A stretch of DNA of 64,000 nucleotides from Paragordius varius. Its lineage: Eukaryota; Animalia; Nematomorpha. Shown here one piece after another: positions 1 through 64,000 of this stretch; position 1 is the first letter of the stretch, and each line of letters opens with the position of its first letter. The stretch is from contig OZ176057.1 of the NCBI GenBank assembly GCA_964247055.1, forward strand, positions 5,146,001 to 5,210,000, in the 5' to 3' direction. The translations under genes and the position numbers were made by a program. The notes beneath the pieces were generated by a model, which worked only from the letters and a program-made list of their open reading frames with translations, was not told the DNA's origin and did not search any database.

Positions 1-680
1 TTATTGCTTTTATGTCACTCAAAACAGCCATTTTTAAGTTTTTTGTTTTTTAAAAATTACCATCTCATCAATATTAATTTATTTTCTTTACGAGGCTGAT
101 AATTTCGAAATTTTTAAAATAATAACAAGGTTTAAGGTATTTTTGATCTTTTATAGCCATTATGTAATAAATTTACAGTTATAACTATGCATTTTTTATA
201 TCCACTAGGCAAAATATTTATGACAATAATAAATTTTATCAAAAAGGCAAACCAAAAGCTTTTTCAAACATTTTTTTAAATTAAATACTAATATAACCCT
301 AATAATTATATTAAAATAATATATATGATTTTCAAATTAGTTTGTCTGTGAAAATTCTTGACTTATTTATGGATTGAAAATTTCGACCATTTAAATCCAA
401 ATAACTTTTACATCCGATTGATTTAAATGACTTATTACCATTTAAAAGATGCAGTTTTTTGCGCTCTTTCGAATGATATAAAATACATGGCTTCATATTT
501 AAAACTTTTAATTTTCGAAATTTTGAGTTTAATGTTAAATCGGGGCCAAAAATTATCGATAAACTCTAATATAAAAAAATTCTTTCATGCTAGACCAATT
601 TTCTTTTCACATATACTAATTATGTACTTTAATAAAATAAATTTTTAATTTACAAGAATGGCAGTTAAAAAAAGTTAAAA
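1..680. repeat. Dispersed ~660-bp repeat; inverted copy at about 35020-35660
   Basis: TTTTTGATCTTTTATAGCCATTAT and flanks match 35500-35660 in reverse complement. Confidence 0.8.
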
Positions 681-1402
681 TTTGTTGTCTAGTGATATAT
701 ATATAGATATATATATATATACCACTTTGACGTAAGCAGAAATTTAATAGAAATCTTTTGTCTTATATTTAAAGGTAATTCTTGGCCTATATATATATAT
801 ATTATTTATATATAATTAAAATAAAATATTTAATGTGTTGAAAACAGAGAAATTCATATTTTTAAATGATGGTTTTGGCTTTTGCGTACAACAATATGTC
901 TGCACTGTAATAGCTAATAATAATTTTATCATGCCAATTTTTAATGTATTGGAAAACCAGGGGAGAGATTAAAAAAACGTACTTTTTATAAAGAGTAAAT
1001 ACTATTTTTCAACACGCTACATTTATGAAAGCCTAACTCTAGGAATATTTTATTATAGTTATCATCTCTAAATCATATTTAGATCCTTTTTTCATTGTTA
1101 TTGATTTTGAAAATTTTATTTGTGGTGGATAATTATGGTTGTCTTTACGTTAAATTAATTTTTCTTACAGTGCGTTTCTTTATTAATAATTTTGTAAAGA
1201 CACCAACGCTGCTAAAACATTTCTATATCCACCATATGGCTAGAACGATATTTTTGATTGGAAAAATGTTACTATTTCGGTTAGGAATATATAAAGTAAA
1301 AAAACAAGTAATTTATATAGGCAAGTTATAATGCTCACTATCATATAATGTATAAATGTTTTGAAAGTAAATAACGAAAGTTATTATTGGTTATTTCGAG
1401 TT

Positions 1403-1910
1403 CAGAGGTGTAGCTAGGCAAAATGGGGACTGATGCCCCGGGTACGCCGAATTATTTTACTTTAAAAAATGGGTATTTATAAGTTATTACAGTAAATATT
1501 GAAATTATACGGACAAAACGTAAAAATATAAGGACAATTTTTTTTAGGACAACCATACTTTATCAAACCTTAATTTATCTTATTATATGTTTATAGCATT
1601 TATATGTAAATGATTGTGTAACCAATATACATCTCTATTTTATACTTAAGAATTTAAAAACAATGAGTTATATTTAAAATCAAATTTAATAAGTATGGTT
1701 GTCTTTTAAAAAATATTTGTCTTTATATTTTTCCGTTTTTTACGTATAAGTTTTTATTGTATTTTTAATGACTCATAAAAAATGACCCATTTATGAGTGG
1801 TCATGACCACGGTTTAAATTTGTTTACTTTTTAAGTGAAAGAGGTCGCATGGAGGGGGCGCCATTCCGGATTCATACACCGGGCACCAGAAATGCAAGCT
1901 ACGCCTTTGT
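1403..1910. mobile_element. MITE (CAGAGGTGTAGCT...AGCTACGCCTTTG) containing a nested CAGT-type MITE at about 1490-1760
   Basis: Terminal inverted repeats; the inner element has ~80-bp TIRs CAGTAAA(T/A)ATTGAAATTATACGGACAAAACG. Confidence 0.65.
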
Positions 1911-2364
1911 TCAATATTTTATGTGTGGCTAAAATTTGATTTACATGTCTGGTGCCATGAATGGGAATTTTCGATTTTAATTACATGAATAAAATTAAAA
2001 CATTTCAATAAGTAAAAAAGCGATGAATTCATAAAAACAAACACAGATAGATGAATAAATTCTTTCAGCCAATTAAAGTTCTAAAATGACCAATAATAGC
2101 TTTTGTTAGTCTATTTTTTAACGACAAAGTCATTTTTGCTAAAATCAATTAACAATCCTTTATATGGAATTTTTTTTTATTTTTTACAGTTGTATAACCT
2201 CTTAAATATAGCTTTGAAATTGACCAGGTGGTATAAAATCAAACTGAACAATTTCAGAAATTTCGGTATGCAATTGTATTATTTTTTCACTGATAATTTG
2301 TTTTTATTTGTCAATTATTTAGCAATTTTATAAAACAATCGAAATATTTGGGGAAAAGTTTATT

Positions 2365-2945
2365 AACACTTGGATACAACACATTAATTTCAGTCCTTCG
2401 TTTCAAATTGGGGTTATACCCCAGACCTGTTTAAAATGAAATAATTCAAAAAATATGGAATGAAATGATGGCAAAAATTAGCACAATTATAACATTAGCG
2501 GACCGAAATATATAAAAAAATTTATTCAAAAATACTTGATATTCCTTATTTTTAGGTAAAGCCTTAAGGTAAAAATTTAGTCAACTTGACATGTGTGCAT
2601 TAGCTAAATTTAAATATAAAATAAACCACTTTTTCTGTTTCTATTAATGTTAGATTTGATTTAAATAAATTATTAGCTTTCATATTAGCTTTAAAATCAA
2701 ATAAGCGCGATATTTTTAAAAAACTTTGTAAAAAAACTGGCGGCGAAGTAGTTTGATATGGAACTTTTTTTCAAAACGAAATTTAATTTAAAAATTTTGG
2801 TTTTTTAATGTAATTTTTATTAGGGTAGAAGCATAATTTGAATTGGGCCGTTTCTTCCAGTTTTTTTAAAAATTTAACTTAACTGTGGTCTGGGGTATTT
2901 AGTACCCCAATTTAAATCCGTTTAATATAATTTTTAAAATACTAT
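2365..2945. mobile_element. ~580-bp dispersed repeat family (AACACTTGGATACAACACATT...); copies at about 31903-32260, 39830-40425 (inverted) and 41745-44110 (split by Harbinger copy 1)
   Basis: Shared CAGTCCTTCG.TTCAAATTGGGG and CCCCAG motifs. Confidence 0.8.
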
Positions 2946-3649
2946 TTTGAAAAATCATCAAGCTGTATTTTATTGTTTACAAAATTTTTTTGTTTACACA
3001 TTTTTGGAGTTATTATGGTATTCTGCAACACTTTGTGTGTTAAATATACCATTTTCAAGCAAATGCAACATTTTTTCAAGCAAGACAATCTTTTCAAGCG
3101 ATCCCAACATTTTCAGTGGCTTTTAATTGGAAAAATATTTTTGATTGAAAAATGGTATAAATAACAATTAATCTTAATTGATTTAATTATGAACTTTTTG
3201 GTTTATTTTTATAAAAAGATGGAACGTATGAACATCACGAAATGAATCCATTTTTGCATCGAATTAACAGGTCACAAATAATGACTTTATTTTGTAAATC
3301 CAAAGCGAAAAAATGGGTTTTATTTTGTTAGGCCGTTCCATCCACAATAGCGCGAAATCGCTTCGGCAAGAAAACCACCCTTATCTTATTCATTAAATAC
3401 ATACACTGTGTGTGCAAAAAAGGGTTATTTTTTTACACAAAATTTCTCATGAGATATTATGACCAGCGAATTCATTTGCCGCAAATGTTTTTATTTGTTG
3501 ACGACTTAGTTTTTGAAATATTGAGAGAAAATCAAAATTGGGTAAAAACGTGAAATTAAATATAATTCATTATTATCATTTTAGGAGGTATTTACAATAA
3601 ATAAATAGCCTAAAATCATATAGGTAGGGTTTTTATTAAGACCCAGATC

Positions 3650-4770
3650 AAAAAATCGCGTTGAAATCTTTAGATCTCAATGAAAAAACCGTCGAGGAAG
3701 CTACAATGAATGCTAATGTCCTAAACAAGGGTAAAACAAATGAAAGTTAATTCTCACAACCTTTTAATATACAAAAAAACGAGTTGAAAGCCTGATAGAA
3801 CCTACTTTACCTGAATCATCGATTAAAAATACTACGCTCAATGTAAAACACTATTTTAACGCTGTTAGACGCCGGACACAAAGTTTGGAATATTAACCCG
3901 ACCTGGATAATGATCTCACTCCATAGGTAGAGAACATGGCATGTCAATTAAGCCGACCCAATAGGTGGAATTTTAATACGCCAACATGGAGCGGCTTTTA
4001 GCCCGGCCGAGGGGTACTACTGGTTGGTAGCTATCGTTAGCGCCGCCTCTGGGTGGATGCAGATATGCTTATACTGATTTCAATTCAGACTATTCTAAAC
4101 TACCTGTAAAAGCATTATGCTGGATTTCCTTGTCAAATCATAATTGACAATACCAGCTCCTTTGCATAAAAGAATTCGAGTTAGTGTTATAAAAATTTAA
4201 TATTAACATCCACGCTACATCCTATCACCCAAAGACCAACGGGTTGGTAGGAGGAGTATCAAAAACCTTGTAAACTAAATATTACTCCACCAAAGCCGAC
4301 TCAATGCATGCATATGAAGAAATGAACAATGTTTTATAATGTTAAAGGGCGAGTTTCCATGCGTCCTTAAAAAAGTTTTTTCGGCTTTGGTCCTAAAACG
4401 TTAAGTTCACAACCCTATTTCGTGGATAAAGTCGACTCCAGCCAAATTTATAGAACATGAAGTAAAACCGTGTCGTGAATTTCTGCCCAATCAACCTATC
4501 TACATAAAAAATGATTTGAATAAGGGGTGGAAGCAGGGACATATAATAGAATAAAGATGACTCCTATCTTACGAAATCAAGGCCTAGAAGGGAATCAATG
4601 GAAAACCCGCGGATCAGCTATGCGGAAGATTAGATCTCGATACGGCTCATGCAGCACGTGTGTTGAATACCCTGGTTTAAATATTGTTCTACTACTGACA
4701 TATATTCTGAAATGGGATTCAGTCTAGAGTTACATGTGTATTCTTTCCCCTTCCTGGGGGGGGGTTATCA
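3650..4770 (+). mobile_element. Degenerate Ty3/Gypsy integrase remnant
   Basis: NIHATSYHPKTNGLVG (4204-4250) and EFLPNQPIYIKNDLNKGWKQG; many stops; G-run at ~4755-4764 may be a PPT remnant. Confidence 0.7.
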
Positions 4771-5567
4771 TGCGCGTTTCACTTATTAATAATAATGGTT
4801 GGTGATCGTTTGAGCAGTTACAACATTTCTTAGTTTTAGCATTTTTGAAAAAATTTATTTTCAAAAAAAGGTATCCAAAAACAAACTAAAGAAAATTTAT
4901 TATCGTATAAATATATAAGAGTAGCAAGAATGATGTATGTATGTAATGATATAAAATAATAAAATATAGGGTGCCTGCGTTGGTTTACAACCATTCATTT
5001 TACCAATATATCAAATATATATTATCAAGTATAATAATCACTATTCACGATTAAATTTCAAAATTCATCTAAAAAAAGTTAGTTTCAGATTTACATTTCC
5101 ATTTTCAATTCAAACAAGGCTGTAACAGATTCTTTTGGCGACATATACAGTGGATATATAAAATATTTCATATCAATCGATATTCAAATAAAAAGTTTAT
5201 ATAATAATGTAAAGTAATAAATTATTCGAGCTAAAAAAATAAACTAAAAATGATTGATTGCAATACAGAGGAGAAAAATATTTAAACACCTGGGTACAAT
5301 TTTATAATGATGAGAGAATATGGCGGGAAAAAACAATTTTATTTTGGTTGGTTATTTAAAAAATCAACTAAAAATACAGTTTTTTATATAGGTAGGGTGG
5401 GTTAATACTTTGCTAAGTAAAACATACCTATATATGAGTGGGGGGAAAATTAATTAATTAATTTTTAAAAATTATTTTAAATAATAAAATAAACTCATAT
5501 TTATTTTATAAACACAAAAATGTTGGTCATTCATACATAATAACTGGTGTAGTAAACAGCTGTCCTC

Positions 5568-5660
5568 TTATAATTCAGAATGATCATGGCCCTCGTGATG
5601 GGCGCCGCCATCTTGTTCGTCGTCTTCATCATATGGTTCATCCCCTTCTTCCTCGTTTTC
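5568..5660 (-). CDS. P4HB: PDI last exon, acidic tail with KDEL-like HSEL
   Basis: [30 protein letters not shown]. Confidence 0.9.
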   Translation of the reverse strand, partial: ENEEEGDEPYDEDDEQDGGAHHEGHDHSEL

Positions 5661-8600
5661 CTATGAAATAAATTAAAAAATATTTTTATTATATTTTAAA
5701 TTTAAAAAATTAATTTGAGAAGGATTTAATTAGGAATATTGAATTTATTAAACAAATATTATATTTTTCCAAGTTTTTTGATTTTTTGGGACATTGGTTT
5801 TTATAAAAAAAGAAGATTTCATAAGGTTTGACCTCTGCATTATTTATTCTGAACTGCAATATACGGAAAAAAAATAATTTTTTGGAAAATATAAATATAT
5901 GTTAGCATTTATTATAAAAATTAAATTAAAAAAAATTTCGAAATAGTAAAAGCACTCAAATAATTTTTGTTTTTTTGGAAAAAAAAATGAAAATAAGTTT
6001 TAAAAAATTTTCAGATACCCCAGTGGAAGCGTATTCTAGACCACCACTTTCAACAAATTTCTTCATAATATCAAGAGTACGTTCGCCTCCAAAATCAATT
6101 GGCTAAATAATTGAAAATAAAAACATATTTTAATAGTGTAAAAATATTCATACAAAAATATAAATTTAGCTTAAACTAAAAATTTAAAATCCACCCTTAA
6201 AAATAAATTATATGTGTATTTGGGATAATCATATAAGTTTAGTATTTTTTCAATCTCATATAAATATGAAAACAAAATATTTTTTGTCTTTAAACGGAAT
6301 TTTATTTTTTTTAATAATAAATAAATATAGAATGGGAATTTTCGATATTCAAAAAACAAATAGTTTATTTTAATTGAATTTGAGGTGTAAAATATTAATA
6401 ACCATTTATAAAAATGAGGATTTGGAATTTCAAATTTTTTTTAATAAAATAATGTAAATAAAACATGCATTTTTGAGAATCTAAACTTTCCGTTGCATTA
6501 GTAAAATTTCTTTTGTGGTTTAAAAAAATGAACATGGCAAAAAAATAAATAAGTTTGGACGTTTCTTGCCATTTTAATTGAAAAAATAAATTAAATTTTA
6601 TAAAACCACCAAAAAAATGTTTTTTGTTCAATTTTTAATAAAAAATCTAAAAAAAAAACGTTACTTTTTTAACTGTTTCGCCCTCTTTGAGAGCTGGGAA
6701 AAGTTTTATGGTCGGAAAACTGCTAACTGTAATGCCCTCAACTTCATTCGCGGTAGAATCCATTTTAGCAATAGTTACCTATTATTAGAAAAAAATCTTT
6801 TATAAAAAAAATATATACCGTAATAATTGAAATTTATTTATATACATATACAATTGTTGATTTAAAGTAAAAATCAAACTTATAAATATACAGTAAAAAT
6901 TGAAATTATACAGAACAAAACGTAAAAATATAAAGACAAACTTTTTTTTTCAAAAAACAGACAACCATACTTTTTCATGCCTAAATTTTTCCTCTATAAG
7001 CTATTTAATACAATAGCGAAATACATATTGATTGTGTAACCAAAATACATCATTGATTATTTCATACTTTGCAGTTTAAAACAATGAGTTATATTTAAAA
7101 AAATCAAGGATTAAAAAGTATGGGGTTGTTATCTTTTGAAGTGCAAAAAATATTTGTCTTTTTATTTTTACGTTTAGTCCGTCCTTATAATTACAATTTT
7201 TACGGTTAACAACCAATTGTAAAAAAATATAATCATACATTTTTATGACAATTTTAAATTCTCTTGGAGTCGGAAATTCAAATTATATATATTAATATAT
7301 TCCAAAAACCATTTGTGTTTCAAAAAAATAAATAATATATCAAGTTTTTTTTTATTAAATTTTCTCTTTTACAAAAAGGAAAATTAAAAATAAAATCTCA
7401 CTTTTAGGTCAGGGTGTTGTTCAAAATATTGTCCCAATTCAGCATAAATAGGTTCCAGGGCTTTACAGTGACCACACCAGGGGGCATCTTTGAAAAAAAT
7501 AAAAAATATTATAACACAATAAAAAAATTAGTATTCATTTGACTTATTATACCACAACATTCTTTTTTGGAGAGGGTTTTAAAAAGTTAAAATATCTATA
7601 GTATTGCAAAAACACGTTAATTCACTTAAAAAAGATGATAGAAAAGCCAAATTAAATAATATAAATTTCGTTCAACTTTAAAAAAAAGCGAAAAAAAAAC
7701 TTACAAAACTCAACTAAAACATTCTGTTTGGGGTCCATAACGACTTGCTCGAAATTTTGTCCGACTACAATCTTAACTGGGCTTTTATCCCAATCTTCGG
7801 GTACGTTTTGAGACAACAGATGAGGCTATGAAATAAATAATTTTTATAAGTTTTTTTTAATATAAAACAAACTTTTCCTATTTCGATTTTGTTTACAATT
7901 TTAATATTTATTGTATTGTTTGGATTAACCTTTTTTTAAATATTATATAATATAATTGAAATCTTACTTATAGTTTATTAATAATAAATTAAACTAAATC
8001 TCTGATTAATCATTATTTATTGAAAAAAAGGACTTATACAGCCAAACATTTAATTAAATTTTCAAAATTTAAAAAATGTCACCAAACCTTCTCAAAAACT
8101 ACTACTATTTTAATCTTGTTAAGAAATCTTCACATTTTATAAACAAAAAACTAATTGTTTCAATCAATCCGAATAAACCTAGCAAAAACAACAACACTTT
8201 GGTCTTACCTTAAGTTTGCCCTGCATAAATTGTTCACCCCATTGTACAATTTCTTGTAGTGGAATAATATGTCCCGAGTGTTTTTCTTTATGCGTTTCCT
8301 CATACTCGGGTTTATACTTTTTCATTTCAGGCGCCAAATCTATAATACGAAGCGTAGGTAAGTCCGAGTGAGCAATGCCAAAAAATTCCAATATTCTTCC
8401 ATTCATATCATCACCGGAATCAAGGAAAACGGATAAAAGCTATAATGTAACACATAATGAGTGTGTGATATGTTTTAAGATAGATAAACATATTAGCAAC
8501 AGTACAGTATTGGTTAATCACTAAATTTTAAGTAAAACATAAAAGACAAAATAAAAAGTAAAAACACTTAAAAATGTTTCAAATGTATCGTCTGATTACA

Positions 8601-11600
8601 TAAATAAAGACAACCAAACGTTTTTTTACGATTTTTGATTATCCGTTTATGATTGAAAAAAAAATAAATGAGTAGATTTTTTTTTATAAAAAACCAAGTT
8701 TGTAAAAAATCAGATGGCAAAAAATTTGAAAAGACTAATAATATTTTTTGAGATAATAAAAGCAATGATATTTTTTAAACCTCAATTTTTATAAAATAAC
8801 TCAAGTTGTATTGGATAATCAGTAAAATTTTAAAAGTAAATGGAAAAATTTGAAAAGACAAATAATATTTTTTTGCGTGATAATAAATACAAAGATATTT
8901 TTCAGTCCTTGATTTTCACGTTTTTTTGTCACAAAAAAAGTATGGTTTTCAATTCACTTTCTTTCCCTCTTTCTCCGAACAAAATAAATGATTAAACTTT
9001 TTGGTCTTAAAACAATTTTATTTTTTTCCATTTTATTGAATAATTTCAAAGTTTCTTTTATAAAAAAATCTTTTTTTTTACCTTTCCTTGGAGTGCTTTT
9101 GCTGCTTCACGGAAAATTTTCATATTAGCTTCGTGATTAGGCGCTGTTTTATTTTCAAACAAGAGCACGTGTTTAGTATGTTCGGCTGTAAAGATTTTTG
9201 GGGCGGCCTACACATAACAAATAAAATAAAAATTATACGGACAAATATTCGTTTCAAAAGTTTAAATTTACCCTTTGTCAATTATTCAACCTCGAACAAT
9301 TTAAATTTACCTAAAAATGAAATATGTGTTTTCAAACTAATATAACTCATTATAAATAGGAAATATATCTTTATGGTATTGTTTTTTATTTTTTCAGTAT
9401 TATTTTATAAAACAAAATTTTATTTTTTTTTAAAAAATATATCTTTATGGCATAGTTTATTTTATTTTTTCAGTATTATTAATTTATTTGAGGCTAAATT
9501 TGAATTGTAAATGGTATATTATTTTAAAAGTTTAAGGTAGACCTTGATTTATAAAAAATTATTCAATTGATTGTAAAGTGTATAATTGATTGTGTTATGT
9601 TACCAATATGCATCTCTATTTCATTATCCTAAATCTTATATGTTAAAAATAACACAAGTGTAAAAAATTATTTTTTACGTTTTGTCCGTATAACTTTAAT
9701 TAGTATAATTGAAACATTTATTTAAAAAACTGCGAACATACAAAAAGCATTATTATTGGTGAATTGTAGAAAAAAGCGTTTAAAGTTAATTATATGGCTC
9801 TTACTGTATGGTTACAGTAAAAATTAAAATAATACGGAGAAAAAACGTATAAAAATAAAAAGACAAATATTCTTATCTATAAGACAACCATACTTTAAAT
9901 TTATACTTGTTAAATACTTTAATAAAATTTCTGCAAATTATGTAAAAATAAAAATTGAAAAAAAAGAGCTTTAAAAGTCCAAAGTATATTTCTTGAGCAC
10001 TTAAAAAAATCCCTGTATATATGAATAAAAAAATATTTTTTGAAAGTTTTACTAGGACTATTTGAGTATTTTAAATCAAAATTTCTCCAAATTTCAAATA
10101 TAAAAATTCTAGTTATACTTCAAAGTAGACTTTAATGATTCCGCAAATATTAAAAAATTAAATTCTTACTTCTTGGGTAAATTCTGACACGAGGGGCATC
10201 GAATATTTCTTGATGAAAGCTTTGAGGTCAGAACCATCAAAGCCATCATAGTGATGTACATTATCTTCGTTTTCAAACTATAAAACATAATCAAAATTAA
10301 AAAACTTTTTGGGTTGGACTTAAAAAAAACATGGGTAAAAAATGGGCTATATTTTTAAATAAATGACTTACATTTATAAATGGGACTAGTTAGTATTGCT
10401 AAATGTAAAAAAAAATCAATTCATAAAGATAGATGAGTATTTGCAACAAAAAGGTAAATATTCTAAATTACTTAAAAGCTTTTAAAAAAAGTTTCTTTCC
10501 CAACTAATAAAAAGGCCAAGTATTAAATATTTTTGAAGAAAAATCAAAATATTCATATTTAAGTATATCAGTAAAAAAATATAATCATTTCGAATTTTTT
10601 AAAAAAGAAAAAAAACCAACATTTCTAAGGAGTGCCAGACCACGTGGGTGACTTTTTGCATCAATCCCAAAGGTGTGAGCCAAATCAGCTGATGTGGTGT
10701 ATAAAAAAGGAATGGCATCCCAATCACCAGCAACCTTGGTATATTCGACAAACTCAGAACCGGTATCAGGATCCTAAAACGGAATATATAAATTTTATAA
10801 AAAAACTTTTATTTTAACTTACTGTCTCTATTCTTAAATTAAAATGGATATAATATGTTATGATACAATATATATATATATATATAGATATTGTAAGTGC
10901 TTTGTATTACTAAATAAGTAAAAAAAATTTAATCATAAAAGATAAAAAGTGATGTATATATACCTTAAAATAGGAAGCAATACGAAATCATTGAGATCAG
11001 TATATGTCAAAATTTAATACGAAAAAAACTCATAAACATCGATTATATCAATTTAAACCAAAATAACACCAAAAAATTAATATTAACAAATGTCAATGTA
11101 AATCGTTTCAAAAAAATTTTTAAAGGGCTGCAAAAAATATTTATGTTGACTCTATCACCATACTGAAACTATAAAAATTTGCAAACGTGTATACTCTTAA
11201 AAGGCCACACACTCGGTTTAAGTATCGCTGGTTTAAATCAACCAGAGTTATAATTCCAAAAGACTAAATAGAAAAAAAAATTTTTTTTTTATCAAAGTCA
11301 AAGGTGTTTATTACCTTAAAGTAGGCAAAAGCAACGACATCATTGATATCACTCAAGGCTTTAACTTGGTCTTCAGTTTCAACTCGTTTAATAGCCGGTT
11401 CCAATTTTTTCGTTATCCATTGAAACATGGCCTGGGCATCCCGACCTCCATCTAATCACACAATATATAAGTTTGAAGCAACCAAATATAAATATGCTAT
11501 ACCACATTTCATACTTTTTTTTTACTACATTTAACTTAAATAAAAATTACGGCAAAATATGATATAAACTTTTGTAATGAAGCTAGGAATGATAATAAAC

Positions 11601-12426
11601 AGCAATAAAATGGTGAATAAACCATAATGAACATAGAAATATATCAATTAACTAATTATCAAAAAAATGGATAAAAATTAGAGAGAGAGATCATATTAAG
11701 CTAAAAATAATGGTTAATCCTGTACACTATCTTAGATTAAAAGGATTTTCTGGCAAATTATACCATTAAAATTCACCATTAAACATTTCAAATTGGTCCT
11801 TAAACAATTTAAATTTACCCTTGAAGGTTTAAAAATTCATTCTTAAACATTTCCAATTTTCCCAAAAAATAAATATGAGTTTTTGGGAATCGAAAATAAA
11901 ATTATATTTAATATAGAGAAAACAATGTTAAACTATTAATTTTGAAGAATATTTAATAACGACATAATATGGAGATTATTATTATTTGCCACATATTGCT
12001 TGATAGGAAAGTTTCTATGACTTCTAATTGTAAAGGTAGGCAAATAATAATAATCTCCATATTATGTCGTTATTAAAATATACCATGAGGGTATATTTGG
12101 CATTTCAATAAAGAGCATGTTGAATTAGCCAGAAATTACAAAATGTTTTTTGGGGGTGAATTTAAAATGTTTAAGGGTTAAATTTGAGGTGTAAATGGTA
12201 TAATAAGTTATGAAAGTGAAATGTAGTTTGATCTGGAACTTTTTTTCAAAACTCAATTTTAAAGGTAAATTTGGCGTATCTACTTATTCTTGATAAGATA
12301 TTAGAAGCTTAAGATTAAACTAAAACCGTTTCTTTCCTAGTAGTTTTTTGTAAAATATCAATTTAAATATTGTCTGGGGGTATATTTAAAAGTAAAAATA
12401 TGGGTTGTTGTTAACTGTATAACTAT

Positions 12427-12472
<46 letters not shown>

Positions 12473-15400
12473 TCACATGCCATATAAATCATTAGTAAAA
12501 CAAAACATATCATTAATAAACGACGAGAATCGAAATAAAAGTCAAACAATCAAGCAGGCAAACAAACAATTTAAATATTGTCTGGGGGTATATTTAGAAG
12601 TGATTTGTTAACTGTATAACTATATACATATATATCACTCCCACATACCATATAAATCATTTAAGAAGTACAAATTAAAGTCGACGAGAATCGAAATAAA
12701 AGTCAAACAAGCAAACAAACATACCATTGGGATAGTCGACAATTTGTGTCGTGTTTCGACGCAATTTGAGCGTAGGATAGGATTGAATTGCAAACATTTT
12801 GGCAAAAGCTGCATTTTCCGTCGCATCAATCTTAGCAATCTTTATGGTTTCACAGATGGCTTGATTAGGATTGTCGGGTGACTTGGCACATTCATCCACC
12901 AGCTGGCCCAATTTACTGTATTCAGGGGCTAGGGCTTTACAGTGACCACACCAGGGTGCATCTAATATGATAAAAGACAGTAAAGTTATACGGACAAAAC
13001 GTGAAATATTAAGACAAACAAATATTCCAAACAATCTTGATTTTTTCAAATATACAGTAGCGTATGGAGTAAAACAATATTCGTCCATAAAAGAATAAAA
13101 AAATGTTTTTTTTTAAAAAAAACAATACTAAATGTAAATACAAATATCAATAATATCCCCTTGTTTTTTTAAATAAAACAATTTATTATTCTATTATGGA
13201 CAAATATTGTTTTACTCCATACGCTACTGTATAAGTAACTCATTGATTTAAACAGTAAAGATTGAGATGTATATTAATATCATAATAAATTATTTATTTC
13301 GGATTTTGTAATTAAATGATTTTTGTAGGATATTAAGTTGTTAGGTTATGTTTAAAAAACAATTTTGTCTTTATATTTTTACATTTTGTCTTTATATTTT
13401 TACATTTTGTCGATATGATTTCCATTTTTACTGTAAAAAGAGATAAATACACACGTTATTTTTTAAGTTTATAAAAATTATATATTGTATGGACATTTGC
13501 TGCCTTATTCACATTGTAATTGGTTGATTGGTAAACACACACTAGTGGCAAAAAAACAACAAAATGCTAAAATTTTACAATTTTTGTTATTTTTTCCTAT
13601 CTTACATTATACTTTAATAATTTTAATCATTGTGTTTTGTTGTTTTTTCATACACACTACTGTGTTACCAATCAACCAACCAAACAGCATTAATTTTGCT
13701 GAAAAAACAAACATACCTAAATCACACGATTTTATAATAACATTTTAAGTTCAAAATCGTAAACAAATTTATCTAGGTAACATCAGTAATGATAATGGGG
13801 ATGCCCAAACAACCATATCACATAGAATCAACTCGACTGGGCAAAATTTAACCAACTCAATTATGTATTAACACATAAGACATAACCGTCTAGGCCTACA
13901 AAAGCATCAAAATCAGGACTATAAAGAAGGGGAGATATAATGATAAAATATATGAGGATAAATACCACCATAAATGAACTAGTACCAATAACAGTTTTTA
14001 TCAAAACAAATAGATTTCGTTATTTTGGCCACATAGACAGATCTAGTCTCTGTAAAAGAAATTTTTGATTTACATATCCCTACTCTCGCACTCCCCTAAC
14101 TAAAAAGAGAGGCCTAAAAAAACTTGAATCAAATCATAGAACAGGACTTTAAATTCCTAAACATAGCTCGAAATGCAACAAAAGATAGAGATATATATTG
14201 TTAATTAATCGATAGAATATAAGTATCTGGGCCAAAAAAATAATACTCAATGTATTAAACAGGGGTGCCAACACGTGGCCCGCAAAAAATTTGTAAATTC
14301 GTAAATTTATAAAAAAAGTGTTCATAAAATCTGAGTAAAATTGATAATTCTTAATAATAAACAATTTTTCCAAATAAGTCTATCCATTTGGCAACGTAAA
14401 AATGTGTTATATTGTGTGTGCTGACATTTTACTGTCTTATATTATAATCAAACAAAGTAATTAATATGAATTTCCGGTCTGAAAATGCGGCCCAACAAAT
14501 AATTTTATAAAGAAAAAATTCTGCCTGCGATGCCATTTTTGTTGAAGACCCCCACACCCGACTGTTCTAAATATTAATTGTACATAATAGTCTGTATACG
14601 TTGAATGGCTCCAATCGTGTATAACAATAAAAATTTATATATATATATATATATGTCCATAAAATAGAAATAAAAATTTATATAAATGTGCTCAGTATAT
14701 ACATGACAAATCAACTAGAAATGCGAATTTAGGTCAACTACGTTTGTTTTCGTTGGTTGGCAGGTCTTTCTAAAAAATATTTTTTGCTTTAAAAAAATCT
14801 AATTTTGCATTACATTTTAGCAAAAATCACGAGTATATACTTTGAACTTTTATAGTGCAACATGAATTTTTTTGATAATTAGTCATTAAAATATATATAA
14901 TTTTTATTTACATTGTAAGTAAAAAACAGCTGATACAATAATGGAGATATGTATATACAGTAAAATTTGTAATTATCTAGATGAATTATTAAAACTAACA
15001 GACAAAATTTTTTTTTATACAAACAAGATTTTTTTATACGGAAAAATCGAAATAGGATATGAAGAAGAGCCCTCAAATATTGATAAATAATAACCCTATA
15101 ATTCTAGTCGGCTAAATATTTACTATGTATTTTTCAGGAAGCTTTAAAACTATAACATAGAATTTGATATTCACCGACTTTAAAATGAACCATTTTTGAT
15201 TAAACATTAATTAAGATATTATATGAATAGGATTAAATAAATCTTGAATTTTTAACTAAAAATAAGGCAAAATTTCCCTTTTACATTTTATTTAGTCCAT
15301 CACCCTGTGACATGATTGCAAAATGTAAAATTCAAAAAAACCTTATCATAACCATACTCAATTTAAAGAAACTTTTTTACTATTGAAAAATAATAATATT

Positions 15401-18400
15401 CCAAATTTTAATCATATTAATCTGATATTATACAATGTTTCCTTCATATGCATCATAATCTTATAATAAGGTTAAATCAAAAATACCATTTGCACTTCAA
15501 GGGTGTCCTTGAACACTTCAAGTTGGTCCTTAAAATTTGTAAATTTTGATTAAACCATAGATTTTGCATGTATTTTTAATTTTATATTTTTTAACCTAAT
15601 TTTCTTTATTTATTATATATTTATTCATTTAAAAATAAAAATTATTTAAAAACCACTTTTATTTCAAATTTTTTTCCGATCTAAAAATTATTAATTCTAA
15701 CATGTTTTCAATGTAAATAATAACCCAGAAAACTTATATATTTTTTTATAAATATTTAGAATAATTTCAAGTATTTAACAATGATATACGGTTTTTCAAT
15801 GATTAAAAGTTGATATTGATTTAAAATTTATCTCAAATAATAGAAAATAGTTTACAAACGATAAAATAGATGAATGATATACGATTCGATTGATAAAAGT
15901 TAAAAACAAAAAAAAATGCCAAAGGACCATCTTGAAATGTTCAAGGACCAACTTGAAGTGTTCAAGAAGGACACTTTTGAAGTGCAAAATATTAACAATC
16001 CAATGGGCTCCTACAGTGACTGTATTTTTAAATTAAATTACATATCATCAACTCTCTTTCATATATTGTTACGTGTGACAACTTTTAATTAACAAGAAGA
16101 TGGGACACTGCTCATATATATATCTTACCGTATAAGCTCATTAATCAGACGATTAAATTTTATTCGTCTACCTTTAGTATCACATATAACTACAATATGC
16201 TAATTAAGAATTAATATAAAAGAGACGCAATGATCATTTCTTAATATAATATTTAAATGAAAATAACATCAATTTAATGATAATGAATTGTAAAAAAAAC
16301 TAATGGAGTAAAATAATTTAAACACTGGTATATGCCCTAAGAAATATTATGACGGAAAACAATTACTTTGACCCTATCGATCGCAATAAATTAGAACGGA
16401 GACAAGTTTCAGAGTTTTTTTACATGATTGTAATGAAGAGATTTCCAACTAGATATAGGTTGAAATATAAAATATTTTATGATGGTGTATAATATATTTA
16501 TCATCCCAATTTTCCACATCTCATCAAAATAAAGGATATTAGCTATCAAAAAATAGATTCAACTTGAATATCTTACAACAAAGATCATAGGAATTTTCAA
16601 GTAATAAATTTAAGTTTTTAAACAAACATTATTTAATATTTTATCTATATGTTCATAATATATACTTAAATCCTTGTTATAAAACATTCTAGATACTTCT
16701 TTTATATTATTATCCATATTTAATTTCTTATTTAGAGCGCGTAATTTGTATTTAATTTCATGGAAAATATACTTAATAGGGTTTGATTGAGATGAATATG
16801 GTGCCAAAAAAATTAAATTTTCGAATCCCTTATTTCGAGATTAACGCCGAATAGGGGCATTATCTAAAATTATATAGGATGATGAAGGTATTATTTTAAA
16901 AGTATATGGATGAGCTTGAATCAATGATCACATTGTTGGTGTAAGGGAGAATTTTCTACAATAACGAAAGCCAAGAGGTGAAAATATAAACTATTTGGCT
17001 ATGATTGGAATAAACAGAGTGATAAAATATGAATATAAATCTGACCCATACAAGTAGGATGATATATATCATTTTTTACAGGAATTTTTTAAAGTAATAC
17101 CTTCATTATCCTATATTTCCCCTATTCATCGTTATTCTCGAAATAAGGAATTCGAAAATTTAATTTTTTTTGCCACCATATTCACCTCAGTTTAACCTTG
17201 AGCGTATTTTCCATGAAAATAAACACAAATTACGCGCCCTAAATAAGAAAGATTTAAATATGGATAAAAATATAAAAGAAGTCTCTAAAAGGTATTATAA
17301 TAAGGATTTAAGTAAATATTATGAACATGTAGATAAAATATTAAATAATGTTTGTTTGAAAAAATTAAAATTACATGAAATTTATATAATTTTTGTTGTG
17401 AGACAATATAAATTAAATTATATTTTGATAGCTATTATAATTTTTTTAATTAGATAATACGGTGTATATATATTATTTAAAATGTTTGGGATGATTAAAA
17501 TATTATTTTATAAATCATCATTAAATATTTTATATTTCAACCGCATGCTTGTGTCTAATAGTGGGAAATCTCTTCAATACAATTATCTAAAAAACTGTAA
17601 AATATGTTCCCGTTCGAATTTATTGCGATCGAGAGGGTCAATCACTAATTGTTTTCGGACATAGATATTTCTTAAGACATTTAGAGTTTTGATTTTTTTC
17701 TAGATTATTTATTTTTTACAATTAATTTATGATGTTATTATATAAATAATATATTAATAAATGATCATTGCGTCTCTTTTACATTATTTTTAAATAGCAT
17801 TTTGGTTATAATTGATATCAAAGGCAGACGAATAGTATTAGCCGTCTGCTTATTGAGTTTATACAGTAAGATGTTTAAAATTAAGCAGAGTCCCATTTTC
17901 TCGTTAATTGAAAGTTGTCCCTAGAAATATATTGAAGAGAGTTGATGATATATAAATTAATTCAAAAACAGGGTCAGTGTAGAAGCCGATTGGATTGTTG
18001 ATATTTTCGATTTACCTTATTATAAGATTATGCTGCATATGTAGGAAACATTGTATAAAATAAAATTAATAAAATGAAAATTTGGAATATTATTATTTTT
18101 TTATTAATATCTTTAATAAGTATAGTTAATAAGGTTGTTTTACATTTTACAATTATATGACAGGGTGATTGGTGTTAATTATGTAAAATTGAAATGCCTT
18201 ATTTTTAGTTAAATAAAATGCAAGATTTGAATCCTATTCAAATAATGTTAATTAATGTTTAATTAAAAATGGTTAATTTTAAAGTTGGTGAATATCAAAT
18301 GTTATTAAACATTTAGCGGATAGATTCATAGATTTATTATTTATTAATATTAAAGGTGAGGGCTCCTCTTCATATCCTATTATATTTCGGTTTTTTGTCC

Positions 18401-21400
18401 GTATAAAAATTTTTTGGCGGCATATTAAAAATTTTAATCTTTTGATGATTTTAACAATATGGTTGTTATAAAAAATTTGTCTGTTATAAAATTCGTCCGG
18501 ATAATTACAAAAATTACTGTAATATAAATATGTACTATTTTGCACACACGCACATACAGACACAAGGTGTTAAAACAATTATGAGATAATCATCAAATAA
18601 TTATCATAACTGCAAAAAAACATTAGCCCCGTTATTTAAAAGATAAAAAAAATTTAAAATATATATAATCAGTTCCCCATAAATTATTATTTAAATAATC
18701 AAAAAAAAGACATCAATCTCATCTGAAAGAAAAATACAAACTCTAGTACTTTAAAAGTAAATTTATATAAAAAACTTGTAGTTTATAAAACAAGGAAAGA
18801 ATTAACATTGTATTTTTTTTGTTCAACAACAGAGAAGCAACAAAATCAATTTTGAGTAAAGTATTTAATTTTAATCATTTAATTAATAAATTATTAATTA
18901 ATTAGTTAATTGTAGAAGATAATCTTTAAAGTTTTTTTATGCAAAAAAAACTTTGAAAAAAAATATAAATGTTTAAATTTTACCTAAAAAAACAAGTCAA
19001 AAAAGTAAAATTAAAGGGAAAATAAATATATTTCGCTACAATTTGGAAGACAAAAAAACAGCAATTTTAACCTAAACAGGGTGTTGAGATTTTATTGCTT
19101 TAAATCATATATATATATATAGTAAAAACATTCGTATACCAGAAAAATTCAATTTTTTTCAATAAAGCTGATAATTTATCTTTCAATCTATTATTATTAT
19201 CTAATTAATGCATCAGTGCTACATCTCCTAGCAAGGAAAGTTATATTGAAATTTGTTAAAACCAACCCACCCATTCTTTTTCAGCACATAAAACAATATA
19301 CCAGATATCCTCACGCGCATGTCGATTCAAATAATGAAATAAAAATCCTTTTTATACTGATTGATACTTTTTTTAACGTAGAGATTTCAATCATTCACCA
19401 ACACCAGATTTTGTAAATTTCAAAATAAATATACGGAAAAAAGAATATTGTACAATATACAGATTAGTAAATAATTCAATGGTTAGTAGATTTACATTCA
19501 ATCCTACGGTATATTCCACTTTTTCTCTGTTCTACTATCTACAGTTAATAGCTATCCTAATATGTCAAATTATTTTTATCCATTTTCCAACGGCTAACGC
19601 TATCGAATTATTACCCGAACAGTCATCAAATAAGAACCTAGGAGATGTCGGTCCAGAATTTTGGCACAATCTTCAAGACGCCCATTTTGAAAGGCAAGGA
19701 CCTAGCGATAGGCTAGGAGAAACGGATGCATTAAATTATATGGCAACCGGGCTTATAGGTTTAGCGGGCTCTAATGGGCCAAATAGTGCTGATGACGGAG
19801 AAACAAATGAAATAGCCGATAAAACAATTAGCAGTAATGCGTTAATACCACACGGGTATGTGGTAAACAGTTTAAACACCAAACTACGAAGAGAAGGTCA
19901 ATCATTCCTACGCCACAACGACGATAACATGGGAATTAGCGGTGGAGAAGGAGATTATAGTTTAACGAACGATGAACCACTCATATATATAAGGGATCAT
20001 GTGCTACCTTTAAATCATGATCAAAATAGACGCATTGGTGGTAGTTTTGCCAAACGATATGATCGACCCATTATGACGACGGCAGACGATTTTGATACAA
20101 CAGATGGGGATGATGAAATGTCACATAGATCAAAACCCATGCCCCAAACGTATGATTGGTGGCCATTTTACAGTGCAAGGTATCTCCCAGACCCTGGTCT
20201 CATGCGACTTATAGCGGAAAGAGAACGGGTTAGAGAACAAACGCTTGGTACAAACACAATCAATGTCCAACCAGCTAACAACAATGTGAACGATAATACG
20301 GACAAAGACAATAACGAAAGTAACGAGAGGCTGAAATTTTTTACGACAAAGGCTATAAAACAACACCAACAACAATTGAAGGTTATAATAATTGGTTAAT
20401 TTAAACATCTTTTAATTTAAATTTGAAATATAGAGAAATTGTAATATCCAATTTCTTATTTTAAACAGGTAAGGTCTCAACCGAATCAAAATTACCCCAT
20501 GTTAACGATATCAAGTTTGCCGGATAATAACCCAAAATGTCCCAGGGGGTATGATTTTGCTGGATATAAACCGCTTAAATACTTTGATATTGGGAGACAG
20601 AAAAATGTAGCAATAGGTAGAGAGGTTATATGTCTAAGTATTAGCAATACTTTAATGATAAAAAATTCAGAACAGGACAATCAAGATAGAGAAATGGCAT
20701 CCGTTGATTTGTTTCTCGAGGATACAAAATTGGATTGGAAAGGCGCTCAGAAACAATGTCAAAGTACGGGGGGCAATTTGTTAAGCATAAGTGATGACTT
20801 TGATGCAGCACATCTAGCTCGGATCCTTGACGTGTGCCGTGAACGTCTCTTGGCCACAAAAACGCGACAACAATTGAACAGACATAATATAATGGATAAT
20901 GAATGCGGTATTTGGCTAGGGGGTTCAAAACAAAATTCGGATGACAGAGACAGACGTACTAAACGGAATATTCTTTTAGGCAATTTACATCAAACCAAAC
21001 AAGTAGACTCAAACATTTCAATACTGTCGTCAAAAAGAGTAGTTGTCAAGCGAGATGCTAAAAGCCGAGATAACATCGATGTAGCGTTACAATACTCAGC
21101 TATGACGGATCCGTTAATCGATGACTTCCATCAATCAATAGATGGAATAAACCCGGATGACGAGGCCTACAATTATTACGGTGGAGACAAAGAAGGCATG
21201 AATAGCGATGAAGCAGACGATGATTTGGGACCACGTGACTACACGTATCCTAAACACACGTATGAAACACATGAACATGGTTGGAAAGACCATTATAAAA
21301 AGAGACAAAAAAAGGAGAACCGTAAAAAACAACAGGTTTCTCCGCTAGATACCCCACCGAGGTATATTACAAACAATGGGAAACAAAAACGACAATACGA

Positions 21401-24400
21401 TCCCAACCCCAAACACAGGCAAATAAAGGGGGGCAAAAACGATGATGATGGCAAGGATAAGAAAAAAAAGAAATGTCTCTACTCCCAAGGCGCTGAAGGC
21501 AAAGTCAAATTTGCTTACACCAAGTGTGGAAACAAAAATAATTATGTGTGTGAAGTGAGATACTCGGATGATAGTCAGGATCCGACAAAGGGCAGCCCAG
21601 AAAATGATTCCACCAATTACGGTGGCGATGAAGATTTGAGAGGAGGCTACTCAGCAGAAAAAGATCCAGAATATAATGATGCCGATTATGATTGGAATGG
21701 CAATACTTTTGATGCGTCAAGCACAAAAGGCAGTGTCCATCCATCTTGGGCCCAAGCCGAACATAATCATAATGACAATGATGCTAAAAGAGAAAGAAAT
21801 ATGTACTCAAATCGAATTCCATCATCTCATGAATCACAAGAAGAAAATCATCACAACGGAAACAATCATCACCAAAAAGCTACTCCGCAAAACACATTAA
21901 ACCAATATATTGGAAAAGTGAATGATAATAATTATCCACATCATAATAGTTTTGATAGAGAAAGTCAGAATTCTTTAAAGCCATCGGTTATTATACCCTT
22001 TTGGCAGCGTCAAGGCATATCCCTTAGTAGGTCAGGGACGACACATTTTCAGCAAAACCAACCTTTACCTTCTTCCCCACTTAAACCTAGAACGATTGCC
22101 CTGGAACAAGATACACTAACAGACAAACATGTTCATAGTAATAAACACTATGTTGATAATTTTCATAACACACATATTATAAACTCGAATGCAAAATCAT
22201 CACGCTCGCACCCTATTATAGATTTAATTGCAGACCGAGTATCACCCATACACAATGATGTATCATATCCGACCGGAGTAATATTTTCATATCCAAAATC
22301 AAGCACAATCTATAAACAAAGGTAAGATGTTTTATTAGACCTTCCTTTGTAGAGTGGTTCATATATGTATTTAGAACACAAAAAAACTTTATTCCTAAGC
22401 TTTTAAAGAGGTCAATGAAAATTTTAAACGTGCCTAACTAAAATAATCATTGTCAAACAATATTAATTATAAAAAATGCTATTTTTATACATGTGTCAAC
22501 ATTACAATAAAAAATATATTTATACGGACTAAACAAGAAAATTTAAAGACAAATATTTTTTCTTTAAAAGGCCGCTGTTGTTTTCTAAATTTACCTTTTG
22601 TCTACATAGTTAGAATTTTATTGTAAATACTTAACAAACAAGAATATATAATTAATAGATTGCAATTTTCAGTACCGTATAGTCAGTTATCAACCATCGA
22701 AGATGAAAATACTAACAGTCATCGGTACTCACTCAATAATAATTTAACACCCAGGAGCCATGAACAAAAAAGTGTGAATCAATACTATCCATTTATTTCA
22801 GGCTCTAATAATGATGCCGGCGGCATTAACTCAATACAAGATAAACATCGATTAGGCTTAGCAAAAGCTTCCCATACTCATCAAACAGGACAAACAGACG
22901 CCCAAATAAATGATAGGTTAGTTGAAATTTAGATTTTTTTGTAATTATCATACGTATATATACAAGATAACATAATATATTATGAGTTTTAATGGTTGCT
23001 TATTTCACACTATAGTAGGGCAATTTGCAACACATGAGTGCATGGAAAAAAAGGAAAATTGTTTTTTCTATACACTCTATGTTGCAAATTGCCCAGCTAT
23101 AGTGTGAAATAAGCAACCATTAAAATGCATACTGTATATTATGCGTTATTATCATTTAGATTGGCTGGGAACGATTACATAAAAATAGCTTTAAAGTATA
23201 ATCAAATTACCAGTTCACAAGGAGTGGTGCCGGGTAAGACTTATCAAAGTCCAGGTATTCGCTCAACATTCAACAAAATAAAAACTACAAATCCCCCACC
23301 TGTGGCTCCATTTCCAACGCTTTATAGAAGGCGAAATACACCAATATTTCGACAAATGGAACAAGCATCATCGACAACTTATAGTGATAAAAATACCCAG
23401 CGACCATATGCACGCCATTCTGTGGCGCCCAAATTGCAAAACAAACCGACCAAATCGCCAATAACTATCAAACTTTGGCAGAGTCGAAAACTCATTTTCC
23501 CCCGGAATGTATGGGGCCGGCCAAAAACCAACGTTGAACCAGTCACCCTAAAGCCCAATTCACTTTTGGATAAATCGACTGCTGACAATTTTCAACCAGA
23601 AAGCCCATACCTAAGTGAACAGCGAATGATTGAGATACGAGACTTTGAAGAACCGCCAAAAGATAAATATTCAACGGCTAACCATGGAATAGACATTACA
23701 GCTAGGGCGACATCAAACAAAATGGATCGTAGGTTCAATTTGTGGGCAAAGAAAGCGCATCAAGTCGAACAGAGAGCAAAACAGACAGCAATACAACGAT
23801 TAGAGGATGCCTTTAAACGCTTAGAGACTACGAGACCCAATAATGTTCTTTACTTGGGAACAAACAACAACAACAACAATAACAGAAATTATGACTTAAA
23901 TCGATTTATTCGGTTACCCATAGTTGATGAATCTAAAGACATAGAAATTCTTAGAAAAAATCGTCAACTAATTATCAATGAAAGATCGGTCAATGCAATA
24001 CCAGTGTGGAATATCAATTATATGCCAAACAATTTATCCATGGAAACAGTGCCTACCTCATCTGTGTCCGTAGATCATCGTCATATGTGGCGCAAAAAAA
24101 TATTACGTTATAAGAGAAATGTCGATCTTACAAGTGGGATTGGTTTTGTACCAAATTTTGACACATTGGTACCAAACTCGGAGAACGAAAATAAACTTGA
24201 ACCCCCACGAAAATCGACACGATTCTATTCATCTGTTGTTACAGGGGTAGAACAACCTCGTGATGAAAGTAGAACAGAAAACACGTTACCAACTTTGATA
24301 GGGGAAGAAGGTCCAGAAGACACAAACTATGCAGCAACAAGTCCCGATCTGCCAGCCAATCATGAAGGAAATATTGTACCGGGGAGTGGGGTCGGTTATG

Positions 24401-27400
24401 GAACCGTAGGTGATTCAAATACTTATAACCATAACCAAGCAGCCAGACCACTTGATAGCTCTAACTATCCGGCTGGGTTTGAGGTTGATTTCGAACCATG
24501 TAAAACGTATGCCAGTACGTTAAGTTACATACAAACAAATTATTATGTTAGCATGCCAGACGCGCCCATGGATGATAGAGAAAACGATAAGAATGAATTT
24601 GGAAACAGATATGACAATGAAGCTGAAAGGGATTACTCTTTTAAAATACCTAAGGTGAGTAATTCCAAAGTTTACAACAATGTCAATAATGCGGGATCGA
24701 CATTATCGCTGCATCAACAACAGCAACGTCAAAATATGGCAAAAAAAATTGGTAAAAAAATTTCTTATGATGTAAAACCATCCAAACCAAAGATAGGTGG
24801 AACAATGCAAGGAAGAGGTTTTGCTGAAAAAACAAATACTTATTCTTTTGGTGACAATCAGCCCCATTTTTATGAAGACGATACGGAAAACTCTAATGTG
24901 CTAAGTGAACAAGTTTACTTATTCAATCGTAATGGCCCAAATAGTTTGGGATCAACATTTGATTCTTTAAATGGTGGTGATTATCTGATCCCGATATCGT
25001 CAGTATATGATTTGCCAGGCCAAATTGAAGAACATGATAAACAGCAAAAACAAAAAACTCCCAGAGCCAAAGGTAAGCAATCGATTGGATTATTGCGGGC
25101 ACATGCTAAGCACACTGCCAAACGGAAAGCAAAGGGACCTAACAAGAAAAATTGGCGGAAACGAAAAGCACGGCACACACAGAAACGGCAGAGAAATACC
25201 AAACGAAAAAAACGTTCTAAAAGAAAAAGGAGTAAAGCGAAAAAACGTTACCAGGGAAAAGGCAGACGATTTAAAAGGGATGTAACTAATGTACTTTATA
25301 ACATGTCAGCAGGAAAACAGGTTAGTTATGATGATCGCCCTCTTAATATGTATCGACTACCCACAAATGGTATCACCAAAAATACGCTTGATCAAAGTAA
25401 GGAATGGGAAAATGCAAAAGACTATCAAGCCGTGTTCAATTTTGAAGCCACTAATGCACCACCCGTTAAAAGCCAATATAATGTAGTAACAGAGAGAAAA
25501 GATACAACTAAAAAGGGGTTTGTCCACTCTTTGCCCCCAGAAATTGTTAGCGATGAGGATGATGAATACATGAATAGGGTAGGGGGTCAGGCTTACTACA
25601 GCGGTCATTATGATGTAGGCGATAATGAAGGTGATAATGATAATAGCTATGCTTCAACAATTGAAACAGACTATGAGGACCCAGATGGTAGTCAATATTT
25701 ACCTGAGCTCGAGATGTATGAATCATTGATACCCAAGGAGTTTCGCGAATTTTCTCAGGGACTTCTTCATGGGAGCGTGCCATCGGAAAACCAAGAGCCT
25801 GGCTCAATAGAGAATGAAACAAACGGTTCAGAATTAAAACCGAAAGACACCAAGATAAAAAGAAAACGACATAACTCAAATAAAAACATTGGAAATCAAC
25901 AGAAAGAAGATAAATATTTGATTAGTGCAAGTCGTGATAAATCCCCAAGCAGTGACACTGTGGATAGCAATGATAAAAAAGGGCCCAAATATTCCCCTCT
26001 TTTTATACATGACGACAATACAAAAGAAGAACGTGGGCGTAGAAAGATAAAAAAGCACAACAGTCTACGCCCCATACATCACGAAGAGGAAAGTGATAAT
26101 CAAGAAGCAGTGTCAGATGACAATCATTATCATGATGACGAAGATGAGGAGCATCACCATGGCAACTCCGATGATGACCAAAACGCCCAATATGAAGAGG
26201 AAGGACCGGAACCTCAAAATTCTCAAGAGGAAAGATCAGCTGACAATGACAATGGTGGAGAAGAGGGAGATTCTGAAACGCAACCCGAAGCCCCACCCTA
26301 TGAAACTGCTGATTCTGTTGATGAACAAGGACGCCAATACCATGATGATGATGCATCAGATGAGTAATATTTTAGTTTAATTGATTTGATTATATAATGT
26401 CTCATTTTGTCATATGAACATTGTGAGAAAATTTACTAATATGGGTTTTCGTATCATAAAATTTGTACTATTTCCAAAAAAACTAATTAAATTGGTCGTA
26501 ATATTTGTGTATTTCGGTGGTTTTGAAAGTTTAAAAATTCTTTGTATCAAAAAATGACACCCAATCCTAGGAGACGAGAAACTGGAGATGAAAATGAAAA
26601 CCAATATCCAAATGATAATCGATACCATCACAATGACAACAATGAAGATGCTTACAATGATAATCGAAGATATTCGCCGGATGATAGAGAATCAGAACCC
26701 GTCGAGCCTTATCGAGGTATGGAAAGGAAAAGTGAGTCCAGGGATCAAAATAAACCTAGGCGACAAAAATACCGTTCAGATAATGATGAATCTTATTCCA
26801 ATCCATCGTACACTAAAACGGCAAAAAGGTATGCCAACTATAAACTTTATAATAAACCGTGGTATTTTGACAAAAAATTAACATTATGTATGATCCATAA
26901 TTTACTCTTGCGTTTTTTTCAGGTACGAAAGCCCCAAAAATGAACGAAAACAGGCATATTGGAACCGAATCAATGGTAATCATAATGATGGTAGACAAAA
27001 CAACAATGCCAATAAAAAATTGTACAGTAAAAATGGGGTAAGGTATGAGGTTGGAGAAGGAAAAAAACCCAGTGTCACGCATTATCGAGAAAATGCTAAT
27101 AGTAAACCAAATAATGATTGGTATGTACAAAAACGGAAAGAAGATGAGGTCAAAAGATTGCAGGGAAACAACAATCAAAATACAATTTATGGAATGCCAC
27201 CGCAAATTCAACAAAATAAGATTTGGAACGGTAATGATATATACGTAAACGTTGAATAAATAAAATAACTATGTTTAATATTCAAAAATAGGTTAATCAA
27301 TAACCATGTAAAAAAAGTAAAGCAGACGAAAACGGTATGATTTGCAAACTATAGAATAAAGTAATAAAAAAACATTACAATATTTAAAAACTGGTTTCCC

Positions 27401-30297
27401 TTTTTGGTAAAAGCTTTTTTGTTTATCATTTTTAAATTCTACTGTTCATTTGGTAATTTATTTAACAATTTAACAGATTTGGTTGTATATATATATAGTA
27501 AATAAGCTAAATAAATAATCATAATTATCAACATGAAACACATAGGTAAATCGTACGAAACTCCTTACAGCAAACAAATAATTCCATCTCCCCCTGTGCG
27601 ACATTCACGAGTAAACACAAACGTAAAAATTGGGGGATGGAGTCCCCAAACAGGACCTTATAATATACCAAGTAAGTACAAATTTAAAATTAAAACCTAA
27701 AAATATCTTACATATCCTAGAGTATTATGTAAACTCTAAACATATAGCCATTAAAATTATTTTGCAATATATATGTCAAAAATATTTTTTATATACCTAT
27801 TTAAAGGTGGAACAAACACAATAGTGATTGCCAAACCAATCCCAAATAGAAGAGTAGAGAATGGGGAAATATTACGGACGCAGGAAACAGAATACTGGAG
27901 AAATAAAATTCAACAGCAAGAAAACTTGGGCGGCGGACCTTACCAACAAAAACAGTAAATTTACATAAAATCTAATATTTGTGGGTAAGCTTTTTTGACA
28001 TACCGACCACTTTTGTTAACTTTTACATAGATTATTGCTTCACTAAAACTCTTCAAACATAATTGAACGAACTCATTCATACAATGTGATTGATTATATG
28101 TTAAAAATCTAATTAATAGTACATGTACATATATATATAATAATTGTAGCAAATGACAATTTTATAGCCGCAAATTATAATATTGACATAATATATAATT
28201 TTCGAATCTTTATTGCAGTACCCATTGAGTTTTGTGCGAGTCCATAAAATTTTAGTTATAAAAATTCTTAAAACAAATATTTGGTTTTATTATGTAATTT
28301 CTTTGAAACTGATCCTTTTAGATTTGTGGTTCCAGGAAATGTGTTTAGCGTACAACAACATCAACAACAAGACCAACAAACGAGAACCGGGCTAAATTCT
28401 CAATATCAACCATCGTACAGTCAATCCCACGTGGAACGAAAAATACCCGCAGTTCAATTTTATAATCCCCCATCTTATCCGGCCTCGGTGGCAAGAAATT
28501 TTGAAAGGTGACTTATTTGAAAAAGCATTAAAGCGAAATCGCTAAATACTAATCATTGGCTAAAAAAACTAAGTCCTTAAAGCACTCTTTGCGTGTTTTG
28601 TGTTTATCAGGTGTTAAATTAGCACTAATATATCAATATATGTATCTAATCTCTTGTACATCAACAAACACAAAAGTACAACTATAGGTATATAGGTCTA
28701 TAGTAAAAAGTTATAATTAAGCTATAAAAAACGACCAGTGCCAAGATTGACTAGGAAATATCGACATTTTTGCTCATAGTAGTATAATTGCAAATGAAAA
28801 ACAGGTAATAAATAAAATGTAAAATACACATGAAAATGATGTGATTGATTCATTCGAGTAAAGATATAATTATGTAAAAAGTCTTACATTGTAAATGTCC
28901 TTGACACAAATATATATATATGAATGCAGAGCAGGTAAAGAAGACATAGAAGAAGTTTTTTGTGCTAAACATACTTTTTATATAATAAAAATATTTTATT
29001 ATCCATCACAATGAAAAACATAGGATATACAGTAGCGTAATGCACAAAAACCTGTGCAGAATGAAACGAATTGGCATGTTTGTTTGTGGTAGATAATATT
29101 TTATACTGTTTGAGCGACTTCGAAATAGAGAGAATAAGAAATTACAATTAAGAAGTGGTCAGCGTTAAAAAAGGCTTAAAATAACTATTCTAAATTTGTT
29201 GTATTTATAATTAACCATTAGATACAATGGAATACGGTACAACCATCAACAAAAAACGGTTGGATACTCGCCTCAAGGATCTTATAACCCGCATTATAAC
29301 CGCTATCAAACACGACGAATGTACGATAGTTTAGGCCGAGAGGTTTTACTTAAAAACTTAAACTTGCCAGAAGTTGAATTGAGTTTTAAGGAAAACGCCA
29401 ACAAACAAAATAACCTGACTGATATTGTCACCGATAACAGTATTTGGGTCATCCTAAATAATAATAGCTCAGGCAATTCGAAAAATCTAGAAAAAGATTT
29501 GAATAACACACCAACAATGCGTCATCGGGGTAAACATTTTATTGTTCGGCTAAAAGCAAATTATGGGACGACACGTGGTAATGGTGACAAAAGCAGAAGA
29601 CGGAATAAACGAGAAGCGGTGACAAAAACCATCAACTTTGATGTTTATGACAATAATGAACCATTGGATTATATAGAGAAAAGAACGACCCGACGACGAC
29701 CTGTATTGCATATTCAAGATCGCTGGCATTATTACCAGAATGTTAATAAAGTAGGAAACTTAATGCTAGGATCATTATTAGATAACCCAATACAATCACC
29801 CAGAAGAAATTCACAAGGTAATGATCATGTTTACTTAAAGTATCCGGCTTATCATGCACACCCGAGTAACCCTCACAAATACATTCAATGTAGCACAGAA
29901 GGTTTTGGAACAGTAATGGACTGTTCACCTGGAACGGTTTGGGACTCAGCCTCAAAAAATTGTCACTAATTTAAAACATTATAACCTTATTTATAAATAT
30001 ATATATATATAGTATTGAATAATATTATATTTTATAAATTACACACATACACAACGTATATTTATGTGCCAAAATTAAAAACCAAATTTTTTTTTCAAAA
30101 GTTATTATTATAATAAATTAAATTTTATAAATTATATGTAACTTACAAAATTCCATAAAGATATTGTTAGAATCATCCTTTAAATCTGGAATATGCTTAT
30201 CCAAAAGAACACAAACATTATCTTCTTTCTTTTCACATATATCGGCATTTGTAAAATTAATAATTAGTCCAAAAATTAGACCAATGTAAAAATTCAT
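5568..30297 (-). CDS. P4HB: Protein disulfide-isomerase (a-b-b'-a', PDIA1/P4HB-like), 12 exons, 546 aa
   Basis: Exons in transcript order: 30297-30147, 12961-12725, 11451-11315, 10773-10621, 10277-10170, 9207-9082, 8439-8209, 7825-7705, 7487-7402, 6778-6665, 6102-6019, 5660-5568. All introns GT-AG with compatible phases; total 1641 nt. Signal peptide, two YAPWCGHCK sites, IAKxDxT-N and YPT/FPT motifs, [21 protein letters not shown] x-linker, acidic tail ending HSEL*. Confidence 0.92.
6890..7205. mobile_element. CAGTAAAAATTGAAATTATACGGACAAAACG MITE family; further copies or ends near 1490, 9820, 12978, 13430, 37770, 53140, 56880, 59928
   Basis: Recurring TA-flanked CAGT terminus and GACAACCATAC/GTATGGTTGTC inverted motif. 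Confidence 0.8.
7402..7487 (-). CDS. P4HB: PDI exon 9, second thioredoxin active site
   Basis: [29 protein letters not shown]; preceded by exon 7825-7705 ending NVLVEF+t. Confidence 0.95.
8209..8439 (-). CDS. P4HB: PDI exon 7 (b' domain)
   Basis: [33 protein letters not shown]...MKKYKP...FMQGKLK matches the PDI b' signature (RILEFFG...P); phase 0-0. Confidence 0.92.
11952..12077. repeat. Hairpin/MITE with perfect ~39-bp inverted repeats
   Basis: TTTAATAACGACATAATATGGAGATTATTATTATTTGCC and its exact reverse complement. Confidence 0.85.
12358..12720. repeat. Intronic tandem duplication (two ~150-210 bp units) with (AT)n tract, next to the PDI exon 2 donor
   Basis: ATTTAAATATTGTCTGGGGGTATATTTA and GACGAGAATCGAAATAAAAGTCAAACAA each occur twice. 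Confidence 0.75.
12725..12961 (-). CDS. P4HB: PDI exon 2, first thioredoxin active site
   Basis: [18 protein letters not shown]...IAKIDATEN...IQSYPTLK; tag acceptor, gtatg donor. Confidence 0.95.
13055..13229. mobile_element. 175-bp Tc1/mariner-type MITE
   Basis: TA|CAGTAGCGTATGGAGTAAAACAATATT...AATATTGTTTTACTCCATACGCTACTG|TA. Confidence 0.85.
13519..13681. repeat. Hairpin MITE-like element
   Basis: TTGGTTGATTGGTAA...TTACCAATCAACCAA inverted ends. Confidence 0.65.
13765..14210 (+). mobile_element. RTE-like non-LTR retrotransposon 3' remnant
   Basis: [21 protein letters not shown]..., [15 protein letters not shown](W) motifs with stops. Confidence 0.7.
14260..14552. mobile_element. hAT-like MITE
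   Basis: CAGGGGTGCCAAC...GGCCCGC...GCGGCCC...GTTGAAGACCCC termini. Confidence 0.55.
15486..15989. mobile_element. ~500-bp MITE inserted in the left arm of the long-TIR element
   Basis: TIRs TTTGCACTTCAA.GGTGTCCTTGAACACTTCAAGTTGGTCCTT; absent from the matching right-arm position (~18005). Confidence 0.8.
16905..17370 (+). pseudogene. Degenerate DDE (IS630/Tc1-type) transposase
   Basis: ...[24 protein letters not shown]...[11 protein letters not shown]...[32 protein letters not shown], with stops and frameshifts. Confidence 0.75.
19479..20381 (+). CDS. Exon 1 of large secreted precursor (signal peptide and pro-region)
   Basis: ORF 19479; hydrophobic [20 protein letters not shown] then PTANA-IELL; dibasic sites KLRR and FAKR. 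Confidence 0.8.
19479..29969 (+). CDS. Large secreted precursor (~2660 aa) with interrupted C-type lectin domain, low-complexity charged blocks and C-terminal CBM14-like domain; 10 exons; nested in PDI intron 1
   Basis: Exons 19479-20381, 20469-22321, 22659-22916, 23160-26363, 26571-26828, 26923-27230, 27546-27671, 27807-27954, 28322-28507, 29222-29969. All GT-AG and phase-compatible; total 7992 nt = 2663 aa + stop. Long GC-enriched ORFs in AT-rich background; hydrophobic N-terminus ending ANA-IE. Acceptor 26571 and donor 20381 are the least certain sites. Confidence 0.82.
20469..22321 (+). CDS. Exon 2, containing the interrupted C-type lectin-like domain (about 20538-21557)
   Basis: CPRG...[21 protein letters not shown]...GIWLGG...[insert]...KCLYSQ...[12 protein letters not shown] are the CTLD alpha1, WIGL and terminal C..C..YVCE motifs. 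Confidence 0.82.
22987..23125. repeat. ~140-bp hairpin MITE in intron 3 of the nested gene
   Basis: TTTTAATGGTTGCTTATTTCACACTATAG...CTATAGTGTGAAATAAGCAACCATTAAAA. Confidence 0.85.
23160..26363 (+). CDS. Exon 4, 3.2-kb low-complexity region with RYKR and RFKR sites, polybasic block and acidic/His block
   Basis: 1080-aa ORF; tag acceptor at 23159, gtaat donor at 26364; phase 2-2. Confidence 0.88.
29222..29969 (+). CDS. Last exon with RNKR site and C-terminal chitin-binding peritrophin-A (CBM14)-like module
   Basis: ...[37 protein letters not shown] fits the P..C/P..Y..C......C..G..W/F.....C pattern. Confidence 0.8.
30147..30297 (-). CDS. P4HB: PDI exon 1 (signal peptide and start of a domain)
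   Basis: [50 protein letters not shown]+t|gtaag. The phase-1 donor fits the ag|AT GCA CCC TGG acceptor at 12961 and gives EFYAPWCGHC. Confidence 0.85.
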
Positions 30298-31373
30298 TTT
30301 TGTGAAATCAAATCCAAAGAAACGTGGCTTTGTCGCTTAAAAAATGTAAATGTGGTTGTAGAAATATGCACGAGACAAATCGGTAATAAAAAAAGGCAAA
30401 TATTAATAAATATTTTTAATTGTTACTTGCAAAAAATAATATTGTCTTTACTCTATGAATTGTTGGATTTTAGGCAACAAAAATTAAAAATTATGCAATG
30501 CACACAAAAAATTTTAATCACTATATATAATAATTGAATAATACAGAGCGCCCAAAATTGAGGGTATAAAAAATTAAACAAAAGATATTCTGATAGAATC
30601 ATCAAGATCGTTATTGTGCTTTCAGTTTTAACCCTTATGAATGATTTTGGTTACTTTTATGTGGTAACTGCTCTATATTGTAAAATAACAAAATTTGCGC
30701 ACATGTTGCATAAGATTTTTTTGGTGAATGATAAATGATTCATTTAATATATCCTATACTCTTTAAACACCAAATATATTTGCAAAAGTTTTAAACAAAA
30801 ACCAAAACTCTCACCCCCCGCCTCCTCCTTTAAAATAGGTTTTCTTAATATTTTATTACATTTCTATTTTATGATGACATTTTGGTGTAGCAGAACTTAA
30901 TCTTGTAAAAGTTTTTAAAGTTAATTTACTTAAAAAAAATAATTATCAAAATTATTTTTCTGCATTAATTAATAAGCTTCTTTTTTACAGATTTAATAGT
31001 TCATCTAGAACTGAGAGAGCTTGAAAATGCAAAATAACATCTGATTATAAAATTAGAAGTATAATGTTTGCTGGTAAAATGTAATCTTTTTAAATACATT
31101 TTCTAAACGTAAAAAACATTTATATGCCTGTTTTCTTATATGAATTTAAAAATTCAAAGAAATCCAATGCCAAAAGTTTGAAAGGAATATTTTTACAGTT
31201 TAATATTTTAGAAAAAAAATAAGCATGCGTTTGAAACAAAGAGAGCATATTTATAAATATGGCCTAATACATTGTAAAGTTTTAAGTTATTTTAATTTAA
31301 AATCCCTTTAGGCTATAAGACTACCCGAATAGATTGTTAAAAACTAAAATAGTTCTGTCGTGATAATTTTTAT

Positions 31374-31416
<43 letters not shown>

Positions 31417-34400
31417 AAAAATATTTTAAATGGATATTCTATTGAAAAACATTTTTCTCACCTTAGAATTTTGGTTAACTTCGGTTCAAATTGGTGTATA
31501 TAAAAACCCCAAAAATATTTAAATTCATATTTGTAGAAAACTACTGAAAGAAAAGGTTCCAATTAAATTTATGGTTCTATAAAAAAAATTATATAAATAA
31601 GCCAAAGTATCAAAATAAAATTTAGTTATGGAAAAAAAGTTCCGTATCAAACTACTAGGACACCTTTTCATTTTACAGTATTTATGCCAAATATCGTGTT
31701 TAAATGATTCTAAGCCTAAAATTTTGTTTATTTTTTTATTAAAATCATATTTAACATTGATATAAACAGAAAAAGTGTATTAAGCATTATCTTTGTATTT
31801 TGCTTATGCGCACATGTGATGTTGGGTAAATTTTGACCTTCAAATTTTACCCATAAATAAGTAATATAAGTATTAAATAAATTTTATATTTTATTTTGGT
31901 ACCTTAACACTTGGATACAACACATTCTTTTAAGTCCTTCGATTCAAATTGGGGTTGTTAAATACCCCAGGCCTGTTTAAAATTAGATTCTTTTAAAAAT
32001 ATGGAAGGAATCAAAACCATGGCAAAATTTTGAACATTAATAAACGGAAATATATAATAAAATTTATTCAAAAATCCTTGATATTACTTATTTTAAGCTA
32101 AAACCAAAGGTAAATAGTCAACGTGACATGTGTGCAATGATAAAATTAAAAATAATAAAACAAAATAAACCGCTTTTTCTATTTCTATCAATGTCTATAA
32201 TTTAAATAAAAAACTACTTTTGAAATTAAATGAAGACAATATTTTGAAAAAATTAAAAATATTGTTTGTTTTATATATTTAGTTTATGATATTTTTTAAT
32301 AATATTTTTTTGGGATGAAACATTTAGTTTCTAAAAGATTTTTAAAACTATGTGCGCAAATTATGTCATTTTCTGATGTGGAGTTATTACCACTAAAGTG
32401 TAAATATCTCTCTGAAATCACTCGTGAGGGCCAACAAAAGCACCATAAAAATCCTGATACAATTTTTTTATGTTATAGCATCATTATATTTAATATCCCT
32501 CGATGTCGGACTCCCCTGTTATAAATCAAAACAATATTTTTATAAATTTTGATTTTTAGATACAGGCATCGAAAGTCCCAAAATTCGCTTAAATTGGCTC
32601 CTAAGATAAAGGCAAAAGTATCGAGATTGCTGGATAGAAAATTGATATATGCTAAATTATGACATCAAAAGAGTTTCGAAACGGATATTTTGCATAATAT
32701 TTAATGTATATCAAAATTTTATGGATGCGAGTTTTATTTTATTAAGGCATAATGTAAACCGTATAAAAACTCAGAAAAAACAAAATATAATTATGCTGAA
32801 CGTTTCTCGAATTTAAGCGTTCATATACCAATAAAGAATAAAGTACATTTCGATAAAATTTTGCTTAAATTAAATTTTTTTCAAAATTTAGCATAAAATT
32901 TTTTATCGCACACCACTTGCATTAATTGAAGGATGACGCTCATTTAAGTTTAAAATATGGAGTTTTGCATATGTCTAAAACAGGAAAAACCAGGCCCTCG
33001 AGCATTCCAGTTAAAATCATTTTTTAAACAATTTTTTTTAAAAGGTTCCCAAGTTTGGCAATAAACTAGCAAAAAAATGTTAAAATAAATAATGATTTTG
33101 TTAATGTCCATATATTTTTCGAAACAGGATTTTTTAATCCAAAAATTGCGGCATTCCATTTGTGTTAAATACCCTTTATATAAAATTTAACATAAAATTT
33201 TGCTTTTAAAACTACTATATATTTTTTAATGATATCTAAAGAAGGATAAAGCTTTAATCTATTTCAAAAAAAATCAATTTGATATAATGGCTAATTCTGC
33301 ATACGAAAATTCAAATGACTTTTTTCTCATAATGCCCAAAACCCTAAACAGTTTAATCCTAACACATTAATCTATCCAAATATTTGTGGAGAATTTGCAT
33401 TGTTCTTGTAATTTTCATATATCTTAATAGCGCACAACGCACTTTTTTTAAATAAAAAATTATGGCGCACATAAAATAATACGTATATTAATTTTTGGAT
33501 ATAGGTCACCAAATTTTTGGACCTACTTTAAAGGAACTAAGCTTAATATTTTACCTAATGCCAAGATCGTGCGTTGACAATAAAATATAAGCTGCATTCA
33601 CTATGCATACAAAAATATATCATGATGAAATTTAAATCCTGATAAAATGTAACAGGATTCTCTTAGTGCTTTTTGGACCTTGCGAGTGCTACAAGAAAAT
33701 TTTGCCACTTTTGGGGTAACCTATCCGTATTAGAAAATGATGAAATTTGCGCACACTTTGCTAAATATTTTTGGTAAGCTAAAAATATATTCTAGTAATA
33801 ATTTTTGGAATCCATGCCAATAAAAATTTATCTAGTCATATGTGCGCATTCTGATCTAGATTACTTACCACAAAAATGTATATAACTTTCTTAATCGTTA
33901 GGCCGAAACAAGCATGTTACAGATATATTTTTCTATCAGAGTATACATATTTTATCAGACATGTTATATACAACCCGATTTTCGAAGCAGTGTATATAAA
34001 CAAAACAACTTTTTATTAAATTTTAAATTTATAATATGGGTTCTGAAATTGAACCCGTCTAAAATGGGCAGGTTTTCTTAAAACGCAAAACTGCTAATTG
34101 CGATATACAAATTTTTAAATATGCTAAAATTTGATATTCTTGAAAAAATGGGTATTTTGCTTAAAAATTTCATTCATACCAAAACTTTGATGATTCTAGT
34201 ATGGCAACGGTAAACAACGCTTTAAGATATTTTAACCTTTTCTATATAAATTGAGGATGAGCTATCAGCTCCTAATTTTGATTAAAAAAGATTTTGTCAT
34301 CAAGTTTAAGTATTTACAATCATTTATCATTCAAAAGCAAATAATTCTTTATAGTAATATTCTGATATGATAAATATGTTAAGCTTCATCAATCTATTAA

Positions 34401-36059
34401 AGAAAAGGTGTATTTATAATATCCCATTTACGATTCAAATTCACCCTTGAACAATTCAAATTTAACCTAAAAATGTTATGTGTCCGGTAATACTATTCAT
34501 TTTTAATTTGAAATATATCTTTTTGACTTAGTTTTTTATTTTTTCTATATTTTAATTAAAATTTCATTATATTAAAAATTTAAAAAAATTAATTTTTAAT
34601 CTTAAAATCACATAATTTATTTCAGGGAGATTTTTATTGTTCAAGGGTGCATTTGAATTGTTAAAGGATTAATTTGAAGTGTAAATAGGATATCTTAAAC
34701 TTTTATACCGTTTTTACTATGGCTTCATACCAAAAAATACCGGTGCACAAAAATATTGCTAAACATCAATTTGAGAAATATATTTTTTTGAAAATGGTTT
34801 TTTATGATTATTCTACCATATATTAAAAATTATCGCAAAATCTCGTCATTGCGTCTATTAAAAAATGTTGCTTATTGGCGTTGCCCCCGTTTCAGAAACC
34901 ACTGGAATAGGAGCCACTTACTGATTATGGCCTTTGTTCTAATGGCAAGAAAAAAAAATTTCTTACTATTCAATCGTTCATTCTAAAATCGCAGATTTGA
35001 AACAATTAGTGCTGATAACACTAGACAAAAATTTTGACTTTTTATGACTGCCATTCTTTATATATTGAAATTTTTAACATCTATAAATAGTATATCTGAA
35101 AATAAATTGGTCTATCACCTAAGAATTTTATTATATTAGAGTTTATCGAGATGGCCCCGATTTAACATTAAACTCGAAATTTTCAAAATATAAGGTTTTA
35201 GATATAAAGCCATGCATTTTATATCATTCGAAAGAGCGGTAAAAACTATATCTTTCAAATAGTAGTAACTGATTTAAATCAATCATGAGTAAAAGTTATT
35301 TGTTATGGTCAAAATTTTCAACCCTTAAATACGTCGACAATTTTCACTGACAAACTAATTATAAAATTATATAAATTATTTTAATATAATTATTAGGGTT
35401 ACATAATTTAAAAAAAATCATTGAAAAAGCTTTTGGCTTCCTTTTTTAATAAAAATTATATATTATTAATTTAACTAGTGGATTAAAATAAATAACTTTA
35501 AATTTATATAATGGCTATAAAAGATCAAAAATACCTTAAACTTGGTCTTTATTAAATATTAAAATTATAAGCCTCGTAAATAAAATAAATTAATATTGAT
35601 AAGGTGGTAATTTTTAAAAAACAAAAAACTTAAAAATAGCTGAATGACATAAAGGCCATAAATATATGTATGAACAAAAAAACTTTCTTTTGTTATCTTT
35701 TTTTAATCCATTATATAGATAAAGTTTAAGCTATTTTTATTTATTTGTTTTAAAAATATATTAATTAAGTAAAACGCTCTCGCTTTGCGCGTTTGTAGCT
35801 TCTTATGTCCAATATTAACTATCGTTGATGTAAAACATATTAGTATGCATTTTATAGATTTTTCATTTTTTCAATGATATGTTACAAATGGGCATTCCTT
35901 GTATATTTTCAAAGAAAAATTTCATTAAAATTTTGATAAAGCAGGGTGTTGGATGGAACCACAAGTAACGTCAGATAGGTAAAAAAAATAACATTGTATT
36001 TCGTTGGTATATAATGATCTATCTATATATATATCTAATATAGGTACAATGTTTTCAGA

Positions 36060-36930
36060 TATATCAAGGTGAGATGTTTGCTTTTATACAATTAAATAAA
36101 AGTATAATAATAATAATAATAATAACAATAATAGTAAAACGTGGTGGGGAGGTTAAACTACTACAAACATTAGTTTATATTACAAATGTTGTTTGTGCGG
36201 TTAATCTATTATTGTAATATAAGGTTCATTCAAATTAGCCTGTCAGTTACCACTATAACACCACTACCCCCTTCTAACACCGTCGTTCCTCTATTTTTGT
36301 GGGGGAGCTGGTTGTCGCATGTTCCTGGGTATTGTTAGTATTTAAATTGGCGGCTGTCGGAGTAATCGGTTCGGTTTCGTCATTTGGGTTGCTCGTGCTG
36401 TTTGGTTGAGGTTCGGCAATCGTTACATAATCCTTGGCAGTGGTTACATTCTCCTTACTTGTGTTGCTGGAAGTGGTAATTCGTAGTTGTGGCTGGTGTA
36501 CTATTTGGTCGGCGTGTCTCCTCACAACTTTCTCCCGGTCTTTGTCCCATACCTTGTATGACAATAGCCCTGTACCGTCCGTGATCTCTCCAGCGCGCCG
36601 CCCTGGACTTAAATTCATTTTTAATCATTACTAGGTCATTAATGGCAAACTGCCGTCGGGCGGCCGGTGGATCTAACATCGCCCTACTATTTAACCCGGT
36701 TAAGGGGGTATGGGGTGTTGGCTTGAACATTAATTGGGCCGGGGTTTCTTTCGTTGTTGAGTGTATAGAATTTTTATACGCCCATAGGCTAGTGTTTAAC
36801 GCTTCGTGGGTGGATATCGCATTATTTTTTATCGTACCCACTAACCTTTCTACCATCCCATTAATTTGGATGGTAGGGGGTAAAATATGTTTCACCCCTA
36901 TAATCATTTTTAAAGCCTTGATTTGCTGGC
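36060..36930 (-). mobile_element. Ty3/Gypsy LTR retrotransposon 3' remnant (integrase, polypurine tract, start of 3' LTR)
   Basis: NGMVERLVGTIK...WAYKNSIHSTTKETPAQLMF...F..NDLVMIKN...SYKV...RRHADQI (frameshifted); AGAAGGGGGTAGTGG followed by TGTTATAG at 36260. LTR far end uncertain. Confidence 0.85.
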
Positions 36931-38270
36931 TACTCGAATCATGTTATTGATGAATAGATGTAAATTGTATACATTTTATAAATTGTAAAAGAGTGCTTTA
37001 TATAGGAAATATTGTTAAAAGTACAATTATTACTGTATTATTTATCTAAAATGATTTAATTAATTTTTCTCACATATATATAAATTATATTTTTTATTTA
37101 TATTTCATATATCCTAGGAAGTGCATGTTTGCAAGTGTGTTACGCCCCGCCATTATTAGAAGAGCTGGAAAGACTTTTTAGTCGAACATAATTAATACAT
37201 TGTATTTATTAGCTTTAAACATGGATTTTTTTCTTTATAAATTTTAATAATATAACATTTATCATTCAAATTCACCCGAAAAATAAATTTCTCGTTTTGA
37301 GCTAATCTAAATCATCATAGATAGTATGATAATAAGTTTTTATGGTATAATAGTTTGTCATTATTATATATATTTTGTTAAAAGCATTTCTTATATTAAA
37401 AATTAATATACAGGTAGATTTAGATTTTCACAAAAACATTTTATTTTTAAGGGTGAATTTTAAAATGTTTTTTAATTAATTTATAATATATAATGTTGTA
37501 TGTATATCGCTCCTATAGATATATATATATATATATATTGTTACTATATATTTCAAAATATTTTTGGAGTTGGTTTTAGTTCAAGAGAACAGTGTTTCAA
37601 TGTGAAAATACTGAAATTATAAATCATATTAAAATTGAGCTATTAGTGCTTAAATCAGAAACAAGCCACATGGATATCTTGTGGGGCCCGCGAAAAATTT
37701 TGAAAAATACCAAATTAATATGAAATGGTATTTTATTTATACCTGGTAAAATTGGTATCTTTTTGTAAATTTACAGTAAAAATTGAAATTATCCAGACAA
37801 AACGTACAATTATAAAGAGATTTTTTTTAAAACCATAAATAAACCCTAAATATTTTCTATCACAATTTTAAACTATACTTGGGTTATGTTATCAATTTAC
37901 ATCACTATTTCACCCTTTACAATTTGAAACTATGAGTTATATAAAATTTAATATAAATGTCCTTATATATTAAGGTTGTCTGTTTTACAATTTTAACTAA
38001 TTTAAATATATCTATGATGCAAATTTTGCTACAACAAACTAGCTAAAAATTGGTGAAATATATAATAAGTAATTTTATTAACCTAATTTACAGTCTTATG
38101 TTTAAAATCCAATAAAATATTTATTAATGGCAATTTATTTTTTCCAATGTGGCCAGTGAAGTCATTTGTGGTAGGAACCTCTAGTTTATACAGATATTAA
38201 TATAAATATTCAATCAAGTTAAGCCTGAATGTAATGATATTTTTCATTCAGAAACATTCTTTTTTTAAAA

Positions 38271-38953
38271 TCACACTCCATTATTTTTGGATATTGAGTA
38301 AAATTTGGATAAAATTTCAGATTCTTTAGCAGACATTGTTTGAAAGTCTTGATCGGTTTTGTGATCGTAACCCATTAAATGACATATTCCGTGCACCAAA
38401 ATAATCTAAATAGTGATATATACTGAATATATTAATATAGAGGAAAAATGCCATAATTAATAATTAGATAGGAAGATAATTCAATAAATTAATTAGTGTA
38501 TTTAAGCTTTTGGTAAAAAGAATTGGGATATTTTTTTAGTCCCTAATTAAATAAGTCATTTTTAATACCATACATTTAAATTGAAATGAAAGTTATCGGC
38601 ACTTTGTTCGGCAATATATTGAGGTGAAATAAATAAATCTCCCAGATCGTTTTCGTTTGCATCCTATTTTATATATGAAGATCTAAAACTTTAAAAAATG
38701 GAAAACTTAATATATCCGTTGGCGCGTCAACATTACGGTATTTTTTGTTGAGAAGTTGAATACGGTCATTATCTAAAAAAATTACAGAAAGATCTCTCTT
38801 CTCAATAGAAGCAGCTTTTCGTATGTTAAATATATTTTCAGTAATTAATTTCAAATTTAATTGAACAATTTTTTGAGCATTTTTAATAAATAAAGGCATG
38901 AGCCATGCTTCAATTCGATATCCAGGTGATATATGAATGAATTTTGCTAACAT
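38271..38953 (-). CDS. YBEY: Endoribonuclease YbeY (UPF0054), 3 exons
   Basis: Exons 38953-38690, 38663-38574, 38405-38271. Motifs MPLFIKN..., IQLLNKKYRNVDAPTDILSFPF, LGDLFIS, HGICHLMGYDH. Start may be 38953 or 38899. Confidence 0.9.
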
Positions 38954-39648
38954 ATAATTATGATTATTTTACTCTGCCATAACATTTTGTTATATTTTTC
39001 TACGCCAGAGCTCCAAGAATATGAACTATTTTATTTTTTTAAAATTAATTCCTCTTATTCTGTATTTGAAGAATATATAATATTTACAGTTTTATGGCAT
39101 CTACAGTCCGAACGGATAGATCTAAATCATGACAGAAGACAGTTGATATTAAAATCAATTTAGAATATAGTTATAAAATTGTAAACCAATTCGCAAGGTT
39201 ATTTTTTTAAAAAAAATATAATATACATCAATTTGTCTATTGAATTAGCTATTTAAAAAAATGGAGGTGAAGCAGTTTGCAGGCAATGGAAATAATTCAT
39301 ATTTTTAAATATATTATATATAATAGTTGTTCGCACTTTTAAGGGTATCCGATATATAAAATTTTAATAAAAATTATTAATATTTTTTAATAGTTATACT
39401 ATAAAATAAAATGATTTGTGTATAGCATTTTAAACAGGTTGGTCTCTTATTTATGCGGAGACGAGCTGCTTCGTACCCGAAGATCCCGAACTATTATTTC
39501 AAAATAAAACGAAATTAAATTCAGAAAATTACCGTCTTCCGTAATATTAGACCAAATTAATCTTGATTGCCTTTCACAACTAATTTCAGTTTTTTATGAA
39601 AACTAACATACCTCATATCTTTTTGTAATATTTATAATTTTTTACATC

Positions 39649-39811
39649 CTAGAATTTATGAATATTTTAAAACTTTGAGAAATGGAAAACCTAATATATC
39701 CGTAGGTGCGTCGATATGGTATTTTTTGATAAGAAGTTGAATACGGTTTTTATCTGCAAAAATGAGAATTAAATCCTTTTCATTAAAAAGCAGCTTTTTG
39801 TGTATAGCTTT
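39649..39811 (-). pseudogene. YBEY: Degenerate partial duplicate of YBEY exon 1 3' half plus its mini-intron
   Basis: Translates ...DLILIFADKNRIQLLIKKYHIDAPTDILGFPFLK|gtttta; similarity ends just after the next acceptor; no HxxxHxxGYDH exon of its own. Confidence 0.7.
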
Positions 39812-40769
39812 CTAAAATTAACAATTTTTATGCATTTAACACTTTGATTCAAATTGAAGTATCTAAATACCCCAGACTAAATAAAAATTAGGAATTTTAA
39901 AAAACTACTGAAGGAAACGGTCTCAATTTTAATTTATGCTTCTATCCTAATAAAAGTAATATAAATATGCCAAAATATGTAAATAAAATTTTGTTTTGAA
40001 AAAATAGTTCCATGTCAAACTATAGCCATTTTTATTTTACAAATTTTTCGCAAATTATCGTGTTCATTTAATTATAAGGATAAAATTAAAGCTAATTTTT
40101 AATTTAAATTACATCTAACATTGATAGAAACAGAAAAAGCGGTTTATATTGTATTATTTTTCAATTTTACCATTGCACACATGTCACGTTGACTAAATTT
40201 TTACCTTTAGAATTCAGCTTAAAATAAGTAATATCAAGTATTTTTAAATAAATTTTTTTAATATTTCGGTTTATCAATGCTATATAATTGCAAAATTTTG
40301 CAATGGTTTCGATTCCTTCCATATTTTTTAAAAAATGTAATTTAAAAAGGTCTGGGGTATTTAAATACCTCAATTTGAATCGAAGGACTATGAATGTGTT
40401 GTATCCAAGTGTTGCTAACATATTATAAATTTTATTTAAATTATAATTTTTTGGGATATTTCTGACCCAGAGCTCAAAGTAGTAACGCAATATTTTTTAA
40501 ATCTCTTTTTATTTATGTACACTGTGTCCGAAATAGGCGGTATATAAAATAACCTGATAATTAAATATATTCTGATGGGAAAATGTATCAGGATTATATG
40601 GTCGTTTAGAAGTGATTTAAAAATGTTATCCACACTTTTGTAGCAAGTACGCTTTATCGGAAAATAGCATTATTTGGGCATTTTTTTGGTGAAAGCCCCA
40701 GACGTTTTACTCTATAAAATATAATTATTCTATTACATATAAATAGCTAAACAATATCAAAAATTTTAA

Positions 40770-41320
40770 TTTTTCAATATATCCTCCGATAGTCCTATTT
40801 TTTTTTGTTTTAAGATGGGCTAGTCCTCTTAAACAAAACCCAAAGCCGGGATTGCTAGATAAAAAATTTTAATATATGCTAAATTTTATATCAAGTAAAA
40901 ATATTTAAAGTACATTTTTCAAAAATCTAACATCAAAATTTTCTTGATTTTCATTTTATCATGAGTCATAATTAAAGCTTTTTTAAAACATTTAAAATAT
41001 TATCAAAACACTTTTTCTATATAATTTGATGATGCTTAACATTTCTGTCGCTTCAAAATTTTAATTTTATTGTTCGTTTGCCTAAATTTATTGGGATTAT
41101 CAAGACCGACTCTTTTAATCAACATTCTGACGTATGATTTCCATCAAAATATTTGATATACGCTTGAACAAAATTTTGAATTTTTTTTTAAATATACATA
41201 TTTTTAGATATTTTAAGTTGAATCGTGCAGTCCCGGATTTTTTGAGGTTATTTTAAGACAACTAGCCTATTTTTAAAAAACGAAAAAATTTGGGACTATC
41301 GGAGCATACATCTAAATATT
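40770..41320. mobile_element. Imperfect inverted-repeat element
   Basis: CTCCGATAGTCC...CCGGGATTG versus CAGTCCCGG...GGGACTATCGGAG. Confidence 0.6.
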
Positions 41321-41529
41321 ATTTTTTTAGAAAATTGTTTTAAAATTAATCAATTTATTCTTGTAGCGCGAAAGTCTTTAAAGAGTATTGTGGATTGCAA
41401 ACTAATTCCCAACCTGCAGGTTTGTCCACAACATAATATAATTATGTATAAATATATGACAGTTATATCAATAAATGCTAAAAAGCGTAAGCTTATCGCA
41501 CCGAAGGTAAAGCTGGACTTGCCCCCTTA

Positions 41530-41640
41530 TGCGACCGCTATCAAAGAGAAAAACCGTAAATTACTCGTTGAGGAAGACAAAATATTGAAGAGGTGGAAAG
41601 AATATTTCCAAGACCTTAAAATGGGTGGCGAAACGATACG
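41530..41640 (+). mobile_element. Short LINE ORF2 fragment
   Basis: KEKNRKLLVEEDKILKRWKEYFQDL is the typical linker motif between endonuclease and RT. Confidence 0.55.
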
Positions 41641-42009
41641 AAACACCAAGCTAGGTATCTGCGCATATTGAAAGTGTACAAGACAAAGTCGTGTTTGTTT
41701 AGAAGAGATGTCTATAAATAAGCTGCAGGCCCAGACAATATTAAAACTTGGATACAACGCATTCATTTCAGTCCTTCGATTCAAATTGGGGTAGTTGGAT
41801 ATCCCAGATTTATTTAAAATTAAATTCAAAAAATATAATATAACATTAATAAACCATAAAATATAAAAAAATTTATTCAAAAATACTTGATATGACTTAT
41901 TTTATGCTAACACCCAAAGGTAAAAATTTAGTCAATGTGGCATGTATGCAATAGTAAAATTGAAAAATAATACAAAATAAACCACTTTTTCTATTTCTAT
42001 CAATATTAA

Positions 42010-43870
42010 GGGCCTGCTGAATAAAAGCTAGTATATACTAAAAACTAGGTTTTTTCCAGTATACTAGCTATGTATTGAATAAAAAATATATTGCTTTTAC
42101 TATCCAGTACGTACTATGTTTACCAGTATTTACTGACAAATATCATTGAATAAAAATTGTTTTACAAATTTTACCCAGTACTTACTGGTTTTTTTAAGCT
42201 GGTAAATGGCAACATTTTAAACTATTATTTTTTCACTTAAAATAATACGGTTATATTTTTATAAAATTTCTAAGATAAATGTCTTTTTAAATTACATGAT
42301 TCAGATATATATATATATATATATGTATATAAACTTATTAATATATTAATTAAATATTATTTGTTTTATTATTAGAAATAATTTTTTTCCATCTCTATTT
42401 TAAGCTTTGTGAGTTCAATTTGCAGAGATTAATACTTTTGTTAAAAAATATTGGTTTTTTTCAAGAATGTCCACAATCATCATTTTCTTCGATTATTTCA
42501 TTTTTGTGTAAAATATTTGATTTTATATACTTTATAATGACCTTAATTTTATTTTTTAAACATTTAAATTTTATATATTTGAGTGAATATTTTTGAATGA
42601 AGCTATTTTCTATATAAAAAACCACCGATTTATTCAAATTCGAGTTATGACTAAGATAAAATGACCTTTTCATATTTTGGTTAAAAATTAAATATATCTT
42701 TAAGGAAACTAACTCCCAGGATGCAAATGTAGGTATTTATAATATCATAAATCTAGATTTTGTGTTAAGATTTCTTGGAGATCCGGGATATCAAGCGTGT
42801 ATAGGACATGATTTTAATGTTTATAGTTCCACAATATGCAAAACTATACCTAAAGTTATGGACGAAATAGTATCAAAATCTTATTGGGTAAAAATTCCCA
42901 AGTCATTTGAAGAGCTTAATATGGCGAATAAATTATGGCTAGCAAAATATAAAATGCCAACTGCTATTGGTTGCAATGATTGTTCATACTTTGAAATATT
43001 AAGACCTAAAGAAAATGTTGAGGCCTATATAAATAGAAAGGGTCGATGTACCCTCAATGTACAATTCACATGTAATGCCAATGAAGAAATTACATCCGTG
43101 GATGCACAATGGCCAGGATCTGTACATGATTGAAGGATATGGCGAAACACGATTGGTCATATATGTGCAAACAAAATGATTTCTGTTTGTTAGGTGATAA
43201 TGGATATCCACTATCACCCTGGCTCCTAACCCCCTACAAAAATACGATGATCAAAAACGAGAAAAAATTCAATAAATTACATTGTTCTGAAAGAAACATT
43301 ATCGAGCGCGGGTTTTCGGTCAGATGACCCGATTTCCTATACTTTGTAACGAAATTCGTTTAAGTCTAGAACGAATCCCAAAACTTATATTAACATGTTC
43401 CATATTACATAATGTATCCTAATATATTAACGAACCCTTAACAGATTTTGATAGTAATTCATATTTTGATATTGAATATGTGGAGGATTGTGAAGCAAAT
43501 ATTGATCTAACCCAAATACTCAAGGCTGGCAAAATGAAACGAGATTCAATTGTTTAAACATAATTTTGATTTATTTTTTGTGTATTTAGGAATAAATGTG
43601 TATTAATAAATGCATTATTTAAAAATATGGGTAAATAATCGATATTTATTTTAAAGTTAGACTTTCTAATTTTCTTAATGAATTTTTCAAACGCATTTAT
43701 GAATGAAATCGAAAACTAACAAAAAACAAAATGAAAATAAACATTTTACACATACTAAAGACTTAGTACGTACATGATAGTAAGTACCTATTTTTATTCA
43801 ATGTTTTTTCAAACTAGATACTATCAAGCACTTACTACCCAGTAGGTGCTTGTTTTTATTCAGCAGGCCC
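42010..43870 (+). mobile_element. PIF/Harbinger transposon copy 1 (pseudogenised DDE_Tnp_4 transposase)
   Basis: TIR GGGCCTGCTGAATAAAA at both ends; TAA target-site duplication; ORF remnants IGCNDCS...INRKG...LNVQ..C...WPGSVHD*...LLGDNGYPL...ERNIIER. Confidence 0.93.
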
Positions 43871-44156
43871 TAAATGTAATTTAAATAAAAAATTACCCTT
43901 AATTATCCCCTTATAATTAAATTAAGACGATATTTTGCAAAAATTTTGTAAAATAAAAATGGAAGCAGTTCGACATCGAACTTTTAAACAAAATTTTATT
44001 TGGATATTTTGGCATATTTATATAATTTTGATAGAAGCATTTATTTAAATTGGGACCGTTTTCAGTAGTTTTGTAAAAATACCCCAATTTGAATCGAAGT
44101 GTTAACATAAACTGTTGGAAAATAATGTCAGTGAAAGGTATACAAACGGATATTAT

Positions 44157-46057
44157 GGGCCTGCTGAATAAAAGCTAGTATATACTAAAAACTAGGTTTT
44201 TTCCAGTATTTACTAGCTATGTATTGAATAAAAAAATATATTGCTTTTACTATCCAGTACGTACTATGTTTACCAGTATTTACTGACAAATATCATTGAA
44301 TAAAAATTGTCTTTTTACAAATTTTACCTAGTACTTACTGGTTTTTTTTAAGCTGGTAAATGGCAACATTTTAAACTACTATTTTTTCACTTAAAATAAT
44401 ATCGGTTATATTTTTATAAATTTCTAAGATAAATGTTTTTTTAAATTACATGATTCATATATATATATATATATATATAAACTTATTAATATATTAATTA
44501 AATATTATTAGTTTTATTATTAGTAATAATTTTTTTCCTTCTCTATTTTAAGCTTTGTGAGTTCAATTTGCAGAGAATAATACTTTTGTTAAAAAATATT
44601 GGTTTTTTTTTCAAGAATGTCCACAATATCATTTTCTTCTATTATTTCATTTTTGTGTAAAATATTTGAGTTTATACACTTTATAATGACCTTAATTTTA
44701 TTTTATAAACATTTAAATTTTATATATTTAAGTAAATATTTTTGAATGAAGCTATTTTCTATATAAAAAACCACCGATTTATTCAAATTTGAGTTATGAC
44801 TAAGATAAAATGACCTCTTCATATTTAGTATAGGTTAAAAATTATATATATCTTTAATTTAAAGTCTTTCATTTGGAGTATTTATATCATCCATAATGAT
44901 CGAGTTAATATGATATAATTTGTATTGATATTTGGTATATATTTTGTGAATTATGAATTTAACCCTCGAATTTATTATATAAAAACAATGAACAATTCAC
45001 ATGAAATGCCAATGAAGAAATTACATCCATGGATGCACAATGGCCAAGATCTGTACATGATTCAAGGATATGGCGAAACACGATTGTTCCGTCATATATG
45101 TGCAAACAAAATGATTTCTGTTTGTTAGGTGATAATGGATTTCCACTATCACCCTGGCTCCAAACCCCCTTAAAAAATACGATGATCGATAACGATAAAA
45201 AATTCAATAAATTACATTGTTCTGAAAAAAGCATTATCGAGCGGGTTTTCGGTCAGATGAAGGCCCGATTTCCCATACTCGGTAACAAAATTCGTATAAG
45301 TCTAAAACGAATACCAAAACTTATATTAACATGTTCCATATTACATAATGTCAAATATATTAACGAAGCTCTAACAGATTTTTATAATAATTCATATTTT
45401 GAGATTGAATATGTGGAGGATTGAGAAGCAAACATTGAAACCCAAATACTCATGTCTGGCAAAATAAAACGATAGATTCAATTGATCAAATATTATTTTG
45501 ATTTATTTTTTGTATATTTATGAATAGTTGCATTCGTACTCGGTAACAAAATTCGTATAAGTCTAAAACGAATACCAAAACTTATATTAACATGTTCCAT
45601 ATTACATAATGTCAAATATATTAACGAAGCTCTAACAGATTTTTATAATAATTCATATTTTGATATTGAATATGTGGAGGATTGAGAAGCAAACATTGGA
45701 ACCCAAATACTCATGTCTGGCAAAATAAAACGATAGATTCAATTGATCAAATATTATTTTGATTTATTTTTTGTATATTTATGAATAGTTGCATTATTTA
45801 AGAAAATGGGTAGATAATCGATATTTAATTTTCCAAAAGTTACTTTCTATTTTCATATGAATTTTTAAAACGCATTTTATGAATGAAATCGAAAACTAAC
45901 AAAAAAACAAAATGAAAATAAACATTTTACACATACTAAAGACTTAAGTACGTACATGATAGTAAGTACCTATTTTTATTCAATGTTTTTTCAAAAACTG
46001 GTACATACTATCAAGCACCTACTACCCAGTAGGTGCTTGTTTTTATTCAGCAGGCCC
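44157..46057 (+). mobile_element. PIF/Harbinger transposon copy 2 (internally deleted, with ~260-bp internal tandem duplication)
   Basis: Same TIR; TAT target-site duplication; WPRSVHDSRIW...LLGDNGFPL...IIERVFGQMKARF; 45276-45534 repeated at 45537-45793. Confidence 0.92.
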
Positions 46058-46809
46058 TATGATTAATGTAGTTACTAAGTATGATATTTTCCGAGAAGAA
46101 GATTTTCACTTCCCATTTTTAAGAATAAAGAAGATATATCGTAAGTAGGGTTGTGCATTTAACTGCTTTTTCAAAAAAGTCCGGTCGACCCAGTCAGACC
46201 ATGGTCATGATCACGGTCATTGCCACTTTTTACTTTAATTAATATCATGCGATATTGGATGAAAATAATGTTCGAGCGACACTTGCGTTACACTTATCAT
46301 GTTTTTTTCTCAAAAGTTTGTATTATACATTTTTTTAATATTTATTATTTACCAATATTTTCAATCAAATTTGATCAAGAATCTTGTTTTCGAATAAATT
46401 TGGCCACATGTTTGTGGCCTTCTAAATCTTGAAATACATAGCTTTTAATACTGGATATTTCAAATAAAATTTTACCTAGATTGTTTTAGACTTTCATTGT
46501 ATTGGTTCATATATATGGAATAAATTTATATTTTGCAAAGTGCTAAATTGATTGTTTTGTTTTTCGAACCAACTGGAGGTTCTTAAATGCCAATGGTATA
46601 ATCATAAATGCTTAACAATTTTATATTGTTATATAAGCATATTTAAATATATTTATAAAAAAAATATATTAAAAACATTCAAATCTTACTATCTTTCTTC
46701 CAAAAAAAATTTACTAACATTTTTCAAAAACAACTGTTTTTTTAAATGACCATAGACAAAAAATAAATAGTCACTGACCTGGATGACCCGGTCAATTACT
46801 TCAGCACAA

Positions 46810-47760
46810 CCCTGATTGTAACAGTTACAGAGGGATAAGGTTGATGTCGCATACAAGGAAGTTTGAGAAAATACATGAGAAACAAATAAAAAATGGTTAG
46901 TATAGTAATCAATTTGGTTTTATTCCGGGAAAGTTCACTATCTATCCGATTCACTAAAGAAATGAAAAAGAGTTGCGTAGTATTTTAATCGATATTGAAA
47001 GGCGTTTGACAGGATACCACGGAGTACTATATGGTAAAGTTTAAGACGAAAAAACGTTCCTTAAATTAACATAAAAATTCTAATAAACATGTACGGCTCT
47101 CACTATACCAAAATTAAAACACACCAAGGAAGGAAATGGATTGTAACTACGGTCTGGTTTAAAATTTAAAAAGAACCTAAAAAATTTGGTGGGAAAAAAC
47201 GAGAAATGGAATCAGAAGAAGGATATCTGTAATCAAAGGTCAGGACGAATGAAACTATTTAGAAGTGATTTTGACAGCAGGGTTCTTTAACGCAAGATAT
47301 TAATCCAAAAATTCGAAATAGTTGGGCTAATTAAAATAAGATCTCCAAGTTCTGTGCGATAATAATATTGATCTTATAGGATACGATTTACAGTGCTGTG
47401 GTATAGCCAACATAAATGTACAACTAAGAGACAGGGACACCAAAGAAATTATAAGAAAGGCACTTTGAAGTTATTGAAATTAGAATGCTAAGATTGATGT
47501 GCGGCGTAACGAGGAAAGACAAGGTTAGGAATATATACAATAGAGGGAGTATGGAATCAAACCGATAACCCAAAAGATAATGTTAAATTGTTTTAGATGG
47601 TTTGGACATGAGAAAGAAGAGATATATACATTGATAAAAAGATTGATGACTATATTGTAAAAGGTAAGAGGGCGCCCTAAAACTCGATGGATAGATACAG
47701 TTAAGAGGGACATTGCAACACTGAACCTAAAACGCGAAGATGCCATAGACAGGGTCCTAT
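46810..47760 (+). mobile_element. RTE-like LINE reverse transcriptase remnant
   Basis: FGFIPG, (F)IDIE(K)AFDRIPR, RWFGH, RGRPKTRWIDTVKRD motifs with frameshifts. Confidence 0.78.
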
Positions 47761-49865
47761 AGTAATGTTACCAGATAGGCTGTTTTTCGCAGTACAGTAC
47801 TGGATTTTCAGAAAAAATCGTATGTACTGCGGCCTTTTTTGTACTGCTTTTGGATATTGAAAACAATTATTTTTTTTATAAATATATATAAATAACTTTT
47901 TATTTATTCAAAAAAATATTATATTTTAAGTGCCCGTAAAGATAACCCCATAATTTGTAAAGAAATAGTTATTTTGCGGTAAAAACTAAGATTGGCCTAT
48001 TTCTAATTGGTTAATATTTTTTCTGCTCGAATTATACATAATATCAGTCTAACCGCTTAAGTTCGCGCTGCGAAACTAATCTCGGACTCCACCTAAAGAT
48101 TCAGGCTAATGGCCCTTTACTCAGGGCTTCCGCAAAAAGAGGGCCTTAAAATTAAAAAATAACAAAATTAATTCATGATATTTTGATGAATGTTTGATCA
48201 ATTTTATAAAGTTCATTTTTTGTTATATCCCGTAACTATTATTTCAAATATATTATATATGGCTGCGAAATAACCTTTTTTTTTTTCGTATTAAAAAATT
48301 AAGAGTTTTTACGTTTTTCATACTCATTAAGAGGGAGGTATGATATTTTTTAATTTTTTTCCTAAACTTTAATTTTTATTAGTTTTTTTATTTTTTTGCA
48401 TAAACGAATTTTTGTTGAGGCTTACTTCAAACTATTTTGAAATGATTGAAACGGTACGCTTTAAAATATAATAAAACTCTTATTTGAATAATTCGTTGAT
48501 ATTAAATATTATAGGTGGAGATTTTTAAATTAAAGGTTTGTTTTCTTGCGAATTTGGCTGAATTTTAGTCAAACTACACAATTTTTATTTAACATAAATT
48601 TGAAAGCGATCCAATATTTTAATCAAAATTCTGAGTGAAAAAAACGTTTAGCATTATCGTATATATAAATGGTATCCAACCGTTTGTATCATTACCATCA
48701 TGCTCAAAAAAGTATGTACGCTTCAACAAAATTTTTTTAAAAATTTATATTTAGTCGACTAAATTTAGCATATATTTAAAATTATTGTGCACAATGTAGG
48801 AAATTTGCATTTATTTTAGAAACAATTCATTTTAAAAGAGCCAAAAAATTTGGGACTTCCAGAGCCCACACCTAAAAATTACCAAAAGCACCATGATACT
48901 GGATATTTTTTGTGGAAACTGTGTAATATATTACATAGATGGTGTAAAACAGGGAAAGCATGTCTTGATTTTGTACTGAGTCAAAGTTCAAAATAACTGG
49001 TCACATTATCCTATAGCGAATCATATGGATATGACCGCGCGAATCACTGATATCATATAATGTAATAATAATTTCTGTAGTTTACAAGATATTTTAATGA
49101 TTTATAGAATGAAGCTGGAACTTTCACCAATGAAAATTTTTTAAAAAAATGCGCAAATTCATTTTCTGGTATAGAGCACTTGCCACAAATGATATATTTT
49201 AGTATCAGAATATATATATTCTATCAGGTAATTTTTCGTGGATGCTGTGTTAGAAAAATAAAACTTATATTTTTTACACTTTTTTAACTTCTACAATATG
49301 GAATTCTAGCTCCATGATAAAAGCCAACATTTAATAATATCTTCCAAGTAAATAATTATTTATAATTCAAAAAATATAAATTTAAACTACGTTTAAAATC
49401 GAGGGGTATAAGATATAAATTTTTACTGATAAGAAAGTGTCATTTTAGCTGTAACGCTATTGCTCAAAAAGCTAGGTATAAATAAATTCATACCACAATT
49501 AAAGAATAATTGATAAGAATTTAAAAAGATGGATGTGATGCAACCGATTAATAGGTGTATCAGCTTAAACAAATTTATTAAAATTATTTATCATTTTATA
49601 ACAAATCCATATGAATGTAAAATAACCCAGAAACCCATTAATATTATATTTATAAAAAGCATCTCAAAATTCATCTTTTATTTGCAGTCTTTTCGGAAGT
49701 CGAAAGGCTTGATGTTCCCAACTCAAAACCTTGCCAATCCTACACTTTTGAGTACCGCTTATCTGAATTAAAGGCGTATTTTTAACCTAAAAAATATGCA
49801 CAATGTTAAGCAATGTCCAGATTGCATTGAAAAGAATTTTTTTATAAAAATGAATATATTTTAAC

Positions 49866-50333
49866 CGCATAATTCTTAGAATCAATATTTAGCAAATCTT
49901 TTTGGATAGTGGCCTGCTCAAATATAATATCAATGTTTTCGCTTATCACTGGCAGAAATACATTTGGATCTTTTTCGATATCTTCCCTAATAGATCACAA
50001 CATAATTTAGGTTATAAGACGAAAATAAATATTTGAATGAAACTAAATACTTGCAGGAATCGTAATCCATGATGTTTTTATATAACATCTCCAAATTCTA
50101 AATAAGGTAATAATAAAATTAGGATATACACTTAGTTTGTGACCGCTTTTATAAAGACATTAGTCAATATAATTAATCATATTATGAAATAATTGATTAT
50201 TTTAAACTTAAATTTGAGGCAAAATTGTAAAATCGATCGATTTCAAAATCATCGGCTGTTAAAAAGGATATAAGCTTATTTGAGATTAAGACCGGATTTT
50301 AAACCGGTAATCTGGTATTTAACAATAAGTTAA

Positions 50334-50375
<42 letters not shown>

Positions 50376-53300
50376 GAGCACTGAGAGGTTTACCATGAAC
50401 TAATAAAATAATTTCAATTATTATTCTATCCACATTTTAATCAAAAGATTTTTTAATCATACCTTCGATTTCTAGATAATATATAAATATTTATTATTTA
50501 GATTAAATCATAAACAGTGAGTCGTAATTAATATATCTTACCAGGCAAAGGGTCATCTAGTTTACAAAATATATAATATAAATGTTGTTTAATCAATATC
50601 ATTAATTTACTTACCAGGTATATATTTAAAACAAATGTTTTCATCAACATTTACTCCTATGTAAGAATAATCTTCAATCTTTTCCAAATCAAATTCCTTC
50701 TCGAATTTTTTGGGCACTTTCTCAAATGGTATCGTTGTAAGGTTTTTATTATTGTGTTTTATCGTAATTTCCGAAATGGCGCACAAATTTTTTAGTGTGG
50801 CCGAAACTAAGACTTTCTTATCACTAATTCTTGAGACATAACACCTTACATCTCCTAAAAACGCAATTACCAATGAAAGTAAGTAAAAACAACGATTACT
50901 AAAGTTTGAATTAATTATTATTATTATACCTTTTGTGTCGCACTCTAAATTAGTTAGTAATAATCAGGAGTGTAATTCATGCTTAATAAATAATGTATTA
51001 TCTACTTCATACCTGGGATCAAAATATTATAGGTCGAATTTTGATCTTTTGCTGTGTTTTCAGCAAAGACAGTTATCGTCTTTGTGTCTTCATGGGAAGT
51101 TGCGCGTTCATAAGTAAAATCCAAATTGGTGTCATCCTTATTAATGGCAGGAGTATAAAAAGTATTATTGGGGAATGAAATTTTTATCATTCCAACATTT
51201 TTTAGGTCCAAAGATATTGGGATTTGACGATCCAAATGATTTCCCATCTTCTTCAATGTAAGGGACAAAACTACTATAATGGTTTTATTTGAAAAATATA
51301 TATTTTTATAAAAATGTGAACCAATTACTACCACTAATCTATCAATGGCATATTTGTTTTCTAGCATTGTGTTAATTAGTGTAAAACATATATATATTAT
51401 ATATATATATATTATGGCTAAATTTTAGACAAAATTTATAAACCAAGCATAATCGCACTCTGATTATTGATGATAGGAAAGAAACTATTCTACTGGAAAA
51501 CACCCCGAAAAATAATATACCAATTGCATTGGCTTTAATGGGTGAGCTTTCCTTAAATCTTCCATTTCGCGTAGCTTCTACTTTGAAAGTTAGAGCATTA
51601 TGGTTGCCAAGTCTAAGGTATGTGAATTGTTGGTTTTGGATCACCAAATTTTGTGTGTTATATTTGTCTCCTTCCTTCAATAAGAGGGAATATTGGTTGT
51701 CCGAATTGTAATTAGTCACTTCAATTGAGACAACATTTTTGTCATTTGCTTCAATATTCAAACTCGGCTGGACCAATGTCGGTTCTGCATTTATAAACAT
51801 TTGTACGTAAATAAATTTGAAAGTAAGCAGAAAAAACATTTAATTATTTGTTTAATTTAAACTATTGAACAAGCTTCTACATCTCAACAATATATGAATT
51901 CCATGATAAAAAACGGTTTTCCTTTGGCAGAAAGTCATTCGCCAAGCCATTTTTCTACGTCTTTGAAATTATTAAAGTTCTGCGGGATCCCCCATTGTGT
52001 AATTAATATTCAGATGGCGCCAGGTCAAGAGATACAAATTTCTAATGTAAGATGAAGTATGGTCATGAGGCAGATGACTTTACCAATCTTTTAGCCAATT
52101 CAAGTTGTTTTTCAATCAATGCATATTATAAAATGTGTTAGTCAGATGGCGCCAGGGCAATACTTTCATTGGTTTTGTAGCGGGAAACAATGTATTGTCA
52201 TGTAGCGATAGTCACAATGACAATGGTTTCATTACTAATAAGACGTAGTCCAATAGTGTTTTAGGGTTGACTAAATATCTACTTATGTCATTTTTTGCGC
52301 ATAATTTTTAAATCTAACTCAATTTTTTGACCAAACTAAACTTTTAACTAACTTAAATGCTAATTATTTATAAGCAATTCTATATCTTAATTATAGATTT
52401 AATGAAATATAAAAAAAAGTTAATTTAAGTTAAATAGAAAAGTGTTGATTTAAATGTTAAAGTTCATAAATAATGTTACGAATAAGTTATAGGCGATTTT
52501 ATAATAAAACCTCTTATGCATGTTTCAAACTATAACATACTCATTGTCTTAACGGTACTGAGTTCCTTTGTACATTATTATTCCGCTGAACTTTTAGTTA
52601 AAGTTATAGCAGAGTCTGATAGGTGATTTTTTAATTTGTTTTAAATTATAACATACCGATTGCCTCAGCAGTAATTGAGCTCTCAAGTGATTGATGACCT
52701 CGATGAATTTCCACCTTAAAAGATATTTTAGAGTTTTTTCCATTTCTGGAATATGTAAATTGTTTGGATGGAAAGTCTTGTGGTGAGGTAAAGTCTAATG
52801 ATTCTCCTTCTTTACTATAGAGAGTATAATCGCACCCCGAATAGAAATTCTTCACTTCAAGTATAACTTCATTCTCGTCATTCTTTATAATTGTTAAAAT
52901 AGGGTGTTCCAACTTCTCTCCTAATAGTTTTAGGAGAAATATGTTTATATATGTAGAATTCATTAATACAATAAAATGCAAAAATTTCAGATAAAAAACC
53001 AAATTTAATTTGGCACAACTATCGCTATTTTTAATCTCACTAAGTACCCTTTTAAACATAAAATTTAACGTATATATTATTCACCGAGCGAATTATATTT
53101 GTTTAACGCTTTACCTAATAAAGTAAAGCGATTTCGAATTGTACAGTAAAAATTCTAAATCAAAAATTAAAGACAAATATTTTTAAAATGACAACCATGC
53201 TTTTTAAAACCTTGAATTCTATACAAGAATTTTAATATAAACACTTTCCATAGAAACTAAATATCCAATGATATATACATATATAGGTATGTATATATGA

Positions 53301-56300
53301 TAATTAATTCTAGAATAACATGGTGCTATTGGTTTTACCCTTTGCGAATTATTTAAGAAAGGTATTTACACTTTTGTGGTTAGTGCTCCATATAAAAAAG
53401 ACAAAATTTACACATTTTGTGAAATACTTTTTTGGTTAAATTTAAATGCTTCATTCCAAAAAATACCACTTAACATATAAAAAGCGAAATGTTATTCCAA
53501 ATTAGGATTTAGAATATAAAGATCCAAAATTTTTGGACCCGTAAAAAATAGGCAAATCCTATTAGATTATATCAGAAGGGCCGAAATCGCACGATAAAAT
53601 TTTTTACGCTAAATTTTGACATGAAAAAAGGTTTTTTTCGAAAAAGAGATCTGCTAAAAAATTATATTTCGATGTTAAAGGTTTCTACACCTCAGAATTT
53701 TAATGGTTTTATCTTTTAAATTTGGGCAAATATAATTAAAGAACAATATATCTAGAATAAATTTGGAGAAGAACGAATTTTTAATCAACATTCTGAGATG
53801 ATAGAAAGTTTTAGCATCATCGAATATATTTAAAAAAATATTGTTTTGCTTTTTGAATAAAGCAAATTATAGTTTTTAATAACATTAATACGGTTAGATT
53901 TTACCGAAAATTTTTAGTCAAACAAAATGTGTGCGCTATTTTTGCATTTTACGATATCGAGCATTAAGCATAGAAAGGGAAAATAACTTTCTTGTACCAG
54001 TAGGTATTCATACAAATTTAATCAGAATATATATAGATTGTATCATAATAATTTTTATACCCACCGATTTTGGACGCAATGTATGGAATACGTATGTCAA
54101 TTTAATCTATTTGTTTATTATTTCGTAGCTTAATTAATAGTTATATTTAAAATTAATTAAGCAAAAAAAATATGGTTGTTTTTTTTAAAAAATATTTGTC
54201 TCTTAGCTTTTACCATACCATATTACATAAAATTCGGGGTATAAAAACCTGATGAAATATATATACGCTTGTATCATAATTATACTATAATTTTGACGAG
54301 AGATTAAGATAATTTTGTGCTTATTGCTCTACATGGCAAATTATCCTGCAATGTGTTATGTCAATTTTCTTTGGTCAAAGAATGTATCATGCCAAAATAC
54401 ATCATGAACTATATAAAGCAAAATAATATTATCATTATAAATTTTAAGTTGTGAGATGAGGCCTTGATCATGTCAAATTTTTAGTCTATTATGAACAGAG
54501 CTAGATTTTAAAAATAAACACAAAAATGTCGTTTCGCGATAATATTTTTTATATGGCAGATTATGGCATCAAAAAAATATTTGTATAAAAATTTAATTTT
54601 AGCAAAATTTTGTGCGCACTCTACCCTATTTTGAAGCATGATAAAACGGTAATAATAATTTTTATATGTAATCATGTGATGCTCAACATCTCTATTACCA
54701 AACTTTAATATCCAAATATATTTTAAGTATAAGTTGGGTTCATTAACTAACCCAATTTGGAAAGGATACTAATACTTAAAAAAAATTTCGAAGTTATAGA
54801 TCGGCACATCGAATTATGCAAAAAAGTATTTACAAAATTTCTTAAGCATTTATACCGTTCCATCAAACTTCAAAATAGCATGAAGTGCGTATCAACAAAA
54901 TTTTGCTATAAATCTTTGATTAAAGTATGCATTTTTTCAAAAATTTTATATGGATGTCATTGTTTAGCATGCTTTAAAGATTTTCATCGTAACTCTGCAT
55001 TTGCGAGTTCATTTAAAGAGATCTGGTCTATTCATGGGCAAAAGCTGAGAAGAGTTGCAGTGTCAAAATTAAAAGTTCATAAAAATTTTGTGCTTTTTGA
55101 ATATATAGTGTGTGATATATATTAATGACATTTTTAGGTTGAAGGGTTTAGATTTCACCCAAAATTTTAGCATGTAAGAAATTTGCTATTTTTGATATGG
55201 ACCAAATACCACAAAAGTGTAAATAAATTTCTTAAATGACTAATAAACTCCAAAACCAAAAACACCATAGTGTCTAGAATATATAAGTATATTTCATGTG
55301 TGCACTGAGTGTAATTTTAATTCGTAAATTCTAATAGAGTATTTTGATGCCATTTTGGCTTTTGATCAGGGAGGGATTTGAACTATGAAAAACATGGATA
55401 AAAAAATTACCACATTGATCTATATATAATAAATATATGTTGAAGTTTTTGTAAGAATGATAAGTTACTTTCTGCTTGTTACCAATTATCAAAAAAAAAT
55501 TTTTGTTTTATAGGGCTTATATCATTTTTAAACAATTATATAAATATGTGAATTGATCGATAGTATAATAGAGAGTTGATTGAATTTGAAGCCCAGTTCA
55601 ATTTTTTAGCGTCTATTCTTGTAAGTTTTTTAAGCACCTTCGATAAAAATATAATTTTATTTTCAATTTTTTGCCTTTTTTATGATAACAAATAAAAATA
55701 TAGTGTATATGTTCAATTATATTATTTTGATTATTTATCATTTTAACAATCATTATGGTGAAGCTTTTAGTTACAGAATGAAATATTAAATTAGTATTTA
55801 TTTTTTGGAATTCATTTTCGCCGCACATTGATATAAGTTATATTGAAAATATAAAGATCATAAATTAGATTTTTTATATAAAAAACTAATTAATATTCTT
55901 ATGTTGTTTTTATTTCCATGCCTTAGGACTTTTTAAACTCAATGTAAATTATATATACCTGGTATGGTTTCGCCCTCTAATGATATAAATTGAAATTATG
56001 ATGGCGAACCATTTTAAAATGAAATTAAAGTATAAACATAAGCCAAATGCGAATCAACTATTTTTTATTGTTCAATAATAATTAGAATTATCATTTAACG
56101 ATATTTATAAAGAATATTTTAAAAAACTGCCCTATTATTTGGTTGTCAATTTGATATGGTATTATTTTTCTTATACCCTATGAATATTAGCCACAAAAAT
56201 ACACATTAAATTATACGAAAAAAACATATTTTATTATTCAAAAAATATTATTAAATGCTAAAAATATTTTGTTGAAACCGTTATAGAACACGGGATTCTT

Positions 56301-59300
56301 GTGAATTTTATTATCTATGTAACAATCATCCAATTAGAGCATATCTTTAACTTTAAAAGTTACAACTATTTGGGCCCGTTGTAATCCGTAAATTTTAATG
56401 TGTTTAATATTTTTAAACAAAATTTAGCAAATTCTTTAAAATAATTTGGATTATTGAAAAATTTGTTGGTGGCATTTGTGACGCTTTACTAGCAAGTCTC
56501 TAAGTTATATTTTACTTTATACATGTATAAACTGAGTATTAGTTTAATTCTAATATTTTTTATAAAAAACTATATAATTTGAATATTTTCCACCTTATAT
56601 ATATCGTAACGCCCAAATTTTTTCCAAAAATTTTAATTGTCATAATTTACATAATACGTGTATTCAAATAAAATACGTGAGACCATGGAAAAAGCAAAAA
56701 TATTGGAAAAATGTTTTTTCAAAATAACTTTAGGCATTAAAAATTGGAATGTTAAATAATTTGAATGTGAATATACCCAGTGGTGCTGGTTGCTGCGTAG
56801 ATTCAGGTGGTTTAGTTGTTGAAGCTAAACATATATTTTTATAGTTTTGAGGCAGTCAAAAAGTTTGAGGTGTATATTTACAGTAAAAATTGAAATTATA
56901 CGGACAAAACGTAAAAATATAAAAACTAACACATTTTTCTATCAATAACCATACTTAAATTTTGATTATATAAGTAATTATTTTAAACTCAATATAAAAT
57001 ACCGGGTGTCAGTATCAAATTAATATATATCATTTAATTCATTTTTTATGAAAATTCAATTAGATATGAAAGTAACCTAATTCACATACCGTTTGCGTGA
57101 ATCCATATATTACAACAGCACATATAATTAAAAAAATTCCTTCTGAATAAAGTTTAGACGATGGGTTTAAAATTTTCTTATTAACACATAAAATTCAAAG
57201 CCAAAAAATTCCGTTTAGTAGATATATGAAAGAAAATATATAATATATTTGTGATCAAAAATTAATATTATTTTATTAAAATTTTCATATTTAAATGATA
57301 CTAGAATTTCATAAAATAAATATTTTCAACATTTTATAATTTTGTTTAAGTAGTAAAAAATAGGTCCTAAAATACCCGAGTTTTAATTTAGAATACGACA
57401 TATTTAACTAATTTAAGCCTTTAGTTATATTAGTTTTACATCATAATATTATTTCAGACAAAAATATTTATCAGATATTATTTTGTAAATAGAATTCGGG
57501 TACTTATAATTTTTTTAAAAATAGTTGTAATGCCGGGAATCAAATTTTTATGTTCTTTGTGTGATTGCATGATCTTATGTTTTGATAAATTTATTTATTG
57601 GCCAAATATAATATATTTAGCGTTTAAAAGTTTCACATTTATAAAATCAGTAGGATGTCAATAAATTAAGAGCAAAACAAGAATACCAATTAATTTCCTG
57701 AAATTTAATTTTTTTTCCCGATCAAATAATAATATCCTGAAATGGGTAAAATATTAAAAATGACCCGTAATTATACATGACATGAGCTAAAATCTATATA
57801 ACCCTTTTAAATTGTCCCTAAACTGTGGTAAAATATTAGACTCATATTTTTAAGTTATCCAATTTACAAAATCTGTGATGACAGAAATGTTTTTCAGACA
57901 TTTTTAAATCTGAATATTTCATATTGATGATACTGAAAAAAAATATATGTCTATCATATCGACAGTTTCGACAAAAATTCTGATGATATATATATATATG
58001 TATCCTGAAATGATATCAAGAATTTTATGGAGATTTTGATATTGCTCTTTCGAATAATTCAAAGCTATCACTTTTGTGGCAGCTCTTTATATTAGAAAAT
58101 GGCAATTAGCGCACATTTCAAATTTAAAATAATGGGTTCTCATGAAAATCACTAAAATATATTATTAAATATAAAAAGAACGATTACAAAATGTTAATTT
58201 TCAGATGCGTCTCCGATAGTCCCAATTCTTTTTCCCTTTTAAAATAGGCCTTTTTTAAAATAAATGCAAAAATGTCGAGATTTTGCTATAAAAATTTTTT
58301 ATGATACATCAAAAAAATATTTTTTTAAAAATTTAATTTTAGCGAAATTTTGTGCCCACTGCGCATCAACAATTTCGCTATAAATTTTTGATCAAAATAG
58401 GCATTTTTTCAAAAATAATTTATATGGATGTCATTGTTTAGCATGCTTTGAAGAATTTCATAAGTGACTCGGCATTTGCGAGTTCATTTTATGAGATTTG
58501 GTCCATTCATGGGCAAAAGCTGAGAAGAGTTGCAGTGTCAAAATTAAAAGTTCATAAAAATTTTGTGCTTTTTGAATATATAGTGTGTGATATATATTGA
58601 TGACATTTTTTGGTTGAAGGGTTTAGATTTCACCCAATAAAAATTTAGCATGTAAGAAATTTTGCTATTTTTGATATGGACCAAATACCACAAACGTGTA
58701 AATAAATTTCTTAAATGACTGATAAACTCCAAAACCAAAGTGTCTAAATATATAAGTATTTCATTAAATATTTTATTTATCATTTTAACAATCATTATGC
58801 TGAAGCTTTTAGTTACAGAATGAAATATTAAATTAGCATTTATTTTTTGGACCTCATTTTCGCCGCTAATTGATATAAGTTATATTGAAAATATAAAGAT
58901 CATAAATTAGATTTTTTATATAAAAAACTAATTATTATTCTTATGTTGTTTTTATTTCCATTCCTTAGGACTTTTTAAACTCAATGTAAATTATATATAC
59001 CTGGTATGGATTCGCCCTCTAATGATATAAATTGAAATTATGATGGCGAACCATTTTAAAATGAAATTAAAGAATAAACATAAGCCAAATGCGAATTAAC
59101 TATTTTTTATATTTCATGAATAATTAAAATTATCATTTAACGATATTTATAAAGAATATTTTAAAAAACTGCCCTATTATTTGGTTGTCAATTTGATATG
59201 GTATTATTTTTCTTATACCCTGTGAATAATAGCCACAAAAATACACATTAAATTATACGGAAAAAAACATATTTTATTATTTAAAAAATATTATTTAATG

Positions 59301-61218
59301 CTAAAAAAATTTTGTTGGAACCGTTATAGAACCCAGGTTTCTTGTCAAAAACCTTATTATCTATGTTAAATTTTAAAATGCAATCATTCGATTAGAGCAC
59401 ATCTTTAACTTTAAAAGTTACAACTTGGGCCCGTTGTAATCCGTAAATTTTAATGTGTAAATATTTTTAAACAAAATTTAGCAAATTTATTAAAATAATT
59501 TGGATTATTGAAAAATCCTTTGTGACGCTTTACTAGCACTCTAAGTTATATTTTACTTTATACATGTATAAACTGAGTATTAGTTTAATTCTTAATATTT
59601 TTTATAAAAAACTATATAATTTGAATATTTTCCACCTTATATATATATCGTAACGCCCAAATTTTTTCCAAAAATTTTAATTGTCATAATTTATATAATA
59701 CGTGTATCTCAAATAAAATACGTGAGACCATGGAAAAAGCAAAAAAAATTGGAAAAATGTTTTTTCAAAATTTAAACTTTAGGCATTAAAAATTGGAATG
59801 TTAAATAATTTGAATGTGAATATACCCAGTGATGCTGGTTGCTGCGTAGATTCAGGTGGTTTAGTTGTTGAATCTAAACATATATTTTTATAGTTTTGAG
59901 GCAGTCAAAAAGTTTGAGGTGTATATTTACAGTAAAAATTGAAATTATACGGACAAAACGTAAAAATATAAAAAAAAACACATTTTTCTATCAATAACCA
60001 TACTTAAATTTTGATTATATAAATAATTATTTTAAACTCAATATAAAATACCGGGTGTAAATATGTGACACAATCTGTGTATTACACTATTGTTTGTAGG
60101 ATTATAGATAAAAAAAGTATGGTTGTTTTAAAAAAATTGTCTATAGATATTTTCATTTTGTCCGTATGATTTCATTTTTAAGTGTAAGTTTTGGCCATAT
60201 CTATATATATATATATATATATACCATTAAAACTCAAACTCACCCTTAAACCCTAATTTCCCCTCTCGAACAATTTAAATTTATCCTATAAACATTTCAT
60301 AATAATTATTAAGTCTATATTCGAGGGTTTAATGTTCCAATGGTGAATGTGGTACATGTACAAATATATTATTTATGGAAGTATCCCCACTGTTATTATT
60401 TCGAGTATAATTTTCATAAAATTAAATAATAAGGTAGCAAGTTTCGTTATACATGAATCTTCATAAATATTTAAGATAATAAAATGAATCCTCCAAAATG
60501 AATTCCCCTATAATTTAAAAGGAGCTTCTAAATAGCTTTATTGAAAATTAATTAGCATTTCGAATCATTTAAGGCATAAACATTAAGTTTTAAACATTAT
60601 TTCATGTAATTTAGATTATTAAAAGAGGGATGGTCCATTTTATATGGATTAGTAATTTAGGGATGAATTTATGCTACAAAATTTTGCGGTAATATACACT
60701 TAGAAGAATATAATTTATTGTAAAAATATTTTGTTTAAACAATGATATCTAACATATCTTTATAAATAATGCGGCGACATCACGAGAATTGTCATTCAAT
60801 TCTTTTTATATACCAGTATCAAATTAATATATATATATTTACATTTAATTCATTTTTTATGAAAATTCAATTGGATTTTATGAAAGTAACCTAATTCACA
60901 TCCCGTTTGCGCGAATCCATATATTACAAAAGCACATGATATTAAAAAATTCCTTGTGAATAAAGTTTAGACGATGGGTTTAAAATTTTCTTATTAACAC
61001 ATAAAATTCAAAACCAAAAAAATTCCGTTTAGTAGATATATGAAAGAAAATATAATAATATATTTGTGATCAAAAATTAATATTATTTTATTAAAATTTT
61101 AATATTCAAATGATGCTAGAATTTCATAAAATAAATATTTTCAAATCATTTTATAATTTTGTTAAAGTAGTAAAAAATAGGTCCTCAAATACTCGAGTTT
61201 TAATTTAGAATACGACAT
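49866..61218 (-). CDS. Uncharacterised secreted/surface protein built from micro-exons and FN3-like beta-sandwich exons (3' end unresolved)
   Basis: Proposed exons: 61218-61193, 60952-60891, 59873-59826, 59018-59001, 56824-56777, 55976-55959, 53114-53085, 52920-52657, 51784-51521, 51360-51013, 50854-50615, 50556-50542, 50399-50374, 50097-50051, 49986-49866. All GT-AG and phase-compatible; 1575 nt = 525 codons without a stop. N-terminus MSYSKLKLENFLISCAFVIYGFAQTGC is signal-peptide-like; several NxS/T sequons. Confidence 0.6.
50615..50854 (-). CDS. Cys-containing beta-rich exon (240 nt, phase 1-1)
   Basis: GDVRCYVSRIS...LKNLCAISEITIKHNN...ENICFKYIPG|gtaag. Confidence 0.65.
51013..51360 (-). 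CDS. Beta-rich extracellular-type exon (348 nt, phase 1-1)
   Basis: Open frame between tag acceptor and gtatg donor; NKT, NNT and NST sequons. Confidence 0.65.
51521..51784 (-). CDS. FN3-like repeat exon 2 (264 nt, phase 1-1)
   Basis: PTLVQPSLNIEANDKNVVSIEVTNY...YSLLLKEG...QFTYLRLGNHNALTFKVEATRNG...ESSPIKANAIG; same length and phase as exon 52657-52920. Confidence 0.75.
52657..52920 (-). CDS. FN3-like repeat exon 1 (264 nt, phase 1-1)
   Basis: EKLEHPILTIIKNDENEVILEVKNF...YTLYSKEG...QFTYSRNGKNSKISFKVEIHRG...ESSITAEAIG; homologous to the exon at 51521-51784. Confidence 0.75.
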
Positions 61219-61772
61219 ATTTTATTAATTTAAGCCTTTAGTTATATAAGTTTTACATCCTAATATTATTTCAGACAAAAATATTTATCAGATATTATTT
61301 AGTAAATAGAATTCGGGTACTTAATAATTCTATAAAAATAGTTGTAATGCCGGGAATCAAATTTTTATGTTCTTTGTGTAATCGCACGATCTTATGTTTT
61401 GATAAATTTATTTATAAAGATAATATATTTAGCGTTCAAAAGTTTCACATTTATAAAATCAGTAGGATGTTAATAAATTAAGAGCAAAACAAGAATACCA
61501 ATTAATTTCATGAAATTTAAATTTTTTTTCCGATCAAATAATAACATCCTGAAATGGGTAAAATATTAAAATGACTTACACATAAGCTAAAATTTATATT
61601 AACCTTTTTGAAGATTTGTTTGTCCCTAACTGTGATAAAGTATTTAACTCCTATCTTTAAGTTATTAAATTTACAAAATCTGTAATGTTTTTCACACATT
61701 TTTAAATTTGAATGAATAATATCGATGATACTAAAAAATACATGTGTATTATATCGACAGTTTTGACAAAAG
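54525..61772. repeat. Tandem segmental duplication (~3.5-kb units: about 54525-57980 and 58265-61772)
   Basis: Long near-identical direct repeats (e.g. 55720-57000 vs 58765-60055; 57005-57980 vs 60813-61772), with a ~430-bp copy-1-only and a ~750-bp copy-2-only insert. Confidence 0.9.
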
Positions 61773-62164
61773 TCCGGGCCACCCTTAATTCTAGATGCAC
61801 ACAATGGCGTCTCTTCTGCGTACTTTTTGCCGACATCTTATCTTAGTTATGCCCGTTACACAAAGAACCTTATCGGAAAAAATAATAATGCTTATTGATT
61901 CAATCTTACCACATAGGAAATATTTGTTTATCATATAAAAAATAACCTTATAATTTTCATATGCTACAGTTTTAATTGGCTAACCATATTTTATCAAATT
62001 AAATTTGCTGCCAATTAATATAAATTCTATTTTAGCTGTAATATGGATTAGCAACAAATTTGATGTGATTAATCCTAACCGGTCCAACCTTTTTGTATGG
62101 TATGAAAAATTTCGATAAAAATGTATTTAACAAAATTGAAATATAAATTAGGTATCCTAATGTA

Positions 62165-63315
62165 TAAATAATATATATGTATCATTTTGTGCAAAAAAAT
62201 GTTAACATTATTTTTCATGAGATATTCTGACCAGCTTATTAAAATTTTTTATTTGTTTACGACCTAGTGAAAATCGAAATCGGGCAAAAAGTGAAAAATA
62301 AGAATATTAAGGAGGATTCAAAAAATTATAATAAAGTTGAGATATTATGGTTTACTATCATTTAAGCAGATATCAATATATAAATAGTCTAAAATTATTA
62401 ATTTATAAAATCTCAGTTAAAAAGATGGCGTTTTTCTTTTTACACACTTAAAAGGCAATTTTTAATCTCTATTAAAATAATTTTTTTAAATTATAAACCA
62501 GCTAACTATTATTAAAATCTTAAGATTCATATTTAAAAAATAACTTCTATAACAAAATAAACTGAAAATTATTTTTTTTTATCTTAAATTAATGTCATTT
62601 GGTTTGTGATTGTATAAAAATCTACTGTCTTAGTTTAAAGTTTCTCAATTTTAAAGTATATAAAATAATACAAAATGAAATTTACAAGTAGTGAAAAAAA
62701 CACCAAAAATCCCTACATATCCCAGTAAAAATATTAATTTGTATTAAAACAAACTTGTTACTTTTGATATTCCAATACTTTTAAATTCGCATAAATATTC
62801 TTGATAATTCCCACTCATATAAGATTCCCAATAAAACAGTATATTTTTCTCTAATCATAAACCAGATGACAAAAAAATTAAAAACTAAATGCAAATATTT
62901 TTCAGTTTTTTTTGTTATAGAAGGTTTTTACTTAATTAAATGTTTTAATAGTGAAGTTAGTAAATATTTAAAAAATATTTTAATAAAGTTTCATAAATTT
63001 TTTTGACTTTTAAGTGTGTTAGAAACCTTTGAACTAAGAAATATTGAAACCCTATGATTTTAGGCTATTTATATATAAAAATTATCTCCTAAAATGATAT
63101 AAAACCATAATTTCTCAACTTTTATCAATATTTTTTGAATTATCCTTGATTATCCTTTGTAATTTTGCCGAATTTTTCGATTTTCTCTTAATATTTCAAA
63201 AACTAGGTCTACAAAATTAAAATTTTTGCGGAAAATCAATTCACTGGTCATAAGCTATCTCATGAAAAAACAATTTTTGTTAAAAAAATTAATCCTCTTT
63301 TTTGCACACAGTGTT
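62165..63315. mobile_element. ~1.15-kb element with long imperfect TIRs (related fragment at ~3410-3560)
   Basis: CATGAGATATTCTGACCAG...AAAGTTGAGATATTATGGTTTT versus AAAACCATAATTTCTCAACTTT...CTGGTCATAAGCTATCTCATG. Confidence 0.6.
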
Positions 63316-63366
63316 ATGTATCTTTATTTAATAAAAATAAAAAAATTTAAAAATATTTTCTGATAC

Positions 63367-63417
63367 TTGATGATGATTGCGATTGAGCGGCTTCAGGTTG
63401 TGAAGTTGCTAATGTTT
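63367..63417 (-). CDS. Isolated 51-nt phase 1-1 Ser/Thr/Gln-rich micro-exon
   Basis: tatag|(E)TLATSQPEAAQSQSSS|gtatc; GC-richer island resembling the STTKPPESTQQPAPLG exons. Confidence 0.5.
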
Positions 63418-64000
63418 CTATAATTAATATGAATTAAAATTTTATGACATTGGTGAACACATATCACTGTACGACATTTTTGGAATTATTTGGCATTTTT
63501 GAGAAATTATTCAAATTATTATTTATTTATTCGAACAAGCGAATATCATATTAATTATTTTAGCGAGAAAGCCATACTATATTAAAATATATACTATAAT
63601 GTTCTTTACAGAAATATTGCTTGGTTTAATCTCACGGATTAAACAAAATAATTAGATATTCCGTTTAAATGCCGATGTCCGAATTTCAATTCGATACATT
63701 AAGGGGAATAAAATTTGAATTTTATTTGGTTAAAGACACATTTTCTGCACACATTTACCCTAAAAATCTCTGCAGCCGTCTATATAATAGTCAAAATTCA
63801 AATCAAATTTTATAATTTCTAATCTAGAAAATATGATAAAATAAGTGATGAATTTCAATATGATGTTTATAAATAATTATTAAGAGATGAATTATGTTTT
63901 AGGAGGCAGCTATTTTACAGAGAGCACGAAACACCAAAATATTTATAAATTTACATAGGCTAGAACTTATCAAAATATTAATGATATTACATATTATTTG

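Follow-up and report, generated by a model that had tools for sequence, protein, structure and literature searches.

Gene model and natural variation

The window (the whole 64,000-nt stretch of Paragordius varius DNA analyzed here) has a G+C content of 27.3%, close to the 26.93% published for the Gordionus montsenyensis genome (bioRxiv 10.1101/2023.06.26.546503). Between positions 19479 and 29969 of its plus strand, a single frame of 2,663 codons was read from the sequence by joining ten exons. All nine joins are GT-AG, compatible in phase, and free of internal stops. In the following list and below, a slash marks a splice or cleavage point.

19479..20381, plus strand, exon 1: 301 codons with the start codon, phase 0 end; donor AAG/GTTATA
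20469..22321, plus strand, exon 2: 1,853 nt; acceptor TTTTAAACAG/, donor AAAG/GTAAGA; split C-type lectin-like domain (CTLD) and first RxKR site
22659..22916, plus strand, exon 3: 258 nt; acceptor AATTAATAG/, the sole phase-compatible one
23160..26363, plus strand, exon 4: 3,204 nt, 1,067 whole codons, one Cys; donor GATGA/GTAATA
26571..26828, plus strand, exon 5: 258 nt; acceptor CAATCCTAG/, donor AAAAG/GTATGC
26923..27230, plus strand, exon 6: 308 nt
27546..27671, plus strand, exon 7: 126 nt
27807..27954, plus strand, exon 8: 148 nt
28322..28507, plus strand, exon 9: 186 nt
29222..29969, plus strand, exon 10: 748 nt including the stop codon TAA at 29967-29969; RNKR/EAVTK and the CBM14 module

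Exon 1 downstream of the candidate signal peptide is acidic (net charge -13) and Cys-free, and exon 4 holds two isolated RxKR sites, a polybasic block, and the bulk of a polyacidic block. The introns are 87-714 nt long, the longest (714 nt) lying directly before exon 10, and the G+C content is 0.35-0.42 in the exons vs 0.16-0.28 in the introns.

Several alternative splice sites were considered. The nearer acceptor TTTTCAG at 22672 was dropped since a stop results from its use. An alternative donor of exon 6 at 27038 is disfavored by a natural in-frame 6-nt insertion just past it; exon 6 beyond 27038 is taken as coding because in-frame insertions occur there and nearby (+3 after 26976 and +6 after 27042). 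A 23-nt micro-intron at 29818-29840 was also dropped, since its excision causes a frameshift that runs into a stop and abolishes the significant CBM14 match. At the other end of the gene, an in-frame intron of 63 nt (19482-19544, GTTAGT...TCTACAG) is a possible candidate, and the signal peptide would be shorter if it were spliced.

Natural variation was taken from DNA contigs of four public runs over 24000-29990; introns 1-3 lie outside this interval. All five exonic indels listed (+3, +3, +6, -6, and -15) are multiples of three, including two in-frame deletions in exon 10, one of 6 nt (29354) and one of 15 nt (29635), while the seven listed in introns are +1, +2, -4, -14, +4, +6, and +2. Among the SNPs listed, 12 are synonymous and 16 non-synonymous, corresponding to a dN/dS of roughly 0.4. 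These results indicate that the reading frame is under some constraint. That 19479-29969 is one gene, as the first-pass annotation had proposed, is supported indirectly by the agreement of phases at the splice sites, by the difference in G+C between exons and introns, and by the distribution of indels.

The gene is nested in the first intron (approximately 17 kb) of a protein disulfide isomerase (PDI) gene on the opposite strand. The PDI exon join is backed by a reconstituted motif of 11 residues, and a PDB sequence search with the presumed first PDI exon was uninformative. The neighborhood is rich in transposons, with DDE_Tnp_4 fragments and a retroelement integrase-like ORF within the window, and the other genes in the window are kilobases apart. 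No Rfam family and no paralogue of the gene were found within the window.

Domains and composition of the predicted protein

To our predicted chain of 2,663 residues, the following features were assigned.

19479-19601, plus strand, candidate signal peptide: hydrophobic core followed by PTANA/IE, an A-x-A cut site; judged by eye
20538..20927, plus strand, N-terminal half of the CTLD: CPRGY...ICLSIS hairpin and WLGGS; aligns with CTLDs of receptors in the PDB
20928..21473, plus strand, insert in the CTLD: 182 residues, charged, in place of the long-loop region; contains RDRRTKR/NILLG
21474..21554, plus strand, C-terminal half of the CTLD: 27 residues; the domain 3 alignment pairs it with QLCVSAQGPEGHWKVKKCEDKNFYICK of a receptor CTLD
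25081..25278, plus strand, polybasic block: 66 residues, net charge +34; includes RKKR and RSKR and ends in RFKR/DVTNV
26041..26700, plus strand, polyacidic block: 151 residues, net charge -38; spans intron 4, from exon 4 into exon 5
29850..29963, plus strand, short CBM14 (peritrophin-A type) module: three Cys; the chain ends one residue later

Relatives were sought for exons 1, 2, 4, and 10, and exons 3 and 5-9 were compared with Pfam only, in part. An exhaustive HMMER search of 1.84 billion representatives with the exon 4 ORF (1,080 residues) gave no match. Exons 1, 2, and 10 had no relatives in a word-index search, which covers proteins of 0.55-1.75 times the query length; with single exons as queries, full-length relatives are outside its reach. 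NCBIfam gave no match, in line with the earlier remark that the architecture was not recognized as a named family. By a language-model feature search, the nearest neighbors of exon 1 were arthropod prohormone precursors, with scores below 0.9 and low recognition, which we take as a lead only; nothing usable was obtained for exon 4. AlphaFold run without an alignment was uninformative (pLDDT of 35 for the lectin region and 32 for exon 10). Restriction of the protein to one lineage is the best reading of the lack of detectable relatives of the four exons.

A lectin fold near the N-terminus had been proposed. The Pfam profile Lectin_C (PF00059) scored 12.3-14.8 bits, below its cut-off of 22.6, and covered profile positions 2-35 only; the Xlink profile on the N-terminal half scored 13.3 bits, also below cut-off. 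In the PDB, however, all five sequence matches to the exon 2 domain were proteins with C-type lectin domains (best E-value, 2.5e-5): four belong to the multi-CTLD mannose-receptor family, including the yolk sac IgY receptor, DEC-205, and PLA2R, and the fifth is CD93. These alignments take in both halves (query residues 83-160 and 334-362), and the canonical cysteines and motifs occur in order (KQC, WLGG, KKC, TKC, and YVCE). Thus, a CTLD is recognized by the PDB alignments and the ordered cysteines, although not by the Lectin_C profile.

The domain resembles the CTLDs of the mannose-receptor family (FcRY, PLA2R, and DEC-205) in its N-terminal Cys hairpin, in the helix-1 region (W-x-x-A-x-x-x-C...LLSI), in WLGG, which is like WIGL, and in the C-terminal pattern C...G.W/F..x.C.....Y-V-C-E. 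Unlike them, it has two additional cysteines, and the long loop bearing the Ca2+ and sugar ligands (EPN/QPD and WND) is replaced by the 182-residue insert with its convertase-type site. Neither EPN/QPD nor WND, on which true lectin activity depends, was readable in the insert or next to strands 3 and 4. The domain is probably a scaffold or protein-binding domain and not a sugar-binding lectin. Since RTKR lies inside the insert, the canonical disulfide pattern of CTLDs predicts that the two halves would probably stay disulfide-linked if the site is cut. Release of a free lectin part at RTKR, as suggested previously, is therefore not what we expect. The domain appears to be a compact fold accommodating a very large disordered loop, and cleavage would probably turn it into a two-chain domain held by disulfides.

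At the C-terminus, PF01607 matched the exon ORF at 27.1 bits and an 88-residue piece of it at 29.4 bits (cut-off, 22.1; E-value, 9e-7), over profile positions 8-44 of 53. Matches in the PDB were the chitin-binding domain of Blo t 12 (2MFK, E-value 5.9e-6), EHEP (8IN3, 1e-3), and Der p 23 (4ZCE, 0.086), with whose aromatic positions the Y of HKYIQC and the W of GTVWD align. Solved CBM14 structures share two core disulfides, one connecting the beginning of loop 1 with strand 2 and one in the C-terminal part (PMC4844120), and two disulfides likewise make up the core fold of the short Blo t 12/Der p 23 type (PMC4844120, PMC6128652). The module has three cysteines (IQC, MDC, and KNC) vs four in the short type: the C-terminal pair is present, and exon 10 offers no N-terminal partner for the first core disulfide. 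The motif HP-x-N/D-P/V-HKY/F-I-x-CS is common to the module, Blo t 12, and Der p 23, all of which lack the second cysteine of the six-Cys consensus, and the module terminates just past the last shared cysteine, as Der p 23 does. Blo t 12 and Der p 23 are small proteins (50-140 residues) of the mite gut or peritrophic matrix, whereas the module here caps a chain of 2,663 residues. Members of the short type differ in chitin binding: for Der p 23, one of those with a solved structure, the title of Soh et al. 2015 (cited in PMC12609036) reports that there is none. With three cysteines in the module and non-binding reported for Der p 23, the "chitin anchor" is therefore treated as a hypothesis; the CBM14-like module itself scores above the cut-off.

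The rest of the chain is mostly Cys-free and rich in D, N, K, and S, as noted at the outset (N, 10.0%; S, 8.0%; K, 7.3%; D, 7.3%; C, 0.5%, that is 13 Cys in 2,663 residues). The protein appears to be largely intrinsically disordered. The candidate signal peptide also agrees with the earlier reading. In 60-residue windows of exon 4, the charge reached extremes of +33 and -24, compared with mean extremes of +10.7 and -10.0 in 2,000 shuffles, the most extreme of which gave +20 and -18.

RxKR sites and candidate processing

The protein contains eight Rx[KR]R motifs, six of which are RxKR.

20955..20966, plus strand, RTKR: predicted new N-terminus NILLG; within the CTLD insert
24106..24117, plus strand, RYKR: predicted new N-terminus NVDLT
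25267..25278, plus strand, RFKR: predicted new N-terminus DVTNV; closes the polybasic block
29601..29612, plus strand, RNKR: predicted new N-terminus EAVTK; in exon 10
20946, 25204, 25213, and 26032, plus strand, four further Rx[KR]R sites: RDRR, RKKR, RSKR, and RGRR, respectively

The positions of the four isolated sites and the residues following them are exactly those given in the first-pass annotation, and the further dibasic sites that it mentioned amount to 79 dibasic pairs. We compared the number of RxKR motifs with those in shuffled sequences. Whole-exon shuffles gave an expectation of 0.8 against the six observed, and shuffles within windows of 10-30 residues gave 1.7-2.2, that is an approximately threefold enrichment (P = 0.007-0.016). 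The four isolated sites have a common pattern in which R-x-K-R is followed by N/D/E and then by I/V/A; the P1' (N, N, D, and E) and P2' (I, V, V, and A) residues are furin-favored, an observation made post hoc. The RxKR sites sit in disordered-looking regions. Processing by a convertase at these motifs is plausible.

Cleavage at the four sites would yield five fragments of 118-857 residues with net charges of -11, +26, +22, -18, and +1. Of one 387-residue fragment, the polybasic block makes up no more than the last 66 residues. Since the net charges of the predicted fragments are modest, no clean polycation or polyanion species would be formed. Of the opposite charges claimed before, the blocks themselves (+34 and -38) stand, while the separate polycationic and polyanionic parts do not follow. 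Tandem homologous units were not detected when the exon products were compared all-vs-all by BLASTP (best E-value, 0.019 over 30 residues), and Tandem Repeats Finder reported one trivial 18-nt repeat.

Interpretation and comparison with known systems

The explanation that we favor, with a probability of roughly 0.5, is that a single gene encodes a lineage-restricted, disordered, secreted protein that is cut by a convertase and laid into a chitin-containing matrix; the gene is read directly, and its processing and matrix role are inferred. The protein would enter the secretory pathway, and a furin/kex2-type convertase would cut it into large pieces at some or all of the RxKR sites, the first two pieces being held together by the disulfide bridge of the CTLD. 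The pieces could then be deposited in a matrix that contains chitin, for instance the eggshell, the egg string, the cyst wall, or the cuticle of larvae or juveniles. Docking in this matrix may occur by way of the CBM14-type module, on either the C-terminal piece of 118 residues (29613-29966) or the protein left uncut, and multivalent electrostatic contacts may be provided by the disordered stretches with their charges.

A stronger form of this explanation, close to the one first put forward, is that net-acidic and net-basic pieces coacervate on chitin together with the chitin-docking piece, as a hairworm-specific glue or wall of the egg string, eggshell, or larval cyst. If true, one gene would by itself supply an adhesive or matrix system that has no relatives in other animals, but we consider this quite unlikely. 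Secreted proteins that are disordered and carry a single chitin-binding module together with convertase sites are well known from moulting animals. For now, the gene is best regarded as an interesting orphan rather than as a new system.

The protein may instead act as one unprocessed giant chain like a mucin or proteoglycan, with its basic clusters serving to bind polyanions (glycosaminoglycans, nucleic acids, or material associated with chitin) and with neutral expansion accounting for much of its charged low-complexity bulk. This alternative is possible, though we hold it to be clearly less probable than the favored reading. All RxKR sites lie in short basic clusters, two of the six within the 66-residue polybasic block, their enrichment is only threefold (P of approximately 0.01), and the internal repeats or repeated released units of true polyproteins are absent. 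On the other hand, the furin-favored P1' and P2' residues at the four isolated sites, albeit recognized post hoc, count against this alternative; an exposed R-x-K-R in a disordered secreted chain is likely to encounter late-Golgi convertases, and the SNPs listed indicate some constraint.

Two further alternatives concern the gene itself. Two or more genes may have been misjoined, for example with one ending at the in-frame TAA at 26365-26367, which follows right after exon 4 if the donor GTAATA is skipped, and with a separate CBM14 gene downstream. The longest intron adjoins exon 10, and no annotated protein for comparison was found in the libraries searched. However, the downstream exons have no start codon with a signal peptide, although CBM14 modules are extracellular; the nine canonical junctions are all phase-compatible, the acidic composition runs unbroken from exon 4 into exon 5, and introns of 87-714 nt contrast with the kilobases between neighboring genes. 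A misjoined model is thus unlikely. That the ORF is a decaying or silent remnant, left in a young duplicate or in sequence captured within the PDI intron and without function, is very improbable. The lack of relatives and the intron-nested position in a transposon-rich neighborhood would suit it, but the frame is open over 7,992 nt although stop codons are common at a G+C content of 27%, none of the five exonic indels listed across strains breaks the frame, synonymous changes are in excess, and the G+C contrast between exons and introns is sharp.

Few animal phyla have been studied as little as hairworms, and to our knowledge nothing molecular is known of their eggshell, the glue of their egg strings, the wall of the larval cyst, or the cuticle of the juvenile, which contains chitin. 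The present gene, which is large, constrained, lineage-restricted, and predicted to encode a secreted protein ending in a chitin-binding-type module, offers a concrete candidate for a component of one of these structures.

Nematode polyprotein allergens and neuropeptide precursors combine a signal peptide (here a candidate) with multiple dibasic or RxKR sites, as does the protein described here. In contrast to repeat polyproteins, it has neither repeated homologous units nor amidation-type cassettes, and its predicted pieces are large (118-857 residues). The substrates of the kex2/furin-like BLI-4 of nematodes are cuticle collagens and ZP-domain proteins (reviewed in PMC11304992). As precursors of secreted matrix components, they carry R-x-x-R or R-x-K/R-R sites and are cut during secretion, ahead of assembly; the motifs here are similar. 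BLI-4 substrates have one site adjoining the collagen or ZP domain, whereas four to eight sites are spread here along a disordered chain with neither domain.

The remaining comparison is with the chitin-matrix proteins of ecdysozoans, namely insect peritrophic mucins and CPAP1, the eggshell proteins CPG-1, CPG-2, and CBD-1 of Caenorhabditis elegans, and low-complexity proteins of the pharyngeal cuticle. Disordered low-complexity secreted proteins form a major part of a chitin-based ecdysozoan cuticle (PMC9629831), and the nematode eggshell is built by proteins with chitin-binding domains (PMC5603424, PMC3514041); all members of the group end up in an extracellular layer that contains chitin (PMC9629831, PMC5603424, PMC2063922, PMC3514041). 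In common with these proteins, the one described here has a signal peptide (here a candidate), at least one ChtBD2/CBM14 domain, and long low-complexity disordered stretches that are charged or glycosylated in the group as a whole; sequence kinship is confined to the CBM14 module. Neither Ser-Gly sites of the chondroitin type nor Thr/Pro mucin repeats were seen in the protein. Unlike its counterparts, the CBM14 module is single, terminal, and cysteine-poor, and the protein adds to this plan a CTLD, strong positive and negative charge blocks, and RxKR sites.

Gene structure, host intron, and coding constraint

The window is very AT-rich (G+C 27.3%), in agreement with the 26.93% of Gordionus montsenyensis (10.1101/2023.06.26.546503). 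Between 19.5 and 30 kb, the G+C content rises to 0.32–0.39 and long open stretches are confined to the + strand. Splice junctions were read by inspection of the sequence, giving a ten-exon model.

Exons of the gene, and its host gene
19479–20381, +, exon 1
20469–22321, +, exon 2
22659–22916, +, exon 3
23160–26363, +, exon 4
26571–26828, +, exon 5
26923–27230, +, exon 6
27546–27671, +, exon 7
27807–27954, +, exon 8
28322–28507, +, exon 9
29222–29969, +, exon 10
7655–13112 and 30150–30297, minus, protein disulfide isomerase (PDI) host gene

All nine introns (87–714 nt) are GT-AG with matching phases, and the exons sum to 7,992 nt (2,663 codons plus a stop) with no internal stop. G+C was 0.35–0.42 in each of the ten exons versus 0.16–0.28 in all nine introns. 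Phase permits a single acceptor at both 22659 and 26571: a stop would result from the nearer TTTTCAG in the first case and from the AG at 26529 in the second. A possible in-frame 63-nt intron (19482–19544, GTTAGT to a pyrimidine-rich TCTACAG) immediately follows the ATG. The frame is kept with or without it, and its excision would shorten the signal peptide from 41 residues with a long n-region to a textbook 20 residues. Intron 3 holds an inverted repeat (22975–23137; 58-nt arms, 90% complementary, 47-nt loop) that looks like a MITE-type insertion, with no second copy in the window.

The whole 10.5-kb gene lies antisense within the first intron (ca. 17 kb) of the PDI gene. The first PDI exon (ca. 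30150–30297) encodes a signal peptide; its coding sequence closes with ...IFMEF and one additional base, followed by a GTAAGT donor. The next, within 12678–13112, carries WCGHC and encodes a Thioredoxin domain (E 1e-15), and joining the two over ca. 17 kb restores the hallmark 11-residue motif. The stop codon of the nested gene is ca. 180 nt, and an AATAAA at 30112 ca. 40 nt, from the donor of PDI exon 1.

Transposon-like remnants were also seen in the window. Two PIF/Harbinger-type transposase fragments on the + strand (42660–43324 and 45005–45421; DDE_Tnp_4, E 2e-9 and 4e-23) have near-identical peptide stretches in common and are probably decayed copies. Open frames at 36277–36943 on the minus strand resemble a retroelement integrase (…HILPPTIQINGMVERLVGTIKN…), and a 162-residue stretch of them had no Pfam match at E 0.01. 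At 16613–17454, each strand has an open stretch, and the two code for a nearly identical peptide (…PYS.QSNP...). The peptide is similar to the C-terminus of a DDE transposase, so the locus probably represents two decayed transposon copies in inverted orientation.

To assess natural variation, contigs of four sequencing runs were aligned over 24000–29990. They cross the predicted introns uninterrupted and without joints, and therefore represent DNA. All five exonic indels listed keep the frame [+3 (25292), +3 (26976), +6 (27042), −6 (29354), and −15 (29635)], for which the chance is ca. 4 in 1,000; those listed in introns were +1, +2 (26912), −4 (27269), −14 (27365), +4, +6 (27766), and +2 (28582). 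Five further indels lay outside this listing. Among 40 single-letter differences listed, 28 are exonic (12 synonymous and 16 non-synonymous), giving a rough dN/dS near 0.4 that is indicative only, as 83 further differences lay outside the listing. Across runs X1–X5, the gene was present over 24000–29990 at 95–100% identity in DNA filed under two organism labels (A and B, from two studies). Differences between these samples were many (77 over 4.7 kb in three contigs of X3), and such population data could yield a proper per-segment dN/dS.

Taken together, the frame-keeping indels, the synonymous share, and the exon/intron G+C contrast indicate that 19479–29969 is a coding gene under constraint and, most probably, one gene only. 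The single-gene model is weakest at an in-frame TAA (26365–26367) immediately past the exon 4 donor, at which the region could be split into two genes. However, the acidic composition runs seamlessly from exon 4 into exon 5, and none of the later exons has a start codon followed by a signal peptide.

The lectin-like and CBM14-type modules

The lectin fold in exon 2 scored 14.8 bits, under Pfam's cut-off, and all five PDB sequence matches of the region were C-type-lectin-domain proteins. Its N-terminal half aligns through the helix-1 region and WLGG (query residues 83–160), and its 27-residue C-terminal half aligns with QLCVSAQGPEGHWKVKKCEDKNFYICK of a receptor. The halves are separated by a charged insert of 182 residues (20928–21473), which occupies the place of the Ca2+- and sugar-binding long loop of a normal domain and retains no EPN/QPD or WND motif. 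The lectin fold of the first-pass annotation is therefore probably a C-type lectin-like scaffold, and a sugar-binding lectin is unlikely. The RTKR site falls in the opening stretch of the insert. Canonically, a disulfide joins the Cys of helix 1 to that of the last strand; a cut at RTKR is therefore predicted to leave a two-chain domain rather than two free products.

At the C-terminus, the proposed CBM14-like module was confirmed: the last 38 residues match Pfam CBM_14 above the cut-off. Among solved structures, Blo t 12, a mite allergen, gave the closest match through its chitin-binding domain (E 5.9e-6), followed by a sea-hare protein bearing three CBM14-type modules and Der p 23. As in both mite modules, the second Cys of the six-Cys consensus is absent (HP-S-N-P-HKY), and as in Der p 23, the module ends directly after the last shared Cys. 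According to published structure comparisons, every solved CBM14 fold shares two disulfides (PMC4844120, PMC6128652). In the present module, the C-terminal Cys pair is present and the first pair is represented by the strand-2 Cys alone, for which exon 10 contains no partner. Of the 12 Cys in the mature chain, eight lie in the lectin region, one in exon 4, and three in the CBM14 module; speculatively, the odd Cys may pair with the lone exon 4 Cys or with another molecule. Because Der p 23 has no chitin-binding activity according to the title of a paper cited in PMC12609036, chitin binding by this module should not be assumed.

Convertase-type sites and charge distribution

The observations of the first-pass annotation were right in every checkable detail. 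Its four isolated RxKR sites (RTKR 20955–20966, RYKR 24106–24117, RFKR 25267–25278, and RNKR 29601–29612) are all present and followed by NILLG, NVDLT, DVTNV, and EAVTK, respectively; four further Rx[KR]R sites were found, two of them within the polybasic block. RxKR occurs six times, versus 0.8 expected from whole-exon shuffles and 1.7–2.2 (P 0.007–0.016) from shuffles within 10–30-residue windows, which preserve local basic clusters. Since the excess survives the latter, RxKR is moderately enriched beyond composition. It was noticed post hoc that P1′ of the four isolated sites is N, N, D, and E, and P2′ is I, V, V, and A, a pattern that furin specificity favours. Cuts at the signal peptide and these four sites would give five pieces.

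Predicted pieces
Piece 1, 426 residues, net charge −11
Piece 2, 857 residues, net charge +26
Piece 3, 387 residues, net charge +22
Piece 4, 834 residues, net charge −18
Piece 5, 118 residues, net charge +1

The protein is rich in N (10%), S (8%), and K and D (7.3% each), with 5% Y and 0.5% C. Its charge segregation is strong: a basic block carries +34 in 66 residues (25081–25278) and an acidic block −38 in 151 residues (26041–26700), whereas shuffling exon 4 2,000 times produced no 60-residue window beyond +20 or −18. These strongest blocks are local features inside predicted pieces 3 and 4, and the acidic/basic alternation of the pieces is real yet mild. The proposed scheme of polycation, polyanion, lectin, and chitin anchor is thus a simplification.

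Interpretation and relation to known matrix proteins

Exon-by-exon searches found no relatives of exons 1, 2, and 10, and an exhaustive search of 1.84 billion representatives found none of exon 4. NCBIfam and Atlas feature searches gave nothing usable, and AlphaFold without an alignment gave no usable structure. Internal repeats were absent from the protein, as were paralogues from the window. As far as the libraries searched reach, which may hold little hairworm data, the protein is an orphan.

We propose, with a probability of about 0.5, a lineage-restricted, disordered matrix protein that would be secreted, end in a chitin-binding-type module, and probably be trimmed by convertases. The main rival, the identical protein left uncut, seems rather unlikely to us. 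A single-gene coacervating glue or cyst system is unsupported and improbable. The interpretation given in the first-pass annotation is partly supported.

Chitin-associated disordered secreted proteins are a familiar kind in moulting animals, as are convertase-processed matrix precursors (PMC9629831, PMC5603424, PMC11304992). The member described here has two unusual modules, and no relatives of it were found.

Follow-up and report, generated by a model that had tools for sequence, protein, structure and literature searches.

A long minus-strand gene of Paragordius varius that probably encodes one beta-sandwich module per exon, with short phase 1-1 linker exons

Introduction

Is a chain of tiny exons in the genome of Paragordius varius a micro-exon gene of the schistosome kind, or a gene assembled from domain-sized modules? 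The chain lies in a window of 64,000 nucleotides (contig OZ176057.1, positions 5,146,001 to 5,210,000), which is the whole stretch of DNA that was analysed. A sequence-only reading of the window had proposed that exons of 15–48 nt feed FN3-like modules behind a signal-peptide-like start, by analogy with the micro-exon genes of schistosomes. Those genes contain 10–20 exons of 6–81 bp (mostly 15 bp), which encode most of a secreted protein of fewer than 190 residues behind a signal peptide (10.1101/2023.06.21.545858). In genes built of class 1-1 modules, each domain begins and ends where its exon does, between two phase-1 introns, following a logic of phase-1 proto-splice sites and glycine linkers (PMC8001218). 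Aphid bicycle genes encode paired CYC motifs and a signal peptide, and consist almost only of same-phase micro-exons (PMC9168663). A literature search for micro-exon genes in Nematomorpha returned only an incidental match. As set out below, the locus is probably a module-per-exon animal gene, with one beta-sandwich module per exon and short linker exons, and not a variation system of the blood-fluke type.

Results

By direct reading, the small and large exons of the sequence-only reading were all located on the minus strand, flanked by AG and GT and in the phases given for them, i.e. phase 1-1 for all except the 26-nt (1 to 0) and 47-nt (0 to 2) exons, and all junctions form sense codons (Table 1). 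The set chains open from 59873 to the TAA at 49842. Since the exons mostly end in G, the junction codons start with G. The four large exons, L1–L4, are open over 79–87 codons each in DNA of 24% GC. This composition and repeats of an invertebrate type set the window apart from human DNA. Symmetry holds for six of the eight micro-exons, the exceptions being the 26- and 47-nt exons, which restore the frame only as a pair. The proposal of a multi-exon gene that is invisible to ORF finding has kept its footing, in that such a gene looks real, and we take it that its exons would be spliced as drawn.

Table 1. Exons and other features of the locus, in window coordinates.
Feature	Positions	Strand	Remarks
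Linker exon B', 51 nt, phase 1-1	63367..63417	-	Thr/Ser/Gln/Pro/Ala-rich; upstream of the start in the sequence-only reading
48-nt linker exon, copy a, phase 1-1	59826..59873	-	Ser/Thr/Pro/Gln-rich; GC 46% vs 24% background
18-nt exon, copy a, phase 1-1	59001..59018	-	Donor score in top 0.2% of all GT sites
48-nt linker exon, copy b, phase 1-1	56777..56824	-	Two substitutions vs copy a, both amino-acid-changing
18-nt exon, copy b, phase 1-1	55959..55976	-	One substitution vs copy a (Ser/Thr)
30-nt candidate exon, phase 1-1	53085..53114	-	Not separable from chance; optional for reading frame
Domain exon L1, 264 nt, phase 1-1	52657..52920	-	Complete 7-strand beta-sandwich (model)
Domain exon L2, 264 nt, phase 1-1	51521..51784	-	Identity to L1 42%
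Domain exon L3, 261 nt, phase 1-1	51013..51273	-	Low-confidence all-beta model
Extra candidate exon, 15 nt, phase 1-1	50930..50944	-	Inside L3-L4 intron; absent from the sequence-only reading
Exon L4, 240 nt, phase 1-1	50615..50854	-	3 Cys; relatives not found
15-nt exon, phase 1-1	50542..50556	-	Very strong donor
26-nt exon, phase 1 to 0	50374..50399	-	Strong donor
47-nt exon, phase 0 to 2	50051..50097	-	Marginal support
Candidate terminal exon, 145 nt	49842..49986	-	Ends in TAA; chance level when judged alone
Intron segment Z'	60814..61771		Contains the ATG at 61218
Two tandem units of ~3.5 kb, order X-Y-Z	54886..61771		Each with one 18-nt and one 48-nt exon

AG/GT borders and an open frame are by themselves at chance level, because the null is equally rich in candidates: in 12 kb, the gene strand holds 258 phase 1-1 candidates and the opposite strand 255, and the control strand yields 13.3 symmetric open AG/GT candidates per kb per frame. 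This richness speaks for a view that we regard as very unlikely overall, namely that no exons but the large ones are genuine, or that the gene is silent or in decay, the small exons being AG..GT frames that arose by chance and were selected by eye. Candidate exons were scored on GC content and with splice-site matrices, whose training set was limited to the domain exons and two upstream linker exons, and were compared with the control-strand null; this score replaced a first ad hoc filter of GC and consensus sites. The 18- and 15-nt exons had no equal among 2,933 symmetric null candidates, the 26-nt exon had none among 8,355 null candidates of any length class, and the 48-nt exon had none once its length was also required. 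Thus these tiny exons beat the null, while the 47-nt exon is marginal (0.02–0.2 null equals expected per kb). Neither the 30-nt exon (0.4–1.5 expected) nor the terminal exon alone (0.3 expected per kb per frame) rises above chance. The matrix test is not very specific, since two doubted AT-rich hydrophobic candidates (58743–58696 and 61963–61910) likewise have no null equal.

Further features of the small exons argue against chance. Ranked among all GT sites, the donors of the 18-, 15- and 26-nt exons fall within the top 0.2%, the small exons have 46–56% GC in 24% GC DNA, and the 48-nt exons are the second and third GC islands within the 8.8 kb from 53150 to 62000. When about 6,900 AG..GT candidates per strand, of any phase, were ranked over 104 kb, the richest in Ser/Thr/Pro/Gln on the minus strand were exactly linker A (three copies), linker B (two copies) and the 48-nt exon (two copies). 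Three unrelated linker exon families share phase (1-1), composition and a position between domain exons. In favour of the large exons alone, L4 could be terminal, as reading on past its donor gives two codons and then a stop (Gly-Lys-stop). No purifying selection is seen on the duplicated small exons, and no product was found in any library searched, as would fit a silent gene; the domain exons, however, are still open.

The 48- and 18-nt exons had been reported to occur twice, and both copies of each are indeed present, but they belong to one tandem duplication of ~3.5 kb. The two units are 89–94% identical including introns, with 93.6% over 1.3 kb of duplicated introns. Because the introns were duplicated too, the paired exons are not independent support. 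The cassettes are freshly duplicated and differ only by amino-acid changes. Across the gene we found duplication units of 1.4, 3.5 and 7–8.5 kb at 89–98.5% identity, and one 2-kb stretch at 100%; linker exon B', for example, has an identical copy at extended coordinate 71966–71916. With almost all exons symmetric in phase 1, tandem duplication of exon-plus-intron blocks preserves the frame, and the gene appears to be visibly growing by such frame-neutral exon duplication.

A segment of ~0.9 kb, Z, occurs three times and only in this locus (57010–57976, 60814–61771 and extended 69458–70326). The ATG at 61218, which had been taken for a signal-peptide-like start, lies in this triplicated intron DNA; it opens a frame of 18 codons whose only GT donors leave phase 2, and we rejected it. 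Another ATG-initiated candidate for a first exon, at 61547, was discarded as well, being in the triplicated segment with its hydrophobic stretch after the donor. The unique sequence of 53–62 kb lacks any hydrophobic exon that starts with ATG and has a phase-1 donor. A candidate signal-peptide exon, judged by eye, lies at extended 85646–85583, 8 kb before the first domain exon and ~24 kb upstream of the ATG at 61218, and is followed by small Ser/Gly/Thr/Pro-rich phase 1-1 candidates. If it is included, the gene may span ~36 kb. The product would be secreted.

The boundaries first given to the gene also had to be moved, as it runs upstream beyond the window. On the same strand, the locus extends to ~77.5 kb with six further exons for domains and five 51-nt linker exons rich in Ser/Thr/Pro. 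The putative link between the upstream and downstream parts crosses a 3.5-kb intron. The resulting chain of 24 exons, from 77507 to 49842, is open throughout, with a sense codon at every junction. The 110-Mb genome contains further copies of the L1/L2 domain only in the upstream half, as U2 and U2', and this private domain therefore ties the halves together. We consider it quite likely that a single long gene on the minus strand, whose 3' half is the flagged stretch, continues upstream beyond the window; it would have at least 24 exons over at least 28 kb.

Two tandem paralogous genes seem an improbable arrangement by comparison. The upstream one would end soon after the 51-nt exon at 63417–63367, and the downstream one would comprise L1–L4 and the tail and start from an unrecognised first exon in 53–62 kb, with the 48/18-nt cassettes belonging to either. 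Such a split is favoured by the 3.5-kb length of the intron 63367–59873, by the copies it holds of a repeat with ~90 matches genome-wide, and by a stop six codons into the read-through of the donor at 63367, so that termination there is possible. It is opposed by the frame compatibility of the whole chain, by the domain family private to both halves, by the lack of a suitable first exon in 53–62 kb as described above, and by the upstream half having no recognised terminal exon. A single gene is thus the reading that we follow.

The predicted protein has ~1,000 residues or more and would be a string of FN3/Ig-like beta-sandwich modules of ~80–88 residues, with one phase 1-1 exon for exactly one module. 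Between the modules there would be short Ser/Thr/Pro/Gln-rich linkers, each from its own 48–51-nt phase 1-1 exon, and a few 15–18-nt exons. A flexible stalk of ~75–85 residues, probably O-glycosylated, would be encoded by the 48- and 18-nt exons together with the two 51-nt exons immediately upstream, and would connect the upstream domain block to the four downstream modules L1–L4.

Exon products were modelled and searched singly. The structure check proposed for the 264-nt exon products bore out the idea of FN3-like modules. The AlphaFold2 model of L1 (pLDDT 82.8) has seven strands over residues 7–85 of 87, and thus the exon equals the domain. In VIA-align the model matched the Ig fold of PECAM and the FN3 fold of tenascin and fibronectin with Z 10.3–9.5 and rmsd 2.3–2.9 over 81–86 of the 87 residues, and Foldseek gave TM up to 0.74 with a best E of 2e-3. 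On these models, the 264-nt exon product is predicted to be an FN3/Ig-like seven-strand beta-sandwich. The L3 model (pLDDT 63.8) has seven strands at the same positions as L1, and a search of the ESM Atlas with L4 (best score 0.87, low recognition) gave no lead to a fold.

No family at or near the Pfam cut-off was found for L1–L4 and the last exon, only sub-threshold noise, and so the sequences do not belong to fn3 (PF00041) or Ig families. A PDB sequence search with the domain profile gave no match, and a HMMER scan of the L1/L2/U2/U2' profile against 1.84 billion representative proteins gave no credible relative; nor was there any transcript-derived or annotated protein with the L1/L2/U2 domain among these representatives. 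The sole HMMER match, a bacterial S-layer-homology wall protein (E 9.6e-4), was taken as chance or as an analogous beta-sandwich because its hhalign probability was 20% and the matched repeat lacks a clear Pfam identity. The suggested genome search for paralogues yielded only local copies, whether L1–L4, the last exon and the 48-nt exon were searched as protein, degenerate pattern or DNA; L3, L4 and the last exon occur only once. The whole-genome search with the L1/L2/U2 profile matched four exons, all in this gene. This points to duplication within the gene and not to shuffling of the module between genes.

Could the small symmetric exons instead be alternative cassettes, used combinatorially or mutually exclusively to vary secreted or surface proteins in the manner of the schistosome genes? 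Six of the eight could be skipped without a frameshift. The three differences between the 48/18-nt copies all alter the protein, whereas the immediate 60-nt flanks are almost unchanged (3/66 vs 2/236 sites, p = 0.07), and a neighbouring duplicated domain exon is ~10 times more diverged than its flank (7.3% vs 0.75%). Compared with the duplicated introns, the micro-exons differ at 3/66 vs 31/918 sites (p = 0.49), so that purifying selection is not seen at these sites, which are too few. Despite this pattern we find variant production doubtful: no more than 18% of the coding length lies in micro-exons, the protein is a large one built of domains, and neither the 26- nor the 47-nt exon can be skipped singly. 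Moreover, the copies differ by only one or two residues and thus offer little variety, and linkers A and B are not diversified, as their copies are identical. The small exons would be, for the most part, constitutive linkers.

Discussion

The locus resembles schistosome micro-exon genes in its small symmetric exons separated by long introns, its invisibility to ORF finders and its (probably) parasite genome. Unlike in those genes, exons of at most 51 nt account for 250 of the 1,424 coding nt of the flagged stretch (18%) and exons of at most 36 nt for 107 nt (7.5%), and the ~1,000-residue product is dominated by domain exons of 240–264 nt; we found neither most of the coding sequence in micro-exons nor a signal peptide on a small product, and no homology. 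Of the eight micro-exons, six are symmetric and two are not. The analogy put forward at the outset is not supported by this comparison.

Closer likeness is seen to class 1-1 mosaic proteins, which arise through shuffling and duplication of exons and include the arrays of FN3/Ig domains in matrix, adhesion and muscle proteins (Patthy; PMC8001218). Here, too, there is one mainly-beta module per exon, exon borders are domain borders with phase-1 introns, junctions start with G, growth is by tandem exon duplication, and the fold is FN3/Ig-like in the models. Unlike these proteins, the modules have no Pfam FN3/Ig match or sequence relatives, and the linkers are split off as tiny exons. With aphid bicycle and megacycle genes (PMC9168663) the locus shares many small internal exons of one phase and a fast-evolving, relative-less sequence, but its exons carry folded beta-sandwich modules. 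No CYC motif was found in the per-exon translations, which have 0–3 Cys per exon, and the signal peptide and the near-exclusive use of micro-exons typical of bicycle genes were not seen either.

In titin PEVK, elastin and collagen-type genes, short symmetric exons encode flexible Pro-rich spacers, and the number of exons sets the spacer length. The small frame-neutral exons described here would, as in these genes, each encode a short piece of flexible, Pro-rich spacer between folded Ig/FN3 modules. Unlike in the three spacer systems, there are only ~6–7 such exons in this stalk, and there is no sequence relation.

For the idea of micro-exon genes, the locus is a weak example. It is a long gene that would be missed by ORF-based and probably by standard gene finders, and for the annotation of this genome it is a test case for calling exons of 15–51 nt. 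It contributes a beta-sandwich domain family without a credible sequence relative in 1.84 billion proteins, in what looks like a gene caught growing by frame-neutral tandem exon duplication. A broader proposal, which we think unlikely, is that flexible parts of secreted proteins are encoded genome-wide by strings of phase-1 micro-exons, and that variable inclusion of the 48/18-nt cassettes would tune the length or sequence of a glycosylated stalk presenting fast-diverging, relative-less FN3-like modules at the parasite surface. If the species is parasitic, a protein of surface type whose gene duplicates rapidly could be relevant to its interaction with the host.

Exon structure in the window

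The locus lies in DNA of 23–28% GC. Direct reading of the sequence found all the exons that a sequence-only reading had listed for 49866–61218, on the minus strand and with AG/GT borders. No stop codon arises at any exon junction of the chain. The 26- and 47-nt exons, which jointly feed the candidate last exon, have the only phases other than 1-1. An additional 15-nt phase 1-1 candidate exon, absent from that list, lies in the 158-nt intron between L3 and L4 (50944–50930, minus strand); it has 47% GC and a good acceptor and donor, and chance would give about 0.1 such candidates in the region.

Downstream of the gene, where genes are few, two plus-strand fragments at 42762–43130 and 45029–45421 match DDE_Tnp_4, a Harbinger-type transposase (E 1e-9 and 2e-21). 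An open frame at 38672–38953 on the minus strand matches the Pfam YbeY endoribonuclease family (E 5e-11) and is probably one exon of an animal YBEY gene. Since the transposase remnants and the YbeY exon lie downstream of the TAA, the gene end was placed near 49.8 kb.

Exons and candidate exons of the locus. L1–L4, four larger exons inside the window; U1–U3 and primed copies, upstream domain exons. Beyond 64000 the numbering of the window is carried on (contig position = coordinate + 5,146,000).
Feature	Coordinates	Strand	Length	Phase or remark
12–18-nt candidate exons	85516, 85249, 83988, 82585, 82112, 80843, 79499, 79168	minus	12–18 nt	1-1, Ser/Gly/Thr/Pro-rich
U1	77507–77274	minus		1-1, domain exon
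U2	75965–75747	minus		1-1, domain exon
U3	73916–73671	minus		1-1, domain exon
U2'	68831–68616	minus		1-1, domain exon
U3'	66775–66530	minus		1-1, domain exon
U3''	65372–65124	minus		1-1, domain exon
Linker A	73144, 66003, 64597	minus	51 nt	three copies
Linker B	71966, 63417	minus	51 nt	two copies
48-nt exon, copy a	59873–59826	minus	48 nt	1-1
18-nt exon, copy a	59018–59001	minus	18 nt	1-1
48-nt exon, copy b	56824–56777	minus	48 nt	1-1
18-nt exon, copy b	55976–55959	minus	18 nt	1-1
30-nt candidate exon	53114–53085	minus	30 nt	1-1
L1	52920–52657	minus	264 nt	1-1
L2	51784–51521	minus	264 nt	1-1
L3	51273–51013	minus	261 nt	1-1
L4	50854–50615	minus	240 nt	1-1
15-nt exon	50556–50542	minus	15 nt	1-1
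26-nt exon	50399–50374	minus	26 nt	1 to 0
47-nt exon	50097–50051	minus	47 nt	0 to 2
Candidate last exon	49986–49842	minus	145 nt	TAA at end

Small exons compared with chance

Taken alone, AG..GT borders with an open frame are no more than chance, as phase 1-1 candidates of this kind in the 12-kb region are nearly equal in number on the two strands, 258 on that of the gene and 255 opposite. Therefore, candidates were scored by acceptor and donor matrices together with GC content. The training set of the matrices comprised nine sites, from seven domain exons and two linker exons upstream, and none of the tested exons was in it. As the null, 73.6 kb were read on the opposite strand in three frames; each frame holds 13.3 symmetric candidates per kb (2,933 symmetric candidates; 8,355 over all length classes, used for the asymmetric exons).

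None of the null candidates equalled the 18-, 15- and 26-nt exons, whose donors rank in the top 0.2% among all GT sites, and none equalled the 48-nt exon when its length was required too. The 47-nt exon is marginal (0.02–0.2 expected per kb). Neither the 30-nt exon (0.4–1.5 equals expected across the interval) nor, judged on its own, the terminal exon (0.3 per kb per frame) rises above chance level. The specificity of this test is not very high, because two AT-rich hydrophobic candidates (58743–58696 and 61963–61910) were likewise without an equal in the null.

The 48-nt exon was recovered by two further, unbiased scans. In the 8.8 kb from 53150 to 62000, its copies ranked second and third among GC islands. 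In 104 kb, with approximately 6,900 AG..GT candidates of any phase per strand, those highest in Ser/Thr/Pro/Gln on the minus strand were linker A (three copies), linker B (two) and the 48-nt exon (two). These are mutually unrelated families, all of phase 1-1 and all located between domain exons.

Extent and start of the gene

A signal-peptide-like start had been proposed at 61218. The ATG at this position opens a frame of 18 codons from which all GT donors leave phase 2, and the segment that holds it occurs three times in the genome, each time within the locus; the proposal finds no support here. A scan of the unique sequence at 53–62 kb found no ATG-initiated hydrophobic exon with a phase-1 donor.

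With 40 kb past the window end added to the analysis, a chain of 24 exons (3,089 nt) is open throughout. On the preferred reading, the gene extends upstream past the window, and the exons flagged initially are part of a longer gene. We read the U and L exons as one gene mainly because a private domain family is common to both halves; it is possible that the two halves are instead tandem paralogues.

A candidate first exon at 85646–85583 on the minus strand (OZ176057.1:5231583–5231646) is only a lead. Its ATG stands in a good, Kozak-like AAAATGG context, its product has a hydrophobic core, and its gtatgt donor is in phase 1; it is followed by the series of 12–18-nt candidates, which reaches 79154 and lies partly within a tandem duplication of about 3.1 kb. 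Towards its 5' end the gene may be much richer in micro-exons than in the part flagged initially. Further upstream there are broken reverse-transcriptase-like frames (87895–89506, minus strand) and a long array of a repeated 81–89-codon open frame (89400–102200, plus strand).

Domain modules

L1 and L2 are 42% identical, and U2 and U2' resemble L2. A search for paralogues had been suggested; a profile of these four exons matched only the four themselves, all in the locus, in the entire genome (110.6-Mb assembly, 44 contigs). Exon products were searched and folded singly. The AlphaFold2 model of L1, from a four-row alignment, has a pLDDT of 82.8 and seven strands filling residues 7–85 of 87, so that one exon corresponds to one domain. 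The best Foldseek matches were FN3 domains of cytokine receptors and sDscam (TM up to 0.74, best E 2e-3), and VIA-align gave Z scores of 10.3–9.5 to PECAM Ig, tenascin FN3 and fibronectin FN3 over 81–86 aligned residues. These structural matches of a 264-nt exon product bear out the FN3-like modules of the sequence-only reading, and the model indicates that the L1-type domain is an FN3/Ig-type beta-sandwich. L3, folded alone, gave a low-confidence model (pLDDT 63.8) whose seven strands match those of L1 in position; Pfam and ESM Atlas searches assigned no fold or family to L4.

Neither a Pfam search of the exon products nor a PDB sequence search with the domain profile gave a match. When 1.84 billion representative proteins were scanned in full with HMMER, one match came back, to a bacterial wall protein (E 9.6e-4), which hhalign rates at 20%; no annotated or transcript-derived product of the gene was found in that library. 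Judged by these searches, the L1-type domain is without detectable sequence relatives.

Duplications within the locus

Nested duplications of 89–98.5% identity are present in the locus, and a single stretch of 2 kb is 100% identical. Two units of about 3.5 kb in tandem (54886–58359 and 58360–61771), which are 89–94% identical, carry the 48- and 18-nt exons. As the introns were copied along with the exons, the repeat is one event and not two observations. Both copies reported earlier are present, but they are not an independent recurrence.

Of the sites compared between copies a and b, 3 of 66 are different in the exons and 31 of 918 in the introns (p = 0.49), a comparison in which no purifying selection on the exons was seen. 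All three exon differences alter the protein, and in the 60-nt flanks 2 of 236 sites are different (p = 0.07 versus exons), which is no more than a hint that change is concentrated in the exons. The duplicated domain exons U3' and U3'' are 7.3% different (18 substitutions and 3 gap positions), compared with 0.75% in the 400 nt downstream, and the copies of linkers A and B are identical within each family. If any part of the gene is diversifying, it would be the modules rather than the micro-exons.

The 100% stretch pairs window positions 62000–64000 with OZ176057.1:5216548–5218549 over 2,001 nt, inside a 4.6-kb duplicate of 98.5% identity; possible causes are gene conversion of recent date, a duplication that is still very young, and an error in the assembly. 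A repeat in the 3.5-kb intron (approximately 62160–63370) matches at least 90 places in the genome, on both strands and with identity of about 70%, and resembles a palindromic or foldback-like element.

Comparison with known gene designs

Compared with schistosome micro-exon genes (10.1101/2023.06.21.545858), to which the gene had been likened, micro-exons make up too small a share of the coding length (only 18%), product size and signal peptide do not correspond, and only six of the eight small exons are symmetric. Hallmarks of bicycle genes (PMC9168663) were not found in the gene. Overall, the sequence-only reading is borne out in part: a real-looking exon chain and the FN3-like fold are supported, the start and the schistosome analogy are not. 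In titin PEVK and elastin, short symmetric exons encode flexible spacers between Ig/FN3 modules, and these spacer exons are the nearest functional analogy to the small exons.

The exon layout is best read as that of a class 1-1 modular gene of the classic type. Three features described for exon-shuffled animal proteins (PMC8001218) are present in the P. varius gene: each mainly-beta module has an exon to itself, the introns at all module borders are in phase 1, and junction codons begin with G. It is odd among class 1-1 genes in that its Ser/Thr/Pro-rich linkers are split off as small exons of their own. The 48/18-nt cassettes, with the linker copies nearest to them (A'' and B'), would form a stalk of about 75–85 residues joining the U block to L1–L4, and single-phase symmetry would allow exon-intron blocks to duplicate whole with the frame intact. 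The gene is a new member, with no relatives detected, of an already known gene design.
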